64,000 nucleotides of DNA from a virus: the IMG/VR virus record IMGVR_UViG_3300010885_017276, positions 32,001 through 96,000 of that record; one strand, written 5' to 3'. Both the position numbers and the translations under genes were made by a program. Of this stretch, positions 1 through 64,000 are shown in pieces. The notes beneath the pieces were generated by a model. That model worked only from the letters and a program-made list of their open reading frames with translations, searched no databases and was not told the DNA's origin. Every line of letters begins with the position of its first letter. Position 1 is the stretch's first letter.

Positions 1-2
1 CA

Positions 3-371
3 GTGCCTGGAGGAGAAGCTTTGAAGTTTTATGCCTCTACTCGTGTTGATATTCGTAAAAGTAAAGGGGATGAAGACAAGGACGGTAATGTTATTAACAG
101 TCACGTAAAAGCAAAGACTGTCAAGAATAAATTAGCTGCACCTTTTCAAGTTACTAAGTTTGATATTATTTTTGGAGAGGGTATTGACAGAACAAGCGAG
201 ATCTTGGCAATTGGCGAAGATATCGGCATTATAGAAAAGAAAGGTTCTTGGTTTAACTACGGTGAAACTAAACTAGGTCAAGGTGGTAATAACGTAAAAG
301 ACATTTTGAAAGACAACCCGGAATTAGCTGAAGAGATCGAGGTAAAAATCAGAAAACACTTTAATATTTAG
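3..371 (+). CDS. recA: RecA recombinase, C-terminal part (5' end outside window)
   Basis: GGEALKFYASTRVDIR, KTVKNKLAAPF and KKGSWFNYGETKLGQG are RecA C-terminal signatures. Confidence 0.95.
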   Translation: MPGGEALKFYASTRVDIRKSKGDEDKDGNVINSHVKAKTVKNKLAAPFQVTKFDIIFGEGIDRTSEILAIGEDIGIIEKKGSWFNYGETKLGQGGNNVKDILKDNPELAEEIEVKIRKHFNI

Positions 372-373
372 TT

Positions 374-838
374 ATGTCAGTACACAGTTGGATGTATCAA
401 GGTTACCACATTAATAGTATTGATGATATGAAGAGATATTGCCCCAAGGTTTGGGGCTTTGTCTATAAACTAAAGCTTTGTAAAAAGAATACTAACGAAG
501 TAGAGTTTGAGTATATAGGTAAAAAAAATATCTACTCTAAACGTAAACGGGTTTTTGGTAAAAATGAAACCCTAGCTTTGAAAGACAAGCGTAAAAAAAA
601 TTACGAGTATATTATCAAAGAAGCAGACTGGAAAAATTACCTTTCTAGCAATAAGTTCATACAAACTAACGCTTCTAAGTTTGACATCTTTCGTGATATA
701 GTTATGTTTTCTACTAATGATAATGATTTGACTTATCAAGAAGCAAAAGAAATAATATGCTCAGACGCTTTGAACGACTGTAGATATTTGAACGATGGAG
801 TAAGTATAAGAAGATTTGGTAAAAATATAATAGATTAA
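374..838 (+). CDS. GIY-YIG family endonuclease-like protein
   Basis: GFVY...YIGKK motif followed by WKNYLSS, as in phage Seg-like GIY-YIG proteins. Confidence 0.6.
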   Translation: MSVHSWMYQGYHINSIDDMKRYCPKVWGFVYKLKLCKKNTNEVEFEYIGKKNIYSKRKRVFGKNETLALKDKRKKNYEYIIKEADWKNYLSSNKFIQTNASKFDIFRDIVMFSTNDNDLTYQEAKEIICSDALNDCRYLNDGVSIRRFGKNIID

Positions 839-1524
839 TGAAAACAGCAACACCCAAAGCAAAGCCGGTAAGAGAGCCCAGGATTATAAAGAACGATATT
901 AAGTATAAGGTAGTTCTTGATGAAGACCAAAAGAAAGTAAAAGAATCAATATTCGCAAGTGAAATTGTAGTAATTACAGGATATGCAGGTTCAGGAAAGT
1001 CCTTAGTTACAGCACAGACAGTATTAGACCTAGTATTCAAAAAGCAAGCCTACAATATATATGTTACTCGATCTGCTGTTGAGGTAGGTAAGTCCTTAGG
1101 GTTTCTCCCTGGTGAATTAGCAGATAAATTTGACCCCTATATCGAAGCATTCCGAGATAATTTGTACAAATGCTATGATAAGGATAAAGTGGACAAGCAT
1201 ATCAAAGATGGTCAAATACAAGGATTACCAGTACAGTATATACGTGGTAAAACAATTGATGGGGGTCAGATACTAGTAGTGGAGGAAGCCCAAAACTTGA
1301 CAAAGCACGAGATGCTAGCTATTCTGACACGCCTAGGAAAAGGCGGTAAGATTATTATCAACGGAGATAACGAGCAGAGTGATATTAAAGATACATACAC
1401 AGGTCTACATTACGTTATGGATCTAGCCAAGGCTATACCTGAGATAAAGTGGCATAAGTTGAAGTCAAATCACAGGTCTGAACTTATTTCTAAAATTTTA
1501 GACTACGAACATAAAAAAAAGTAA
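838..1524 (+). CDS. phoH: PhoH-like ATPase
   Basis: Walker A GYAGSGKS, LGFLPG, YIRGKT, VEEAQN, GDNEQSD and HRS motifs. Confidence 0.92.
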   Translation: MKTATPKAKPVREPRIIKNDIKYKVVLDEDQKKVKESIFASEIVVITGYAGSGKSLVTAQTVLDLVFKKQAYNIYVTRSAVEVGKSLGFLPGELADKFDPYIEAFRDNLYKCYDKDKVDKHIKDGQIQGLPVQYIRGKTIDGGQILVVEEAQNLTKHEMLAILTRLGKGGKIIINGDNEQSDIKDTYTGLHYVMDLAKAIPEIKWHKLKSNHRSELISKILDYEHKKK

Positions 1525-1530
1525 AATAGA

Positions 1531-1562
1531 TTTGGTAGATTAAAATATTTTTTGTACCTTTG
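1531..1562 (+). promoter_or_regulatory. Bacteroidota sigma-A promoter
   Basis: TTTG-N20-TACCTTTG (-33/-7 consensus). Confidence 0.8.
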
Positions 1563-1579
1563 TAGAGAAATTAAAAGAT

Positions 1580-1801
1580 ATGAGCGAAGAAGTAGTTTTC
1601 CAGTACTTTTTAAACGGAGAAAAAGTAGATAGAGAGATGATACCGTGGGGTGTAGACCACACCATAAAAGTATTAGATAGTACAGTTTATGTGACAACAA
1701 CCACATTTTCAGAAGGTTATCTAGCAACAAGGCATAAGGCTCCACCGGGAGGATTTGTTAATAAAACAAAAAAAGAAAAAGATGGTAAAGAAAAAGAGTA
1801 A
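1580..1801 (+). CDS. hypothetical protein
   Basis: ORF directly downstream of promoter. Confidence 0.6.
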   Translation: MSEEVVFQYFLNGEKVDREMIPWGVDHTIKVLDSTVYVTTTTFSEGYLATRHKAPPGGFVNKTKKEKDGKEKE

Positions 1802-2216
1802 TAGCATTGATCAATTTATTACACTTACGGTTATAAAGGCAAATATAAAAAAAGAAACAAAAGACAAACTTTTGGATTTGTTTAATAGACCTCTTGATAA
1901 TATAGAACCCATCAAAGACTCTTACGGAAGAGACGCAGATTTCTACAAAGACCTTGGAGTTGAACCTCCTGAAGAATTTACAATAGATTACGAAGACGAA
2001 GACTTTGAAGAGAGTACTTTTGAGATCGGAAAAGACGACTACGAAATTGTAGAAAGAACTGGTAAGTTCAGACCAGAAATAATCTCTTTTATTGTTGATA
2101 ACCAAGATACTGGTAGTACACTGTACATAAAATCAGACTTTTCTATCTCAGTAAAAGAGACCGCAGAAGAAATTGAACAAAAAATAAAATTAGTACAAAC
2201 CCAAAAAGAAAATTAA
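1755..2216 (+). CDS. hypothetical protein with weak FlbD-like C-terminus
   Basis: FITLT...F.PEIISFI...STLY...VKETAEEIEQKI pattern; start may be the ATG at 1782. Confidence 0.55.
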   Translation: MLIKQKKKKMVKKKSNSIDQFITLTVIKANIKKETKDKLLDLFNRPLDNIEPIKDSYGRDADFYKDLGVEPPEEFTIDYEDEDFEESTFEIGKDDYEIVERTGKFRPEIISFIVDNQDTGSTLYIKSDFSISVKETAEEIEQKIKLVQTQKEN

Positions 2217-2217
2217 A

Positions 2218-2925
2218 ATGACGTACAACAATTATTCATTCAGCTTAGGTAAAGGTAAATTTTACTTAAAAAGCAAAACTCCACAACAAGGTTACGAAGA
2301 AGTAATCTATGGAATGGAAAAAGACAAAGTAACATACCACAGGTATGTAGACAACATTAAAGGCACCTTGAAATACTTTGATGTGAAAGAAGTAGACTAC
2401 CAAGGAAAAAAACTTTCTTTTCTAGAAGTTAGTTTGGTTGACGGAGAAGTATCTAATAAAGTTTCTGTACCTTTGAAAAACTCAAAAGGAAACTACACAG
2501 ATGAAGTTAAGGCTATCTTGTCGTCTTTGAATAACGCAGAGGTAGGTGATGAGTACACAATGGCTATGCGTAAGACAGCGACTGTTGGTAAAAACGGAAA
2601 AGAGTATATAAACATTGTTTGTTACTTGAATTATGTAAACCAATTAGACGCAAACGGCAAAGGTGTATCAACAGGATATATCTCTTATGAAGATGTACCA
2701 AAACCAGAAAAGGATGAAGACGAAGATCTTGGAACTACTTGGAATTGGAAACCTGTTAACAAGTTCTACGCACAAAAAGTAAAAGAGATTCAAGCTAAGT
2801 TTCCAACTTATGCAAAAGCAGAAACTCCACAAGCAGAAGTAGTGCAAGAGACAGTACCTGCACCTGCAGTTGCTCAAGAGATTGCATTCCCAATGTTGGA
2901 AGAAGATGATGATTTACCTTTTTAA
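2218..2925 (+). CDS. single-stranded DNA-binding protein (probable)
   Basis: beta-rich body, flexible linker and acidic C-terminal tail EEDDDLPF. Confidence 0.7.
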   Translation: MTYNNYSFSLGKGKFYLKSKTPQQGYEEVIYGMEKDKVTYHRYVDNIKGTLKYFDVKEVDYQGKKLSFLEVSLVDGEVSNKVSVPLKNSKGNYTDEVKAILSSLNNAEVGDEYTMAMRKTATVGKNGKEYINIVCYLNYVNQLDANGKGVSTGYISYEDVPKPEKDEDEDLGTTWNWKPVNKFYAQKVKEIQAKFPTYAKAETPQAEVVQETVPAPAVAQEIAFPMLEEDDDLPF

Positions 2926-2956
2926 TAATATTAATAAACAATAACAGTAAATAAAA

Positions 2957-3361
2957 ATGACAACAGAACAAAAAAACCCAATGGATTACGGTTACTTAGG
3001 AACTGAAGAAGTAACAATTACATCAGCAGAGTTTATGCTATTGAAGCGTGCAGTAGAGCACGGTATTAATGCTACCTTAGAGACTTACTTACCAGAAGTT
3101 ACAAAATATGTTAACATAGAGACTTCTGAATTAGTAGATGAGTTTACTGAAGAAGACTTGACATCAGGCAAAATTGTATTAGTGACAGATAGAGAGGCTA
3201 CATTTAGTCCTAAAAATGTTAAATACCAGTATAACTCAAAGATTACTCCGGATATGGTTCAAAGCCAAGAGCTTATTATGAAGATCCATGAGAGAAATGT
3301 AGAAATGGGTATAGCTAAAAGTGTAGAAGAATTAGAAGCTTTAAAAGAAGAAAAAAAATAG
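2957..3361 (+). CDS. hypothetical protein
   Basis: ORF in operon with genome-typical codon use. Confidence 0.7.
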   Translation: MTTEQKNPMDYGYLGTEEVTITSAEFMLLKRAVEHGINATLETYLPEVTKYVNIETSELVDEFTEEDLTSGKIVLVTDREATFSPKNVKYQYNSKITPDMVQSQELIMKIHERNVEMGIAKSVEELEALKEEKK

Positions 3362-3670
3362 ATGAAAGGACATGAGGTAATCTCTCTGTACTTGAAACAA
3401 AATCTAAGTCTTATAAAAGAGCAATTGGGGGAGGGGTGTAAGCATCTCTCCTTTTCTAAGGAAAAATCATTTAATCCTGAGACTAATCAATACGAGACGT
3501 ATGATGCTTTTGACGCAGTGATGTATAATGATTTTAATGGTACAGACAGAGTGAAATACAGAATAGACAAACCTCTTGCACAATTGAACCAAGATGATTT
3601 TCACAGTCTTATGTTTAATCTAAATAGCAGATCTTATGAAGGAGATGGAGGAAATAGAGAGACAGTATAA
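3362..3670 (+). CDS. hypothetical protein
   Basis: ORF abutting upstream stop. Confidence 0.65.
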   Translation: MKGHEVISLYLKQNLSLIKEQLGEGCKHLSFSKEKSFNPETNQYETYDAFDAVMYNDFNGTDRVKYRIDKPLAQLNQDDFHSLMFNLNSRSYEGDGGNRETV

Positions 3671-3830
3671 CATGTTTGTCGATACAGGGGATTTAAGATT
3701 ATTATTTCCCTCTATGACAGGCACTTGGGAAAAAGACAAAAGAAGATTTACTATTTTATGGCAAGATAGTCAAAGATTGTTAGAGGACGCAGGAGATTTT
3801 TACGTAGAAAACATAAATACAGAAGAATAA
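3636..3830 (+). CDS. hypothetical protein
   Basis: ORF fills the gap before groEL. Confidence 0.6.
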   Translation: MKEMEEIERQYNMFVDTGDLRLLFPSMTGTWEKDKRRFTILWQDSQRLLEDAGDFYVENINTEE

Positions 3831-3833
3831 AAG

Positions 3834-5375
3834 ATGTTACAAATAGGAAAAGAAGCTAAAGAATCTTTAGTAAGAGGTATAAACACTGTTGCAGATGCAG
3901 TCAAGACCACAATGGGTGCAGAAGGCAAGACAGTAATTATCAGAAACAAGATGGGGTTCAACCCACATGTTACGAAGGATGGAGTTACCGTTGCTGAAAG
4001 TATTGAATTAGAAGATGAGTACGAAGAGCTTGGAGCCAAGCTGATTAAGTCTGCAGCACGAAGAACTGTTGACATGGTTGGTGATGGAACTACAACATCT
4101 ACTGTTATCACACAAGAACTAGTAAACAAAGGCCTAGAAAAATTAGAAAGCGGTATGTCTCACGTTGAGCTACGTGAAGGAATGCAAATAGGCCTGCAAG
4201 ATGTTATCGTTGCACTTCATTCTTTGAAGAAGGAAGTTCACGACAAAGAAATAAAGCAAATTGCTACGATCTCTGCAAACAACGATGTTGTTCTTGGTGG
4301 TATCATTGCTGATATTTACAAAAAGATTGGCTCTGAGGGGACTATAGACGTTCAGGAGGGTGTAAGTAAGGATACAGATGTAGCTTATATCGAAGGCATG
4401 TCTTTAGACAGAGGATGGGCGTTACCCCACTTTGTTACAGACGAGCATACAATGACAGCTATGATGGAAGACGTATTAGTTATGATTTATGATGGTAAGA
4501 TTAATGCTATTACTGATGTAGCCAGTTCTGTTAGGAAAGCACAAGCAGAAGGTAAAGGGTTGTTAATTTTTGCTGAGGATATTGACGAAGGTGTTATGAC
4601 TATGCTTGTTAAGAGTAAGATGCAAGGTACCTTCAGAGTTGTAGCCTGTATGAATCCTGATTTTGGAGCTAACAGAACTAACATTTTGAATGACTTAGCT
4701 GTTTTTACCTCAGCCGAGGTGTTTACTCCTAAGTTTTCTACTGAGGTTAAGCTAGGTTTTGCTAAAAAGATCATTGCTGACAAATCAAGAACAGTTGTAA
4801 TTGTAGAGGATACCGATACAGCCAAATTAAAGGAAAGAATCGAGACTATTTCACAACAAATCCAGAATACAGACGATGTTATAGACCTAGATAAGCTTAA
4901 TAAACGAATGGCTAACCTAAAGAACTCAGTTGCGGTGGTCACTGTTGGAGGTATGAATGGATTAGAGGTCAAAGAACGTAAGGATCGGATTGATGATGCG
5001 GTAAGTGCAGTTAAATCTGCTTTAGAAGGTGGATTTGTAGCTGGTGGAGGTTCAACATTGTTGTTTATTTCTAAGTATAGAATGCGTAGAACCCTGAAAG
5101 GTGGTCAAAAAGACGGTTACAGCTTGATCAAGGAGGCTATCCAGAAGCCGTTTGAGCAAATCTTGTTGAATGCAGGTCTTGAAAAGGACAAGTACTCCCG
5201 TAAGGTTAGCAAATATGGCAAAGGTGTCAATGTTAAGACTCGTAAGGTCGAAAACTTGCTAGACAAAGGTGTTATTGACTCTGCTAAGGTGGTAGAGGTG
5301 TCTCTAGAGAACGCAAATTCTATTGCTTGCTTGGTTCTACAGACAGATTGTTTAATTTCAGGTAAAGGTTTATAG
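3834..5375 (+). CDS. groEL: group I chaperonin GroEL (phage-type, no GGM tail)
   Basis: VTKDGVTVA, GDGTTTSTV, GFVAGGG and VIDSAKV motifs. Confidence 0.95.
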   Translation: MLQIGKEAKESLVRGINTVADAVKTTMGAEGKTVIIRNKMGFNPHVTKDGVTVAESIELEDEYEELGAKLIKSAARRTVDMVGDGTTTSTVITQELVNKGLEKLESGMSHVELREGMQIGLQDVIVALHSLKKEVHDKEIKQIATISANNDVVLGGIIADIYKKIGSEGTIDVQEGVSKDTDVAYIEGMSLDRGWALPHFVTDEHTMTAMMEDVLVMIYDGKINAITDVASSVRKAQAEGKGLLIFAEDIDEGVMTMLVKSKMQGTFRVVACMNPDFGANRTNILNDLAVFTSAEVFTPKFSTEVKLGFAKKIIADKSRTVVIVEDTDTAKLKERIETISQQIQNTDDVIDLDKLNKRMANLKNSVAVVTVGGMNGLEVKERKDRIDDAVSAVKSALEGGFVAGGGSTLLFISKYRMRRTLKGGQKDGYSLIKEAIQKPFEQILLNAGLEKDKYSRKVSKYGKGVNVKTRKVENLLDKGVIDSAKVVEVSLENANSIACLVLQTDCLISGKGL

Positions 5376-5376
5376 T

Positions 5377-5628
5377 ATGGGCATACCATTATTCAAAAGA
5401 GTATTACTAGCAGTTGAAAAGCTAGAAGAAAACAAGGACTTCTTTTCCGAGGAAGAGACAAAAAAACCAAAGGTTACCATTATAAGTATGGCGGATGATT
5501 GTGACTTGCCAAAGTCAGCTATTGGAAGAGAGGTCCTATTTAATGGTGTTATCAACGAGGTGGTAGAGGAAGACGACAAGCAAAAGGTTGTTTTGACTCA
5601 CGAAACTAATCTGTTGATGTTGGTCTAG
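5377..5628 (+). CDS. divergent GroES-like co-chaperonin
   Basis: PLFKRVLL resembles the GroES N-terminal PLxDRVLV; 83 aa; adjacent to groEL. Confidence 0.6.
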   Translation: MGIPLFKRVLLAVEKLEENKDFFSEEETKKPKVTIISMADDCDLPKSAIGREVLFNGVINEVVEEDDKQKVVLTHETNLLMLV

Positions 5629-5630
5629 AG

Positions 5631-5864
5631 ATGAAAAAGAGTTTTATCCAGATGGTAAATAAGCATGGTAACGGTAACTACCCAATGGATTGGTTTTACC
5701 GTTACTTTACTGAAAAGTCCAATAGTAGACTAGACCCTAATATATTTGCACAATTGTTTATTAGTCTAAATCTAGACGAGACTCTGGCACATGTAGCTAA
5801 GGAGCTAGGAGTTGGAATAGTATATAAAGGCGACAAGATAGTTGCAGCATTTGAATTATCATGA
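5631..5864 (+). CDS. hypothetical protein
   Basis: ORF in operon with ATGA overlap. Confidence 0.65.
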   Translation: MKKSFIQMVNKHGNGNYPMDWFYRYFTEKSNSRLDPNIFAQLFISLNLDETLAHVAKELGVGIVYKGDKIVAAFELS

Positions 5865-6388
5865 AAAAAGAAAGAAAAGAGTTAGTAGTTGTAAAGGAGG
5901 AAGAGTACAGATTGATGAACAATCTTGTGGTGGATCTACTAGAGAAAAATCATAACTCCGAGAACACAACAATAGTAGCAGTATCTACTGACTACTCGTC
6001 TATGATAGGTCAGTACCTACGTCACCAGTTATCGATTAATGGTGAGATATGTTCGGGCTTTGGGGTGGATGTACCATACCCAGACCAGGAATTTGACCAG
6101 GAGTTTGAGCAAGCAGTTGTAGATATGTTTTCTATGTATTACCATGACTGGTCCAAAAAGAAATATATCCTTCTGGTAGAAGCAGGCGTAATAAGAGGAG
6201 GCAACTACACAAAAATAGTCGAGATTCTAAGGAAAAACTTCCAACTGTTACCAGACCGTGTGATAACTCTGACGATGTACGAGAACATTCATAGTAAGTT
6301 CAAGTCAAACTTTGTCGGGGAGTACTACGACAACGAAACACAAGACCTGACCTTCTGGTGGGAAAACTATAACAAGCACTGGGACTAA
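5861..6388 (+). CDS. type I phosphoribosyltransferase-like protein
   Basis: ILLVEAGVIRGGN resembles the PRPP-binding loop; C-terminal FWWE resembles the purine PRTase xPWE. Confidence 0.55.
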   Translation: MKKERKELVVVKEEEYRLMNNLVVDLLEKNHNSENTTIVAVSTDYSSMIGQYLRHQLSINGEICSGFGVDVPYPDQEFDQEFEQAVVDMFSMYYHDWSKKKYILLVEAGVIRGGNYTKIVEILRKNFQLLPDRVITLTMYENIHSKFKSNFVGEYYDNETQDLTFWWENYNKHWD

Positions 6389-6392
6389 TATA

Positions 6393-6809
6393 ATGGAACT
6401 TATATCAACGCATCCGATCAAGAAGTCTGATCTAGGTTTCCACGGTAATCTTTTTGGGGGTAAGCTATTAGCATGGATGGACGCAGCAGCCGCAGCATTT
6501 GCAATGCAGACTTGCGATACTCCCAGGATGGTTACAGTTATGATAGATAAGTGTTTGTTCAAAAAACCAGCAAAGGAAGGACAGCTAATCAAGATATACG
6601 GAGAAGTATCCCAGATAGGTAACACATCCATTACAATATATATGGAGGCTCGGTCTCACAATGTATATTCAGGACTACAGTCTACTATACTTTCGACAGA
6701 GATGAAGTTTGTAAGAATAGACGAGGGGGGAGACCCAATACCAATCTTAGAAAAGGTAAAAATAAAATACAGTCAGGTGGCGAAATTGGTAGACGCAGAT
6801 CGTAGGTAG
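6393..6809 (+). CDS. acyl-CoA thioesterase (hotdog fold, YciA-like)
   Basis: DLGFHGNLFGGKLLAWMD, FKKPAKEG, GNTSI and FVRIDEGG.P motifs. Confidence 0.85.
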   Translation: MELISTHPIKKSDLGFHGNLFGGKLLAWMDAAAAAFAMQTCDTPRMVTVMIDKCLFKKPAKEGQLIKIYGEVSQIGNTSITIYMEARSHNVYSGLQSTILSTEMKFVRIDEGGDPIPILEKVKIKYSQVAKLVDADRR

Positions 6810-6870
6810 CATCATTTACAATCAGCCTTAAACGTGGTAAATATTATAGGTTCGAATCCTATCCTGACAA
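6771..6870 (+). ncRNA. tRNA-like RNA with Leu/Ser-type D and T arms but aberrant anticodon region
   Basis: acceptor GTCAGG/CCTGAC, D arm GCG-AAATTGGTAGA-CGC, T arm ATAGG-TTCGAAT-CCTAT; the 48 nt between lack a canonical anticodon arm. Confidence 0.7.
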
Positions 6871-6872
6871 AC

Positions 6873-6946
6873 GTCCTCATAGCTCAGTCGGTTAGAGCAA
6901 ATGACTCATAATCATTAGGTCGCAGGTTCGAGCCCTGCTGGGGACA
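6873..6946 (+). tRNA. tRNA with CAT anticodon, probably Ile2 (lysidine) rather than Met
   Basis: full cloverleaf GTCCTCA/TGGGGAC; anticodon arm AATGA-CTCATAA-TCATT; GACTCATAATC context as in Ile2; CCA not encoded. Confidence 0.9.
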
Positions 6947-6978
6947 CTGGACTAAACTAAACTAAAAAAATAATAAAA

Positions 6979-7230
6979 ATGGAATCGGGAATACAAACAA
7001 TCAAATTCTGGGCTGAATGGTGCGGTCCATGTCGAGTAATGAAACAACAGCTAGAGGGTCTAGAGATGGCTAGCGTAAATGTGGATGATGATCCTGATGG
7101 TCTATCGGCTAAATACAAGATCCGGCAGCTACCCACAATAGTCTTCTTGAAAGATGACCAAGAAGTCTACAGACAAACCGGGCTAATAACAAAACAAGCT
7201 TACCTAGATATCATAGAAACCTTAAAGTAG
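6979..7230 (+). CDS. trxA: thioredoxin
   Basis: WCGPC active site and cis-Pro motif QLPT. Confidence 0.93.
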   Translation: MESGIQTIKFWAEWCGPCRVMKQQLEGLEMASVNVDDDPDGLSAKYKIRQLPTIVFLKDDQEVYRQTGLITKQAYLDIIETLK

Positions 7231-7236
7231 TAAAAG

Positions 7237-7734
7237 ATGGACAAACTACCAAGACATACCTGTATCTTTAGCGATAGCATAGACGCAGAAACAGTACAAT
7301 CACTAGTAGATACACTATCAGTACACGACAAAATAGACCTCTTCTTTACAACCTCTGGGGGGGAGACCTTCGCTATGGAAGCCTTGATCCACTATTTAAA
7401 CGCCCGGAAAAAAGACATCGAGGTATACCTAACAGACGTAGTAGCATCCTGTGGTGCATTCATACTAGTAGACTTCCAAGGTAAAGTACACCTATCAGAA
7501 AGTCTAGAATGTATACTGTTCCATGTAGCAGACCGTATGTTATACACGCAAAGAAAAAACGACCTGGAAATAAAAACGCTGAAAGAACAAGTAAAAGAAT
7601 ACAACACACTATACGCAGATAAGTTCAAAAGTCTAGGATTTACAGTAAAAGAAATAATACAGTACAAACAAGGCAAAGATGTAATACTATACCGTAAGGA
7701 CTTCCACAGACTAATACTCCCCCAAGCAAAATGA
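7237..7734 (+). CDS. ClpP-like peptidase
   Basis: IDLFFTTSGG, VASCG (nucleophile Ser position) and ILFH (His), spaced as in ClpP. Confidence 0.7.
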   Translation: MDKLPRHTCIFSDSIDAETVQSLVDTLSVHDKIDLFFTTSGGETFAMEALIHYLNARKKDIEVYLTDVVASCGAFILVDFQGKVHLSESLECILFHVADRMLYTQRKNDLEIKTLKEQVKEYNTLYADKFKSLGFTVKEIIQYKQGKDVILYRKDFHRLILPQAK

Positions 7735-7902
7735 TAGTGTTCCTAATAATATACCTAATAACAAACTCTCTGCTATTCGGACTAGTATCGCTGTTCCATA
7801 ACCCAGCACAAAACATACGATACCTTTTCTACGGTATACTGATAGTACTCTGGGAGTTCTTCCAGAAAGACCCACCCCCTAATACCAAGGACTAATAAAC
7901 AC

Positions 7903-7934
7903 CCCCCCTAGCCAAGACCACTAGGGGTTTTTTT
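7903..7934 (+). terminator. intrinsic terminator
   Basis: CCCCCTAG/CTAGGGGG stem followed by T-tract. Confidence 0.75.
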
Positions 7935-8548
7935 ATACCCCCCCCTATATAGTAAAGCACTTGAGGAATTGAGTAGTAAAAACCATGGGGGAATAGCAAA
8001 AAACTGTGGGGGGATGAAAAGCAAAAATTGTCGTAGAAAAAACTGGGGGGGCAAAATTGACCATATATACAAACGTGCGTATCCTCCTTAGGAAAAAAGC
8101 TGCCAAAAAATTGGGGTTTTTACCCCACCCCCCCTATTGTGCCACAAAAAAAAGTTTTTGGCTTAGAGGGCCTCTAAAAGGTTTTGACTTTTCCAAGATA
8201 TTTTTATACTATTTATCTATCATGTACTGCTGTACTATAGATATATACTATACTGTACTTTTTGTGGGCTTGGCTTGGCTTGGGATCTAAGCCGGCTTGT
8301 TTAGACTGAGTATAAATAAACAATGATAATACAAATTTTAACATTTGTTTTTTGGTCAGTAATCCGGATTAACAGGTATAATCCTGAGCCCTTTATTCAT
8401 CGGTATTTTCGATTTAAGACACTTTTTTATACTAGGTGATACTTGGATACCAAACGACTATTAAAGTGGCTTAGAACGTCTTATTTAGCCTTATAGGGGC
8501 TGTTGCTATATAGCGGCCAATTACTAGTAATAGCACGGTAATCGCCTT

Positions 8549-8567
8549 ATTTAGAATGATTCTAAAT
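8549..8567. promoter_or_regulatory. 19-bp palindrome, Fur-box-like
   Basis: ATTTAGAAT-G-ATTCTAAAT perfect 9-1-9 inverted repeat upstream of the first early promoter; recurs at 15095. Confidence 0.6.
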
Positions 8568-8589
8568 TTAAAAAAAAGTTTACTTTGTA

Positions 8590-8620
8590 TTAGTTTATTT
8601 AAAACTTATTCTTACATTTG
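8590..8620 (+). promoter_or_regulatory. sigma-A promoter of first early transcript
   Basis: -7 TACATTTG at 8613-8620; weak -33 (TTAG). Confidence 0.6.
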
Positions 8621-8689
8621 TAGTGTTGAAAGCGACTAGTTAGCGGCAGGGTTGGAAGCACCACAAAGCACTAGTGTTAGCACGAATAG

Positions 8690-8716
8690 GCCGAAAGGCG
8701 GAGCTCATTGACATAT
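8690..8716 (+). promoter_or_regulatory. nut-like antitermination site (boxB-boxA)
   Basis: GCC-GAAA-GGC GNRA hairpin immediately followed by GCTCATTGACATAT, which resembles rrn boxA. Confidence 0.5.
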
Positions 8717-8775
8717 CGGATAAGGTGATACGGCCTACCTACACAAGTGGCCGTTACTCTTTAAACTTCATAAAT

Positions 8776-8988
8776 ATGAAAAAGTTTAACGAATTTGAGT
8801 GTTGGATGATTGTTCAATCTTTAGAGTTACTAGCCGAGGCTTGGAAAGTCGAAATCGACGAGACCGAGGCCAAGGGCAATAGGGCAATTTGGACAAAGGG
8901 CTACGTGGAAATGGTGACCAAGGAATTGACCGAGAAGGTCAAGGCAGGTACACTAAAACCTAGAAAAACCTACGACCACACTAAGTAG
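8776..8988 (+). CDS. first early gene, hypothetical 70 aa
   Basis: ATG at 8776 with A-rich leader preferred over the upstream GTG. Confidence 0.7.
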   Translation: MKKFNEFECWMIVQSLELLAEAWKVEIDETEAKGNRAIWTKGYVEMVTKELTEKVKAGTLKPRKTYDHTK

Positions 8989-9057
8989 TAAGCAAGCCCC
9001 CTTCGGGGGGCTATTTTAAAACAAATTTTTTAACTAATCTAATCTTATTTTAAAAGT

Positions 9058-9939
9058 ATGGAAATTCTATCCAACATTCAGAGCGGAAACGCTAACATCG
9101 AGAGTATTAAAGGCCAATTGTTTGACGTTGTCAAAGTGCCACTAGTTACTAACCTTCAAGGGTTTGACAACCCTAACAGCTTCGGGACTTACCGAGCAAA
9201 CGGAGGCGAAGCCCTAGGAGTTGTAGGTAAAGACTTCACGCCTACTCAACCTAAGCTATTATTCGAGGACTTCGAAAATTGCTTGTACGATACGGACTGC
9301 GACCTAAAGGACGTTAAATATCTAGAGTTGAAAGGCGGTCGTAAAGTAGTGTTCGAAGCCCCAATCAAAACAATGGGCTTTACTAACCTACGAGGCCAAG
9401 AGGACGAAATGATAGTTAAGATTAACTTATCTACGGGTTTCGACGGACTTACCAAGACTAGTTTGTTTATTAGCTGTTACCGAATGGTTTGTGCCAATGG
9501 TATGAAAGCTTGGAAAACCGAGTTTGCTGTTTCTTTCAAGAATACAACCGGTAACGTCGGCAAGGCTTCATCACTTTGCCAAGACATCGCCAAGGCTACC
9601 GACCAAGCTAACGACTTCGAGGCTTACATCAAGAAGCTAAATTCGTCCGAGGTTGACCAAGCCAAAGTAGATGATTTTCTTTTCAAGACTATGGGCTTTA
9701 ATCAAAAGATGTATTCAGAACTAGGTACAAGAAAGCAAAACATCTTGTCCGCTGTACAAGAAAGCATCGCCCTAGAGTTTGGACGTACCGGCTCAACGCT
9801 TTGGGGATTAGTTAACGGCATCACGCACTACACTAATCACGTAGCTAGCACCAACGACCGAAACGATTACCTTCTTACCGGAGGCGGTCTTAAGCTAAAC
9901 GATTTAGCACAAAAGGTAGCCTACGAAATGGCCTACTAG
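9058..9939 (+). CDS. DUF932/DUF945 family phage protein
   Basis: LGVVGKDF, LKGGRKV, STGFDG, RMVCANGM and TLWGLVNGITHY motifs. Confidence 0.8.
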   Translation: MEILSNIQSGNANIESIKGQLFDVVKVPLVTNLQGFDNPNSFGTYRANGGEALGVVGKDFTPTQPKLLFEDFENCLYDTDCDLKDVKYLELKGGRKVVFEAPIKTMGFTNLRGQEDEMIVKINLSTGFDGLTKTSLFISCYRMVCANGMKAWKTEFAVSFKNTTGNVGKASSLCQDIAKATDQANDFEAYIKKLNSSEVDQAKVDDFLFKTMGFNQKMYSELGTRKQNILSAVQESIALEFGRTGSTLWGLVNGITHYTNHVASTNDRNDYLLTGGGLKLNDLAQKVAYEMAY

Positions 9940-9981
9940 TATTAACCAAGCCCCTCGAAAGAGGGGTTTATTTTAACTAAT

Positions 9982-10167
9982 ATGAAAAAGAAAAAGTTTA
10001 CCGAAAAGCAAAAGGCGGTTATTGCTAGATTCCTGCAAGAACGCCACTACGATCTAAAAGAGTATAAGGCCATTGGCACTAAGCACTACAACGACGACGA
10101 AGATGTTGAAAAAATCCTTGTTGCTATCTATATGCTAAATGAATACCTTTGGATGTGGGAACACTAA
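9982..10167 (+). CDS. hypothetical early protein
   Basis: bounded by repeats 2 and 3. Confidence 0.7.
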   Translation: MKKKKFTEKQKAVIARFLQERHYDLKEYKAIGTKHYNDDEDVEKILVAIYMLNEYLWMWEH

Positions 10168-10210
10168 TTACTAACCAAGCCCTCTACGGAGGGCTTTTAT
10201 CTTATCTTAT

Positions 10211-10375
10211 ATGAATTACTATATCTTATTGCCCGTTATTTGCCTGCTGCTTCTAGTAGCCCACATCGTCTATGTTAATCGCAGAGACAAGTTTGAGTAC
10301 TTGGACTATTGTATAGCAGTTTGCTTGCTCCTAGTCCCGTTTATTTGCTTAGTCGATTGCCTGCTATGTTGTTAG
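10211..10375 (+). CDS. small Cys-rich membrane protein (54 aa)
   Basis: translated by eye MNYYILLPVICLLLLVAH...LLCC; follows repeat 3. Confidence 0.6.
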   Translation: MNYYILLPVICLLLLVAHIVYVNRRDKFEYLDYCIAVCLLLVPFICLVDCLLCC

Positions 10376-10471
10376 TAGGCCTTATCGCAGTTTGCCTGCT
10401 GTTGATTGCAGGACTTAAAAAGTAATGTTTAACCAACCCCTTCTATCCGGAGGGGTTTTATTTTAACTAGT

Positions 10472-10645
10472 ATGATTTTTATTACCACTCTTTTGATTAT
10501 CTATTACGCATTAGTTATCAGGGAAACTTTTTGCGAAAAGTATTATGCAAGCCCTATCACAACAAAGAGGGACTTTTTTTTATGTTTGATACCTTTGTTT
10601 ATGTGGTTTAAAATGCTTATCTTTGCATTAAAGAACCTAGATTAA
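10472..10645 (+). CDS. small membrane protein (57 aa)
   Basis: translated by eye MIFITTLLIIYYALVIRE...; bounded by repeats 4 and 5. Confidence 0.65.
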   Translation: MIFITTLLIIYYALVIRETFCEKYYASPITTKRDFFLCLIPLFMWFKMLIFALKNLD

Positions 10646-10691
10646 TTATTAACCTAGCCTTTCATCACGGAGGGCTTTTATCTTAACTAGT

Positions 10692-10853
10692 ATGAAAGTA
10701 GAAATCTTTGTTTTGGACTATGGCTTCGAAGCCTTAATTATTGACGGGGGTAAAATCCTGGGGACTATCTTGGGTGTAACTATGGCGAACCTTTGCCAAA
10801 GTGTATACGATGTGTACGGAATCAACATCTTTGAATTAGTTAGTTTAAACTAG
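10692..10853 (+). CDS. hypothetical protein (53 aa)
   Basis: translated by eye MKVEIFVLDYGF...; ATG belongs to repeat 5. Confidence 0.6.
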   Translation: MKVEIFVLDYGFEALIIDGGKILGTILGVTMANLCQSVYDVYGINIFELVSLN

Positions 10854-10911
10854 TTAGTTCGTGGGGGTAAAACGGGGGGACAAAAAAGTTTTCCCTTTTT
10901 TTGTAAAAAAG

Positions 10912-10943
10912 TTTGGTAGATTAAAAACTTAGTTGTATATTTG
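10912..10943 (+). promoter_or_regulatory. early sigma-A promoter
   Basis: TTTG-GTAGATTAAAAACTTAGTTG-TATATTTG. Confidence 0.85.
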
Positions 10944-11008
10944 TAGTAGAATTAAAACCTAGAAGTTAGTGCTAGGAACCTCACTAACAAAACCTAATTT
11001 ATCTTATT

Positions 11009-11149
11009 ATGAGAAATTTAGCAGATTACATTGTTCATTGTTCACTAGAGGTTATTCAATGGGACGAACATAACCGCCCTTATGAGCAAACTCCAAATGG
11101 TAAAATTTATTTGTCTAAAAGGGCTTATAGTTATTCCGTAAAAAACTAA
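11009..11149 (+). CDS. hypothetical 46-aa protein, paralog of 19300-19479
   Basis: DEHNRPYEQTPNGKIYLSK...YSVKN. Confidence 0.7.
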   Translation: MRNLADYIVHCSLEVIQWDEHNRPYEQTPNGKIYLSKRAYSYSVKN

Positions 11150-11200
11150 TTACTAATCAAGCCCTTCTTAACCGAGGGGCTTTTATTTAAACTAACTAAT

Positions 11201-11416
11201 ATGAAAAATTTATTAACTATGTCGATAGAACTTGCAATTTTAAAATTAAAAGAAAAAGAAATCCCTTGTGTTGATTCAAGGGTTAAAGGGTATGATTATT
11301 TTATTCAAGATAATGGGGATGATTTGTCTTTAACTAATGAAGAAAATGAAATAGCACAAGCGTTTGGTGTTCATTTAACTGAACAAGAAGTTATTGATTT
11401 TTCAAAAACACTTTAA
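11201..11416 (+). CDS. hypothetical early protein
   Basis: AACTAACTAATATG leader. Confidence 0.65.
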   Translation: MKNLLTMSIELAILKLKEKEIPCVDSRVKGYDYFIQDNGDDLSLTNEENEIAQAFGVHLTEQEVIDFSKTL

Positions 11417-11426
11417 ACTAACTAGT

Positions 11427-11600
11427 ATGTGCTATCCTATCTTTTGTATTGCCGTTCACTTACTAGAGGGGCGTGAGGATGAACTTGACTTGGTTTGGGG
11501 GGACGCTGCAGAAGTTTATTCTAGGTTCCTAGACAGCGAATTTAACGACCCTAACAAGTCCGAACTTGACTGCATTAATAGCTTTATGGCTAACATTTAA
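11427..11600 (+). CDS. hypothetical early protein
   Basis: AACTAACTAGTATG leader. Confidence 0.65.
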   Translation: MCYPIFCIAVHLLEGREDELDLVWGDAAEVYSRFLDSEFNDPNKSELDCINSFMANI

Positions 11601-11662
11601 AACTAACTAATCTAAACTACAAGGGGGAACAAAAAAGTTTCCCCTTTTTTTGTGCCTAAAAG

Positions 11663-11694
11663 TTTGGTAGATTAAAAACTATTTTGTACCTTTG
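11663..11694 (+). promoter_or_regulatory. early sigma-A promoter
   Basis: TTTG-N20-TACCTTTG. Confidence 0.85.
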
Positions 11695-11724
11695 ATTATT
11701 ATTAATCTTAACTTATTTTATCCT

Positions 11725-11922
11725 ATGGAAATTGTAAAAAACTTGGCTGTCTTGAATCAGCTGTCTAAAGCCTATGGCTTGGAATTTTGTAGAACCTATA
11801 AGTATTGTACGGGGGGCGATAACATTCGTGTAAACCGCTACACTTATAAAGATGATAGCTTTGTGCTAAAGTATTTTGACGGGTGTTTTTATCCGTATAT
11901 TGTTAAACTTAAAACTAACTAA
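11725..11922 (+). CDS. hypothetical early protein
   Basis: ATG downstream of promoter; KYFDGCFYPY motif. Confidence 0.65.
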   Translation: MEIVKNLAVLNQLSKAYGLEFCRTYKYCTGGDNIRVNRYTYKDDSFVLKYFDGCFYPYIVKLKTN

Positions 11923-11977
11923 TCTAAACTAGGGGCTAATCGCCCCTTTTTTTTGTGCAAAACTTTAACACTTTTTA

Positions 11978-12009
11978 TTTGGGGGTTTAGTTTTATTGGC
12001 GTATCTTTG
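11978..12009 (+). promoter_or_regulatory. sigma-A promoter driving a non-coding transcript
   Basis: TTTG-N20-TATCTTTG with no sizeable ORF downstream. Confidence 0.75.
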
Positions 12010-12014
12010 TTCTT

Positions 12015-12190
12015 GTAGGGGGGTAATGGAATGTTATCCGATACAGGTGGGCTACTGAGATACTAGCGCAAGGAGGTTCTAAGGGAACCTGCCCCGTGGC
12101 GAAGGGGGGGAGGGAGGGGTGTGACGGAGTCTACCCTATGCGTGTGTAAAAAAACACGAACCCCTGAATTGCGTTACTCTGGCAATTTTC
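12015..12190. ncRNA. candidate GC-rich structured ncRNA between convergent promoters
   Basis: at least six hairpins and a G7-A-G3-A-G4 tract. Confidence 0.55.
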
Positions 12191-12195
12191 TATAA

Positions 12196-12227
12196 CAAAG
12201 ATACGACAAAATTTTGTACTAGTCAAG
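12196..12227 (-). promoter_or_regulatory. minus-strand sigma-A promoter, convergent with 11978
   Basis: reverse complement CTTG-N20-TATCTTTG. Confidence 0.7.
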
Positions 12228-12281
12228 AAAAAAGTAACAAAGTTATCAACATTATTTTGTTAATAAGTATGCAAAAAAAAG

Positions 12282-12313
12282 TTTGGTAGATTAAAATTAA
12301 CTACCTATATTTG
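12282..12313 (+). promoter_or_regulatory. early sigma-A promoter
   Basis: TTTG-N20-TATATTTG. Confidence 0.85.
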
Positions 12314-12358
12314 TATTGTAATTGCAACGAAGCGGTTACTTTAAATTATCTTATTACT

Positions 12359-12700
12359 ATGAACAAAGTAATTTTAAACATCGGGTTAAATGTTGGGAAT
12401 GTTGAACCAACAAAACAGCTAAACACAACGCTACACATATTAACTACTTTAAGCTTTTCATTGACTAGTGTAAAGGTACACGAAAATAGCGAGTACAACG
12501 AAAACGGGGAACGCTGTCTAGTAGTTTATTTTGATACTGAATTTGACTTGACTTTAATAAGTATCTTAATTGACGCAGTTTGCGAACACTTAGAACAGCA
12601 ATGTATAGCCGTTAAATTTAACGGGGTAGGTAAACTAGTTTATGATAGTAACTACAATGGAGAACGATTTGACTTTGTAGAGAAGTACTTTAAGGACTAA
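12359..12700 (+). CDS. probable S-adenosylmethionine lyase (T3 SAMase-like anti-restriction protein)
   Basis: ERCLVV and LEQQCIAV resemble the catalytic Glu/Gln motifs of T3 SAMase (EKTV, EQDCVLV); similar size; has its own early promoter. Confidence 0.55.
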   Translation: MNKVILNIGLNVGNVEPTKQLNTTLHILTTLSFSLTSVKVHENSEYNENGERCLVVYFDTEFDLTLISILIDAVCEHLEQQCIAVKFNGVGKLVYDSNYNGERFDFVEKYFKD

Positions 12701-12759
12701 CTAATCTAAAAAGCCCCTCGATAAATTTTGGGGGGCTATTAAAAAAAAGTAAAAAAAGT

Positions 12760-12790
12760 TTTGCAGTCTAAAAAATTATAATTATATTTG
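12760..12790 (+). promoter_or_regulatory. early sigma-A promoter
   Basis: TTTG-N19-TATATTTG after a hairpin. Confidence 0.8.
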
Positions 12791-12816
12791 TCAAACAATT
12801 TAAACACATTCACACT

Positions 12817-13392
12817 ATGAACAAACTAGTATTAAAACACGACAACCACGCAGACAGCCCTAGAACTTGGTGCAATTTAGGAACAATGATTTGTTTCCAT
12901 AAACGATACGACCTAGGGGACAGCCACGGGTATTCCTCTATTGACTATTCAAGTTGGGAGCAAATGGAAAAAGACTTAATTAAAAAAGAAAATCCGGCTG
13001 TTATCTTACCTTTGTACTTGTACGACCATTCAGTTGTTACCATTAGTACAACCCCATTCAGTAATCGTTGGGACAGCGGTCAAGTAGGGTTTATCTTAGT
13101 TAGTAAGGAAACAGCCCTAGCAGATTTTGGGGGTAAAAAAGTTACAGCTAAACTAAAAGAAAAGATAGAGAGACAGCTAGAGGGAGAAGTAGAAACTTAC
13201 GCACAATTCCTAGAGGGAGACGTGTACGGGTTTTCTATTGAGGACGAAGACGGGAATCATATTGACAGCTGTTTTGGATTTTACGGGAGTGACTTTGCTA
13301 CCAACGGGATATTAGACTACATTAACCATAACTTGTTGGGGGTAACAGAAGCCGAAGTACTACCTTTGCTAGAAGCAGCCGAGATTGAATAA
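12817..13392 (+). CDS. conserved phage/conjugative-element hypothetical protein
   Basis: SPR.W.NLG, PLYLYDHS, WDSGQVG, G.VYGF and DSCFGFYG motifs of a widespread mobile-element family. Confidence 0.75.
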   Translation: MNKLVLKHDNHADSPRTWCNLGTMICFHKRYDLGDSHGYSSIDYSSWEQMEKDLIKKENPAVILPLYLYDHSVVTISTTPFSNRWDSGQVGFILVSKETALADFGGKKVTAKLKEKIERQLEGEVETYAQFLEGDVYGFSIEDEDGNHIDSCFGFYGSDFATNGILDYINHNLLGVTEAEVLPLLEAAEIE

Positions 13393-13506
13393 ACTAATCC
13401 AAACCCCTCAATAAATTTTGGGGGGTACACAAAAAAAAGTAAAAAAACATTTGGTAGATACAAAGTAATTGCATATCTTTACCTAGAATTTAAAACCCAA
13501 TACAAT

Positions 13507-13659
13507 ATGATAAACGTATATTTCGAGAGTAGCACACACGCTGAATTAGTAGCAACATTCGACAGCGAAGAATTATTTATAGCTTGTCTACCTACACTAG
13601 AGGCAGAAGCTAAAAAACAGAATATGTTTGTAACAGAACAAGTAACAACAACCCTTTAA
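13507..13659 (+). CDS. hypothetical 50-aa protein
   Basis: translated by eye MINVYFESSTHAELVATF...; downstream of a promoter-like site at 13450-13481. Confidence 0.6.
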   Translation: MINVYFESSTHAELVATFDSEELFIACLPTLEAEAKKQNMFVTEQVTTTL

Positions 13660-13687
13660 TAATAATAATAATAATAAATTAACTAAT

Positions 13688-13972
13688 ATGAAAATCGTAA
13701 CACAAAATGCAGTAACTTGTTTCCTTAATAAGGGGAACGGAACATTCAACAACACACACGTTGTAACAGAAAACGAAGTATCTAAGCTGTATCTATTCGG
13801 CAATCTAATTGCTGTACTAGAACAAGGGGTACTAAAGGTAACCAATGCAGGTTGGTTTAGCAAGACTACTAAGGAACGCTTGAACGGACTACCTAATGTA
13901 AACGTAAGGCAGTCTAAGGGTAAGTGGTACTTGAACGATAATTTTTGGGACGGAAAACTAACTACTATTTAA
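13688..13972 (+). CDS. conserved phage hypothetical protein
   Basis: GNLIA...AGW.SKTTKERLN...Q..GKWY motif common in phage early regions. Confidence 0.7.
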   Translation: MKIVTQNAVTCFLNKGNGTFNNTHVVTENEVSKLYLFGNLIAVLEQGVLKVTNAGWFSKTTKERLNGLPNVNVRQSKGKWYLNDNFWDGKLTTI

Positions 13973-14046
13973 TTTTGTATCAGAAGATTTTTGAGGGGTG
14001 TATGTACCAAGCCCCCCAAAAAGATCGATTAACTAAAACAAAAAAG

Positions 14047-14286
14047 ATGAAACAGACAATTATAATAGGGAAGTTTGAATCCTTAAACATCAAGGCAGTA
14101 ATACATTCTATAGATGAAGTATACCAAGCCGATACACACGAAGAACTAGTAGCTTTGCTAGATACCTTTGACAAGGAAGGCAAGGATTGGTTGATACTTG
14201 AGAAGACCATATTTACCCTAGAGATAACACCCAATGCATTGTTGGGGCTTATTTGGGGGAGCAACAAGGGGGCAAATTGCGAATAA
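14047..14286 (+). CDS. hypothetical protein
   Basis: ATG at 14047 with A-rich leader. Confidence 0.5.
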   Translation: MKQTIIIGKFESLNIKAVIHSIDEVYQADTHEELVALLDTFDKEGKDWLILEKTIFTLEITPNALLGLIWGSNKGANCE

Positions 14287-14413
14287 TGCAAAGTTTTGGG
14301 GGGGGCAAATTGTCTAACCCCCGTAAATTTCGATACCACCCTTGCAGAATTATCAGTAATCTAGTACTTTCATTGCGAATACAATAATGGGGGTACACTA
14401 AAAAACAGCCAAA

Positions 14414-14605
14414 ATGGGATTAACTAAGACAAAAAAGGAACAAGAACTCTATGAAAGGTACAAAAAGTATCTAGGGTACGATACAATCATCCCCCAATCC
14501 ATAGTACAAAGCTACCTAACAGACCTACAAGAACTAGTGGGGGGGAGCAAGGCTAGATTAAATCGGGGGGTACAGCAAAAAGCCTACCTAGTCTACGTAG
14601 ACTAA
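14414..14605 (+). CDS. hypothetical protein
   Basis: ORF track. Confidence 0.45.
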   Translation: MGLTKTKKEQELYERYKKYLGYDTIIPQSIVQSYLTDLQELVGGSKARLNRGVQQKAYLVYVD

Positions 14606-14622
14606 TAAATAAACTAACTAAG

Positions 14623-14802
14623 ATGAAGCAAACAATACAAGAGAAGATAGAGGTAGCAGTACTTACCGGACAAAAGAGTATAGTAGTAAACGGAATACTA
14701 GTACAATGGAAGCCCCTACACTCCCAAGTAGCTAAAAGCAAGCTAGAGGGGTACGCTAAAGAGGTAGCAAGAAAGAGTTTGGAGGGGCTGTATAGTAAGT
14801 AA
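14623..14802 (+). CDS. hypothetical 59-aa protein
   Basis: translated by eye MKQTIQEKIEVAV...; AACTAACTAAGATG leader. Confidence 0.55.
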   Translation: MKQTIQEKIEVAVLTGQKSIVVNGILVQWKPLHSQVAKSKLEGYAKEVARKSLEGLYSK

Positions 14803-15094
14803 CTAGCTGATTGTGTGCTAGTTAGAGTGGGCGGACAACCCCCACCCACGATTTGAGGGTAGGTTTCGGCTGTCGTTTTTGGGTATGTCGGATTCAAATT
14901 ACATATACACAAATTTATACAACAAACTTGATTCCCCCCACTACCCCTAGACTAACTACTCTATACTATACTAGTACTACTCGAATGTTATCTGTATTAA
15001 CTTATCTAAGGTTGGTAGTTATGGTAGGTTATGTTTAGATTAGTTTAGCTACACTCGGCAGTCTTTTTATAGTCCGGCCAAAAGTTTACCCCTT

Positions 15095-15156
15095 ATCTAG
15101 AATGATTCTAAATTTCAATAAATGTTTGGTAGTCTAGATTTAATTACATATATTTG
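15095..15156 (+). promoter_or_regulatory. Fur-box-like palindrome plus sigma-A promoter
   Basis: ATCTAGAATGATTCTAAAT (15095-15113) 11 nt upstream of TTTG-N20-TATATTTG. Confidence 0.7.
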
Positions 15157-18100
15157 TATCGGCAATGAAGCCAACGTAAAACTTAAATCACAATGAAACT
15201 AATTAATCTAAACTTAGTAAACGAATTACTAGACAACCAACACGAGGGCTACGAACTAATGGTTTACACAAAACAGCCTAACCAATCCGACTATGAACTA
15301 TCTGAATTTTTTGAACTAGAAAACATCAAGAACTTAAAATCCTTGTGTGCTAGAATACTAAAACAAATGGGGAATAAGGTAGGATGTATCGATTTTAAGA
15401 TGAACTACGAAGACACAGATTTTGACCAAGTAACAATCTATAAAAACTAATAAGATGAAAGAAGAAACCAAGAAAGAACTATTTGATTTTCTATACACTA
15501 TGGAAGACAAACTAGAGTACGACAAAACAGCCCTAGGTAAAAGACTAGGAGAACTAATAAACAAGCTACAACAAGAACTAATAAGATGAAACAAGAAACT
15601 TTTTTACTAGTAGGTTTATCCACTATTCTAACTATGGCTTTTTTTCTAGGGGGCAAAGAAAAGTCTTGTGCTAAGAGATTATTCTCGACAGCCCAACCCC
15701 AACAAAAAGAATACAAGTTTGTATCAACAGAACTACTAGCCCTAACACAAACAGACACACTAACACTTAAAACTAACTAATATGAAATCAGTACACGAAT
15801 TATCAGCAGAAGAATTACAAGAGTTAAGAAGTCGTTGGTATCATCAACACCTAGACGATGGCACTTTGGAAGAAGTTATGGAATACGACCCCGAAGATGA
15901 AGACAACGTACCTATGGATGTTGTAATAGAGTATTATGGGGCAACTTACTTTGTAGAAGAAGACTTTTGGTGTAACCTTACAGACTAACTAATATGAAAC
16001 AGATAACAATAGAACAAGCATTCAAAAAACTAGTTGAAAAGGGATTCTCAATTAGTGAACTAAAGCCAAATGAATTTTTAGTAATCGATAATGGTAAATT
16101 TGGATTTTGTGATGATGAAGACCCGTTCATCGTTGACGGAAATGATATTATAGAAATCTATCAAAACTATATTACAGACTAACTAATATAAAGTAGACTA
16201 AAAAAACTTTAAAAAAAATTTGGTAGTTACATTTTAATAACGTATCTTTGACTTATCAAACTAAAACAATTAATATGAAAACAGAAGAAGCAAAAAAAGT
16301 ATTGGAAAACGAAGGTTACTTTGTAGATAACTTATGGCAGACTTGCGATGTTACTATGAACTACGATTGCACGGAAGAAGAAGCCCAAAAAGTTTTAAAT
16401 GAAGCCCTTACAAACGAGGCAACGTATCAACAAATTTGGGAAGCAATATCCTATTCAGCAGAGAGTTTTAATTTAAAACGTAGAGACTAACTTGTACAAT
16501 TTATAACTATGAAAACATCACTAAGATTACAAGAAACAGAAACTATTGGGAGTAGTGGTTTATGCCACACACTAACCGGTACATACACCTTGGTTGGTAA
16601 GATTCAAGACACAGACCACATCCTAATTGAATGCCCCGACACACACGAACTATTTATAATCAATAACAACCTAAACCTTTACTAGAATGATTCGAGACTT
16701 TGACCAATTAAGAGACATAGCTATACAAATGGTTAATAACCTAGTGGAGCAAGGGTACATCCCAAATTGTACCGACACAGACGACAACACCGAGTTTGAT
16801 GTGCAGGATTTATTACTAGAAATTTTAATAGACAGCCTAGTACAACAAGATTGCGTTACCCCCAATGGAGTTGCTTCGAGTAGCGTAGAGTTAAAAGAAG
16901 TTAATGAAGACTATCGAATTGCTTTTATTAGTGTTGATGAAATACCCCTAGGTATCTTTGAACTACTTTATGATAAGCAACAAGAAGACAGACCTTATGT
17001 TTTGATTAATTACGATGTAACGTATGTTGATAACCTAATTTAAACTAACTAATATGAAAACAGAAATAATAAAATACATTGACGGCCACTCCGGAAACCA
17101 ATGTGAGATTTTTAGATTAACTAATACAAACGGAGAAGTTTTACACGAGAGAGATTATACATCCCAAACAGAGAATGTAGAAAATTACTTTGAGGATTTT
17201 TTAGAGCCGTTGTTTTTAGAAGCCGAGCAAAGTTTTGATAAACTAATTAGTTTGTATGATGTTGCAGATTTGCTAGAAGCTATGGCTTCGGACAAAGAAG
17301 CAGAGGAAATGCGTTCAGCCCTAAATTTAATATCTAAATTTTTTATAAAAATAATCTAAAAAAAGTTTGGTATTCTAGAATTAATAACGTACATTTGTTC
17401 AAGATTTAAAACAATAAAAGTTATGAAAGAATTAGATTTTTATGTGTATGTATTTTCAGACGGGACTACAGCACCTTTTGAAATAGCAGAAAAGATAGTT
17501 ATAGGAATATGGTGCGTTTTTAATAAATAAGACTTAAAACAAACAAATTATGATAAGATTAAACCTTTCAATCAGCAGAAGTCGTTATTTCGACAACCAA
17601 AAAGATTTAGCAGAATTTCTAGGTATCAAGAATACCTCCAAGAAAGCAATAGAGAGTAGATGTAGAGTGTTACACTTTGAAATAGAATTTTAAATTAGTT
17701 AATATGAGAACAGCATACCAATTATACCAAGTGGATTTTGTAAAACACAGCAACCGAGAACTGACTATCTCAGCTACCAATCGTAGAGGCAAGATTTTTG
17801 TAGCCGAACTACAACGTACCGATGAAAGGTATTGGCAAGGTTACACAGATTTTAGGTCTAGTGACTACAAAAATTTTAAAGCTGTTGTCCTAGAATTTTT
17901 GCAAGATTTAGTACAAGAAGCCAAGCACTATGACAATCGTTGGTATAATTTTAATTCTATGGTTCGATGTGAAGAAGGCGGAAGCAGACCACTGACTTGG
18001 GAAGAAACTGCCTATGGTAGCTTAGTCAACGAAGCCGAGCCAGTATTCAAAGGCCACGTTAAATTTAATACTAACTAATATGATCTTATCAATAGCAATT

Positions 18101-19299
18101 ATACTAGGTATCGCAATGATACTTAATATCATACAGAAACAAGGTAATTACAATGTACTAATAGCTTCAGCCTTGGTTATTTCTTTGTGGGATTTATGTT
18201 TCCCTCTAGCAATAGTTGTACTAGTTTTACTAGTTTTTATAGGAATAGCAGTAGCAATAAAAGAATAAAAATAATTCAAAAAAAATTTGGTAGTTACAAA
18301 AACAAGTTGTATATTTGTATAACAAAACAGAGGGATAGCCGAAACCCTAACCTAGTAGGCAAACTTAATATAAAACAAAATGAAAAGAACAATCGAACAA
18401 ACACAAGAAGCAGTACAAGAAAACGTAAGCAGTATCTTTACAAAAGATGATGTGCTAGAACTATTAAGAAACATTGAACAAACTAGTCCAAACATTTCGG
18501 ATGAAACCAAGGAAAGTATCATCTCCGATATTATGCAGTCATTGGAGTACGAGGCCGATAACTTTATCGACAAAGATAGCATAAGCCTAGAAATTGACAG
18601 CAATAACTATGTTTCTATCGACAGAGCAGATATAGACTTTGATGTTATCAAAAACGTAATACGAGACATCATACTTAATGCTGATTTTGAAACTAACTAA
18701 TCTAAAGTAATATGAGAGTAGTTAGGATAAATACCACAGCATACCAAGAAGAAGATTTCTTTTTGATGACAGATTTGACAGACCAACAGATTGAGGGAGT
18801 AATTGTCCCAATAGTGGAACTAGAACGTAAAGATGAAAGCTGCTATTATACAAACGAAGACCTTGTAGAGTCTTTAATGGATAAATACCCCGACAATACT
18901 ATTGTTATGCACGCAGATTTTGAAACAATATCAATCTAAAAAATAATTTAAAAAAAGCTTTGTAATATAAAATAAAGTATTATATTTGTACCGGCAATCA
19001 AGCCAAACTAAATTTATAACTTATGGAAAAATTTGCAAGACAATGCTCAGTAACGGGCGAAGGTATGAACAACGGCTATGTGTACAGAGATGGAGAAATG
19101 TATTTCAAGTACGAACCCGACCTTGTAGCCCACATCAGAAGCCTAGACAACGATTCATCTAACCTATCGGATGAATTTCTACTAGGAGAAGCTTACGACC
19201 TAGAGGAGTACTACTACACCGAATGGGAGGATGAAGATGATTACCAATACCAATTAATAAACGGAGTACTAACTGAATTAGAAGATTAAACTAACTAAG

Positions 19300-19479
19300 A
19301 TGAAAAACTTTAAAGACTTAACGCAGACAGAACAACAATCCCTAGAACAAGATTACTTTATCCCAACAGACAAAGCTAACCTATTCCTAGATGAACACAG
19401 CCGACCTTATTCACAAACACCGGTAGGTAAGATGTATTGCTCAAAAAAAACTAATTATAACTATTCAATCAAAAACTAA
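19300..19479 (+). CDS. hypothetical 59-aa protein, paralog of 11009-11149
   Basis: DEHSRPYSQTPVGKMYCSKK...YSIKN. Confidence 0.7.
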   Translation: MKNFKDLTQTEQQSLEQDYFIPTDKANLFLDEHSRPYSQTPVGKMYCSKKTNYNYSIKN

Positions 19480-19806
19480 CATTATGGCAGATTCAACCGG
19501 ACAATTAGACAAACTAATAGAGGACAAAGTAGACAACAAAATCAAAGATTTTGCTAAAAGTCTAACAGACCAAATAACCAATTTTTTGAAGGACAACGGG
19601 GACTATCACGGAGAATACCTATACGTTGTAACCCATTGGGAAAAGGATAAGTATGGAATGTATTTACCATTAGCACAGCAAGGCCAAAGTATATATCAAG
19701 TACAAAGGGGGTTAGCACACGGATTATCCCTTACCATAAAAAATACGATGATTAAAAAAGAAACACAACAATTGCTAGAAAAAGTAGCATTATTAAGCTA
19801 GGAACT

Positions 19807-20004
19807 ATGAAAACAAAATTTGTAAAATTAACATCTCACAATAGCAATAACGCAATCTATCTAAACGTAGATATGATTGGAGATATTTGTGAAGCTGACG
19901 GGTATACAAGAGTAGGACACCTAACTCACAACAACGGGGGGTTTAAAGTTTCTGAAGAAGTAGAAGAAGTTTTGTATTTAATCAGCGAATTAACTAACAG
20001 CTAA
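19807..20004 (+). CDS. FlbD-like small protein
   Basis: FVKLT...IYLNVDMI...FKVSEEVEEVL pattern. Confidence 0.5.
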   Translation: MKTKFVKLTSHNSNNAIYLNVDMIGDICEADGYTRVGHLTHNNGGFKVSEEVEEVLYLISELTNS

Positions 20005-20009
20005 GAACT

Positions 20010-20210
20010 ATGGAAATTAATATAAACTTATTAGAAGCCGCTTCTGAATTAGCACACGAAATTGTGTGTGCTAAATTTGAAGATGATGATAGTGCTATCT
20101 ACGAAAGTACTACCGACACGATTACAAACTATTCCGAAGAAGCACAAGACCTATTCAACGAATGGTACGATTACTATTACGACTTTTTACTCAGACTTAA
20201 AATAAACTAG
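20010..20210 (+). CDS. hypothetical acidic protein, paralog of 21477-21719
   Basis: shared I.I.E.A..LA...Y..EAQ..F...Y..Y.FLL..KI pattern. Confidence 0.65.
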   Translation: MEININLLEAASELAHEIVCAKFEDDDSAIYESTTDTITNYSEEAQDLFNEWYDYYYDFLLRLKIN

Positions 20211-20215
20211 AAATT

Positions 20216-20449
20216 ATGGCAATTATTAAAATCACAAAGCAAAATTGGAAAACAATTAACCCAACAAAAACGGGTGTAGACAATGAATTTTTAGACAAGG
20301 AGTTTCCTATTCTATTCAACACAAACGAAATGATTACGGCACAATCAAGCGAGTATGGTGGCACTCGTATAACCTACAAAAAAGCAATGGTAGATACACT
20401 GAACTGCAAGGAAACATTAGAAGAAATTTATAAATTAATAAACAATTAG
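20216..20449 (+). CDS. FlbD-like small protein
   Basis: IIKIT...ILFNTNEM...TRI...CKETLEEIYKLI. Confidence 0.45.
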   Translation: MAIIKITKQNWKTINPTKTGVDNEFLDKEFPILFNTNEMITAQSSEYGGTRITYKKAMVDTLNCKETLEEIYKLINN

Positions 20450-21476
20450 AAACTATGGGAAGATATTATAGCGGAGACATCGAAGGAAAATTTTGGTTCG
20501 GATTACAAAGCAGTACAGCTGCTGACAGATTTGGAGTAGAGTACAATGAGCCAAACTACGTTGAGTACTACTACGAAAAAGAAGACTTAAAAAAGGTTGA
20601 AAAAGAAATCAAAAAGATTCAAAAAGCCCTAGGAGATACCCTAGCAAAAATTGAAAAATTCTTTACTGAAAATGATGGTTGGAATAATGAAATGCTAGAA
20701 AAAGCCGGTATTACTAAAGCAGAACTTAACGAATACGCTGACCTAGAGTTAGGTATTAAAATCAGAGATTGTATCAAGGATAACGGGGCTTGTAGATTTG
20801 ATGCAGAACTTTAAACTAACCAATACTCCCCCGATGTAATGTTGGGGGATTTAAACAAACTTATATGAAAAACTTGACAGCAGAACAAAGATTAGTCTTT
20901 ATAAGACAAGATGTAGCTAGACTACTAGAGAAATTACCGGAGTCTATCCTAAATACACACATAGAGGGCTACGAGAACTTAGGGGTAGTGCTAGATAATA
21001 TCGCTATTGCTTCGGATGAAACTGACCTAGAGCCTTTACATTGGCTTGTAACGTGGTATGAAGTATTCCGGCACGACGGGATTGAAGGCACGGATGTCCT
21101 TGCTGTTTGTGACACAGAAAAGCAAGCCCTAGATTTTATGTATGATTACTCAATGAGATATCCAAACGTAGAATTGCATTGTGATGAATGGCAGTCAAAC
21201 GCAGACGGAACCGGAACAGCAACAAGAAATCCAATATCTTAAACTAACTAGTATGAGACTTATAACAGAATACAATCCAATTATTAGCAAACCGGCAAAG
21301 GCATTTATAAAAAGCGAAGTCACACCAAGTATGACATCTTATGACGGAGAGAGTAATCAATACTCAATCAGTTATTGCATTGACATACTAGAGCAAGAAC
21401 AAAAAATCTTTGAGCAAGACCTAGAAATTTTAAATGGATTAGCACAAGAGGGAGTAGATCATATAGAGTTTTAACT

Positions 21477-21719
21477 ATGGACATAACAATAAACATCGAA
21501 GAAACAGCAGCAGTACTAGCAAATAGAGAAGTCTACTTGAGAGAGAGGCAAGCTATTGTTGAACACGGCACAGACTACTTACAAGGAAGCCCATTTAAGG
21601 GCGGCATATTCCTAGAGGATGAGATTACCTATACACCGGAAGCACAGAAATACTTTGATAGAGAGTACAAACTTTGGTACGAGTTTTTGTTAGAAATGAA
21701 AATAGCAAAAAATGAGTAG
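21477..21719 (+). CDS. hypothetical acidic protein, paralog of 20010-20210
   Basis: YTPEAQKYFDREYKLWYEFLLEMKI. Confidence 0.65.
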   Translation: MDITINIEETAAVLANREVYLRERQAIVEHGTDYLQGSPFKGGIFLEDEITYTPEAQKYFDREYKLWYEFLLEMKIAKNE

Positions 21720-22097
21720 CGACATATTGTTATCCCTAGAGGAAGTGCAGAAGTATTTGGCCAAGGACAAGAAATGTAAGGCAGCACAGAAAAAAGAGGT
21801 GCTGCAGACCTTAGAAAACATATCCAATACCAAGGGCAGAAAATGGACATTTGTATCGGAAGATGATAAGTATTTCATTGACGAGTACAACGAATACAGC
21901 GATTTTGTAAAGACATACACATTTAAACTATGAGAATATTTGGGGTACTACTTTTTTTCTTTTGTATTTTTATTATAAAAAAGTGTCAGAAGTATTAAAA
22001 ATTTAGTACCTTTGCAAAAACAAAAACAAATGATATTATACATAATAATAATAATAGGCTTTGTGTACATATACGCTAAGGCAGAATACTAAACAAA

Positions 22098-22334
22098 ATG
22101 AAGACAATAATCCACGTAAACCAACACGAAATAAAGGCCAATACCAAGAACAAAACAGAGAATCCGGTATTAACTTGTAAGACTTATAAGACCAACGATT
22201 ATGCCAACGAAGTAGAGATACTAGACAAGAACGGAGAAGTGGTCGCAAAGGTAGTGTACAGCCCCCACAAGCCACTCAGCTGTGGTGCTAGGGTGTGGAT
22301 TGAAACATACAACGAAATAAATATAATAAAATAG
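22098..22334 (+). CDS. conserved phage hypothetical protein
   Basis: IHVNQH.I..N...KVVYSP.KPLSCGARVWIET motif. Confidence 0.75.
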   Translation: MKTIIHVNQHEIKANTKNKTENPVLTCKTYKTNDYANEVEILDKNGEVVAKVVYSPHKPLSCGARVWIETYNEINIIK

Positions 22335-22534
22335 TGTCTAATTGATGTGATGATAAATCCTTTTAAACCCTAAAATGTTGGCCGTTACTTTGGTCGTATC
22401 CCTATGCTATATCAATTAGACCAAGTTTTTCATAGTAGCATAAAAAGTAACATGGGTGGCAGTTCGGAAAGACGGACTTAATTTTAAACTAACTAATACG
22501 AAAACAATATAGAACCTAATGTTTGGAGAAAATT

Positions 22535-22897
22535 ATGAATATATTTAAAAGGACTTTAAAACTAGATGAACAAGAACAAGCTATATTTGATTTGATAGTC
22601 AGTATGGTTTCAAAAAAAGAATGCAACATCGAAATAGACCCCGATGATTTTTCTTACTTGGTTTCAATAGAAAGACTGCATTATTATTTATTGATAGATA
22701 ACTTTGGCATCCGGCTGTCAAACCACGAGTTTTTTATATCTCGGAAGTTTAGCGACAAGGTGCTAGATAAATTCAAAGATGTAATCAAAAAAGAAGTGGT
22801 AAGAAGGAGAGCAATCAAAGTAGATAGTATCTTTAAAAACGAAATGGACTTATTAACTAAAATAAACAGCAACATAAACAATGGGGAAATCAACTAA
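22535..22897 (+). CDS. hypothetical protein
   Basis: ATG at 22535. Confidence 0.65.
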   Translation: MNIFKRTLKLDEQEQAIFDLIVSMVSKKECNIEIDPDDFSYLVSIERLHYYLLIDNFGIRLSNHEFFISRKFSDKVLDKFKDVIKKEVVRRRAIKVDSIFKNEMDLLTKINSNINNGEIN

Positions 22898-23378
22898 CGA
22901 AGTTTTAAAGGTTTCAGACTTAGTGGCTTTTGGAGAAAGTGACTATCTAGAAACAAAGAGAACATTAAAAATTATGGATGATATGGTAAAGGAGTATGTC
23001 AATAGTACAGACAGCCTAGACCAATTAGAAAACCTAAAGAAACGATTTAATGGGTATCTTGTGTATCTAGCCGGATATTACAGCAAGATTAGATGTTTCC
23101 GAGAGAACTACGAATACCTAGAGGCACAGCGTAAACGTATCAAGAGTGAGGCCATTGAAGACCTAATCCGAAATAGTGATGAGAAGCTGTCTCAATCAGC
23201 AGCCGAGAAGGTGGTTTACTCACATCCCTACTACACAGAACGTATTACCTTGTTAGAACAGCTAAAACGATTCTTCTATCTAGTGGACTTGTCTTACCAA
23301 AACTACCAAGATGTCCAAAGAAGTATCTATCAGAGTATATCAGTATTAGCAAAAGAAAAACAATCAACAATAAACTAA
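22881..23378 (+). CDS. helical hypothetical protein (weak resemblance to UvsY-like mediators)
   Basis: all-helical with SQSAAEKVV..HPYY segment; function is inference only. Confidence 0.5.
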   Translation: MGKSTNEVLKVSDLVAFGESDYLETKRTLKIMDDMVKEYVNSTDSLDQLENLKKRFNGYLVYLAGYYSKIRCFRENYEYLEAQRKRIKSEAIEDLIRNSDEKLSQSAAEKVVYSHPYYTERITLLEQLKRFFYLVDLSYQNYQDVQRSIYQSISVLAKEKQSTIN

Positions 23379-23599
23379 TGGAGGTTTCAGAACTAATTAA
23401 TTTTTTGTCCAAATTTGAACCAAGCACTAGGGTTATGGTTAGGGGGTACGAAGGTGGCTACGATGATTTAGTATCAGCTAAATTGAAAGATGTAGTTCTA
23501 GATGTATACGATGAATGGTGGTATGGTAAAAACGAAGTATTAGAACAGGTATCAAAAGGCAATAGCAAAGAATCAATAAAAACAATTATACTAGAATGA
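23378..23599 (+). CDS. hypothetical protein
   Basis: V.ELI..L..F....RVMV.GYEGGYDD common phage motif. Confidence 0.65.
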   Translation: MEVSELINFLSKFEPSTRVMVRGYEGGYDDLVSAKLKDVVLDVYDEWWYGKNEVLEQVSKGNSKESIKTIILE

Positions 23600-23976
23600 A
23601 AAAATTATTATTTGCAGTATTACTGCTACTATGTTTGTCTGTATCCTACGGACAAGAAACACAATTCAGAAGAATCTACACAGAGTTAGCTATTACTCAA
23701 AATGGGGAAACAACCAACAGCCAAGGAGAGAATGTGATTTTCTTTAACTACGGGGGAGAAGCCGTTATCAAAATCTATCTAGCAGATGGATCTGTAAGAA
23801 CCTTTGATCAAATCACAGACCGAGACGAGGGGCGAACCAAGGGGGGTATGGGGTATTCGGGGGCTACCTACAAGGAAAGAGATAAAGACCTTACTATTTA
23901 TGTCCAGCTATTTAAAAATCAAAACTATGGGTTCAGAATTTTATTTAGTAACGGAGACATGATACAATTTTTGTAA
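23596..23976 (+). CDS. secreted hypothetical protein
   Basis: Sec signal MKKLLFAVLLLLCLSVSYG followed by Gln at +1, typical of Bacteroidota. Confidence 0.7.
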   Translation: MKKLLFAVLLLLCLSVSYGQETQFRRIYTELAITQNGETTNSQGENVIFFNYGGEAVIKIYLADGSVRTFDQITDRDEGRTKGGMGYSGATYKERDKDLTIYVQLFKNQNYGFRILFSNGDMIQFL

Positions 23977-23981
23977 AAAAG

Positions 23982-24013
23982 TTTGCACAATTAAAAAGTA
24001 AGTTATATCTTTG
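23982..24013 (+). promoter_or_regulatory. sigma-A promoter
   Basis: TTTG-N20-TATCTTTG. Confidence 0.8.
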
Positions 24014-24040
24014 CACAGAATTTAAAAACCAAAATATAAA

Positions 24041-25054
24041 ATGAAACTATTAAAAGACATCCCTACAAAACACTTTGTAGCTATTGACATCGAGACAGTC
24101 AGAATTGTAGAAAATTATGGAGACTTGTCTGACGAGTGGAAATCAGCGTGGGAGTACAAAAACAAACAATCCGGAGAAGTACCATTCTTCGAGGAATTAG
24201 CAGACTCTTGGGAAAAGACATCTTCGTTGTACGCAGAGTTCAGTAAGGTATGTGCTGTGAGCGTGGTGTTCCTATCTAAGAACGAAGATAAACTAATGTG
24301 TAAGGAGTTCTTTGGCCAAGATGAAGCCTTGTTGCTATCCCAACTTAGTGCATTCTTGAACCAAATCTCCGGCAGCAGTAAAGACTTTAGACTAGTAGGA
24401 CATGCTGCTAAGTACTTTGATTATCCTTTCTTATGCAAGAGATACATCATCAACAGCCTTTCCATACCGGCACTTCTAGACACAGCTCACCAAAAACCTT
24501 GGGAGAATAGAAACCTATGCACCAACCAAGACATTTGGAAGATGGGGGGTACGGGTGCAGGAAGCTCTCTACAAGCCCTATGTACAGCTCTAGCGATTCC
24601 AATTAGTAAAGTGGACTTAGTGGGTGATGAAGTGGGGAACGCTTACTACAGAGGAGAGGTAGAAAGAATTGCTAGCTATTGTTCCTTGGATACCATTGCA
24701 ACATTCAATGTAATCCGTAGAATCAAAGGAGAAAAGATCTTTCAGTTTGACGAAGTATCCTACCTAGACAAGAAAGTAGTAGAGGTTTCTACCGCTACTA
24801 AAGAGCCGGAAGATGTGCTGTTCCAAAAGCTGCCTATCCTACATCAGATTGTAAAAGCTGAGAGTATTCCGGATGAGGTAAAGAAAGAGTTATCCGCAAT
24901 CTTAAAAAAGAAGAAGATGACCAAGAAAGACCGAGTTATTGTAGAAGATATCTTAGTTAATCTGTACATCAACAATGAGATGTTTAAGTCAGACAGTCTT
25001 ATTATACAAGAAGCAAAAAAATCAGAAATCATATACCTTTTAGACAACATATAA
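24041..25054 (+). CDS. DEDDy 3'-5' exonuclease (PolB-exo-like)
   Basis: ExoI IDIETV, ExoII GHAAKYFDYPFL, ExoIII YCSLD. Confidence 0.85.
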   Translation: MKLLKDIPTKHFVAIDIETVRIVENYGDLSDEWKSAWEYKNKQSGEVPFFEELADSWEKTSSLYAEFSKVCAVSVVFLSKNEDKLMCKEFFGQDEALLLSQLSAFLNQISGSSKDFRLVGHAAKYFDYPFLCKRYIINSLSIPALLDTAHQKPWENRNLCTNQDIWKMGGTGAGSSLQALCTALAIPISKVDLVGDEVGNAYYRGEVERIASYCSLDTIATFNVIRRIKGEKIFQFDEVSYLDKKVVEVSTATKEPEDVLFQKLPILHQIVKAESIPDEVKKELSAILKKKKMTKKDRVIVEDILVNLYINNEMFKSDSLIIQEAKKSEIIYLLDNI

Positions 25055-25749
25055 TGGCAAATACAAAATTATTAGATTTACCAAAAATCTACGAAAACGA
25101 AGGGGGTAAGTATCCCCAACATACCGGAAAGCCTAAGCTCAGTTACTCAGCGTACACATCATTCTGTGAGGCAGCCTACAGAGGGGACTTCTTTGCTAAC
25201 TACTTCCTAGGTATCCGGAGTGAGGGTAACATCTTTACGGAGTATGGAAGCAAGTGCGGTAAGTTATTTGAAACAGATACAGACAGCTCAGACCTATCTG
25301 ACTTTGATGTAAGTGTTATCAGAGATATAGAAAGACCCCCAAATGCCTTGTATGAGGTAGAGATTGTTGTTGATAGGGGATCTTATGTTATTCAAGGGTA
25401 CATAGATAGAGAGTATCTAGATATTGAAGGCAATCTTGTAATCAGCGATTTAAAGACTGGCTCTATAGAAAAGAAAGCCAAGGACTACGCTAGTCAAGAC
25501 TACCAACAAACTACTTTATACGCCTATCAGAGAGAGTTAGAGGGGGAACATATCATATATTCAGGGGTCATCCTGCTAGATCGTAAGGGTAACGGCCAAG
25601 AAAAGTACCCTTTGAGATTAACCGGAGAGATTGAGTGGATACCTACACCTTACTCTAAAAAGAGAGCAGAGTTGTTCTTAAGTAAGTTTGATGCTACTGC
25701 TAAAAAGATTGAGGAGTATCATAAAATTTATAAAAAATATTTTGTGTAA
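25054..25749 (+). CDS. PD-(D/E)XK (RecB-family) nuclease
   Basis: LSYS, GYID, DLKTG and QTTLY motifs. Confidence 0.85.
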   Translation: MANTKLLDLPKIYENEGGKYPQHTGKPKLSYSAYTSFCEAAYRGDFFANYFLGIRSEGNIFTEYGSKCGKLFETDTDSSDLSDFDVSVIRDIERPPNALYEVEIVVDRGSYVIQGYIDREYLDIEGNLVISDLKTGSIEKKAKDYASQDYQQTTLYAYQRELEGEHIIYSGVILLDRKGNGQEKYPLRLTGEIEWIPTPYSKKRAELFLSKFDATAKKIEEYHKIYKKYFV

Positions 25750-25772
25750 TTAAAATAAAGGTTGTACCTTTG
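25741..25772 (+). promoter_or_regulatory. sigma-A promoter of the RNA gene cluster
   Basis: TTTG-N20-TACCTTTG. Confidence 0.8.
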
Positions 25773-25956
25773 CAAAATAAAATTAGTAAAAATTTATCAG
25801 TACTCCCTAAGTCAAAGTGTTATATAGCATTGGAAGTCTAAGACAAGCCAAGACTGTCTGTAAGGGGAAATCAGTAGGTAATCTGATTAAAAAAAGCTTT
25901 TGTGCATTATGGTCGAGGAGGCACTCTTTAAACAGAATCCATACACAAAAGCAATT

Positions 25957-26030
25957 GGTTTGGTAGCTCAGTTGGATAGAGCAACAGACTTCTAATCTGT
26001 AGGTCGTAGGTTCGAATCCTACCCGAATCA
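25957..26030 (+). tRNA. tRNA-Arg(TCT)
   Basis: cloverleaf; anticodon arm ACAGA-CTTCTAA-TCTGT; T arm GTAGG-TTCGAAT-CCTAC. Confidence 0.93.
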
Positions 26031-26044
26031 CAGATTAAAATAAC

Positions 26045-26392
26045 TAAGCTGTGTAAAGCGTCAGAACTTATAATCTGATAGAAGTTAAAGGCTAAACATT
26101 GAACCTTTGTAAACTAAGGAGTAGCAGACACTACATAAAAATTGGGAGAATGTCATCTTTACCAAAACCTATAATTTACATAAAGATATTTACAGAAATG
26201 TAAAATGTGTTGTTCCCTTGAGAAAGGAATATAGGAGTAACAAATATAAATGTTAACAACACAAATGAGTTCTCGGCAAGTAGTTAATGGTTGCCCTTGT
26301 GACAGGCTTAAATGTACTTACCATGGTGAATTAACTACGTGACCCTACTCTTACTAGACTCCATGTCTGTAATTGAGGGTGCTAATAACGCG
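26045..26392 (+). ncRNA. candidate large, highly structured ncRNA of unknown class
   Basis: about ten helices, two GNRA loops and two pseudoknot-type pairings; no ORF; lies between tRNA and tmRNA. Confidence 0.7.
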
Positions 26393-26444
26393 TAATATAA
26401 TTTACAAAAACATACAAAATTGTAAACTATATAACACATTAAGG

Positions 26445-26764
26445 GGGGGTGACTGGTTTTGACAGGTTACCAATAATTAATACAATCAGCCAGAGAGATA
26501 ACTGTAAACTAAGGTGAATTTTTTAAATGGCAAAAACATTTCTCGTGTAGTATCTCAAGGAGACAACGCACAAATCGAAGCTAACATGAACAAAGTATTC
26601 TCTCTATTGGGAGAAGAAGTTGCTGTAGCAGCCTAAATTCAAAGGATTTCTCTATTAGATTAAATAGAGTGGTGGAATCGTCAAGTGAGATTGACCCCAA
26701 TTAAGCTGTATAAATTGTATTAATGAACGTAATTTGGACGGGGGTTCGACTCCCCCCACCTCCA
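26445..26764 (+). ncRNA. ssrA: tmRNA
   Basis: GGGGGTG/CACCTCC-A acceptor with G3:U70; GACTGGTTTTGAC 5' motif; T arm GGGGG-TTCGACT-CCCCC; tag ORF 26529-26636 ending VAVAA*. Confidence 0.93.
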
Positions 26765-26870
26765 CAAATGTTTAACGCATGAACATACTTATTAAATTAT
26801 TAGTACTCGCTGTGCCTTTAGGGCTATCAGCAAAACCTTTAATCAGAGCATTTAAAAACAGAAACAAAAA

Positions 26871-27137
26871 ATGAAAACAATCAAAATTGACGAAAATTAC
26901 TACATTTCCAGAGAGGACAGCCACAACTTCATTCTCCGTTACAGAGAAAACAAGGTAATCACAAAAGGGGGAGAAGAAAAGGAAGTTTTTTCAGAGAACA
27001 ACTACTACTACCCCAACGTATCGGGGTGCTTAAAGAAGTACCTAGACATAACTCAGACTAATGCAAAAGATGTTAAAGATTGTATCCAAGTAACACAAGA
27101 ATGCTATGAAAAAATAAGCAAATTAAAATTTAACTAA
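26871..27137 (+). CDS. hypothetical protein
   Basis: ORF preceded by a 31-aa hydrophobic ORF (26779-26874) with ATGA overlap. Confidence 0.7.
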   Translation: MKTIKIDENYYISREDSHNFILRYRENKVITKGGEEKEVFSENNYYYPNVSGCLKKYLDITQTNAKDVKDCIQVTQECYEKISKLKFN

Positions 27138-27217
27138 TTTGCAAATATCAGATATTAATCGTATCTTTGTTCTTTAAAATTCAGCACCTCTTTCGTAAAT
27201 CGGGGTGCTTTTTTTTC
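27138..27217 (+). promoter_or_regulatory. sigma-A promoter immediately followed by a terminator-like hairpin
   Basis: TTTG-N20-TATCTTTG (27138-27169), then AGCACCTC/GGGGTGCT stem plus T-tract. Confidence 0.65.
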
Positions 27218-27249
27218 CGACATACATAACTAATAATTTTATTTTAACA

Positions 27250-28227
27250 ATGAGTATTTTTACTGAAAGAAAGAACTACAAGCCATTCGAGTATAATGGT
27301 ATTACCGACCCACTTATCAACGCTATGTGGGCAAGTCATTGGACTCACAACGAATTTAATTTCTTGAATGATGTCCAAGATTACAAAACAAAATTGTCCC
27401 CTGAAGAACAAGAGGTAGTCAAAAGAGCTATCTTGTTGACATCACAAGTAGAGGTAGCTGTTAAGTCCTATTGGTCTAACATAGGAAAGCTTCTACCTAA
27501 GCCGGAGATAGCGGACATGGGGGCTGTGTTTGGGGGAGTTGAGGTGATTCACTCAAAAGCTTACGCAGAGATTTTATCTAAGTTAGGATTAGAGGATCAG
27601 TTCAATGATATTTTTAACGAACCGGTTGTCGTAGGTAGGGTAAACTATTTGTCAAAGTATATCAACAAGATTTACAAGAATGACCACAAAAACATTTGTT
27701 ACTCCTTGGTTCTTTTCACATTGTTCACAGAGTACACAGCTTTGTTCTCACAGTTTTATACTATCCTAGGCTTTAATAGATTCAGAGGTGTTTTGAAAGA
27801 TGTGGCCAATGTTGTACAATACACATCAAAAGAAGAAAACTTACATGCTGAAGGAGGCATCGCATTGCTGAACCAAATCAGAGCAGAGCATCCGGAGTTG
27901 TTTGACCAAGAGTTTGTACAAAAGATACAAGATGAAGTTCAAGAGGCTTTCAAAGCAGAATCAGATTTGATTGATTGGATTTTATCAGGGTACGAGAATG
28001 AGTTTTTATCTCCCACAATATTGAAAGGGTACATTAAGATTAGATTAAACGACTCTCTAGTAAAAATTGGTATGGAACCGGCCTTTGATATAGATCCGGA
28101 AATAAAAGAGAAGACTTTGTGGATGGAAGAGGAAGTTTACGCAAGTGCATTGACAGATTTTTTTCACAAGAAGCCTATCGATTACTCGAAGAAAATGAAA
28201 GCATATAACGAAGAAGAATTATTTTAA
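27250..28227 (+). CDS. nrdB: ribonucleotide reductase class Ia beta subunit
   Basis: EVIHSKAY (Fe ligands and radical Tyr), EENLH, DFF C-terminus; ATG at 27250. Confidence 0.93.
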   Translation: MSIFTERKNYKPFEYNGITDPLINAMWASHWTHNEFNFLNDVQDYKTKLSPEEQEVVKRAILLTSQVEVAVKSYWSNIGKLLPKPEIADMGAVFGGVEVIHSKAYAEILSKLGLEDQFNDIFNEPVVVGRVNYLSKYINKIYKNDHKNICYSLVLFTLFTEYTALFSQFYTILGFNRFRGVLKDVANVVQYTSKEENLHAEGGIALLNQIRAEHPELFDQEFVQKIQDEVQEAFKAESDLIDWILSGYENEFLSPTILKGYIKIRLNDSLVKIGMEPAFDIDPEIKEKTLWMEEEVYASALTDFFHKKPIDYSKKMKAYNEEELF

Positions 28228-28228
28228 T

Positions 28229-29875
28229 ATGAAGAATTATTATTGGTTAAACCAAGACTCAAGAACTTTTTTGAGTAAAGATTATTTATTACCGGGAGTT
28301 ACCCCCGAAGAAAGAATACGAGAAATCGCAGACACAGCCGAAGAAATCCTAGGCATTGATGGGTTTGCAAATAAGTTCGAGGACTATATGTCTAGAGGGT
28401 TCTATTCATTAGCCACTCCAGTTTGGATGAACTTTGGGTTAGACCGTGGGTTACCTATCTCTTGCTATGGTATTGACATCCAAGATGATACTATGGACAT
28501 CTTGAGGTCAGCTGCTGAGATCGGGGCTTTGACCAAGATGGGTGGAGGGACTGCAGGATTCTTTGGTAAGCTAAGAGGTAGAGGTGCTAAGATTAAAAAT
28601 AACGGAGTTTCAAATGGAGCAGTTAGTTTTATGTCTTTGTTCCAATCTACCACAAACATAATCACACAAGGCCAAGCAAGACGAGGTTACTTTGCTGCTT
28701 ATCTACCGGTTGACCATCCGGATATCGAGGAGTTCTTACAATGCCGTGAAGAGGGCAACGCAATCCAAGATATTGCTATTGGTGTTTGTATCTCAGATGA
28801 GTGGATGGAGGCAGTAGAAGCCGGAGACAGCGATAAAAGAAAGGTATTAGCTAAGATACACCAAAAGAGAGCAGAGACAGGTTTCCCTTATATCTTCTTT
28901 ACCGGTAATGTTAACAAAAACAAACCGGAAGTCTATAAGAATAAACACATGGATATCAATCACTCTCAGATGTGTACTGAAATCTTAGAATACACAGATG
29001 ACAAAAAGAGTTTTGTTTGTTGTTTGTCCTCTTTGAACTTGTTACATTGGGATGAGATAAAAGATACAGATGCTATCGAAACTTTGGCTTACTTCTTAGA
29101 TGCAGTATACTCAGAGTTCATAAAGAAAGCAGACAATGTCCCCTTTATGGAAAAGGCCGTGCTTTTTGCAAAAGAACACAGAAGTATCGGTATTGGGGTT
29201 CTAGGTTGGCATAGCTTCTTACAATCTAAGATGATACCATTTGAGGGGCTAGAGTCTAAGATGCTGAACGCAGAGATATTTAGAACCATCAACGATAAGA
29301 GTTTGATTGCTAGTATGAGGTTGGCTACTATATATGGAGAGCCTAAGATGTTAGAAGGTTACGGTCAGAGGTTTACCACTAGACTAGCAATTGCCCCTAC
29401 TACTAGTTCATCATTTATCCTAGGACAAGTTAGTCCAAGTATCGAGCCACTACATTCAAACTACTTTATCAAAGATTTAGCTAAAGGTAAGTTTGTTTAT
29501 ATTAACCCTTACTTGAAACAGCTACTAGAAGATAAAGAACAAGACACTCCGGAAGTATGGAGAAACATTTTGTCTAAGGGAGGTTCAGTACAGCACTTGG
29601 ATTTCTTGGATGAAAGAGAAAAAGGAGTATTCAAAACCTTTGGTGAGATTAGCCAATTAGAAATTGTGCAACAAGCCGCACAAAGACAGAAGTTTATCGA
29701 CCAAGGTCAATCATTAAACCTGATGATACACCCTGATACCACACTAAAAGATGTCAATGCTTTATTCTTTGAGGCTTGGAATCTAGGTATTAAGACATTG
29801 TATTACCAAAGAAGTGTTAATATGGCTCAACAAGTAAGTCGAGATCTTATGAATTGTAGCTCATGTGAGGCTTAG
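28229..29875 (+). CDS. nrdA: ribonucleotide reductase class Ia alpha subunit (short, no ATP cone)
   Basis: PISC, SQMCTE, VCCLSS, APTTSSS, DQGQS, LYY and C-terminal CSSCE. Confidence 0.95.
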   Translation: MKNYYWLNQDSRTFLSKDYLLPGVTPEERIREIADTAEEILGIDGFANKFEDYMSRGFYSLATPVWMNFGLDRGLPISCYGIDIQDDTMDILRSAAEIGALTKMGGGTAGFFGKLRGRGAKIKNNGVSNGAVSFMSLFQSTTNIITQGQARRGYFAAYLPVDHPDIEEFLQCREEGNAIQDIAIGVCISDEWMEAVEAGDSDKRKVLAKIHQKRAETGFPYIFFTGNVNKNKPEVYKNKHMDINHSQMCTEILEYTDDKKSFVCCLSSLNLLHWDEIKDTDAIETLAYFLDAVYSEFIKKADNVPFMEKAVLFAKEHRSIGIGVLGWHSFLQSKMIPFEGLESKMLNAEIFRTINDKSLIASMRLATIYGEPKMLEGYGQRFTTRLAIAPTTSSSFILGQVSPSIEPLHSNYFIKDLAKGKFVYINPYLKQLLEDKEQDTPEVWRNILSKGGSVQHLDFLDEREKGVFKTFGEISQLEIVQQAAQRQKFIDQGQSLNLMIHPDTTLKDVNALFFEAWNLGIKTLYYQRSVNMAQQVSRDLMNCSSCEA

Positions 29876-29898
29876 TTTTATATTTAATTTTTTGTTTG

Positions 29899-29925
29899 AA
29901 CCCTCTAGAAATAGGGGGTTTTTTT
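29899..29925 (+). terminator. intrinsic terminator
   Basis: AACCCTCTA-GAAA-TAGGGGGTT plus T-tract; next promoter at 29951-29982. Confidence 0.8.
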
Positions 29926-30008
29926 ATGATAAAAAATATTTAACAAAAAGCTTGTGTATGTTAAAGAATATTTATATCTTTGCAGAGTAAAATTAAAACA
30001 TTAGAATT

Positions 30009-30332
30009 ATGCACACAATAACAGTATGCCCAAGATGCGACAAGGACTTTATGTATCACCAAACAGATGTGCATTTGCATAGAGCAGTTGCGTGGGATGC
30101 AGACACCAATGAGCCGTGTTCCTTTGAAACACTTTGCCAAGATTGTGACCTAGAAGAAAAGTGGGTCGGCAAAGAAGTTAAAGTCAAGGGGGATGGCTAT
30201 GATACGCATTTGAATAAGTATAAGCTAGTTGTCACAGACATTGTTAGTGAAGAGTTCCCTATAACAGTTAAAATTGGGGATACTGATAGCTTTGAATGGT
30301 TTAACGAAAACGAATTAATTTTAGTTGAATAG
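30009..30332 (+). CDS. hypothetical Zn-ribbon protein
   Basis: CPRC...CQDC. Confidence 0.65.
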   Translation: MHTITVCPRCDKDFMYHQTDVHLHRAVAWDADTNEPCSFETLCQDCDLEEKWVGKEVKVKGDGYDTHLNKYKLVVTDIVSEEFPITVKIGDTDSFEWFNENELILVE

Positions 30333-30334
30333 AT

Positions 30335-30874
30335 ATGTACAGATTTAATCAAGAGAGATTAGCCTACGAAAAGGTTAATGTTTGGAAATACATCGGGATG
30401 ATGGCATTTTCATTAATTATTGTGGTTACACTAAGCTCCTTTGTTTGGAAGGAAATTGTAGTGGTTAGAGCTGAGAAAGAGATTGTCCTTAAGACAAACG
30501 AAGATTTCTCCAAAGACAAACTTATTGTAGAGATACAGAAGTATTCTTTTAAGTACCCCGATATTATTATGGCTCAAGCTATCGTTGAGAGCAGCCATTT
30601 TAAATCTCCCGTCTTTGTACAAAACCACAATATGTTTGGTATGAGGCAAGCTATGATTAGAATAAGCACAGCACAGGGCTCAAATCTAAATCATGCCTAC
30701 TATGATAGCTGGAAGGATTGCGTGGCTGACAGAGCTTTATATGAAGCACAGTACCTATCTAAACTATCAAGAGACCAATACTTTGCTTACTTAGACCAAG
30801 TTTACGCTGAAGGCTCAGGATACAGCCAACTATTAAAAAATGTAATTAAAAAGAATAACCTATGCCGGATATAA
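30335..30874 (+). CDS. membrane-anchored GH73 glucosaminidase-like peptidoglycan hydrolase
   Basis: N-terminal TM helix; AQAIVES, NHNMFGMR and YAE...Y motifs. Confidence 0.75.
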   Translation: MYRFNQERLAYEKVNVWKYIGMMAFSLIIVVTLSSFVWKEIVVVRAEKEIVLKTNEDFSKDKLIVEIQKYSFKYPDIIMAQAIVESSHFKSPVFVQNHNMFGMRQAMIRISTAQGSNLNHAYYDSWKDCVADRALYEAQYLSKLSRDQYFAYLDQVYAEGSGYSQLLKNVIKKNNLCRI

Positions 30875-31044
30875 GTATGTGCAGTGGAAGAGGCTGCGAA
30901 CAAAAAGAAAGGTGTTACAGACACACTGCAAAACCAAATGAGTTTAGGCAGTCTTACTTTACTAACCCCCCATTACAAAAAGACACACAAGAGTGTGACT
31001 ACTTTTGGAACAACGAAGAACAATTAACAAAAAAAGAAGAATAG
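30862..31044 (+). CDS. small Cys-rich phage protein
   Basis: DISMC...C...CYR...RQSYF...C.YFW. Confidence 0.7.
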   Translation: MPDISMCSGRGCEQKERCYRHTAKPNEFRQSYFTNPPLQKDTQECDYFWNNEEQLTKKEE

Positions 31045-31271
31045 AAATGATTTACTTATTAATTTTTATGCCCTATGTGTTAGGCTGCGTTTTAGCTTAC
31101 TTAGCAAGTGATTTTGCTAATACTTTTAACTACTCTATCAAGAACATTCCTTGGTATATGAGTTCATTGTCTTGGATTTGGCTATTTGTATGTTTGTACC
31201 ATATCTTGATGCTTAGAAAAGCAGGCTTTAGAGGATACGAAACAACCAAAAAGTTTGACGAGTAAAGTAAG

Positions 31272-31802
31272 ATGATACAACAAAAAAAGAAGGTTTGTAA
31301 AAACTGTCAGACAGAGCAGTTTATTTTTTCTAAGGGCCGATGTAGGCAGTGTACTATAATTGAAAATGCAAAGGGTACAATGGCGGTAGTTAGAAAAGCT
31401 ATAACTAAGCAGACTGACAAAAATAAGCTACACCGCAAATCGCAATCTGCGATACGAAACAGCTATTTTGAGTTCCATATAGATCTTTGCAAAGTGTCAG
31501 AGGAAAGTGGTGTAAGTATCACAGCCCCAACTAGGGCTAATATTTGCCACTTGTTTGACAAGTCTAGGCATCCCAGCTTACAGGGATGTCTTGACAACTA
31601 TGTTTATCTTACCTTAGATGAACATACTAGGTTTGATAAACTTTTGTATGACCACGAGTTCAAGAAGTTAGAGGTTGAGTACCCAAACATTTGGCCGGAG
31701 GTCGTAAACAGAATGGAGAACCTATTGGAGCTTTGTGAAGAACACACAAAGTTTAAAATTAAATTTGAAGAATACCTTGCACAATTAAAAAACAAGTTGT
31801 AA
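31272..31802 (+). CDS. Zn-ribbon/HNH-like nuclease (tentative)
   Basis: CKNC...CRQC; ICH...N...L...H..FD. Confidence 0.5.
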   Translation: MIQQKKKVCKNCQTEQFIFSKGRCRQCTIIENAKGTMAVVRKAITKQTDKNKLHRKSQSAIRNSYFEFHIDLCKVSEESGVSITAPTRANICHLFDKSRHPSLQGCLDNYVYLTLDEHTRFDKLLYDHEFKKLEVEYPNIWPEVVNRMENLLELCEEHTKFKIKFEEYLAQLKNKL

Positions 31803-31823
31803 CTTTGCCAAAAATTATAAGAC

Positions 31824-32057
31824 ATGATATGCACACTTAAAAAGTTAGAAGACAGATTCGTTGTAGTCTGTGCTAAACAAGGAGAGGACTGTGACTCGGT
31901 TATAGTAGAGCAGTTTGAATTACCTGAAGATTATCCTGATACAGATCTAGTAGAAGGCAAGAAGATAGATTTTGAACCTAACAATCTGTCTTATAGAGTA
32001 GTTAACCAACATATTTTACACGTTATTAAAAAATATAATAAAAATGATAAGCTTTAA
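31824..32057 (+). CDS. hypothetical protein
   Basis: downstream of promoter 31776-31807. Confidence 0.6.
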   Translation: MICTLKKLEDRFVVVCAKQGEDCDSVIVEQFELPEDYPDTDLVEGKKIDFEPNNLSYRVVNQHILHVIKKYNKNDKL

Positions 32058-32586
32058 GTATTCCGTATTGTGGAGAAATTGCTCCTTGGTAAAAAGATTT
32101 TTTAAGAACTCTTGGAAGTTTAGAAAAGAGCTGTCTAACTTCTATGATTTTAACTACGACCTAGGGTTGTTTAGAAAAACCATAGAGTTAAACAGAAACT
32201 ACATCAGAGACTATGGTATTGAAGTAGACGAAAGCAGACTAAAAAAAGTAGCAAAGATGGACAGAGCTTTGTATATTCTAGACTATTTTATAAGTGATGA
32301 CTTTTTAGAATTAGCTGAAAAAGAATTAGATAAAAAGTATATAATTTCTGAATTTTGGTTTGAGCCTTGTGGTGATGATTCGGGCAGTTCTTATTTAAGA
32401 GACAATCTTACAGAAGAAGAGTCAATACAAAACCGAGAAATCCGAGCTAAAGAATCTGAGATAAAAGATAAAATGTGGAGAGAGTTATGGAAGATAATTC
32501 AAGGGCAAGACTACAAAAAGTTTAAACGAGACAAAGATTTCTATAAGCAGTTCAATGGTTCGGGTATATTAACTTGGTGGGATTAG
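32044..32586 (+). CDS. hypothetical protein
   Basis: ORF in operon. Confidence 0.7.
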   Translation: MISFKYSVLWRNCSLVKRFFKNSWKFRKELSNFYDFNYDLGLFRKTIELNRNYIRDYGIEVDESRLKKVAKMDRALYILDYFISDDFLELAEKELDKKYIISEFWFEPCGDDSGSSYLRDNLTEEESIQNREIRAKESEIKDKMWRELWKIIQGQDYKKFKRDKDFYKQFNGSGILTWWD

Positions 32587-32791
32587 TTATGTGGCAGGTA
32601 TATGTTTTAATGGGAATAGTAGTTATATTAGTTGCTTTCCTATGGGTACAAGGTATTGATTACGTACACAGAAATCATCCTGACTATAAAGGAGGTAAAC
32701 AAGATGGCTTTGATTTTGACCACGACTTAAAAGATTGGGATGTAACAATAGGAGATGGGTTAGATAAGTTAGAGCAAAAAGAAAAAAAACT

Positions 32792-33061
32792 ATGACACTA
32801 AAAGAAAAATTTCACCAATGGTTAAAAACAGATCCATTTGGCAGTAAAGATAGAGTGACACTTAGAGAAGCACAATGTGAAGTTATAGCAGAAGAATTTG
32901 CTATAGAATTTGCAGAGTGGTTAATAGATGGTCATGTTTCTAAATTAACATTAGAAGAATTTAAAAAGCAAAAAGAAAATAATATGTGTCAATACTGTGG
33001 TTTAGAAAATGATAATCACAAACTAAGTTGTCCAGTAATTAAAGTAACAATGATAATATGA
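32792..33061 (+). CDS. hypothetical protein
   Basis: ORF in AT-rich variable block. Confidence 0.6.
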   Translation: MTLKEKFHQWLKTDPFGSKDRVTLREAQCEVIAEEFAIEFAEWLIDGHVSKLTLEEFKKQKENNMCQYCGLENDNHKLSCPVIKVTMII

Positions 33062-33159
33062 TATACTTTTTTATAATATTAATGTATGAGTTCATAAGAC
33101 CAAAACTAATTTGGCTATGGTATTATTTGATTAACTATAACGACAGAAAGAAAAAATGA
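33058..33159 (+). CDS. 33-aa hydrophobic microprotein, paralog of 37757-37861
   Basis: MIYFFIILMYEFIRPKLIWLWYYLINYNDRKKK; ATGA overlaps at both ends. Confidence 0.75.
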   Translation: MIYFFIILMYEFIRPKLIWLWYYLINYNDRKKK

Positions 33160-33389
33160 AACAAACAGCAGTAGAGTGGTATGAGAAAGAAATTAATTCT
33201 TTGATTGAGAAATATGAAGCAAAAGAAATTTCACAAAGAGATTTTATAACAATGAAACATAATCTTTTTTATGAAGCCAAAGAAATGGAAAAGCAGCAGA
33301 TTATAGATGCTTATGATGATGGAAACTATGCCTATGGTATGGGTATAAAAGAACCTGAAGAATACTACAACGAAACATTTAAAGAATGA
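33156..33389 (+). CDS. MKQTAVEW-family small protein
   Basis: QTAVEW...AKEMEKQQI...YYNETF; paralog at 34018. Confidence 0.75.
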   Translation: MKQTAVEWYEKEINSLIEKYEAKEISQRDFITMKHNLFYEAKEMEKQQIIDAYDDGNYAYGMGIKEPEEYYNETFKE

Positions 33390-33916
33390 AACAACCGTGT
33401 AATGCTCATGCATACGAGCAAGAAAAAAAAGAACAGCAAAAGCAATTTTTAATTGATATGATGGAAGAAGCTGAGAAGTTAGGATTGTATGATATCTTCA
33501 ATGATGAAAAGAGACAAGGTGTAAAAGATTTGATTGATACACATAAACAAAGACTTGAAAAGTATTCTGAAAGATTTGACAATGATAAATCTGAAATAGG
33601 TAACTCAGATACTTGGGGTAAAAGAGCAGTTGAAGAACCTAAACAAACAGATGAAAATGGTAAACCTATTACCTATTGGGGTGGTTTAGCAGAACCTAAA
33701 CAAGAAACACTTGAAGAGGCATCTTGGAAGTTTAACCCATTAAAAAAATTAGATGGAGAATTTTTAAGACACGCATTCAAAGAAGGTGCTAAATGGCAAC
33801 AAGAAAGAATGTACAGTGATATGCAAGAGTATGCTACATTTTGTATTGAATGTGATAGAAAAGAAATGTTTTTAATATTAGCTAAAGATTGGTTTGAAAC
33901 ATTTAAAAACAAATAA
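33386..33916 (+). CDS. mosaic hypothetical protein (KQETLEEA type)
   Basis: EPKQETLEEA...GAKWQQERMYS...FKNK. Confidence 0.7.
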   Translation: MKQPCNAHAYEQEKKEQQKQFLIDMMEEAEKLGLYDIFNDEKRQGVKDLIDTHKQRLEKYSERFDNDKSEIGNSDTWGKRAVEEPKQTDENGKPITYWGGLAEPKQETLEEASWKFNPLKKLDGEFLRHAFKEGAKWQQERMYSDMQEYATFCIECDRKEMFLILAKDWFETFKNK

Positions 33917-33917
33917 G

Positions 33918-34016
33918 ATGATAGAAAAAATTGGGAATGGATTTGTATTAATACTTATTGGTCTGTTATTGGTTTGGGCAATAATAATGATTTTTGAACA
34001 ATTTAAAAACAAATAA
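33918..34016 (+). CDS. 32-aa membrane microprotein
   Basis: MIEKIGNGFVLILIGLLLVWAIIMIFEQFKNK, bounded by identical 20-mers. Confidence 0.65.
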   Translation: MIEKIGNGFVLILIGLLLVWAIIMIFEQFKNK

Positions 34017-34017
34017 G

Positions 34018-34230
34018 ATGAAACAAACAGCAGTAGAATGGTTATTAAAGCAATTACAAGAAAGTGGAATACCATTACTTAAAGATGAGCTTGAATTTAT
34101 TGAACAAGCCAAAGAAATGGAGAAGCAACAGATTGAAGATACTTTTGAAATAGGTTATGTTAATGGAGCAGACCATAGTTGGTCAAATGATGGAGAAAAA
34201 TACTACAACGAAACATTTAAAAACAAATAA
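34018..34230 (+). CDS. MKQTAVEW-family small protein
   Basis: paralog of 33156-33389; ATG at 34018. Confidence 0.75.
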   Translation: MKQTAVEWLLKQLQESGIPLLKDELEFIEQAKEMEKQQIEDTFEIGYVNGADHSWSNDGEKYYNETFKNK

Positions 34231-34353
34231 GATTATGGAAGAATACTTAAACATTGGCGCAGTAGTACTAATGACACTAGCTGCAGCTTTGGCAATTAGT
34301 GCGTTAGCATTAGTATACATAGTAATTAAAGACTATTTAAAAACAAATAGGGT

Positions 34354-34578
34354 ATGGAAAAATTAAAAATCACATTTGAGCAATGGGACTACACTTGTGG
34401 GGACGGCTGTTGTACAATGTGGGGGACTAAGATGTACCTTAATGGGGAAGAGTTAGAACATCCCGATTCGGAAATACTGGATAATAGTTATTTAGGAGAG
34501 GATACACAAACAGCAGTACATGCTGTGTTAAAAAAATTAGGTTACGAAGTTGAATTTGAAAATAAATATGAGATTTAA
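34354..34578 (+). CDS. hypothetical protein
   Basis: WDYTCGDGCC motif. Confidence 0.65.
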   Translation: MEKLKITFEQWDYTCGDGCCTMWGTKMYLNGEELEHPDSEILDNSYLGEDTQTAVHAVLKKLGYEVEFENKYEI

Positions 34579-34717
34579 TTAGGTTAATTAAGAATTAATT
34601 CGTAAATTTGCAGCATGAAAAAAAGAATAGCATTTTGGTTAACTGTCGTATGGTACATATTAGTATTTATCTTAGAGATAGTAGCCTTAGTTTGGATTAT
34701 AAATAAATTCTATTGAT

Positions 34718-35305
34718 ATGTATGTAAATTTTGAATTGTTAAAAAGTAGAGGTTACTCTCCGGTAGATGTGATATATCTACAACTTATTAATCAGAACAA
34801 GTCAGAGAGTCTGGGGGCTACAATTGGTGATGAGATACTACCTGAGATATTAGAGGAGTATATTGATAAAGAGTTAGTCACCTTTGTAGTCCCCAAAAAT
34901 AAGTCTGATACGTTGGCTAATAGGGTTAGGCTGTCTTCTAAGGGACTCGATCTTCTAGAAGAGGTACAAGTACCATCGATAAACGAAGATGACTTGAAGC
35001 TTTGTACTTGGTTAGAGGGGGTCTACAAATCAGAAAACAAGGATATAGGAAACCGTAAAAAAACTCGGATGTACATTGCTTTTTTTAGAGCTAACTCTGG
35101 GATAGAACGTAATTGTTTGGCTTTCTTATGTAAAACTTTTATGAATGATGAGAGCCAATTTGAATGGTCAAAGGTGCTTGAGTATTTATTCTTTAAACCT
35201 AGCAGTGTTTACAATGTGAAATTTGATTTAGACCAATCTCAATTATACAAGTACTACTTAAAAAGAAAACCTTTTTTTGATAACAAATTTAAAACATTAG
35301 AATAA
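34718..35305 (+). CDS. hypothetical protein, possible helicase loader/initiator
   Basis: translationally coupled to the helicase; function inferred from position only. Confidence 0.55.
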   Translation: MYVNFELLKSRGYSPVDVIYLQLINQNKSESLGATIGDEILPEILEEYIDKELVTFVVPKNKSDTLANRVRLSSKGLDLLEEVQVPSINEDDLKLCTWLEGVYKSENKDIGNRKKTRMYIAFFRANSGIERNCLAFLCKTFMNDESQFEWSKVLEYLFFKPSSVYNVKFDLDQSQLYKYYLKRKPFFDNKFKTLE

Positions 35306-36447
35306 TGCAAATACAAAAATTTAGAGACCTGACCGTTGATGCTTTCAAGGAAATCAAGAAGTATCAGATTGGCCAAAAGGGAATTATAAAAACGGGGTTG
35401 CCCTATTTTGACGATGTATTTCCGGTTGTTAATGGCTCTGTAATTGTATTTTCTGCTGGGTCAGGTATCGGTAAAAGTTATACCTTAGCAAGGATGATTG
35501 ATAGTATCTTAGACAAAAATGTAAACCCAACTGCTGAAAACTTTGCTGTACTTAATATCTCTTTAGAGATGAGAGTCCTAAGTTTAGTACTTCGTGGTAT
35601 GGCCAAGAACATCAAGTCTAAGACCAAGAAAGAAATCTTATTACAAGAGTTTACAGAGGAAGAGAAGCTACAAGCTAAGTCTTACTTTGATTCTTTGCAA
35701 GATGACCGAGTTAGTATTTCCCAAGTTCCCACTACCCCCAATAAGTTTTTTGAAGGCTGCAAAGAGTTCTTAGAGCAAAACAGAGACAAGGATTCTGTGA
35801 TTATAACCGTTGACCACTTAGCTTTGATTTCCGCTGATTCCGGAGAAGCTAGAAACGCAATCATAGAGAAGTTCATAGAGAGGGTCAATGACTTAAAGAT
35901 GGTGTATGAGAATGCTATCTTTATCTTACTGTCACAGACTAACTCAGAGATGATCAAGAGAGCCAAAGACAAGGACATTATGGCACAACCACAGCCATCA
36001 GATTTGTACTATAGTCAGTTTACCTTTCAAGTTGCTGATTTTGTAGCCGTAATGACGAACCCCACCAAGTTGGGTATTAAAGAGTACACCAAGGTAGATC
36101 CGGAGAGATATCCAAATCTAAAAAAGTTCTTCTTAGAGGAAGATAATAAAGGTAGAGTTTCATTAGAACCCTTTGGTGTAAATTATGTTCATTTACTGAA
36201 GTGTAGAGAAGCCGATGGCTTGTATTTAGATATCTACGCTGAGGAGTTAAACATACCTGATGTAGAAAACATAAGAAAAAACAGAAGACAAGATCTAGTT
36301 TCTACTAAGGTATCCTATGATATACCGATGTTCGACAAAAAACAAGTTGAAGTTATGCCTCCACCGCCATTAGGTAAGTTAGAGGATGCCTTTGACAGCC
36401 CTGTTGTAACAAGCGAGCCTTCCTTTGATAGTAATGCTCCATTCTAA
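35305..36447 (+). CDS. DnaB-like replicative helicase
   Basis: AGSGIGKS, SLEM, VDHL, LLSQ and ADFV SF4 motifs. Confidence 0.88.
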   Translation: MQIQKFRDLTVDAFKEIKKYQIGQKGIIKTGLPYFDDVFPVVNGSVIVFSAGSGIGKSYTLARMIDSILDKNVNPTAENFAVLNISLEMRVLSLVLRGMAKNIKSKTKKEILLQEFTEEEKLQAKSYFDSLQDDRVSISQVPTTPNKFFEGCKEFLEQNRDKDSVIITVDHLALISADSGEARNAIIEKFIERVNDLKMVYENAIFILLSQTNSEMIKRAKDKDIMAQPQPSDLYYSQFTFQVADFVAVMTNPTKLGIKEYTKVDPERYPNLKKFFLEEDNKGRVSLEPFGVNYVHLLKCREADGLYLDIYAEELNIPDVENIRKNRRQDLVSTKVSYDIPMFDKKQVEVMPPPPLGKLEDAFDSPVVTSEPSFDSNAPF

Positions 36448-36451
36448 CCTT

Positions 36452-36480
36452 AACCCTCCAATAACATGGGGGGTTTTTTT
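36452..36480 (+). terminator. intrinsic terminator
   Basis: AACCCTCCA/TGGGGGGTT plus T-tract; promoter follows at 36504-36535. Confidence 0.75.
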
Positions 36481-36738
36481 ATTTAAAAAAATTTTACTTT
36501 TTTCTTGCGAGATTCAAAAATGCTCCGTATCTTTGCACAAGAAATCTAAAAACAAAAATATTATGGAAGAAGAATTAAAAAGTGTATTCCACTACTTCAG
36601 AAAAGACTTTAGTGAATTATATCCTCCGGAAGGTGCAGACAAGAATCTGATAAGACCTGTAGATGTGTACTCTAAAACAACTGTGGAGTTAAACAAGAGA
36701 CTGGGTATTCACAAAATTAACAAACAAAACAAAAGAAG

Positions 36739-37392
36739 ATGATTATTTCGTTATTAGGCAGAATGGGCAGCGGAAAGGACACTGTAGGTAAAATTATACA
36801 ATACTTATTATGCCACAGCGTAGGCGATGTTACAGCAGTTGAAGCTGTTACAAATCCTGAGCATGATTGGTGGTTAGAGGAGCAATCAGAATGGGAAATC
36901 AAAAAGTTTGCAGGTAAGTTAAAAACTATAGCTTCCATAATAGCCGGTGTTCCCGAAGAGCTGTTTGAGCACCAAGAGTTTAAACAAAAACAAATGCCTA
37001 AAGATTGGGGAATGACATACAGAGAGTTCCTTCAAAAGCTTGGAACAGAGGCAATGCGTAACGGGTTGCATCCAAATGTATGGGTAAATGCTTTGTTTGC
37101 TGATTATATTCCCTATTCTGTAAGAGGCAGTAGCTACGAACAAATAGAGACTAATTGGATTATCACAGATGTGAGGTTTCCTAATGAGGTAGAAGCTATT
37201 ATAAATAGAAGGGGGATCACTATTAGAGTAGTTAAACCAGACATGTACTCCTTACAATCTATGACCCCAGCTCACGTTAGTGAAACAGCTCTTGATGATA
37301 TCATGGTACATTATGAAATAGTAAATGATGGAACCATAGAAGATCTTGTGGAGAGAGTAAAAGAAATATTAACCAAAGAAAAAATAATATAA
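36739..37392 (+). CDS. deoxynucleoside monophosphate kinase
   Basis: GRMGSGKDT, FAGKLK, REFLQKLGTE, ITDVRFPNE and HVSE motifs (T4 gp1-like). Confidence 0.88.
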   Translation: MIISLLGRMGSGKDTVGKIIQYLLCHSVGDVTAVEAVTNPEHDWWLEEQSEWEIKKFAGKLKTIASIIAGVPEELFEHQEFKQKQMPKDWGMTYREFLQKLGTEAMRNGLHPNVWVNALFADYIPYSVRGSSYEQIETNWIITDVRFPNEVEAIINRRGITIRVVKPDMYSLQSMTPAHVSETALDDIMVHYEIVNDGTIEDLVERVKEILTKEKII

Positions 37393-37760
37393 TGGAATAC
37401 CTAAACATTAACGAAGAGTACGAAAGGTGGAAAGAAACTCTACAAGAAAGTAAGTTTATGTCTGACTTAGGTGAAAGACAACGAGAACGAGATTTTCGTG
37501 AGGCATATATGAGAGGCTTTGAGATGGCTACAAAGGCAGCAGATAAAAAGACTACCAAAATGTACCTTGATAGTATAGACCAAGACTTAATTCAAGAAAT
37601 GGTAGCTTATGCTGATAAAAATAAACCGGAAGTAAAAAGGGTAGAGGTAATACAACACTCCCCTCCATACAACGGAAGAGCTTATACGAACTATGCCGCC
37701 AAAGAGGTGGAAGTTCAGTATCAAGATAGGGGAAGAACACTAAAAGTATTTTGTAAATGA
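37392..37760 (+). CDS. hypothetical protein
   Basis: RVEVI...GRAY...QD.GRTLKVF C-terminal domain. Confidence 0.65.
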   Translation: MEYLNINEEYERWKETLQESKFMSDLGERQRERDFREAYMRGFEMATKAADKKTTKMYLDSIDQDLIQEMVAYADKNKPEVKRVEVIQHSPPYNGRAYTNYAAKEVEVQYQDRGRTLKVFCK

Positions 37761-37861
37761 TGAAGTATCTGTTTTTAATCCTGCTATACGAAGTAGCAAG
37801 ACCTAAGATAATTTGGTTGTGGTATTATTTGATTAATTATAACGAAAGAAGAAAAAAATGA
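37757..37861 (+). CDS. 34-aa hydrophobic microprotein, paralog of 33058-33159
   Basis: MMKYLFLILLYEVARPKIIWLWYYLINYNERRKK; ATGA overlaps at both ends. Confidence 0.75.
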   Translation: MMKYLFLILLYEVARPKIIWLWYYLINYNERRKK

Positions 37862-38538
37862 AAATTTGGCACATTAGCGACACGCATACCTACCATGACC
37901 TTTTGGTTGTACCCGAAGGAATAGATATGGTAATCCACTCAGGGGATTGTAGTAACCCAAGAAACCCTTATAACAATGAACCTGAAGTTTGGAGGTTTTT
38001 AGATTGGTACAAAGACCTACCAATAAAGTATAAAATATTTGTAGCCGGTAACCACGACTCTAGTGTTGAGAAGGGGTTAGTCACAAAGGATGATTTTAAC
38101 GAACACGGGATAGTCTATCTAGAAAACGGTTATACTATTATAGAAGACTTAAAGATATGGGGAAGCCCTGTTACACCACAGTTTGGTGATTGGTCTTTTA
38201 TGAAAGCCCGGCATAAGTTAGATGAGCATTGGAAGAACAATATGCCGGATGATGCAGACATTATAATTGTGCATGGGCCTCCAAAGGGAATCCTAGACTT
38301 AAGTTATAATAGAGAAGGCAGATTAGAATTTTGTGGTTGTAAAGCTTTGAGAAACCACATCTTAAAAAGAGTTAAACCAAAGCTTTGTCTGTTTGGGCAT
38401 ATCCACAACTATGAGGATATTGTAAATGCCGGCACTGTGAAACTGTCAATTAGTGATACTATTTTTAGTAATGGTAGCGTTGTGACAGATAGAGAGTTCG
38501 GCAGACTAAGTAGTCAAGGTAACATATTAGAAATATAA
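37858..38538 (+). CDS. calcineurin-like metallophosphoesterase (MPPED-type)
   Basis: SDTH, HSGD, AGNHD, HGPP and FGHIH. Confidence 0.9.
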   Translation: MKIWHISDTHTYHDLLVVPEGIDMVIHSGDCSNPRNPYNNEPEVWRFLDWYKDLPIKYKIFVAGNHDSSVEKGLVTKDDFNEHGIVYLENGYTIIEDLKIWGSPVTPQFGDWSFMKARHKLDEHWKNNMPDDADIIIVHGPPKGILDLSYNREGRLEFCGCKALRNHILKRVKPKLCLFGHIHNYEDIVNAGTVKLSISDTIFSNGSVVTDREFGRLSSQGNILEI

Positions 38539-40481
38539 TGAATTTAGACAAGGTATTTATAATCGATGCAGAGTCAGACGGACTTGTTCCACAGTCCACC
38601 AAGATTTGGTGTATGGGGATTAGTTGGGTGGATGACAAAGGTAAATGGCAAGTAAAATCCACTACGGACTACGAGAACATGAGAAAGGTTCTTGTTAATC
38701 CGGAGAACACATTAGTTTGCCACAACATAGTTAGATTTGATGTACCCTTGTATGAAAAAATACTAGGTATCAAAGTCAAAGCTAGTGTGGTGGATTCACT
38801 CGGCTTGTCTTGGTATCTTTACCCTGAGAGAGGACAGAGAGACCACGGTCTTGCAGCTTGGGGACAAGAGTTTGGAGTCCCTAAACCTAAGATTGATGAT
38901 TGGGAGAATCTTAGTGTAGAAGAATATTGCCATCGTGTAGAGGAAGATGTTAAAATCAATACTAACCTTTGGATTAAACAATACAACTACCTAAAGAAGA
39001 TATACCCCGATCCTCAAGACATTGTTAGAATTGTAAAGTATTTGAACTTTAAACTAACTTGTCTAGGTATACAAGAAGAAGAAAAGATTTTGATTGATGT
39101 TGAGCAATGTAAAAAGAACCTAGAGTTTCTACAAGGCATAGAAAGCGAAAAGAAAGATTTGTTAGAGGCGGCTATGCCAAAGTTGCCAATCAAGAAGTCA
39201 GTATCTAAACCCAAGGTCTTGCACAAGAAGGATGGTAGTTTGAGTGTAGCCGGAGCTAGATGGTTTGAGATTTTAAGAGAGAACAATATACCGGAGGACT
39301 TCGAGGGTGAGCTAAATATGATTGCCGGTTATGATGAACCGAATGCAGGAAGCCCCATACAAGTTAAGGACTGGTTATTAGGACTTGGTTGGAAACCGTT
39401 GTTGTTCGAGGATGGTCGTAATGGTAAAGTTCCACAAGTTCGAGACAAAGAAAAGATGCTATGTAAAAGTGTCTTAGCTCTCAAGGAAAAAGAGCCGGCT
39501 ATCGAACACTTAGACGGTCTGTCTGTGGTTACTCACAGGGCTGGTTACCTGAAGGGGTTTTTGGAAAAGGTAGATGAGAATGGTTATGCTGTTGCTTTTG
39601 CCCACGGCTTCACAAAGACATTGCGATTAAAGCATGCTAAACCTTTTGTGAATCTGCCTAAACCAACTTCCCCCTATGGAGACCTAGTAAGAGGTGTTAT
39701 GATAGCACCTGAAGGCAGCATATTGATTGGTTCGGATGTTAGCAGTCTTGAGGACAAGATGAAACAGATTTCTATTTATCCGTATGACCCTGAGTATGTT
39801 AACGATATGAACAGACCCGGATGGGATGCTCACTTGGATATCGGGTTAAAGAGTGGTATGATTTCTCCTGAGGAGTCTGACTTTTTTAGATGGTACAAAA
39901 CCAAAGATAAAAAGAAAGAAGACTTGCCTGAGATATTCAAAGTATACTCAGATGAAGAGTTGTCTGAGCAGTTTGACAAGGTATCTAAGAAACGTGCTAT
40001 TGCAAAGACAGGTAACTATGCTTTGACCTACGGCTGTGGAGTTCCTAAATTAATGGAGTCCACATCACTAAAAAAGAAGGATGCTCAGACCTTATACAAT
40101 GGGTATTGGGATCGTAATTGGGCGGTAAAGAAGTTCTCTGAGGATAGATCTGTTAAGATGGTAGATGGTAAGGCTTGGATTTGGAATCCTATTACTAATT
40201 TTTACTACTTCTTGGCTTCAGAAAAAGACCGCTTTTCTGCTTGTAACCAATCTGCCGGAGTTCGAGTATTTGATGGGTATGTATACGAGATGATTAGACG
40301 GGGTGTTAGACCTATTTTCCAGGCCCATGACGAGGTTTTAATCAGATGTAAGGTCGAAGACAAAGATAGGGTAATTTCTGCCTTAAAAACCTCTATAGAT
40401 AACGTAAACCAACAATATAAGTTTCCCGTAGATATCGAGATTGATATACAGACCGGAATGAATTATTCAGCAGTGCACTAA
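38538..40481 (+). CDS. polA: family A DNA polymerase with 3'-5' exonuclease (T7-like)
   Basis: IDAESD, HNIVRFD, motif A DVSSLE, motif B RAIAKTGNYALTYG, motif C AHDE. Confidence 0.93.
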   Translation: MNLDKVFIIDAESDGLVPQSTKIWCMGISWVDDKGKWQVKSTTDYENMRKVLVNPENTLVCHNIVRFDVPLYEKILGIKVKASVVDSLGLSWYLYPERGQRDHGLAAWGQEFGVPKPKIDDWENLSVEEYCHRVEEDVKINTNLWIKQYNYLKKIYPDPQDIVRIVKYLNFKLTCLGIQEEEKILIDVEQCKKNLEFLQGIESEKKDLLEAAMPKLPIKKSVSKPKVLHKKDGSLSVAGARWFEILRENNIPEDFEGELNMIAGYDEPNAGSPIQVKDWLLGLGWKPLLFEDGRNGKVPQVRDKEKMLCKSVLALKEKEPAIEHLDGLSVVTHRAGYLKGFLEKVDENGYAVAFAHGFTKTLRLKHAKPFVNLPKPTSPYGDLVRGVMIAPEGSILIGSDVSSLEDKMKQISIYPYDPEYVNDMNRPGWDAHLDIGLKSGMISPEESDFFRWYKTKDKKKEDLPEIFKVYSDEELSEQFDKVSKKRAIAKTGNYALTYGCGVPKLMESTSLKKKDAQTLYNGYWDRNWAVKKFSEDRSVKMVDGKAWIWNPITNFYYFLASEKDRFSACNQSAGVRVFDGYVYEMIRRGVRPIFQAHDEVLIRCKVEDKDRVISALKTSIDNVNQQYKFPVDIEIDIQTGMNYSAVH

Positions 40482-40551
40482 AATTATTGGAAAAAGCTTG
40501 CAGGATTAAAATATAGTCTGTATCTTTGCTCAGAATTTAAAACTAAATAAT

Positions 40552-40782
40552 ATGATAGAATTAGAAATTGAGTATGCCGGTGTACCTATGATAATCACCG
40601 GTTATTACACATCAGCTGAAGATGGTGTTATGTACTATTCAGATATGTCAGGTAACCCAGGAATGTCGTCACACTTTGATATCGCTAAAGTTTTAGTAGG
40701 CGGTATAGATATTTGGGAGCTTTTGTCTAGCCAACAATTAAATAGTCTAACTGAGATGTGTGTTGAAAAAGTAGAAGAATAA
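40552..40782 (+). CDS. hypothetical protein
   Basis: downstream of promoter 40497-40528. Confidence 0.65.
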   Translation: MIELEIEYAGVPMIITGYYTSAEDGVMYYSDMSGNPGMSSHFDIAKVLVGGIDIWELLSSQQLNSLTEMCVEKVEE

Positions 40783-41057
40783 TGACAAAAGAAAAAAAAC
40801 TAATACTAGATATTTACAGAGCTTTATACAAAGCTAGCACACCAAGTGCGGATTTTGATGAGCTTATGGAAAATGCTAGTGCCGATGAAAACGGCAGAAA
40901 GCTCATACCTTATGATGACTACTACATATCTTTGGATACCTATGATGAGATAATTTCATCTATGTTGAAAGGCAAAAGATTAACTAAGCTAAAACAGCAG
41001 ATGATTCGTAATACTATACACCTAGGTTGTAGCCCTAAAACAATTAAAAATTTATAA
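40782..41057 (+). CDS. hypothetical protein
   Basis: IYRALYKASTPSADFD...LGCSP. Confidence 0.7.
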   Translation: MTKEKKLILDIYRALYKASTPSADFDELMENASADENGRKLIPYDDYYISLDTYDEIISSMLKGKRLTKLKQQMIRNTIHLGCSPKTIKNL

Positions 41058-41061
41058 AAGC

Positions 41062-41511
41062 ATGGAAAAGTTATATAAAAAGGTTGGCTCTAGATACAAA
41101 GAAGTTAGCCAAAAGCTATCACTAAACCAAGAGTTAGTGCTTACAGCGGCATTCAGATATGCATTAGGAAGGTCAACCTATATCGTAGGTTCAATTTGTG
41201 AGGAGCTTGTAAGACTTGAACCAGTATTAGGAGAAGGTCAAAAGGTTAGGATATCTAGAGAAATACAAGAGTACCAAGATAAACACGGCAAGGCTGGGAT
41301 GGACATGGACAACGACGAGTGGAACTACGTCAAGTGGCTGTTCGATCCTGAGAAAAGAGTTATCCTAGAGGCCAACTACTACAATACAGACAATTGGGTA
41401 GAGGCGGAAGCCGTCTGTGGAGGAGTAGGAGCAGATGGAAAAGAGGTCTACCTAAGTTTAAATGATAAAAATGCCACTTACCACACAGTAAGAAACGTAA
41501 GAAAAAAATAA
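41062..41511 (+). CDS. hypothetical protein
   Basis: AFRYALGRSTY common phage motif. Confidence 0.7.
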   Translation: MEKLYKKVGSRYKEVSQKLSLNQELVLTAAFRYALGRSTYIVGSICEELVRLEPVLGEGQKVRISREIQEYQDKHGKAGMDMDNDEWNYVKWLFDPEKRVILEANYYNTDNWVEAEAVCGGVGADGKEVYLSLNDKNATYHTVRNVRKK

Positions 41512-41513
41512 CA

Positions 41514-42410
41514 ATGGAAAACGTATCCTTCTTTTATTATCCCTCGGATGTTAGAATACCTAAGCCACTAGGAGAGGTTACATTTAAGCAGTTCTTGAAT
41601 GCTAACAAGAATCCAAAAAAGGAGATAGCTGGGATATTCAAAAGAATCGAGGAGGCTACCAAAGCCGGTAATGATGAGTTAAAGACTTATCTAAAATCAC
41701 ATTTGTATTACTTTACACCTTGTGTAAAAACAGACGGTAATGGCCGTTGCTATACTAATGTACTTGGGTTTACCGGTTTAGCTGTTCTAGATTTTGATAA
41801 GTTGCCCGATGCTCCGGCCTTTAAGCAGTTCTTGTTTGACAACCTTAAGTGTGTCGTGGCAGCTTACCTGTCCCCCTCAAAAAAAGGATGTAAGTTTATT
41901 GTTAGAATACCAAAGTGTCAGACCATAGACCAATTCAAGAGTTACTTCTATGGTATTGGTTACTATATGGAGAAGTACGAAGGGTTTGACCCATCTACCC
42001 AAAATTGTATCTTGCCTTTGTACTTATCCATTGACCCTGACCTACTATACCGGGAGGATGCTGAAGTTTGGGATATCAAAGGAGAGAAGCTAGATGAGTT
42101 CAAGGACTTTGAGGGCGAAGTCAAAGTATTAGAGAATGTAACAGAAAACGAAAGGGACAGAGTCTTTAGTATTTTGAATAGGTCTATGGCTAAGATTTTA
42201 GATTCTGGACATTACATAGTTAGGTCGACAGCTTTGAGTGCCGGTGGTTATATTGCTAGTGGTTACATCTCAAAAGAAGAAGCGGAAGACTTGCTGTTTA
42301 AGCTGATAGATGATAATGCCTACTTAAAGAAGAACACTAGAGGTTACAAACAAACTACTAAAGAAATGATTGCTAGAGGAATGAAGAGCCCTTTGTATTT
42401 AAAAGATTAA
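41514..42410 (+). CDS. primase-polymerase, BT4734/VirE-N-like AEP family
   Basis: LYYFTP, LDFD, SPSKKGCK, FDPS and SIDP motifs; lies near helicase and PolA. Confidence 0.75.
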   Translation: MENVSFFYYPSDVRIPKPLGEVTFKQFLNANKNPKKEIAGIFKRIEEATKAGNDELKTYLKSHLYYFTPCVKTDGNGRCYTNVLGFTGLAVLDFDKLPDAPAFKQFLFDNLKCVVAAYLSPSKKGCKFIVRIPKCQTIDQFKSYFYGIGYYMEKYEGFDPSTQNCILPLYLSIDPDLLYREDAEVWDIKGEKLDEFKDFEGEVKVLENVTENERDRVFSILNRSMAKILDSGHYIVRSTALSAGGYIASGYISKEEAEDLLFKLIDDNAYLKKNTRGYKQTTKEMIARGMKSPLYLKD

Positions 42411-42572
42411 AATATGACTAAAAAAGACTTTTATCGTAAAGATTATTTAACATTCAAGAAAAAGTACAAACTTTTAGATAAAAAGTATGTTGTAAAATTT
42501 AATCAAGTTGTAGAAGATAAAAAATAATTGTAAATTTGTAGGATGTTAAAAAATAACCATTAAAAAATAAAT

Positions 42573-43793
42573 ATGGAGTTAGACAAAAGAAGATTACAGG
42601 AGCTTTACGATCAAGAACAAAGCAAAACCTTGGCCGCAAAAGCTTACTGTGAGGAAAACAGAATTGAGTACTCGGAAACATTCCGTAAGAAAGTAAATTC
42701 TATGATTGTGAAGGCAGAAAGATCGGGAGATTTTGAAAACGTATCCTATACAGATACCGTACAATACTCTGAAGACATTGCCCCACTTTCAGCATTGAAA
42801 CCAGACGGTAAAATTATGAGTATCCAAGAGTATTGTGACTTCTACAATATCCCGTTTGAGCAAGTACGAACATTTAAGTTGGTAACTCATACAGGTAAGG
42901 GTGCTTATTATAACATAGCGTCTAATGCTATGGAGGCAGACTCTCTAAAGGGCTTTCATTCTCAGATTCTACAGGACATCGAAAAGATATCAACTAGACC
43001 TGTAACAATCCCTAGACCTGTCTTAAACAAGGATGGACACCTATTGGTTGTAGACCCAGCAGATGTACACATAGGTAAGCTAGCAGATAGCTTTGAAACA
43101 GGAGAGTCCTATGATAATCAGATAGCTGTAAAACGTGTCAGAGAGGGCGTAGACGGCATTTTAGAGAAGGCCAAAGGGTTTGATATCAATATGATACTTT
43201 TTGTGGCTGGTAACGACATATTGCACGTTGATACACCTAAAAGAACTACCACATCAGGTACTCCACAAGATACAGATGGAATGTGGTACTCAAACTTTTT
43301 GATTGCAAAAGATATCTACATTGAAGTTTTAACTAAACTAATGCAAGTTGCAGATGTTCACTTTGTGTTTAACCCAAGTAACCACGATTATACTCACGGT
43401 TTCTTTTTGGCAGATGTTATCAAGACTTATTTCAAGGATTGTAAGAACATCACATTTGACTGCTCATTGGCCCACAGAAAGTATTTTGTGTACGGAGATA
43501 ATTTGATCGGTACTACACACGGAGATGGAGCTAAACCACAAGACTTACCATTACTTATGGCACATGAGAGTCCTGAATGGAGCAACTGTAAACATAAATA
43601 CATCTACACTCACCATTTACACCATAAAGTAGCAAAGGATTACATGGGAGTTTGTGTGGAGGCTTTGAGAAGCCCCTCTGGTACAGACTCTTGGCATCAT
43701 AGAAACGGGTACGAACATGCACCAAAAGCAGTAGAAGGGTTCTTACACCACCCTAAATTTGGACAAATCTGTAGATTTACCCACATTTTTTAG
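42573..43793 (+). CDS. phage metallophosphoesterase/nuclease with N-terminal extension
   Basis: DVHIG, GNDILH, SNHD, THGD and HHLHH motifs; promoter at 42507-42538. Confidence 0.8.
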   Translation: MELDKRRLQELYDQEQSKTLAAKAYCEENRIEYSETFRKKVNSMIVKAERSGDFENVSYTDTVQYSEDIAPLSALKPDGKIMSIQEYCDFYNIPFEQVRTFKLVTHTGKGAYYNIASNAMEADSLKGFHSQILQDIEKISTRPVTIPRPVLNKDGHLLVVDPADVHIGKLADSFETGESYDNQIAVKRVREGVDGILEKAKGFDINMILFVAGNDILHVDTPKRTTTSGTPQDTDGMWYSNFLIAKDIYIEVLTKLMQVADVHFVFNPSNHDYTHGFFLADVIKTYFKDCKNITFDCSLAHRKYFVYGDNLIGTTHGDGAKPQDLPLLMAHESPEWSNCKHKYIYTHHLHHKVAKDYMGVCVEALRSPSGTDSWHHRNGYEHAPKAVEGFLHHPKFGQICRFTHIF

Positions 43794-43879
43794 CCTTAAT
43801 ATCACACGTAAAGTCCTATCGCCTTTATACAGTTAAGGGTTCCGAGTTATTAGCGTTAGAGTATAGGTAATTAAGGTCA

Positions 43880-43925
43880 AAAAAAAATCCCCTCTTAGAT
43901 TAATTTCTTTGAGGGGATTTTTATT
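43880..43925. terminator. bidirectional terminator between convergent gene blocks
   Basis: A-tract, ATCCCCTC/GAGGGGAT stem, T-tract. Confidence 0.85.
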
Positions 43926-43930
43926 GCTAT

Positions 43931-46900
43931 CTATTCTTCTGAATTTTCGTCTTCTTCTAGAGACTCTTTGTTTATAAACATTGCTATTGGAACAAAGCTC
44001 TCTGAGTTGTTAAAGTGATTATAGGCATCTCTCTGAGACTTCAGGTTTTTGGCTGAATACAAGTCAAAGTATGATTTAGCTCCTACCAAGTTTTTAATAA
44101 GATACGCTTCCTGATTTGTCAATCCTGAATATCTTCCTCTGTCTACTAGACTTGTGTCAAATAAATTTTGAACACTGGCCAAATTTTCAATCTTAGATAA
44201 ACCTACAATAGGCTCTTTACTTGATGAATAAAACTCACCTAATATACCAAACTGAGAAGATGAAGTTTCGTTAGCAGTTCTCTCAAACATATAAGCTGTT
44301 GCTTGTGCTAGCATACTGTCATCATCGTCATCTGCCCACCCTGATATTGATAGAGTAAGTAGGAATAAGGCTGTCATAAAGGATGACTCGATCAATACCC
44401 TTCTTATGTTCTCTCTTTCAGTCTCATCTGCATTTTTATACATATTCTTGAGCTCTGTCATTGCCCCCATAAAGCTTTTACTTGCAACACCTTTGTTAAT
44501 AGTATTTGTAAATGTTCTCATCACAGATAAGTAGGAACCCTCTTCAAATTGCCCGGTTTGCATATTTAGATGCTTTCTCTTGAACCTGTTAGATGTACCA
44601 ATAGATAACCAAGCTTTGTGGGTCATTGTAAATCCTCCAAGTACGTGTCTTTGAAGCTGAGTTCTTTCTTCGTTCTTGATCTGACCATCTATTCTCTCGA
44701 TAAGCTTCTTAACCTTACTTACTACACCAAGCTCCATGTTTCTGAACTCTTTTTGGAACTCTTCTCCATTGGTCTTACCCATATCTTGGGCTAACTTGTC
44801 GTAGTTATAGGTAACGCTATTATCTTTGATATCTAAATAGCTGTAAAGGGTTTTATCTTTTAGTTTCTCCCAGTTACTCTTGATGCTATCCATTGTGATA
44901 TTTGGGTCTGACAGTTTTTGTAACTCCTCGAATTTTTTGAAGTCTACTAACTTATCACCAAATACCCTATGGCCGTATAATTGAGAAAGCATAGCTTTAG
45001 ACAACGGCACAAAGTTAGCTGCGGTGTGTAAGATGTACATGGATTTTGACAATGTTCTTACACCTTTGTTGTACATAGAGTTTTCAAATCTAGCATTTAG
45101 ATCAAATGCCCCAAAGTACTCACCCATTACAGATAATTTAGCCTTAGAGTTTATGTCTAATCCCTCACTAATAGCCGGAGTAGATATCTTTAAGAACTCT
45201 CTGTTGGCCATAGCCATAGAACCTTTGTCTACGTACTGACCAATAAGTTTTTCTAAGAACAGAGTAGTCTCTGCTGTAATCCAAGAGGTAAGTGGTACTA
45301 CCACGTTAAGAGCCAAAGAGTTATTCTTTACCCAGTTGTGCAACCAGTTTACAATCTTAGTAAGGTCTACCTGTCCTAGGAACGGAAGGTTAACCCTCCA
45401 CTGCTTTAACTCCTTTACTCCAAATAAGTTGTAGTCCATATAAGACTTAAACATCTTGTAAGTGTTGGTAGCTTCAGCAGCTTTACCATCAGGGTAAACA
45501 CGGTTCATTACCTTATCATTCAATACAGCAAACTCTGAGAATCTTTCTTTTTTAGCTCGGTATAACTCTGCTTGTTGTGCAAACAAGGCTGATGTATTAA
45601 ACAAATCCTCAGAAACGTCTGTACTAGCTTCTAGTTTTTTCAAGAAGTATTTAGGTATGATTCTAATGTTAGCCTTTTTGATCAAAGACTCACCTTGGAA
45701 CTCAGCACCAAATGCTTGCTCATCCACTCTAAATCTAGTAGCATCCAACCACATATCTTTCAAAGCCCCTTTTTTACCTTGGAGTAATCCTTGGATTTTT
45801 TGGAACTTAGTCTTGGATATTTGAGGTGCTAGATACAAGTTTTGTAAACCTAGTTCTCCATAAGATCGTAAACTTTCTTTTTGGAACTCCATGTACTCAG
45901 TGTACAAGTCGAACATCTTTTGGTTTCTGGTAGGTTGTATTTTACCGTCTTTTAAGATCGGGTTATTATTGCTATCCAATTTTGGCCCAAACATATCCAC
46001 AAACTTAGGGTTCAAAAACTTAGACAATTTTGGTTGTCTAGACCCACCCTCAAAATCTGATTTGTAGTTTTCGTTCTTGAACTTAATTTCCCCCATTTCA
46101 TAGTAAGAGAAATTATTACTAATTTTTATATCAGCTCTTTCATTAAGTGTAGTAACTAAATCTGTTACAGACTGATTTCCTGATTTTAAGCTTTTGTAAA
46201 AGTCAGATACTCCTATTGGAGAAAATGCTCTATAATAAGGAGCCAGTTTTGACTCAGCATACTTAAGTTTCAAACCGTCTATATCAGAAGGTAATATCTG
46301 AGATAGTTCATTGATCCCGGATATCTTTTTGATAAGCTCTTTTTGCTTGTCAGATACGTGTCTTCCTGAAGCAAAGTCATCTAATATATCAGAGAAATTT
46401 CTAACTTTTTTTCTGTTCTCCGGGGTCATATTTTTATAGTTGAAATCTAACTTTTCTTCAGTTGTATTTCTTCTATTATCTTGTAATGCCTCGTAGTAAG
46501 CTTGGTTAGGGGTTGACTCAGTTGTCGCTTCCTTTTCTTCACCTACCTGTGCAACATCCTTGAACAAAGTGTAGAGTAAATTATAACTTCTATCGATGTC
46601 TTCTGACAATCTCAAGATGTGCTCCTTTACCTCTGCAGGTATCTCTGATGCAAGTGTGTTTGTATAGTTTTTAGAATCCTGGTATCTTTTTAAGATAGCC
46701 TTTCTTTCCTCTAACTGTGATTTGTATTTTTCAATTTCATCTATCCAAGTCTGTTCTGCGTTAGGCCCCTGAGCATACGAATCGATATAGGTCATCATTG
46801 TCTCAGATGTGTCAAACCCATTCCAGAACTCAGAAGAAAAACCTAAGCTTGTATTAAGTAGGAAAAACTCTACTGCTGCTTCTCTACCCTCTTCCTTTTC

Positions 46901-49684
46901 GATCCTGTCTAACTCCTCTAAGAATTTAGGTGCAAGTTTCTCAACATCGATCTTATCTCCACCAGACAAAGCTGCCTCGGCATTCTTCTTATCGATAAAG
47001 GTCTTGTCTATCTTGTTGATTTCAAAGGCTAATGTAGCTTCCTCTCTAGCATCAGGAGATAACCTAGTATCTAGTTTATAGAACTTACCTGAAGACTCGA
47101 TAGTTACACCGTCCTCCGGCATACTAACTTCTATGATACCTTTCTTAAGACCCCCTAATTCATCGTGTAATGATTTAGCAGTTCTTCTTCTAAGGTTAAT
47201 CCCATCTAGGTTATGCTGATCTTGGTACTTGTATCTAGGTAGACCTTTTTCTGTTTTTACCCTTGCCATCAATTGACCTAAGTCTGTAGACAAAAGCTTC
47301 AAGAAGGTTCTAGTATTTTTACTAATGCCTAGGTCATCATATTCCTTTTCACGGTTTTCGTAGTATTCGTCTGTAAAGGAACGCTCAATAAAGGTGTTGA
47401 TTTCTTTTGTAACAGCATTCTTATATTCAAACTCAGCGTCCTTATCTGTGATAGGTGCTATAGTACCGTCCTCTATTTTCTTAGAGATTTGTTCTATTGA
47501 CTCTTGGCTTCCAGAGTACTGTTTGTATAGAGTAGCTCTAGTTTTAAGAACTTCCTTTTCAAACTTTTCCCAATCGTACAAGCTAACCACGTAACCATTT
47601 CCTTCAGAAAATTTAGCTAAGTCCTTTTCAAGGAAGCCTAACTCTCTGATTTTTTGTTGCCATTTTTTTACCCTAGACATGTACTTGTGCTCTGCATCTA
47701 AATTCATATCCGAGATAACACTACCCAAAATGTTCAATAATGGATCGTGAGCATGGGTAATTTGACCAAACCAAGAGTACAACAACTGAGTGTCCTTAGT
47801 TGCGTTTTCTATACCTTTGATCAAGTCATCTCTGTATTTATCATCAATACTATGTCTGACCATCAAACGGTCAACAACTCTGTTTAAGATGTTATTTTCT
47901 GTATTAGCTACCTCCCCCTTTACATTTGAGATTTCATCTAGTACATTTTTGATATCCTCTTCCAAAGAAGACAATTCCGGATCTTCTCTAACTAATACTT
48001 TTAGTCGCTCTAATACAGGAGCAATGTTTTCTTTTAGGTTGTATAATACAATACCTTCTTCGTTAGACAAGGTCTCGCCTCTTTTTTGAGCATCACGAAT
48101 AGCACCGGATAAATACACAGCGTATCGTTTGGCTAATTTTATAAGTTCTAGTCCAGAGCTTTTTGTCAAGGCTTTGTCCAAAGCGTCATTTAACCTCTGT
48201 ACCTCTGCTGTAGACCCCACACCTGCTCTTATCAAGGTTTTCTCTTGGTCTAGTAGTACTTGTACCAACAACTTAGCTACAGTGGCCTTAGAGTCCAACA
48301 TGGAGTTACCACTAGACTGTCCTGTCTGATACATTCTAAACTTTTTAGTTTTAGTTTGTTCAAGGTTAAGGTATTTGTTTATGTCTTGGCTTAATATTAA
48401 GTCTTCAACCTTCAGGGTCAAGTTTTCTAGGTCTCTTTTGTAGTCATCGCTAATGTTCAAACTATTAAAGAATTTTACAAACATGTCGTATATCCTTTTC
48501 AGGATATTGGCTTGTAGTTCTGTTTTACCCTCTGTGCTGAATCTAGTTTTCAAAGACTTAGCTAACTCTTTACCAAGTACCTCTCTTCTTACAAGGTTTT
48601 CAACTTCTTCAGCTGACATACCGGGGTTCTCCCTTGTGTATATCTCTCTGTAGTGTTGAGAATGCTCTTGGTAAGCCTCTGTCTTATTTATGTTTCTAAG
48701 TAGGTTTTCTATCTCTGCGTTATCCCAAGCTTCCACAATAAAGTGGCAAGTTTCCTCTGTCAGTAATTCTGGTGCAATAACACCGTCTTTGAATGCTACG
48801 ACTTGGTTTGCAATATCTGCTAAAGCTTCGGCAGATGGCTCTACACCATTGCGGATTTTGTAATTAGCAATGTAGTCTTGTATAGACATTACTTTTACCC
48901 CCATACCATTCAATAAATCTAAAAGCTTCAAGCTTAGATCTTTTTCTGATACAGTCGGTGGTTCTATTTTTGTACCTCCGGGCAAAGCTTCTTTTACTGC
49001 GTTGTTGATTGTCATCTGTAACGCAATGTCCTTCCCGAATCTTTTGGTCAATTCCTCTAAGGTGGAGCTTCTTATTTCTGAGATAGTTACAATTTCGCCA
49101 TTAACCTCGATGCTGTTTACTGCATCTCTTAGTTCTATTCTGCCATCAGTGTGAAGGGTTATGTTTTTACTGTTTAGATTAGTTACTGCGGACTCTTTGA
49201 TAAGTCTTTCATTAACCATCTGTAGTGCAGGGTCATTACCTTCTGCCTTATGGAAAGTCTTGCCGTCTTCTATTATCTTTTCATCAGACAATATGCCGTC
49301 TTTTATAAAGCTGTTGATAAACCCGTTGAAGGTGGACTCGTTAGTATTAGAAGATACAGACATAAAGTTTTGAAAACCCTTTCCTGTTTCTATACCAATT
49401 TCTATTAGCCCCCCTGTGGAGTTTGTCAATGCTTCTTTATAAGTCTGGAATACACTTCCTGTATCAGATCTAAAGGTCAAGGTTGGCTCCTCTAATTCAG
49501 GTTGGGATATTTCTTTTTTTTGCATACTCTGAGAGTATACGTTTTTGAACACCTCTAGGGCCTCTTCTAAAGAAGATACGTGGGGTAATCTAGCTATTTG
49601 CTTAAACAGCCTACTTTCAACTCCTTTTGGAGTAAGAACTGTTTTTATACTACCCTCTTCGTTAAACTTTATTGTACAAGTCAT
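43931..49684 (-). CDS. giant virion/ejection-type protein (1917 aa) with degenerate zincin domain and C-terminal TM segment
   Basis: LTEETCHF...REVLG...KRIYDMF zincin-like pattern; helical body; hydrophobic FMTALFLLTLSISGW. Confidence 0.7.
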   Translation of the reverse strand: MTCTIKFNEEGSIKTVLTPKGVESRLFKQIARLPHVSSLEEALEVFKNVYSQSMQKKEISQPELEEPTLTFRSDTGSVFQTYKEALTNSTGGLIEIGIETGKGFQNFMSVSSNTNESTFNGFINSFIKDGILSDEKIIEDGKTFHKAEGNDPALQMVNERLIKESAVTNLNSKNITLHTDGRIELRDAVNSIEVNGEIVTISEIRSSTLEELTKRFGKDIALQMTINNAVKEALPGGTKIEPPTVSEKDLSLKLLDLLNGMGVKVMSIQDYIANYKIRNGVEPSAEALADIANQVVAFKDGVIAPELLTEETCHFIVEAWDNAEIENLLRNINKTEAYQEHSQHYREIYTRENPGMSAEEVENLVRREVLGKELAKSLKTRFSTEGKTELQANILKRIYDMFVKFFNSLNISDDYKRDLENLTLKVEDLILSQDINKYLNLEQTKTKKFRMYQTGQSSGNSMLDSKATVAKLLVQVLLDQEKTLIRAGVGSTAEVQRLNDALDKALTKSSGLELIKLAKRYAVYLSGAIRDAQKRGETLSNEEGIVLYNLKENIAPVLERLKVLVREDPELSSLEEDIKNVLDEISNVKGEVANTENNILNRVVDRLMVRHSIDDKYRDDLIKGIENATKDTQLLYSWFGQITHAHDPLLNILGSVISDMNLDAEHKYMSRVKKWQQKIRELGFLEKDLAKFSEGNGYVVSLYDWEKFEKEVLKTRATLYKQYSGSQESIEQISKKIEDGTIAPITDKDAEFEYKNAVTKEINTFIERSFTDEYYENREKEYDDLGISKNTRTFLKLLSTDLGQLMARVKTEKGLPRYKYQDQHNLDGINLRRRTAKSLHDELGGLKKGIIEVSMPEDGVTIESSGKFYKLDTRLSPDAREEATLAFEINKIDKTFIDKKNAEAALSGGDKIDVEKLAPKFLEELDRIEKEEGREAAVEFFLLNTSLGFSSEFWNGFDTSETMMTYIDSYAQGPNAEQTWIDEIEKYKSQLEERKAILKRYQDSKNYTNTLASEIPAEVKEHILRLSEDIDRSYNLLYTLFKDVAQVGEEKEATTESTPNQAYYEALQDNRRNTTEEKLDFNYKNMTPENRKKVRNFSDILDDFASGRHVSDKQKELIKKISGINELSQILPSDIDGLKLKYAESKLAPYYRAFSPIGVSDFYKSLKSGNQSVTDLVTTLNERADIKISNNFSYYEMGEIKFKNENYKSDFEGGSRQPKLSKFLNPKFVDMFGPKLDSNNNPILKDGKIQPTRNQKMFDLYTEYMEFQKESLRSYGELGLQNLYLAPQISKTKFQKIQGLLQGKKGALKDMWLDATRFRVDEQAFGAEFQGESLIKKANIRIIPKYFLKKLEASTDVSEDLFNTSALFAQQAELYRAKKERFSEFAVLNDKVMNRVYPDGKAAEATNTYKMFKSYMDYNLFGVKELKQWRVNLPFLGQVDLTKIVNWLHNWVKNNSLALNVVVPLTSWITAETTLFLEKLIGQYVDKGSMAMANREFLKISTPAISEGLDINSKAKLSVMGEYFGAFDLNARFENSMYNKGVRTLSKSMYILHTAANFVPLSKAMLSQLYGHRVFGDKLVDFKKFEELQKLSDPNITMDSIKSNWEKLKDKTLYSYLDIKDNSVTYNYDKLAQDMGKTNGEEFQKEFRNMELGVVSKVKKLIERIDGQIKNEERTQLQRHVLGGFTMTHKAWLSIGTSNRFKRKHLNMQTGQFEEGSYLSVMRTFTNTINKGVASKSFMGAMTELKNMYKNADETERENIRRVLIESSFMTALFLLTLSISGWADDDDDSMLAQATAYMFERTANETSSSQFGILGEFYSSSKEPIVGLSKIENLASVQNLFDTSLVDRGRYSGLTNQEAYLIKNLVGAKSYFDLYSAKNLKSQRDAYNHFNNSESFVPIAMFINKESLEEDENSEE

Positions 49685-49700
49685 GTTATATTATTTTAGG

Positions 49701-49731
49701 CAAAATTACAATTTTTATTTGAGACTGCAAA
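49701..49731 (-). promoter_or_regulatory. sigma-A promoter for the 1917-aa gene
   Basis: reverse complement TTTG-N19-TAATTTTG. Confidence 0.7.
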
Positions 49732-49741
49732 ATAAATTAAA

Positions 49742-52700
49742 TTATTTACAGTTAAAATACTCATTATTAATTTGCTCAAGTTCTTTTTTAGTATAGTATT
49801 GTTTTGACTCTTTGAATATCTCCGGTGAGTTCTCTAGATGTTGGTATTGAGAGAAGTCGATGTCCGACAAAGGTTTTTCAATATCTGTCAATTTATAATC
49901 TGTGTCTACATCAGGTAACTTGTTATAAAACTTCACATTACCAAATTGGTAAATCATCTCGAATACCCCCACAGGAGTTCTCACGAAGGTCTCAGTTTCA
50001 TTTTTAGTAGCCATCACACCATCCTCTAAGTAAGTGTAATTACCCTTTAGTTTTTTGACACTTTCAGGATTGTTTACAACATCTTGTCTTTTCTCTTTTT
50101 GAGAATCTATGTACTCTCCGGCTTTTTCTTGAGACTCTAGACCTAATTTTAGAGTTCTTGATAATACATCGTATTGTGCCAATGATTCTTTGAACTCTTC
50201 GGGTAAACTCAAGATAGCTTCTGATTTGTTTATCTCGTCATTTGCTATTAACTCTATACCTCTTTCAGTAACTGTGAAGTACTTGTTGTTTGTTTCTAGA
50301 ATCCATTTGTTGAAGTCTTTTATAAAGTCATCTTTCAACATCTCCGGATCCATAGTCAAATCAGTCAAGCCTTGTGTGCTAACTTTTTTAGTATTAATTA
50401 CTAAAGGAAAGCCAAAGTACATCTTGTACAACAACATCTTTTCTAGCAATTCTGAATCTACTTGAAAATCAGGTATCTCTAGTTTAGAGATAGTCTTTGA
50501 CACATAGTTTTTCAAGTCTTCCACAGAGGTTATATTTCCTGGCAGTAGGTCAACATTTTCCATCATGCTGTCGTACATATCTTCTAAGGATTGCTCTGTA
50601 ACTATTCTGTAAACACCGTCTTGTTTCTTAACTAGGCTGTGGTCTCTGAATAATTCATACTCTGTATTTTCTGCATCCAAGAACACATCCGACATGTTGT
50701 CTGTTATTATTAACTCCTTTGAAGGCTCAGTTATGTCAAACATTGCATTGTACATGTCAGCAAAAGTAGACAAGGTTTGTTCTGAAGGTTCTACTAATAC
50801 ATCCTCCATAGCATTCAAAAAGTCAAGTACATCCTCTCTACTGTGAGTAATAGCTTTTGTTGCTAAGTCTCTCAGGTCAATGCCGTTTTTAGCAGCATCT
50901 TTCTTTATTTTATTCAAGATTTTGCCAATAGCATTTCTGCTCTCTTCCCAAGTCTCTTTTCTAATAGAGCTGTTAAGGAAATCAATATTTTCAGACATAC
51001 TTCCATTGTAATCATCTGTGATAGTGTTTGCAATACTACCTATGGTGCTTGGTAATTTATCAACAAGTTCCCCGTTTATTACAGTCTTTACTGGGACTGA
51101 TTTTGTGGTTTTGTTTAAGTCGTCTACCAATGCTTTGAACTCTTTGTCTTGAGCATATCTTTCAGCCAATACCCCATCTAAATTAGCAGGGATTTCTTCT
51201 GGTGCTACATCTGATACAGCATCTGCTATCTCTCGTTCTATCTCAAAAGGATTAGAGGATCTTTGTTTACCAAGTGAGGTTAATTCAGAAGACATAGGGA
51301 TTACAAAAATAGGGTTATACTCTACAGAAAACTCTTCTGTGTTTCTAAGCTTTAATAGAGTCTCTCTTATATTTCTTTGAATATCCGGAGAGTTCAATAT
51401 CATATCTATCTCGTAATCATTATACATCTTACTTCTTTCTAGCTTCATTCTGCTGAATGTTACAACACCCTTTGTGCTTAAAGCCTTCATCAGACTTGTG
51501 TATAGATCCTTTGAATTAGTTAATCCAAACCCTAACATAGCGTTTTGTACATCCATTACCTCTTCATTTTCAAGAGCTTCTGTTTTAGCAGAGTTAAACT
51601 GTAAAACTGTGCTTGCATCAGGTTCACCGTTTTTATCAAAACCTTTTGGTGAAACAGGTCTAGCTTTTCTAATCATTTCAAACCCTGATGTATTTCGGAA
51701 TCCTAGAGAGTTATAAAAGTCTCCTAGTTTATCTTCGTCTGTAATCCCACCATCTCTTGAACTTACTGCTAAGTATACATCTTTTCCAATTGAATCTGTA
51801 TACTTCAAGAAAGCTTCTGCTGCTTTTCTAGCGTTTCCGTTTCCTTTATTATCAGACTCTAGTAATTGAAGTTCTATCTGTCCTGTGTCTTCTCCGGTGA
51901 TAGGGTTTATTCTATCAGCAGCAAACACCCTAGCACCATTCATATCTACGACTGGTTTTCTAACATTGCTACTACTAGTAGTAGTAGTTTGAACTTTCGG
52001 CTCTTCTACTCTATTATCTTCTACTGAGTTAGTTCCGTATTTTTCTTGAACTTCAGATAAAAGACCTGACCTTTGAGCTGATGTATAGTACCCTTTAACT
52101 ATATCATTATTACTAGCTGTCACAATGTGGTCTAAAACTGTTATGCTGAACTTTTCTAATTTTCTAGAGATATCTTTTACCGAAGAAAAATTATCTTGAT
52201 TACCGTAAAATATAACACTTTTAGCAATTCCAAACTCTCCTATAAAGCTAGTCAATTCTTCGTACTCAATACCATCTTGAAAAACGTAGTTTCCAATAAT
52301 TTTATTATTTTGGTCTAAAATAAGAGCTGCATTTTTAGGCATAGCTGAAAATCTAAACTGTTGTATGACATTAGCGGAATCTTCAGCTCCAGCCACTTTA
52401 CCTAGAGGCTCTGATAAAATCTCTTGCTCATTAAGGGTATAAGTAGTTAAGTTTTCCTTTTTACCTTCTGTTTCAACTCTGGCTACACCTTTTGCTGATG
52501 TTAGTCCAAACTCATCTAATATAGTATATTGTTTACTATATGTATCCATTATAACATGCTCCAAAGAAATGTTTAATTCTTTTAGTCCAGAAGCCACTCT
52601 TGAAGTAATTTCTGAATCAGCCGCACTTGGGTTTAAGTTACCACTTGGGTGATTATGTACAAGATACACTTTTTTAGATTTGAATTTATTAACCCCCGAA

Positions 52701-55700
52701 AGAACTAGTCCGGGATCAATAACTGTACCTGTAGATCCCCCAACACTTAAAAATTGGATATGTGATTTACCTTTAGCATCCGTATGAACTGCAAATGCAT
52801 GCTCTACAGATTTGTTTTCTAGTAAGCTCATAATCTCAGCTACATCAGCAGCATTCTTTACTCTAGTTGTACCAGTAAATTGTAAATCTTTGGATTTATT
52901 CCAAATACCTTTTACTGAACGAAATACACCGTTGATTTTATCTCCCTCCCATTGTATTCCATCTCTTGAGTCGTAATCCACATCTCCAGATTCTGATAGA
53001 TAGGATACTCCACTTTCGGTTGTTGCTGTTGTTGATCTTCCTTCATATTCTTTTGCTCTTTTTGGTTTTGATAAAGCAGATTTTTTGTTTTTACTATCTA
53101 ATAGCATTTTACTATAGATATCTTTTATTCCAGGGTTTAATTCGTTGATGTCTCCAAAATAAGCTATTGCATCTTTTATAACTTCAAAGAACCAATCTTT
53201 TAGTCTTTTGAATATACCGTCAATATCTCCATTTAAGTTGGCACCTTCATATATGTATCTTTCAGCACCTTTTGCAAAAGCTTCTCTAAATTGTTTTGTG
53301 CCTTTTTTATGTCCGCTCCAATCTTCTACAATTTTAACTTCTTGTGTTGTTAATACATCTTCATATTTATGTGCTAACTCATGTACAGGAGTTGTTACAT
53401 CTGCATTATTTTTATCTAATAATATTAATGTAGATTCCTCTGTTCTTACAATAGCCCCTCTTCTATCTTGTTTGTCTATAGATACATCAAATCTATCGCT
53501 AGATACATCAAACCTAGTTGATGAAAGAAGATTTGGTACCTTAACGGCACTATTAACAATCCTTAATTTTTTATCTATTTTAGTAGTTGGAGGTAATAGT
53601 TCGTTTTCAGGAATCTCAATTGTACAGTTGTCAAATTGTAAATCATACAAAAAAGTTACATTTTTTCCTATGTTTAATACTCTATTATTTTTATTTATAT
53701 CAGAGTCTTGTATTACTATATCAGCTTTTATAACGGAGTTATCTGGGATATCTATCACTGCAATAGCTCTATCACTAGATATAAATCTAACAATAAAATC
53801 TGCATTTTCTGGTATAAAGTCTATATCTGTATTTTCAAAGTTGACAGTTCGGAGAAAATATGCATCTTTTATTTTTTCCATACCGCCACACTTTTCAAAA
53901 GTAGTAGTCGAGCCAAATAATGTACCTCTGCCAAAATTGCTATCTCCAAAATATATACTTTGGAAGTCTACAGTATTGTAAAACACAACATTATTCCCAA
54001 CATTAAATTCCTTTATTTTTTCAAAAATCGCAAAACCTTCTTTATCAGCACCTTCACCAGGTAACATACCTATTTTAGCTTCCGATTCTATATCTAATTT
54101 AATAAGATTTTCTAAAGCAATCCTATTTATTTTTGCCCCTTTAGATATTCTTAATGCAGTATTTGAATTACTCCAGAGTCCCGTACCCTTAAAACTAAGA
54201 TCATCTATTTGTACATCAGGCTCTATAACAAGTAATCCTCTACCATTATGAGAACTAAATTTTTTAAGTTTAGTTCCTTTTTCTATATTAAATTTTCCGT
54301 CAAAAGTTATATCATGTAGTATAACTTCTTCTAGACTAGAACTTTTACCTATAGTAAAATTTTCAATAATGGGAGCATTTGTTAAAATTAATCTTTTAAT
54401 TTGAGCCCCATTAGTTATATTAAGATCATTTCTTAGATGCACTTGATTAAGAAATAATTCTGATATCTTAGCTGTAGACGGGATACTAAAGCTTTTAGGT
54501 AACCCATCTAATCCTGGAAAATCAGCTATATTAAGAATTTTAAAATCTACATTATCTGGTATAGTAAACCCCTCTTCAAAATCACAAAGGCTTAATTGTA
54601 TAGTTGAACTATTTTTCATACCATTTGGAATTGCCCCTTTTGGTAAGTTTGACTCAGAAATTGTGATACCCATCCTAGAATTACTATCATTTGGCAATTG
54701 AAAACCCTTGTTGAGATAGCATTTGTTAATATATACTGATTCTAACATATTATTTTCCAACAAAGTAAAATCTTCAAAAGTGGTGTTAATTGCTGAAAAA
54801 CCACAACCTGCATATTTAGGTATACTAAAACCTTTTTCTATTTTTGAACCTGCTAAAAATATCTCCCCTATGCTAGAGGGGATTACAAAATCTTTTGATA
54901 TTTTAGAATCATCAATTCTTAGCGCACCATCTATTCTAGTACTTTTAGGTATTGTAGAATCTGTTATTGGGATTGTTGAAATGCTTAACCCTCTTTCAAA
55001 ATGTAAATTTTCTAAGAATTTAACACCTTTCGCCTTAAAAGATCGATCATATTGGAAAACATCTTTAAAGACACATCCATTACCAATAACTAGATTTCCA
55101 GATATATTAGATCCATCAAGAGAGAAATCTGTTAGTACAGAGTTATCTTCTATAATAAGATTCTTAAAATATGAATTTTCAATTTTAATAATCGCCTCAC
55201 CTAATTTTGGTAATATAAAATCATCCTTGAATACAACATTTTCTAACCCAAAAAACCCGTTTACTTTTCCAGAATTTCCAAGTTTTAGTTTTAAATCTTT
55301 TGAATTTTTTACTCTAAGTGCCTCAGTTTCATAATTGTCTCCTATTTCAAAAGAGGCCACATTTTTAATATTAATTGTTTTTTTGGAATAAAAGTTTTTT
55401 CCTATTTTTATAGATGACATAAGATTCTTAAATTTATCAGAAGTCTCAAACTCTATATCTGTTGCACTTACATTATCACCAATAATAATTTCAGAAGCAT
55501 TGTATATAGTTATATCACCTGTTACTTTTAAACCATTTGGTAAAGTAACTATATCTTTTTCATCCGAAGTATAGATAGTAAGATCACCAATTATAAGTTG
55601 ATTTTCTTGTATGTCAAATCCAGTTATTGTATTTACACTAGTATACTCTCTGTTACTGCTTATTTTGGAGTATATTTTGTATTTTTCGTTTACGTCTGGT

Positions 55701-57457
55701 AATTTATTTTTATCAAAGTCTGCTCTTAGGTCTCTATACTCTGATTGTTTTGCGGAATCATAAGTTTCTAATCTTAAACCCATAGTATCAATATAATCTT
55801 GTAGATCTTGTTTACTAAAATCTTCATTATTAACTAACTTATGGTATATTCTAGATGTCTTTATATTATTCGCATACTTAAGACCGTTTTGTATTTTTGG
55901 CAGTTTTTTGTATGCCTCGTCTGCCTGCTCTTTGGATAAAGCCTGTCCTGCATCTGTGCCTTTTAGTTCGGATATATCGCTACCATCGTATCTAATAGTA
56001 ATGGTAGGTTCTAATGTTTTGTCTAAGAATAGATAAAAATCTCCTTTTGGTAAATAGCTAGAAGCCATACCCCCACCAGTACACCAAGGGTTTGAAGACA
56101 TAACTTTAGCTACCTTTTTACTAACTAATGTTAAGGCTTTTATATCACCTTCTTCACTAGATTTATTGAACTTTACCCAATAGCCATTCTCAGTCTCTTC
56201 TTCAATTCTGTCTTTGATTAAATCCCAAGTTTCTTCTCTTGTGATAAAAGCTTTATCTGTGTGTTTGTCAATAAGTTTTATTGGATGTGTATCACTTCCG
56301 TTTTTTAAGTCCTGGTATACATTTGGCAATACCATAGAAGATAGTTCTTGGTGATTACCCACAGTCATTGAATTTCTTTTTGCTTTCTCTCCGGGAATTG
56401 TTCTTGTTACATTACCGTTGTCATCTAAAACCTCTATGTCTTTAGCTACGTTACCCTTCAAGGTAAGAGCAACCATCATATATTTAAACTCTGCTGAATA
56501 ATCAGAAGATGGTATTATATACTCCAAAGAAGAGACTAAATTAGCTCTTTGTATACCCTGTAAGTTTTTTATATTTTCAGATATAGCATAGCTGTTACCA
56601 TCTATAAGAGCTTGTATGGACTCTTTTTCTGCTTCTGTTACAGCTCTTTTTAAAGAGGACTGCAAGAAACTAGGAGATAGTTCTTGTATGTAAAAGTCAT
56701 TTGTGTTTGCAGCTCTATCTTTAATCTCTAGAAGTCTTCTATTAATTTCAGCTGTTATTTTTTCTTGGTTACCTAAAGAAGATAATTTTGTAGTATAGCC
56801 TAAGAATCCAAAAGTTTCTTCTAAGTCTAATAAAGAGGACATGATGTAATTATCTTTAGCTATACCTAAGTTTTTGATATATTTAGGCTGTACTGTTTGG
56901 TAATCTACTGTGGTGCCTTCTTCTGTTACCCCGGAAAAGTCTTTGATTAATTGATCAGATAAACCAGATAGTTCTGAAATAGAGTTTGGCACATCTTTCA
57001 AGAACTCTTGCACATTGCTTACAGTTCTTATAGCCATACTTCTCTTTAACTGCTCTACAGTTTTTCCTAGTCTCTTTGCAATATTAGTATAGATTATATT
57101 TGCAACTTTTTCTAGTGTATCTGCTTGGTCATCAGAGATTTTCTCTACTTTTTTAAGTTCGTTAGCTATAGATGTATCCCAGTTACCTTTGTCTTCTAAA
57201 ACTTCCTCCTGCACAGGAGTTAGTGCAGATGGTTCTACTGAAGATACGATACCTTGATTAAAAGAGTTTATTTTGTCTTGTGATATAGACTTAAAATCCT
57301 CCAGTTCAGTCAAGGCATAAAGATTTAAGGCGGCATTTTTATTACCGCCTGTCATCTCTGCTAATGTATCAAATAATTTACTTCTGTTTCCGTCTGGTGT
57401 TTGTACAAAGTCAATTTCACCTTTTTCATCTCTGAAAATTCTACAGTTTAATGCCAT
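49742..57457 (-). CDS. giant polyvalent protein (2571 aa): PcfJ-like, beta-solenoid repeats, zincin, JAB/RadC x2, GNAT
   Basis: PWCT...GDFY; repeat region; PVHELAH...EAFA; HNHPSG..PS..D; degenerate second JAB (LDHIV); KGNGNA...FYNSLGF. Confidence 0.8.
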   Translation of the reverse strand: MALNCRIFRDEKGEIDFVQTPDGNRSKLFDTLAEMTGGNKNAALNLYALTELEDFKSISQDKINSFNQGIVSSVEPSALTPVQEEVLEDKGNWDTSIANELKKVEKISDDQADTLEKVANIIYTNIAKRLGKTVEQLKRSMAIRTVSNVQEFLKDVPNSISELSGLSDQLIKDFSGVTEEGTTVDYQTVQPKYIKNLGIAKDNYIMSSLLDLEETFGFLGYTTKLSSLGNQEKITAEINRRLLEIKDRAANTNDFYIQELSPSFLQSSLKRAVTEAEKESIQALIDGNSYAISENIKNLQGIQRANLVSSLEYIIPSSDYSAEFKYMMVALTLKGNVAKDIEVLDDNGNVTRTIPGEKAKRNSMTVGNHQELSSMVLPNVYQDLKNGSDTHPIKLIDKHTDKAFITREETWDLIKDRIEEETENGYWVKFNKSSEEGDIKALTLVSKKVAKVMSSNPWCTGGGMASSYLPKGDFYLFLDKTLEPTITIRYDGSDISELKGTDAGQALSKEQADEAYKKLPKIQNGLKYANNIKTSRIYHKLVNNEDFSKQDLQDYIDTMGLRLETYDSAKQSEYRDLRADFDKNKLPDVNEKYKIYSKISSNREYTSVNTITGFDIQENQLIIGDLTIYTSDEKDIVTLPNGLKVTGDITIYNASEIIIGDNVSATDIEFETSDKFKNLMSSIKIGKNFYSKKTINIKNVASFEIGDNYETEALRVKNSKDLKLKLGNSGKVNGFFGLENVVFKDDFILPKLGEAIIKIENSYFKNLIIEDNSVLTDFSLDGSNISGNLVIGNGCVFKDVFQYDRSFKAKGVKFLENLHFERGLSISTIPITDSTIPKSTRIDGALRIDDSKISKDFVIPSSIGEIFLAGSKIEKGFSIPKYAGCGFSAINTTFEDFTLLENNMLESVYINKCYLNKGFQLPNDSNSRMGITISESNLPKGAIPNGMKNSSTIQLSLCDFEEGFTIPDNVDFKILNIADFPGLDGLPKSFSIPSTAKISELFLNQVHLRNDLNITNGAQIKRLILTNAPIIENFTIGKSSSLEEVILHDITFDGKFNIEKGTKLKKFSSHNGRGLLVIEPDVQIDDLSFKGTGLWSNSNTALRISKGAKINRIALENLIKLDIESEAKIGMLPGEGADKEGFAIFEKIKEFNVGNNVVFYNTVDFQSIYFGDSNFGRGTLFGSTTTFEKCGGMEKIKDAYFLRTVNFENTDIDFIPENADFIVRFISSDRAIAVIDIPDNSVIKADIVIQDSDINKNNRVLNIGKNVTFLYDLQFDNCTIEIPENELLPPTTKIDKKLRIVNSAVKVPNLLSSTRFDVSSDRFDVSIDKQDRRGAIVRTEESTLILLDKNNADVTTPVHELAHKYEDVLTTQEVKIVEDWSGHKKGTKQFREAFAKGAERYIYEGANLNGDIDGIFKRLKDWFFEVIKDAIAYFGDINELNPGIKDIYSKMLLDSKNKKSALSKPKRAKEYEGRSTTATTESGVSYLSESGDVDYDSRDGIQWEGDKINGVFRSVKGIWNKSKDLQFTGTTRVKNAADVAEIMSLLENKSVEHAFAVHTDAKGKSHIQFLSVGGSTGTVIDPGLVLSGVNKFKSKKVYLVHNHPSGNLNPSAADSEITSRVASGLKELNISLEHVIMDTYSKQYTILDEFGLTSAKGVARVETEGKKENLTTYTLNEQEILSEPLGKVAGAEDSANVIQQFRFSAMPKNAALILDQNNKIIGNYVFQDGIEYEELTSFIGEFGIAKSVIFYGNQDNFSSVKDISRKLEKFSITVLDHIVTASNNDIVKGYYTSAQRSGLLSEVQEKYGTNSVEDNRVEEPKVQTTTTSSSNVRKPVVDMNGARVFAADRINPITGEDTGQIELQLLESDNKGNGNARKAAEAFLKYTDSIGKDVYLAVSSRDGGITDEDKLGDFYNSLGFRNTSGFEMIRKARPVSPKGFDKNGEPDASTVLQFNSAKTEALENEEVMDVQNAMLGFGLTNSKDLYTSLMKALSTKGVVTFSRMKLERSKMYNDYEIDMILNSPDIQRNIRETLLKLRNTEEFSVEYNPIFVIPMSSELTSLGKQRSSNPFEIEREIADAVSDVAPEEIPANLDGVLAERYAQDKEFKALVDDLNKTTKSVPVKTVINGELVDKLPSTIGSIANTITDDYNGSMSENIDFLNSSIRKETWEESRNAIGKILNKIKKDAAKNGIDLRDLATKAITHSREDVLDFLNAMEDVLVEPSEQTLSTFADMYNAMFDITEPSKELIITDNMSDVFLDAENTEYELFRDHSLVKKQDGVYRIVTEQSLEDMYDSMMENVDLLPGNITSVEDLKNYVSKTISKLEIPDFQVDSELLEKMLLYKMYFGFPLVINTKKVSTQGLTDLTMDPEMLKDDFIKDFNKWILETNNKYFTVTERGIELIANDEINKSEAILSLPEEFKESLAQYDVLSRTLKLGLESQEKAGEYIDSQKEKRQDVVNNPESVKKLKGNYTYLEDGVMATKNETETFVRTPVGVFEMIYQFGNVKFYNKLPDVDTDYKLTDIEKPLSDIDFSQYQHLENSPEIFKESKQYYTKKELEQINNEYFNCK

Positions 57458-57477
57458 TATTATGTTTTATTTTTATG

Positions 57478-57509
57478 CAAAATTACGAAATTACTTTTAT
57501 ATATCCAAA
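57478..57509 (-). promoter_or_regulatory. sigma-A promoter for the 2571-aa gene
   Basis: reverse complement TTTG-N20-TAATTTTG. Confidence 0.7.
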
Positions 57510-57529
57510 TTTGTTAACTTTTTTATTCA

Positions 57530-60500
57530 TTAACAATCCTCTAGATCATCTATAATAGTTTCAACTTTAGCTCTGTATTCTGGACTTACTTTTACTAACT
57601 CTCTTAGCAAGGCTACAACCTTTGGATGATCCAAGAAGTCGTACTCTTTTGCTGTCAAAGTATTATTTATAAACTTATCTAGTATCTCCGAAGCTTTTTC
57701 ATCTGTAAAGTTTATTCTCCAGTCTTTTACTGAACTAGTAAGTCCGTTTGGGCTCAAATCAATAATAGGTTTAGGTGAAGACAAAGGATTGTCTGTCATG
57801 TCTACAGCTATAGAAGCATCGTTTACTAGGTCCTCTGCTGAATAGGCTTGACTCATCCATTCCTTTACATCTGCTGTTTGTTCTACCTTATTTAGGTCAG
57901 CTATAGCTTGTTGTAAGTTTCTAGTTATGTTTCCTTCTTGGTCAAACAGTGTTTGATTCTCCATATCTAAGAAATGTAAATCATACTTTGTTGTAGAAAG
58001 TCCGTTGTCAACTAGCATTTGGTTTAGCTCTAAAGACAAGGATGCTAAGTTTTTACCATCTCCTTTTTGGAACTCATCAACCATACTATTCAAGAACGCA
58101 TCTCCTATGTTATTATTTGTCTTTTTAAGATTCAAGGGGAAAGCAAACAAATACTGTCCTTGTCTCATTACAACTACAGGAGTTCCGTTCTTATTCAAGA
58201 ATTTACTAACGTAGTCCTTTCTAACTTTTGTAGTCTTACCGTCCTTAAGCACAAGCTTTCCGTTTTGTATGTAACCATAGGTTACTACTTTTTTAGGCTC
58301 TATCTCAAAGTATTTTATTTTACCATCTTCATACACAAAGTTTGGTGTTCCTAGAAGTAGGTGTTTAACTTTTGTTTGTATCGGTAACTCTAAATTAGTA
58401 CCACTTACAGCTACCCCTCCTTCAAGAGCCAATTTTACTGCGTTTAATGCAGCCAGTCTAACTCTCAAAAATCCAGGACTGTCTGAAATGTCATAGTTAG
58501 CCTTCAGATCGCTTAATTTATTTCCTCGGTAGTCTGTGGCATTTATCTTGATATTGTCCATTAGATCTTTACCTAGCTCTTCCTCAGTCTTTGCATTAGG
58601 TACACCGTCTTCAATATCTTGTAATCCTTGTTGGTAACCTTCGATTAATATCTGGTTGTACTCATTCTCAAGGTCTACTGAAAATAACACAGGTTCTCCC
58701 GGTAGCATTTCGTATAGTTGGCTTGGTGTATAGGTATTAGAGTCCTTGAAGTCTGTACTAAGATTCTTGTTAGTTTTTAGATCATACACAACCCCATATC
58801 CGCCATTGTTATATAGCTTTATGTTGTTGGTCTGTAGACTAGCTTGGTTAAATATGTTTTGGTATTCTGCCTTACTTTTGAAAAGTAGTCTACCACCTTT
58901 GTCTATTCTAATTACTGCTGAACTACCATCTTCTAATACCACTGTGAACTTAGCACCAACCTTGGCAAGAGTCTCTAGGTCTGTCAAAGACAAGTTATCC
59001 TTAGAGCTTTTTACAATCTCCTTGTTGCCTTTGGTTTCTACTTGTTCGTATCTTATAGTATCTAAGGCTAGTCTTTTTAATAACCCGGCCAAAGTCAAGT
59101 GTGATACAGAGGTTCCATTTTTGGTTTGAGATACAAACACATTTTCGTAAGTCTGAAGAATCTCTCCATTTCTTATAGGTTCCCCTTCATCTGTTATTGA
59201 AGGATTTGGGTCTACCGCTGTTTGTAGTTCTACGTCTGTAAGTTCAACATCTGGTATTACTGGAACGGTCTGTGACCTTGCAATATCTTGCATTATCATT
59301 TCTGCTATGGATACTCCATCCTTACTTCCGTAAGCTTCTAGTAATCTCCAATTTGCAAATTTCTCGTTAAGTTCTTGCAGTCTTAATACCTCTTCTTTTG
59401 ACAAAGATACCAAGTTTTTTCCTAACTGTGGTAAGGTACTATTTCCATAAGGACTCTTAAATGAGATAGTTTTGTTGTTTATTTTTGGATCATTTATAGC
59501 TCTCTCGGCCAAAGCTTGAAACTCTAACATCTCAGCTTCAGACGGCATTTTAGGAGTGGTTTCTGTACCGTAGTACTCCATTAAATAGGGGCTATTCTTG
59601 ATAAGGTTGGCAATAAAATCTTTTATAGAAGTTTTTACCTCTGCTACATTAGTAGACTCTAGTTGATATCTTTTATTAATCTCATCTATCTTAGCTTGCT
59701 TTTCCTTTTCTAGCTTTTCTATTTCTTTTGCATTGCCTTCTGCTTCACTTTGTGCATTAGTAGCAGCAGTTGCTGCAGCCGCATTAGCTTGTTTTAAGCT
59801 ATCTAATAAAGGAGTGATTAATTTATCATACCTGTCATATATTTCATTATACTGGTCTAGGACAGCAGTAGTCATCATGGTCTTATCTACCTTACCATTA
59901 ATAACTTTATAGTCTTCTATATTAGGTATTTTAGAAAGCATTTCGTTTTGCTCCTGCTCTCTTAAATCTGCTATTTGCTGTTGTATATTTTGAGGAGTGG
60001 CTGCTATATTAGACAATTCGCTACTTAATAAAGCTAAGGTACTATTAACGTGATCATAGAACTCATTGGAGTCAGTATTTTTACCAGCCGGTTTTGTAGG
60101 TAAGTTCATAGTATCGTTAAAAGCTTCTAAATCTGCTTTACCATCACTTAAAAATCCTATTCCGTCCTTTAATCTACCGTTACCGTTATTCTCTCTGCTT
60201 TCAATAGTCCCTATTCCCTCATTAAGTATCTTAGAAAGCTTCTCAAATAATTGGAATCCGTAACTATTATTTATTTGTTCTTCTGAACCTTTGTTTATCC
60301 ACCCTTTCTCTACTCCAATCCCAAATACTGCATACCAATTGCCGGCTTTTACATTTTTCTTACCTGCTTGTCCAGTACTGATATAAAAAGGTATGTTGTA
60401 TTTACCTATTTTCATCATTACCATTACTCTATCAGAGTAATCGACTACGTTGTATTCTTGACCATTAATATTAATTGGAGATAGTAAATTATTACTTCTT

Positions 60501-63500
60501 AACCAATCTAGTTTTTCATTTAGGGTAGTTAGTTTATTTAACTCTGCTACTATAGTGGCTACTGGTGTAGATACCAAACTAATATTAGACTCTGATTGTT
60601 GAACAGGAGCTTGTTGTTTTTTTAACTCTGCTATCTTGTCATCGTACTCTTGTGTTACTTTGGCAATAGCTTCGTCTCTCTTGGCTTGTTTTTCTTCTCT
60701 TGTGGGTTTTTTAATAGAGTCCCCGACTTGTGCTGTTTCGGTTTCCTCTTCGTCTTGCCCGGCCTTTTCTATTACTTCTTTTACAGGTTCAGCAGTTTCT
60801 ATCTTATTGATAAACTCCTCTACCCCTCTCTCTTGCATACTATCTAGCACACCTTGTAAAAACTCAGCTGTCATCAAGTTAGGTGACTTGTCTGAGTATA
60901 TTTCTGAGATGATGTTTCTCTTGCCTCTTAACCCAAGTTTTGGATCAGATAGTTGTCTAGCTAAATCAGCATATCTTTTGAATGCATAGATAGACTTACC
61001 ATACTCGCTTACTAACTTTTGTAGTTTTAGTGCTTGTTGTGGGTCTATCTTTTTATGCTCTTGAATTAACTCCTTTATTCTTTGTATGTTGTTCTCTCTG
61101 TTTTGTAGGGTAGTAGATGTTATTATTAACTCGTCTACATCTTTACCGAAAGGGTTTGTTAGATTAGCTGTTTTTATCAACAGTCTGTACTCAGTGGTTA
61201 GTTGCTCTTTTTCAGTTTCTAACTGAGCCATTCTAGTTCTAACACCATCAATCTTGTTTAGTGCATTTCTTCTACTTTCAGGGTCAGAAATAGTACTAAT
61301 AGTATTTTCTAACTGCTTGTACTCTTGCTCTAAGCTAACTCTTTCTTTTTCAAGTTTTACAATTTGCTTTTCTGTATTCTTAGCTTTAGTTTGAGTTTCT
61401 TTACCGGCTTTTAACAAGGTATCCTCAATAGATAAAGCTGTTGAGATTTCTTCTCCCAAAGTTTTACCAACTTCATTTTTTATAGATGTCAGCAAGTCTT
61501 GAGAGAACCCATGAACTTTTTCTCCAAGAGTCAATTCGTAAGCAACAGCATCCTTAATGGCTGACATACTTACTTTGTCAAGTTTTGCTTTTTCTTCTTT
61601 TGTTAGATTGTCATTCAAGTAGTACTCAGCAAACTCTCTATTTTTGGTGTAAGTTTTTGTAGTATCCTTGTACTCATCAATCATCTTTTGCTTCAAATCT
61701 TCAGCACCTTGTTCATCTACTTTGTACTCTTTCATTATAGACTCATTGTCTATATTCTTGATAGCTGCCTCTGTTTGTTTTACAGTTTCATCTGTGTACT
61801 CTAAGTTATGTGCATGTGAAATTTGAGCTATTATCGAAGATTGTCTTGATAACTCTCCCCCGGTAACATCTCCTGTTTTTCTTGCGTTATCTATTCCCTC
61901 TCCGGCTGCTTGTGATCTACCTGCGTATGCAATAGTCTGAGCCATTTTGTTTGGGGAGTAGTTGCTATCGTAGAAAGCCTCTAAATTTTTTACTTTTTGC
62001 TCTTCTTGAACAAACTCGCCTCTAAGGCTTTTATTTTTATAGGCACTAATACCTGTACCAGTCAATAGACCGATAAGCATACCAATACCTACCTCTTTCA
62101 TTCCTTCTTTTGTGCCATAGGTATCCGACAAACCTTGTGTAAAGGCATCACCTATTTGCATTGTATTGTGTAAGTACTTGGGGTCGTATGTAGATTTGAT
62201 CCAGTTTTTAGCTGTATTTTGACCAACAGACTGCATACCCTCTTCCCATAGACCTTCTATTAAGGCACTCTCTCCAAGGTTCCAGCCGTATTGAGCTGCT
62301 TTTTGGAATTTAGTAGCTGTTTTGGCTACTATTTTGCCTTCAACACTCTCTAGACCAATCCCAAATATTTTAGAATTTGCCCATTTTGAAGAGGCCGAAA
62401 GTGGACTACTCATATCAAATATTCTACCGATAGTCATCAAGTTAGATGAACCAACAATAGCCATATTGTAACCGTACAAAGCATTAGCTGAATTTGTCAA
62501 GTCTTTGTCAAACTCATCTAACTCTTTTTGTGTGGGTTTTCTGTTATTCTTAGATTCAAAATCCTCTAAGAAATTATCTTTGCTTTCTCGTATATAAGTA
62601 CGAGCCTCCATACCAGATTCAAATCCTGCTGAAGTGTATGTAAATCTTGCTACGTTGGCTAGTTTTCCTGCTTTACCAAATGCCGTTGCCATACCTACAG
62701 GTAGTTTGGCATTTGCATAGGTTTGTAATATTGGTTTAGAAGCTATACTTCTAGCCTCTGCCATAGCTGTCATCTTACTAAGACCTCTTTCTAATCTAGA
62801 CCCCGATGCGGCAAATCTTTCAAGTTTAGCACCTAATCTAGCTGCACTAGTAGCCACTGCTGCTCCTCCTGTTGCATAGTCCCAGATAACTTCAGAGCCA
62901 ATGGCAGAAACTGTAAATGCCGCACCACCTAGTACGTCCTTAGCCCAAAAATTAGCTGTACCCATAGACTCAAAAAAGCCCATGTCCTTTTCCTCTTTGG
63001 TATAATAGTTAGGCAGCTTGTAATCCATTTTCTCATTAAGGTCATCAATATAGTTATTGAACTGGTTATCGTAAGTGGCTCTAAAGCTTCCTTGTTTTAC
63101 CCCCTCATAGATACCATTTACTGTGCCAACCGTGCCTCCAATTATACCTGTACCAACCTGCCCTGCAAATTTAGTTAAACCATTTATCCACTTATCTGCT
63201 GTACTTTGTGTTTGGCCTGCGTACTCTGCATTATCTACACCTACCTTATAATCATCATATTTTTTTATAACAGAGCCATCACGCATGGTTGCATAAGCAT
63301 CCTGTACGTTGTAGTTTTTTTCATAAAAAGATAATTTTTCAGGTCCTCCTATCTCAGTGCCAAAAGCCAAACCATTATCCGGGTTAAAATCTTCCGGTTG
63401 GTCTGGCAATTTTTGTCTTTTTGGATCTGTGTAACTACTTCTTATATCCCCAATAATACTCTCTAGTCCTGTAGCTGGAGCAGCAGAAAATCCTTGTGCT

Positions 63501-63535
63501 TCAACTCTTCCTAATTCTTTGTAGTAATCTTCCAT
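57530..63535 (-). CDS. giant internal virion/ejection-type protein (2001 aa)
   Basis: Gly/Ala-rich hydrophobic N-terminal helices, EGLWEEGMQ motif, coiled coils, internal globular insert. Confidence 0.7.
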   Translation of the reverse strand: MEDYYKELGRVEAQGFSAAPATGLESIIGDIRSSYTDPKRQKLPDQPEDFNPDNGLAFGTEIGGPEKLSFYEKNYNVQDAYATMRDGSVIKKYDDYKVGVDNAEYAGQTQSTADKWINGLTKFAGQVGTGIIGGTVGTVNGIYEGVKQGSFRATYDNQFNNYIDDLNEKMDYKLPNYYTKEEKDMGFFESMGTANFWAKDVLGGAAFTVSAIGSEVIWDYATGGAAVATSAARLGAKLERFAASGSRLERGLSKMTAMAEARSIASKPILQTYANAKLPVGMATAFGKAGKLANVARFTYTSAGFESGMEARTYIRESKDNFLEDFESKNNRKPTQKELDEFDKDLTNSANALYGYNMAIVGSSNLMTIGRIFDMSSPLSASSKWANSKIFGIGLESVEGKIVAKTATKFQKAAQYGWNLGESALIEGLWEEGMQSVGQNTAKNWIKSTYDPKYLHNTMQIGDAFTQGLSDTYGTKEGMKEVGIGMLIGLLTGTGISAYKNKSLRGEFVQEEQKVKNLEAFYDSNYSPNKMAQTIAYAGRSQAAGEGIDNARKTGDVTGGELSRQSSIIAQISHAHNLEYTDETVKQTEAAIKNIDNESIMKEYKVDEQGAEDLKQKMIDEYKDTTKTYTKNREFAEYYLNDNLTKEEKAKLDKVSMSAIKDAVAYELTLGEKVHGFSQDLLTSIKNEVGKTLGEEISTALSIEDTLLKAGKETQTKAKNTEKQIVKLEKERVSLEQEYKQLENTISTISDPESRRNALNKIDGVRTRMAQLETEKEQLTTEYRLLIKTANLTNPFGKDVDELIITSTTLQNRENNIQRIKELIQEHKKIDPQQALKLQKLVSEYGKSIYAFKRYADLARQLSDPKLGLRGKRNIISEIYSDKSPNLMTAEFLQGVLDSMQERGVEEFINKIETAEPVKEVIEKAGQDEEETETAQVGDSIKKPTREEKQAKRDEAIAKVTQEYDDKIAELKKQQAPVQQSESNISLVSTPVATIVAELNKLTTLNEKLDWLRSNNLLSPININGQEYNVVDYSDRVMVMMKIGKYNIPFYISTGQAGKKNVKAGNWYAVFGIGVEKGWINKGSEEQINNSYGFQLFEKLSKILNEGIGTIESRENNGNGRLKDGIGFLSDGKADLEAFNDTMNLPTKPAGKNTDSNEFYDHVNSTLALLSSELSNIAATPQNIQQQIADLREQEQNEMLSKIPNIEDYKVINGKVDKTMMTTAVLDQYNEIYDRYDKLITPLLDSLKQANAAAATAATNAQSEAEGNAKEIEKLEKEKQAKIDEINKRYQLESTNVAEVKTSIKDFIANLIKNSPYLMEYYGTETTPKMPSEAEMLEFQALAERAINDPKINNKTISFKSPYGNSTLPQLGKNLVSLSKEEVLRLQELNEKFANWRLLEAYGSKDGVSIAEMIMQDIARSQTVPVIPDVELTDVELQTAVDPNPSITDEGEPIRNGEILQTYENVFVSQTKNGTSVSHLTLAGLLKRLALDTIRYEQVETKGNKEIVKSSKDNLSLTDLETLAKVGAKFTVVLEDGSSAVIRIDKGGRLLFKSKAEYQNIFNQASLQTNNIKLYNNGGYGVVYDLKTNKNLSTDFKDSNTYTPSQLYEMLPGEPVLFSVDLENEYNQILIEGYQQGLQDIEDGVPNAKTEEELGKDLMDNIKINATDYRGNKLSDLKANYDISDSPGFLRVRLAALNAVKLALEGGVAVSGTNLELPIQTKVKHLLLGTPNFVYEDGKIKYFEIEPKKVVTYGYIQNGKLVLKDGKTTKVRKDYVSKFLNKNGTPVVVMRQGQYLFAFPLNLKKTNNNIGDAFLNSMVDEFQKGDGKNLASLSLELNQMLVDNGLSTTKYDLHFLDMENQTLFDQEGNITRNLQQAIADLNKVEQTADVKEWMSQAYSAEDLVNDASIAVDMTDNPLSSPKPIIDLSPNGLTSSVKDWRINFTDEKASEILDKFINNTLTAKEYDFLDHPKVVALLRELVKVSPEYRAKVETIIDDLEDC

Positions 63536-63537
63536 TC

Positions 63538-63999
63538 TTATTTGAATATGGTTTCTGCTTCGTCTGGGTTCTTCATTATATATTTTAATATTGCATCGAG
63601 TATTAAAACTTGAGGGTAATTTTTAGTTAAGTTCAAGATGTCATCATTTAGTATAGGGCTAACATCAGAAAACTTACCTTGCAATATTAATTTGTTTGTG
63701 TTTTTATTTTTGATCAATTCCCCCCAACTACCGTCCATTGGTTTTACTGTTAGGTCAAAATTGTCTAGTTCAGTATCTATATTATTTACAACTTTTTGTA
63801 TTTGATCTGGTGTTAGTATGCCATTAAGTCTGTTTTCAAACAAGCTTTTTGTTCTAGCTTTTGTTAGGTAGTATGCTGGTGAAGCTGCCATACTGCTAGT
63901 TATAGATCTATCTATAGTTAACATATTAGCATCTGCTTTACTTAACAAGTACTCATTTGAAGAATCTACAAAACTTGGTTGTACATAAGGTTTGATCTG
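63538..63999 (-). CDS. C-terminal part of an upstream structural-module protein
   Basis: reading frame stays open to the window edge. Confidence 0.7.
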   Translation of the reverse strand, partial: QIKPYVQPSFVDSSNEYLLSKADANMLTIDRSITSSMAASPAYYLTKARTKSLFENRLNGILTPDQIQKVVNNIDTELDNFDLTVKPMDGSWGELIKNKNTNKLILQGKFSDVSPILNDDILNLTKNYPQVLILDAILKYIMKNPDEAETIFK

Positions 64000-64000
64000 C

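Follow-up and report, generated by a model that had tools for sequence, protein, structure and literature searches.

The 2571-residue protein P0001 is encoded by a single open frame at positions 49742..57457 of the window (the whole 64,000-nucleotide stretch analysed; the gene and all features described below lie on the minus strand) and, to judge from its sequence, is built as a carrier around a slot for cargo, the carrier consisting of a 57-residue header and a C-terminal module of about 630 residues (C-module). We consider it probable that P0001 is a phage-type polyvalent protein that enters the virion, is released from it together with the DNA and has an early function in the host. An identical match was found in its own 124,055-bp DTR genome, the complete genome of a marine-type phage that has not been cultured and is a relative of Cellulophaga phages phi4:1 and phi17:2. 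All of the noted features fall within the one intact 2571-codon ORF, where a sequence-only reading had placed their motifs correctly: WCT at aa 458 (nt 56086), HELAH at aa 1359 (53383), HNHPSG at aa 1601 (52657), YGNQDN at aa 1751 (52207), KGNGNA at aa 1871 and DKNGEP at aa 1941 (51637). The ORF contains at least two unrelated conflict-type domains, namely a RadC, a GNAT fold and a zincin-like domain, plus a solenoid.

The carrier is homologous to a virion protein. Its header (aa 1-57, 57287..57457, with Cys5 at codon 57443-57445) begins the chain in 128 of 150 family representatives and also opens 114 of 120 members of the downstream giant protein family (ORF1917, E 4e-9 with the header HMM). 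A linker follows (aa 58-83, 57209..57286) and ends the part common to cargo-swapped relatives; in P0032, aa 1-83 match those of P0001 at 77% identity, with divergence thereafter. The C-module (aa 1941-2571, 49745..51637) runs from DKNGEP to ...FNC(2570)K (Cys codon 49748-49750) and matches phrog_29175 from end to end (hmmscan E 4.5e-20, profile positions 18-514 of 517), as well as phi17:2 gp38 (BLASTP 1e-26); its top match in BFVD had E 3.5e-28. DKNGEP, previously read as the last element of the cargo, is conserved but is the start of the carrier's own C-terminal module. This module was found in 355 representative clusters and is placed C-terminally in 145 of the 150 best representatives. Its counterpart in phi4:1, gp037, is annotated as a virion protein from experimental MS/MS. 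The earlier designation of P0001 as a virion protein holds to the extent of this homology, and packaging of P0001 itself would follow by extension from a homologue only 25% identical. Foldseek and VIA searches of the C-module against PDB folds gave no convincing match; a model of 750 residues is too large for such a comparison to be fair.

The slot follows immediately on the header. Among the 123 complete members of the 150 best family representatives, the gap between header and C-module ranged from -1 to 2118 aa: it was below 30 aa in 40 members, 60-150 in 26, 150-300 in 22, 300-600 in 11, 600-1000 in another 11, 1000-1500 in nine and above 1500 aa in four. SNF2 helicase, ART, kinase, InPase and ParB domains occupy the same slot in relatives. 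P0002 is collinear with P0001 apart from an extra insert of about 193 aa, and P0032 shares aa 1823-2571 with P0001 at 92% identity and carries ART-PolyVal and DUF3990 between the shared ends. P0041 and eight viral loci have only the ends in common with P0001 and are otherwise mosaics of other modules. Those eight loci were found via the closer alignment A4, the broad alignment A1 being too divergent for patterns; viral contigs searched with the whole P0001 protein yielded no match, nor did searches with the single minimal members P0079 and P0165. Slot size and content vary, and cassettes are exchanged among relatives. Since the C-terminal 749 residues of P0032 are 92% identical to those of P0001 and yet accompany an ART cargo, the payload is interchangeable, as the sequence-only reading had supposed; the comparison of orthologs that it called for revealed a variable, not an invariant, architecture.

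Two travelling units could be recognized in the cargo of P0001. The PcfJ-like domain, the solenoid and the zincin move together as unit A, and the two JABs form unit B. These units recur in 60 giant proteins with hallmark polyvalent domains and so belong to a shuffled repertoire. The domains present in relatives that share P0001 modules comprise ART-PolyVal, Kinase-PolyVal, LPD1/5/23/38, InPase, ddrB-ParB, PBECR2 and MuF_C, which bears out the suggested membership of P0001 in the polyvalent-protein world.

These observations are consistent with the following scheme. The carrier would place P0001 in the virion, beside two Cys-poor giants and downstream of a lysozyme-bearing one, and the slot would have been filled by recombination with cassettes from a shared polyvalent-protein pool. 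Unit A would supply a PcfJ-like domain with an essential-looking Cys, a solenoid spacer of about 700 residues and an HExxH zincin-like domain; unit B would supply an active-looking RadC/JAB together with an inactive JAB copy, and the mini-GNAT would come next. Once packaged, P0001 would exit the particle with the DNA and act early in the host. Following the proposals of Iyer et al. 2017 (PMC5512222), the zincin may split the chain into pieces or cleave host proteins, nucleic acid is the probable substrate of the RadC, and the GNAT would acetylate a protein target. By analogy with known systems, injection into the host and an anti-defence role may both be envisaged.

The mini-GNAT domain (aa 1836-1937, 51647..51952) was identified from an AF2 model (pLDDT 89) and VIA. 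Its best VIA match was AcrVA5 (6iuf; Z 12.6, rmsd 2.3, 90/95 residues), the other 49 of the best 50 matches were almost all acetyltransferases with Z of 8.5 or more, and Foldseek returned many GNAT chains at prob 1.00. The domain is short and divergent, and a search with aa 1820-1960 gave no Pfam or NCBIfam GNAT match at E<=10. GNATs bind the pyrophosphate of acetyl-CoA through the motif Q/R-x-x-G-x-G/A. The family consensus RGxGxA conforms to this motif; in 51 sequences the form RGxGxA(R/K) is conserved, the P0001 version being KGNGNAR. The mini-GNAT is present in 49 of the 123 complete family members and is shared by P0001, P0032, P0041 and all eight viral loci. The fold proposed from sequence was confirmed; its assignment to the cargo was not, as in the P0001 subfamily the domain is part of the constant C-terminal portion, ahead of the C-module. 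AcrVA5 is a minimal GNAT anti-CRISPR that acetylates Cas12a. Both it and the P0001 domain are truncated GNATs of roughly 95-105 residues from mobile elements, but they differ in that their identity is 14-15%, without demonstrated sequence relation, and in that the P0001 GNAT is fused before a virion module.

The GNAT bears on a reading that we think possible but unlikely, in which the delivered effectors serve host take-over, for example by shutting off host nucleic-acid or protein functions, or rivalry with other mobile elements, and do not block defences. The closest folds after AcrVA5 are tRNA-acetylating toxins (AtaT, TacT) and RimI-type protein acetylases, the ART and kinase cargo of relatives resembles host-modifying enzymes, and no P0001 domain matches a known anti-defence family by sequence. 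On the other hand, the best single structural match of the GNAT is an anti-CRISPR, even if this may reflect only shared small size, and an arms race would predict the fast exchange of cassettes seen among close relatives.

Unit A begins with an N-domain (aa 96-597, 55667..57172) whose core, aa ~407-600, is conserved in 14 relatives, with G425, W427, F430, W458-C459-T460-G461, E497 and Q505 invariant. C459 is the sole non-terminal Cys in 11 of 15 module-A proteins, and the retention of this internal Cys probably marks the domain as an enzyme. Its description as PcfJ-like was not confirmed as originally stated: the resemblance is a language-model similarity from the ESM Atlas (28 of 30 named matches, score 0.91, 155/256 shared features), HMMER found no PF14284 match at E<=10 either on the protein piece or in a six-frame genome search, and a literature search on PcfJ turned up only plasmid names. 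We keep the term PcfJ-like and do not count the domain as a PcfJ family member.

The zincin-like domain closes the unit (aa ~1326-1460, 53078..53482; HELAH at 1359-1363). H1359, E1360, H1363, E1366, E1392 and E1399 do not vary among 15-17 sequences, and the domain matches phrog_9880 (E 1e-8). A zincin-like MPTase comprises a three-stranded sheet, an HExxH helix and a later helix with a Glu ligand (Iyer et al. 2017, PMC5512222). The AF2 model of this region (pLDDT 54-84) has this topology, with three strands (model positions 1056-1077), the HELAH helix at 1085-1098 and helices up to 1134 that carry E1392 and E1399. Searches of the zincin and GNAT pieces against PDB sequences returned only chance matches, the zincin profile had no match in the PDB, a Pfam scan of 17 members gave no consistent match, and hhalign against the LPD23/M78-type region of P0022, P0025, L013 and L015 was negative. 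The zincin first suggested by HELAH is consequently upheld by invariant residues and model topology, but not by any Pfam or PDB profile match.

Between these two domains lies the solenoid (aa ~598-1306, 53540..55666). Its AF2 model is all-beta, with pLDDT mostly 75-90, in agreement with the previously noted beta-solenoid of about 700 aa. VIA matches were generic only (beta-helix, TPS, tailspike and LRR chains, Z 10-14). The solenoid is no less like tailspikes, adhesins and lyases than like other folds, and unit A might act outside the cell. The solenoid accounted for the matches in fold searches with the 1200-residue model, which is no sign of novelty for the PcfJ-like or zincin folds. Among relatives the solenoid measures about 330-740 aa, and its position between the PcfJ-like domain and the zincin is constant.

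It is improbable, in our estimate, that P0001 resides in the particle only, as a structural component of the tail or ejection machinery whose domains act in assembly or at the cell surface. The zincin would then be a maturation protease, the solenoid an adhesin, a depolymerase-like rod or a spacer, and the GNAT a modifier of virion proteins. The solenoid does match tailspike, TPS-adhesin and polysaccharide-lyase beta-helices (Z 11-14) and contains all but one of the seven internal cysteines of P0001, which would suit an exposed, oxidised domain, and pre-packaging autoprocessing by MPTase domains is discussed by Iyer et al. 2017 (PMC5512222). However, the solenoid is invariably flanked by the PcfJ-like domain and the zincin in otherwise Cys-free proteins, and RadC and GNAT are cytoplasm-type enzymes in a family whose slot elsewhere holds the ART, kinase, InPase, ParB and SNF2 helicase domains listed above. 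Moreover, 40 of 123 members have an empty slot, and the slot content is therefore dispensable for building the particle.

Unit B (aa 1464-1822, 51992..53068) pairs a RadC/JAB with a degenerate JAB and moves as one unit, being found at 45-57% identity and in varied positions in about 30 giant proteins. The first domain, JAB1 (aa 1534-1639, 52541..52858), is RadC-like: it matches PF04002 with E 1.4e-18 (67.4 bits against a curated cut-off of 22.1), also scores with NCBIfam RadC models, and has an intact JAMM motif, E...HNHPSGNLNPSAAD, made up of E1552, H1601, H1603, S1611 and D1614 (E...HxHx7Sx2D). The intact JAB/RadC predicted around HNHPSG was thus verified. The second domain, JAB2 (aa ~1686-1784, 52106..52402), is JAB-like without metal ligands. 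When JAB1 and JAB2 were compared by hhalign, 96 columns aligned in register with P 0.0036 and a probability of only 9%, and 26 aa of JAB2 matched Pfam RadC with E 0.02. None of the catalytic residues of RadC-like domains (Glu, HxH, Ser, Asp) is retained in JAB2. These results agree, less firmly than for JAB1, with the degenerate second JAB seen by the sequence-only reading; JAB2 would be a degenerate copy and not a RadC-family enzyme, its homology to JAB being weakly supported. A role of the pair as a deconjugating peptidase directed at ubiquitin-like defences (Bil, CBASS Cap2-type), as had been proposed, is very improbable and found no support: JAB1 does keep a complete JAMM metal site and gave a weak secondary Pfam match to Toxin-JAB1 (E 0.0013, below cut-off), but it scores as RadC and not as an MPN or Cap3-type JAB, the RadC clade is argued in Iyer et al. 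2017 (PMC5512222) to lack the ubiquitin-tail groove and to act on nucleic acids, and our search of the literature on RadC/JAB phage anti-defence found no paper with deconjugating activity.

Base composition was also considered. GC was 0.27-0.31 across 53000-56000, in line with the AT-rich centre described before. GC3 was 0.19 in the cargo and 0.34 in the C-module, for a genome ORF mean of 0.294 (sd 0.081); the low value points to a different history for the cargo, although ORFs of this genome reach down to 0.137. The reported avoidance of CCAG/CTGG is real and confined to 40-72 kb of the genome (22 sites versus about 115 expected), but its relaxation is not specific to the insert. We rejected these tetranucleotides as an insert marker, since the entire late block lacks avoidance.

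P0001 lies in a region syntenic with the phi17:2 gp41-gp36 virion block, between two other giants. Upstream is a 2001-aa virion protein (57530..63535, phrog_32390) whose sole Cys is its last residue (codon 57533-57535), a pattern also found in all eight viral loci, in phi17:2 gp39 and in csAssE-Sib. We had tried phi17:2 gp39 as an N-terminal counterpart of P0001 and rejected it, gp39 being the orthologue of this upstream ORF. Downstream is a 1917-aa virion protein (43931..49684, phrog_37651, E 2.6e-205) that has the same header, with Cys3 at codon 49676-49678; a Cys occurs within the first 8 aa in 119 of 120 members of its family. A 2181-aa neighbour combines a PG-binding domain with a phage tail lysozyme domain (PF18013, E 2e-31). 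This giant-protein block is probably an internal or ejection set.

The three adjacent giants are nearly Cys-free except at their termini (...C / C...C / C...), an arrangement kept in 10/10 loci inspected. In the carrier family, the two terminal cysteines are the only ones in 131 of 153 members, and 110 of 120 members of the downstream family have none besides the N-terminal one. In phi17:2 the chain break is flanked by cysteines on both sides, so that the terminal-Cys rule moved with the break. The pattern suggests a head-to-tail link between adjacent giants, and the rule points to physical coupling of ejection proteins. Tentatively, we propose that the giants are joined via their terminal cysteines, in a head-to-tail chain in gene order (upstream-C ~ C-header-cargo-carrier-C ~ C-header-downstream) or in a shared four-Cys knot, to form a covalently coupled ejection train with swappable enzymes. 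The link could be made by disulfides or by a metal site; the header of about 55 residues would be the coupling piece and the spot right after it the only cargo-tolerant position. The near-complete removal of other cysteines would leave the chain able to unfold and exit through the tail; the pieces would then be freed by the zincin or by the reducing cytoplasm. Our literature search on ejection-protein disulfides or cysteines in virions found nothing relevant and no such coupling described, and the available part of Bartlau et al. 2021 held nothing bearing on this phage group. P0001 and P0002 depart from the other family members in having 7 and 10 internal cysteines, respectively; these fit poorly with a disulfide-free chain passing the tail.

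Polyvalent proteins are thought to bring ready-made enzymes into cells for many phages, and few carriers are defined enough for experiment. The present family offers a precise slot that varies in nature: a third of members leave it empty, and others fill it with as many as about 2100 residues. Together with cultured relatives for which proteomics exist (phi4:1 and phi17:2) and natural cargo-swap pairs at 92% carrier identity, it makes the packaging determinant and the role of each cassette testable.

Among known systems, the virion-packaged giant enzymes of short-tailed phages cited by Iyer et al. 2017 (PMC5512222), N4 virion RNA polymerase and the P1 Dar proteins, are like P0001 in being large enzymatic proteins that would be in the particle and delivered with the DNA, with a zincin-like domain in the same chain, but differ in that no sequence relation to P0001 is shown; Pfam found no polymerase in P0001. 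A Foldseek match to the phi14:2 polymerase 6vr4 (E 0.026, prob 0.38) was weak and was not taken as evidence. The relation to phi4:1 gp037 and phi17:2 gp38 comprises end-to-end homology of the C-module, gene neighbourhood and the terminal-Cys pattern. These proteins have only 517 aa, without header or cargo, and in both phages the upstream giant gp39 carries the first ~85 module positions at its end. In domain content, P0001 parallels the polyvalent proteins of Iyer et al. 2017 (PMC5512222), in which one giant chain, encoded among virion genes, likewise combines zincin-like MPTase, RadC and GNAT, and P0001 relatives carry Pfam families defined from that work. InPase, LPD38 and ddrB-ParB are given there as phage-only domains; the RadC unit, here in a phage protein, stands beside them in P0033, P0048 and P0053, and P0061 additionally carries MuF_C. 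The accessible part of the same paper contained no carrier, fixed slot or terminal cysteines of this kind. The design is the known one of polyvalent proteins, and what is newly noticed here is the Cys pattern at the protein ends.

P0001 is encoded by one uninterrupted ORF of 2571 aa at 49742..57457 on the minus strand, which covers the entire stretch that the sequence-only reading had described as effector cargo stacked in a virion protein, and every motif named there was recovered at its position. The virus record is 124,055 bp long, with a 123-bp direct terminal repeat (the window being bases 32001-96000). The gene belongs to a block of very large late genes on the minus strand, which encode, in order of transcription, proteins of 2704, 353, 2181, 903, 645, 950, 2001, 2571 (P0001) and 1917 aa; the terminase and portal genes lie in the same strand block, further along than the giant genes. 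PHROGs and BLAST comparisons relate these genes to gp41-gp36, which form the virion-protein block in Cellulophaga phages phi17:2 and phi4:1; the annotation of these proteins in phi4:1 derives from experimental MS/MS proteomics. The 2181-aa protein (genome 103524-110069, minus strand; L005:9524-16069), which opens with a phage tail lysozyme domain (PF18013, E 2e-31) and also contains the peptidoglycan-binding domain PG_binding_1, is probably a wall-cutting ejection or tail-tip protein, and the 2704-aa protein (genome 111233-119347, minus strand; L006:3233-11347), with DUF285 repeats, DUF11 and 37 cysteines, probably acts as an exposed fibre or adhesin. Its cysteines contrast with the cysteine-free neighbouring block. 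In both short minus-strand gaps before the P0001 gene (57458-57529) and the next gene (49685-49741), GTAATTTTGC is followed by an A-rich run. TAnnTTTG is the −7 element of Bacteroidota promoters, and TAATTTTG in these gaps fits it. On this basis, each giant gene may be transcribed from a promoter of its own, and the host probably belongs to the Bacteroidota.

The carrier is homologous to a virion protein. Comparison of aa 1822-2571 with 1.8 billion representatives yielded 355 clusters at E<=1e-3, and the header, C-module and GNAT were located with local profiles in the best 150 of the 355. Among these 150, the C-module (aa 1941-2571) formed the C-terminal end in 145 and the 57-residue header the N-terminus in 128; both were placed in 123 complete members. 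The slot between them has a fixed position after the header. The proposal of an interchangeable insert held, with a header-to-C-module distance of −1 to 2118 residues among the complete members and cargo swapped between close relatives. The slot was without insert in 40 of the 123, minimal proteins being about 620-700 aa long, and the GNAT directly preceded the C-module in 49. DKNGEP, listed in the sequence-only reading after the GNAT, is present, but as the start of the C-module, seen even in distant minimal members. In the family of the downstream 1917-aa protein (43931-49684, minus strand; relatives P0214-P0333), too, the shared header is immediately followed by a cargo slot: alignment of eight longer members (2012-2910 aa) revealed about 130-990 residues inserted there, and precomputed lists give LPD23 or GNAT Pfam domains for some of them.

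Cassette exchange is directly visible among close relatives. P0032 is 77% identical to P0001 over aa 1-83 and 92% over aa 1823-2571, but its interior holds ART-PolyVal and DUF3990. P0002 aligns collinearly with P0001 at 65-74% identity and has an extra insert of ~193 residues after JAB2 (residues 1865-2057, between JAB2 and GNAT); PF02195 (ParB), assigned to P0002 in the precomputed Pfam list, was not returned by a direct scan at E<=0.001. P0041 and proteins of 8 viral loci have only their ends in common with P0001, their interiors being mosaics of other cassettes. In unit A (aa ~96-1456), the PcfJ-like domain precedes a solenoid, which varies in length, and then the zincin; this order is constant in 14 relatives. 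Unit B (aa ~1464-1822) consists of the two JABs and recurs in about 30 proteins at 45-57% identity. The P0001 cargo consists of these two units, each of which moves whole among other giant proteins.

The cargo is indeed richer in AT. GC at third codon positions is clearly lower there, at 0.19, than in the C-module (0.34) and in neighbouring genes (0.29-0.37), though still inside the range of the genome's ORFs. By contrast, the lack of CCAG/CTGG avoidance does not serve as an insert marker. Avoidance is confined to window 8001-40000 (genome 40001-72000; 22 sites where base composition predicts about 115), and elsewhere in the genome the sites are at or above expectation; since the entire late region is without avoidance, the contrast is not specific to the insert. 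The region poor in these sites is a single 32-kb plus-strand stretch; the avoidance is regional and strand-symmetric and concerns one asymmetric 4-mer. Genome-wide, against Markov expectation, other words are also strongly avoided: GAATTC (0 versus 19), AACGTT (0 versus 15), GGACC (4 versus 27), CCCGC and GCGGG (0 versus ~9 each) and CGCG (2 versus 16), while CATG and GATC occur at about half of expectation.

The RadC-like JAB (JAB1) is intact, with a PF04002 match at E 1.4e-18 and a complete JAMM site. JAB2 aligns in register with JAB1 and has lost every catalytic residue, which makes a degenerate duplicate plausible, though not proven (hhalign P 0.0036 over 96 columns, probability 9%). For aa 1822-2571, AlphaFold modelling from a 52-row alignment (mean pLDDT 89.2) gave the expected GNAT fold of ~100 residues, whose top structural match is AcrVA5, a minimal GNAT (Z 12.6, rmsd 2.3, 90/95 residues; next row 10.2). 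The R/K-G-x-G-x-A motif, of the type general among GNATs, is conserved in this domain family and intact in P0001. In the model of aa 271-1470 (15-row alignment, pLDDT 75.4), the beta-solenoid is predicted, as claimed, to be all-beta over aa ~598-1306, and after it come three strands, the HELAH helix and helices with invariant glutamates. This arrangement agrees with the definition of a zincin by Iyer et al. (PMC5512222), but profile and solved-structure comparisons gave no match supporting the call. The region surrounding WCT is a strongly conserved domain, but its PcfJ label comes from an ESM Atlas resemblance, PF14284 (PcfJ) not being found by HMMER.

Exactly two cysteines, one within the first 8 residues and one within the last 4, are present in 131 of 153 carrier-family members (549 to 2561 aa). 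Cysteine frequency is 1.0% genome-wide, and its median in a wider set of 62 giant relatives is 0.035%. P0001 has C5, C2570 and seven cysteines in unit A. Six of the seven (aa 795, 885, 913, 958, 1190 and 1278) lie in the solenoid (53540-55666, minus strand), which is unusual in a family that otherwise tolerates no internal cysteine; P0002 has the same oddity. Because the WCT cysteine is the sole non-terminal one in 11 of the 15 unit-A proteins (P0001 being counted among the 15), it is likely to be functionally needed. The upstream 2001-aa protein ends in its single cysteine, the downstream 1917-aa protein contains two, one of them C3, and the 2181-, 903-, 645- and 950-aa proteins preceding the three giants have none. 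This pattern (...C / C...C / C...) recurred at all 8 viral loci, among which there are two near-duplicate pairs, and in phi17:2; in csAssE-Sib, a distant gut phage, the first three positions hold and the annotated start of the next large protein lacks the fourth. Of 120 relatives of the downstream protein (28-97% identity), 119 carry a cysteine among their first 8 residues and 110 contain no further one; the C-terminal end lacks cysteine in all 120, and 114 start with the carrier family's header. The C-module of phi17:2 is divided between two proteins: gp39 ends with profile positions 19-102, and positions 111-637 form gp38, with a cysteine on each side of the break. At this junction (L002:12100-12320) the genes overlap by 17 nt, and the same bases, in two frames, yield the C-terminal cysteine of gp39 and Cys4 of gp38; the junction may be either a genuine split or a site of programmed frameshifting. 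A literature search on the topic found no description of a terminal-cysteine rule.

We propose that P0001 would be packaged in the virion, exit with the DNA and act early in the host; the putative zincin may process the chain, and the three giants may be linked to one another at their terminal cysteines, by disulfides or a shared metal site. Alternatively, P0001 could have a purely particle-bound role, or its cargo could serve take-over rather than anti-defence. For a deubiquitinase role of the JAB pair, suggested by the sequence-only reading, we found no support.

P0001 is a phage-type polyvalent protein and thus of a known kind, and the other giant proteins that contain units A and B carry Pfam families derived from Iyer et al. 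According to that paper, RadC is confined to polyvalent proteins of conjugative elements; among P0001 relatives, it occurs in the same chains as InPase, LPD38, ddrB-ParB or MuF_C. What is new is the definition of a carrier family with a slot and of two cargo units, together with the occurrence of RadC in a phage carrier and the terminal-cysteine rule.
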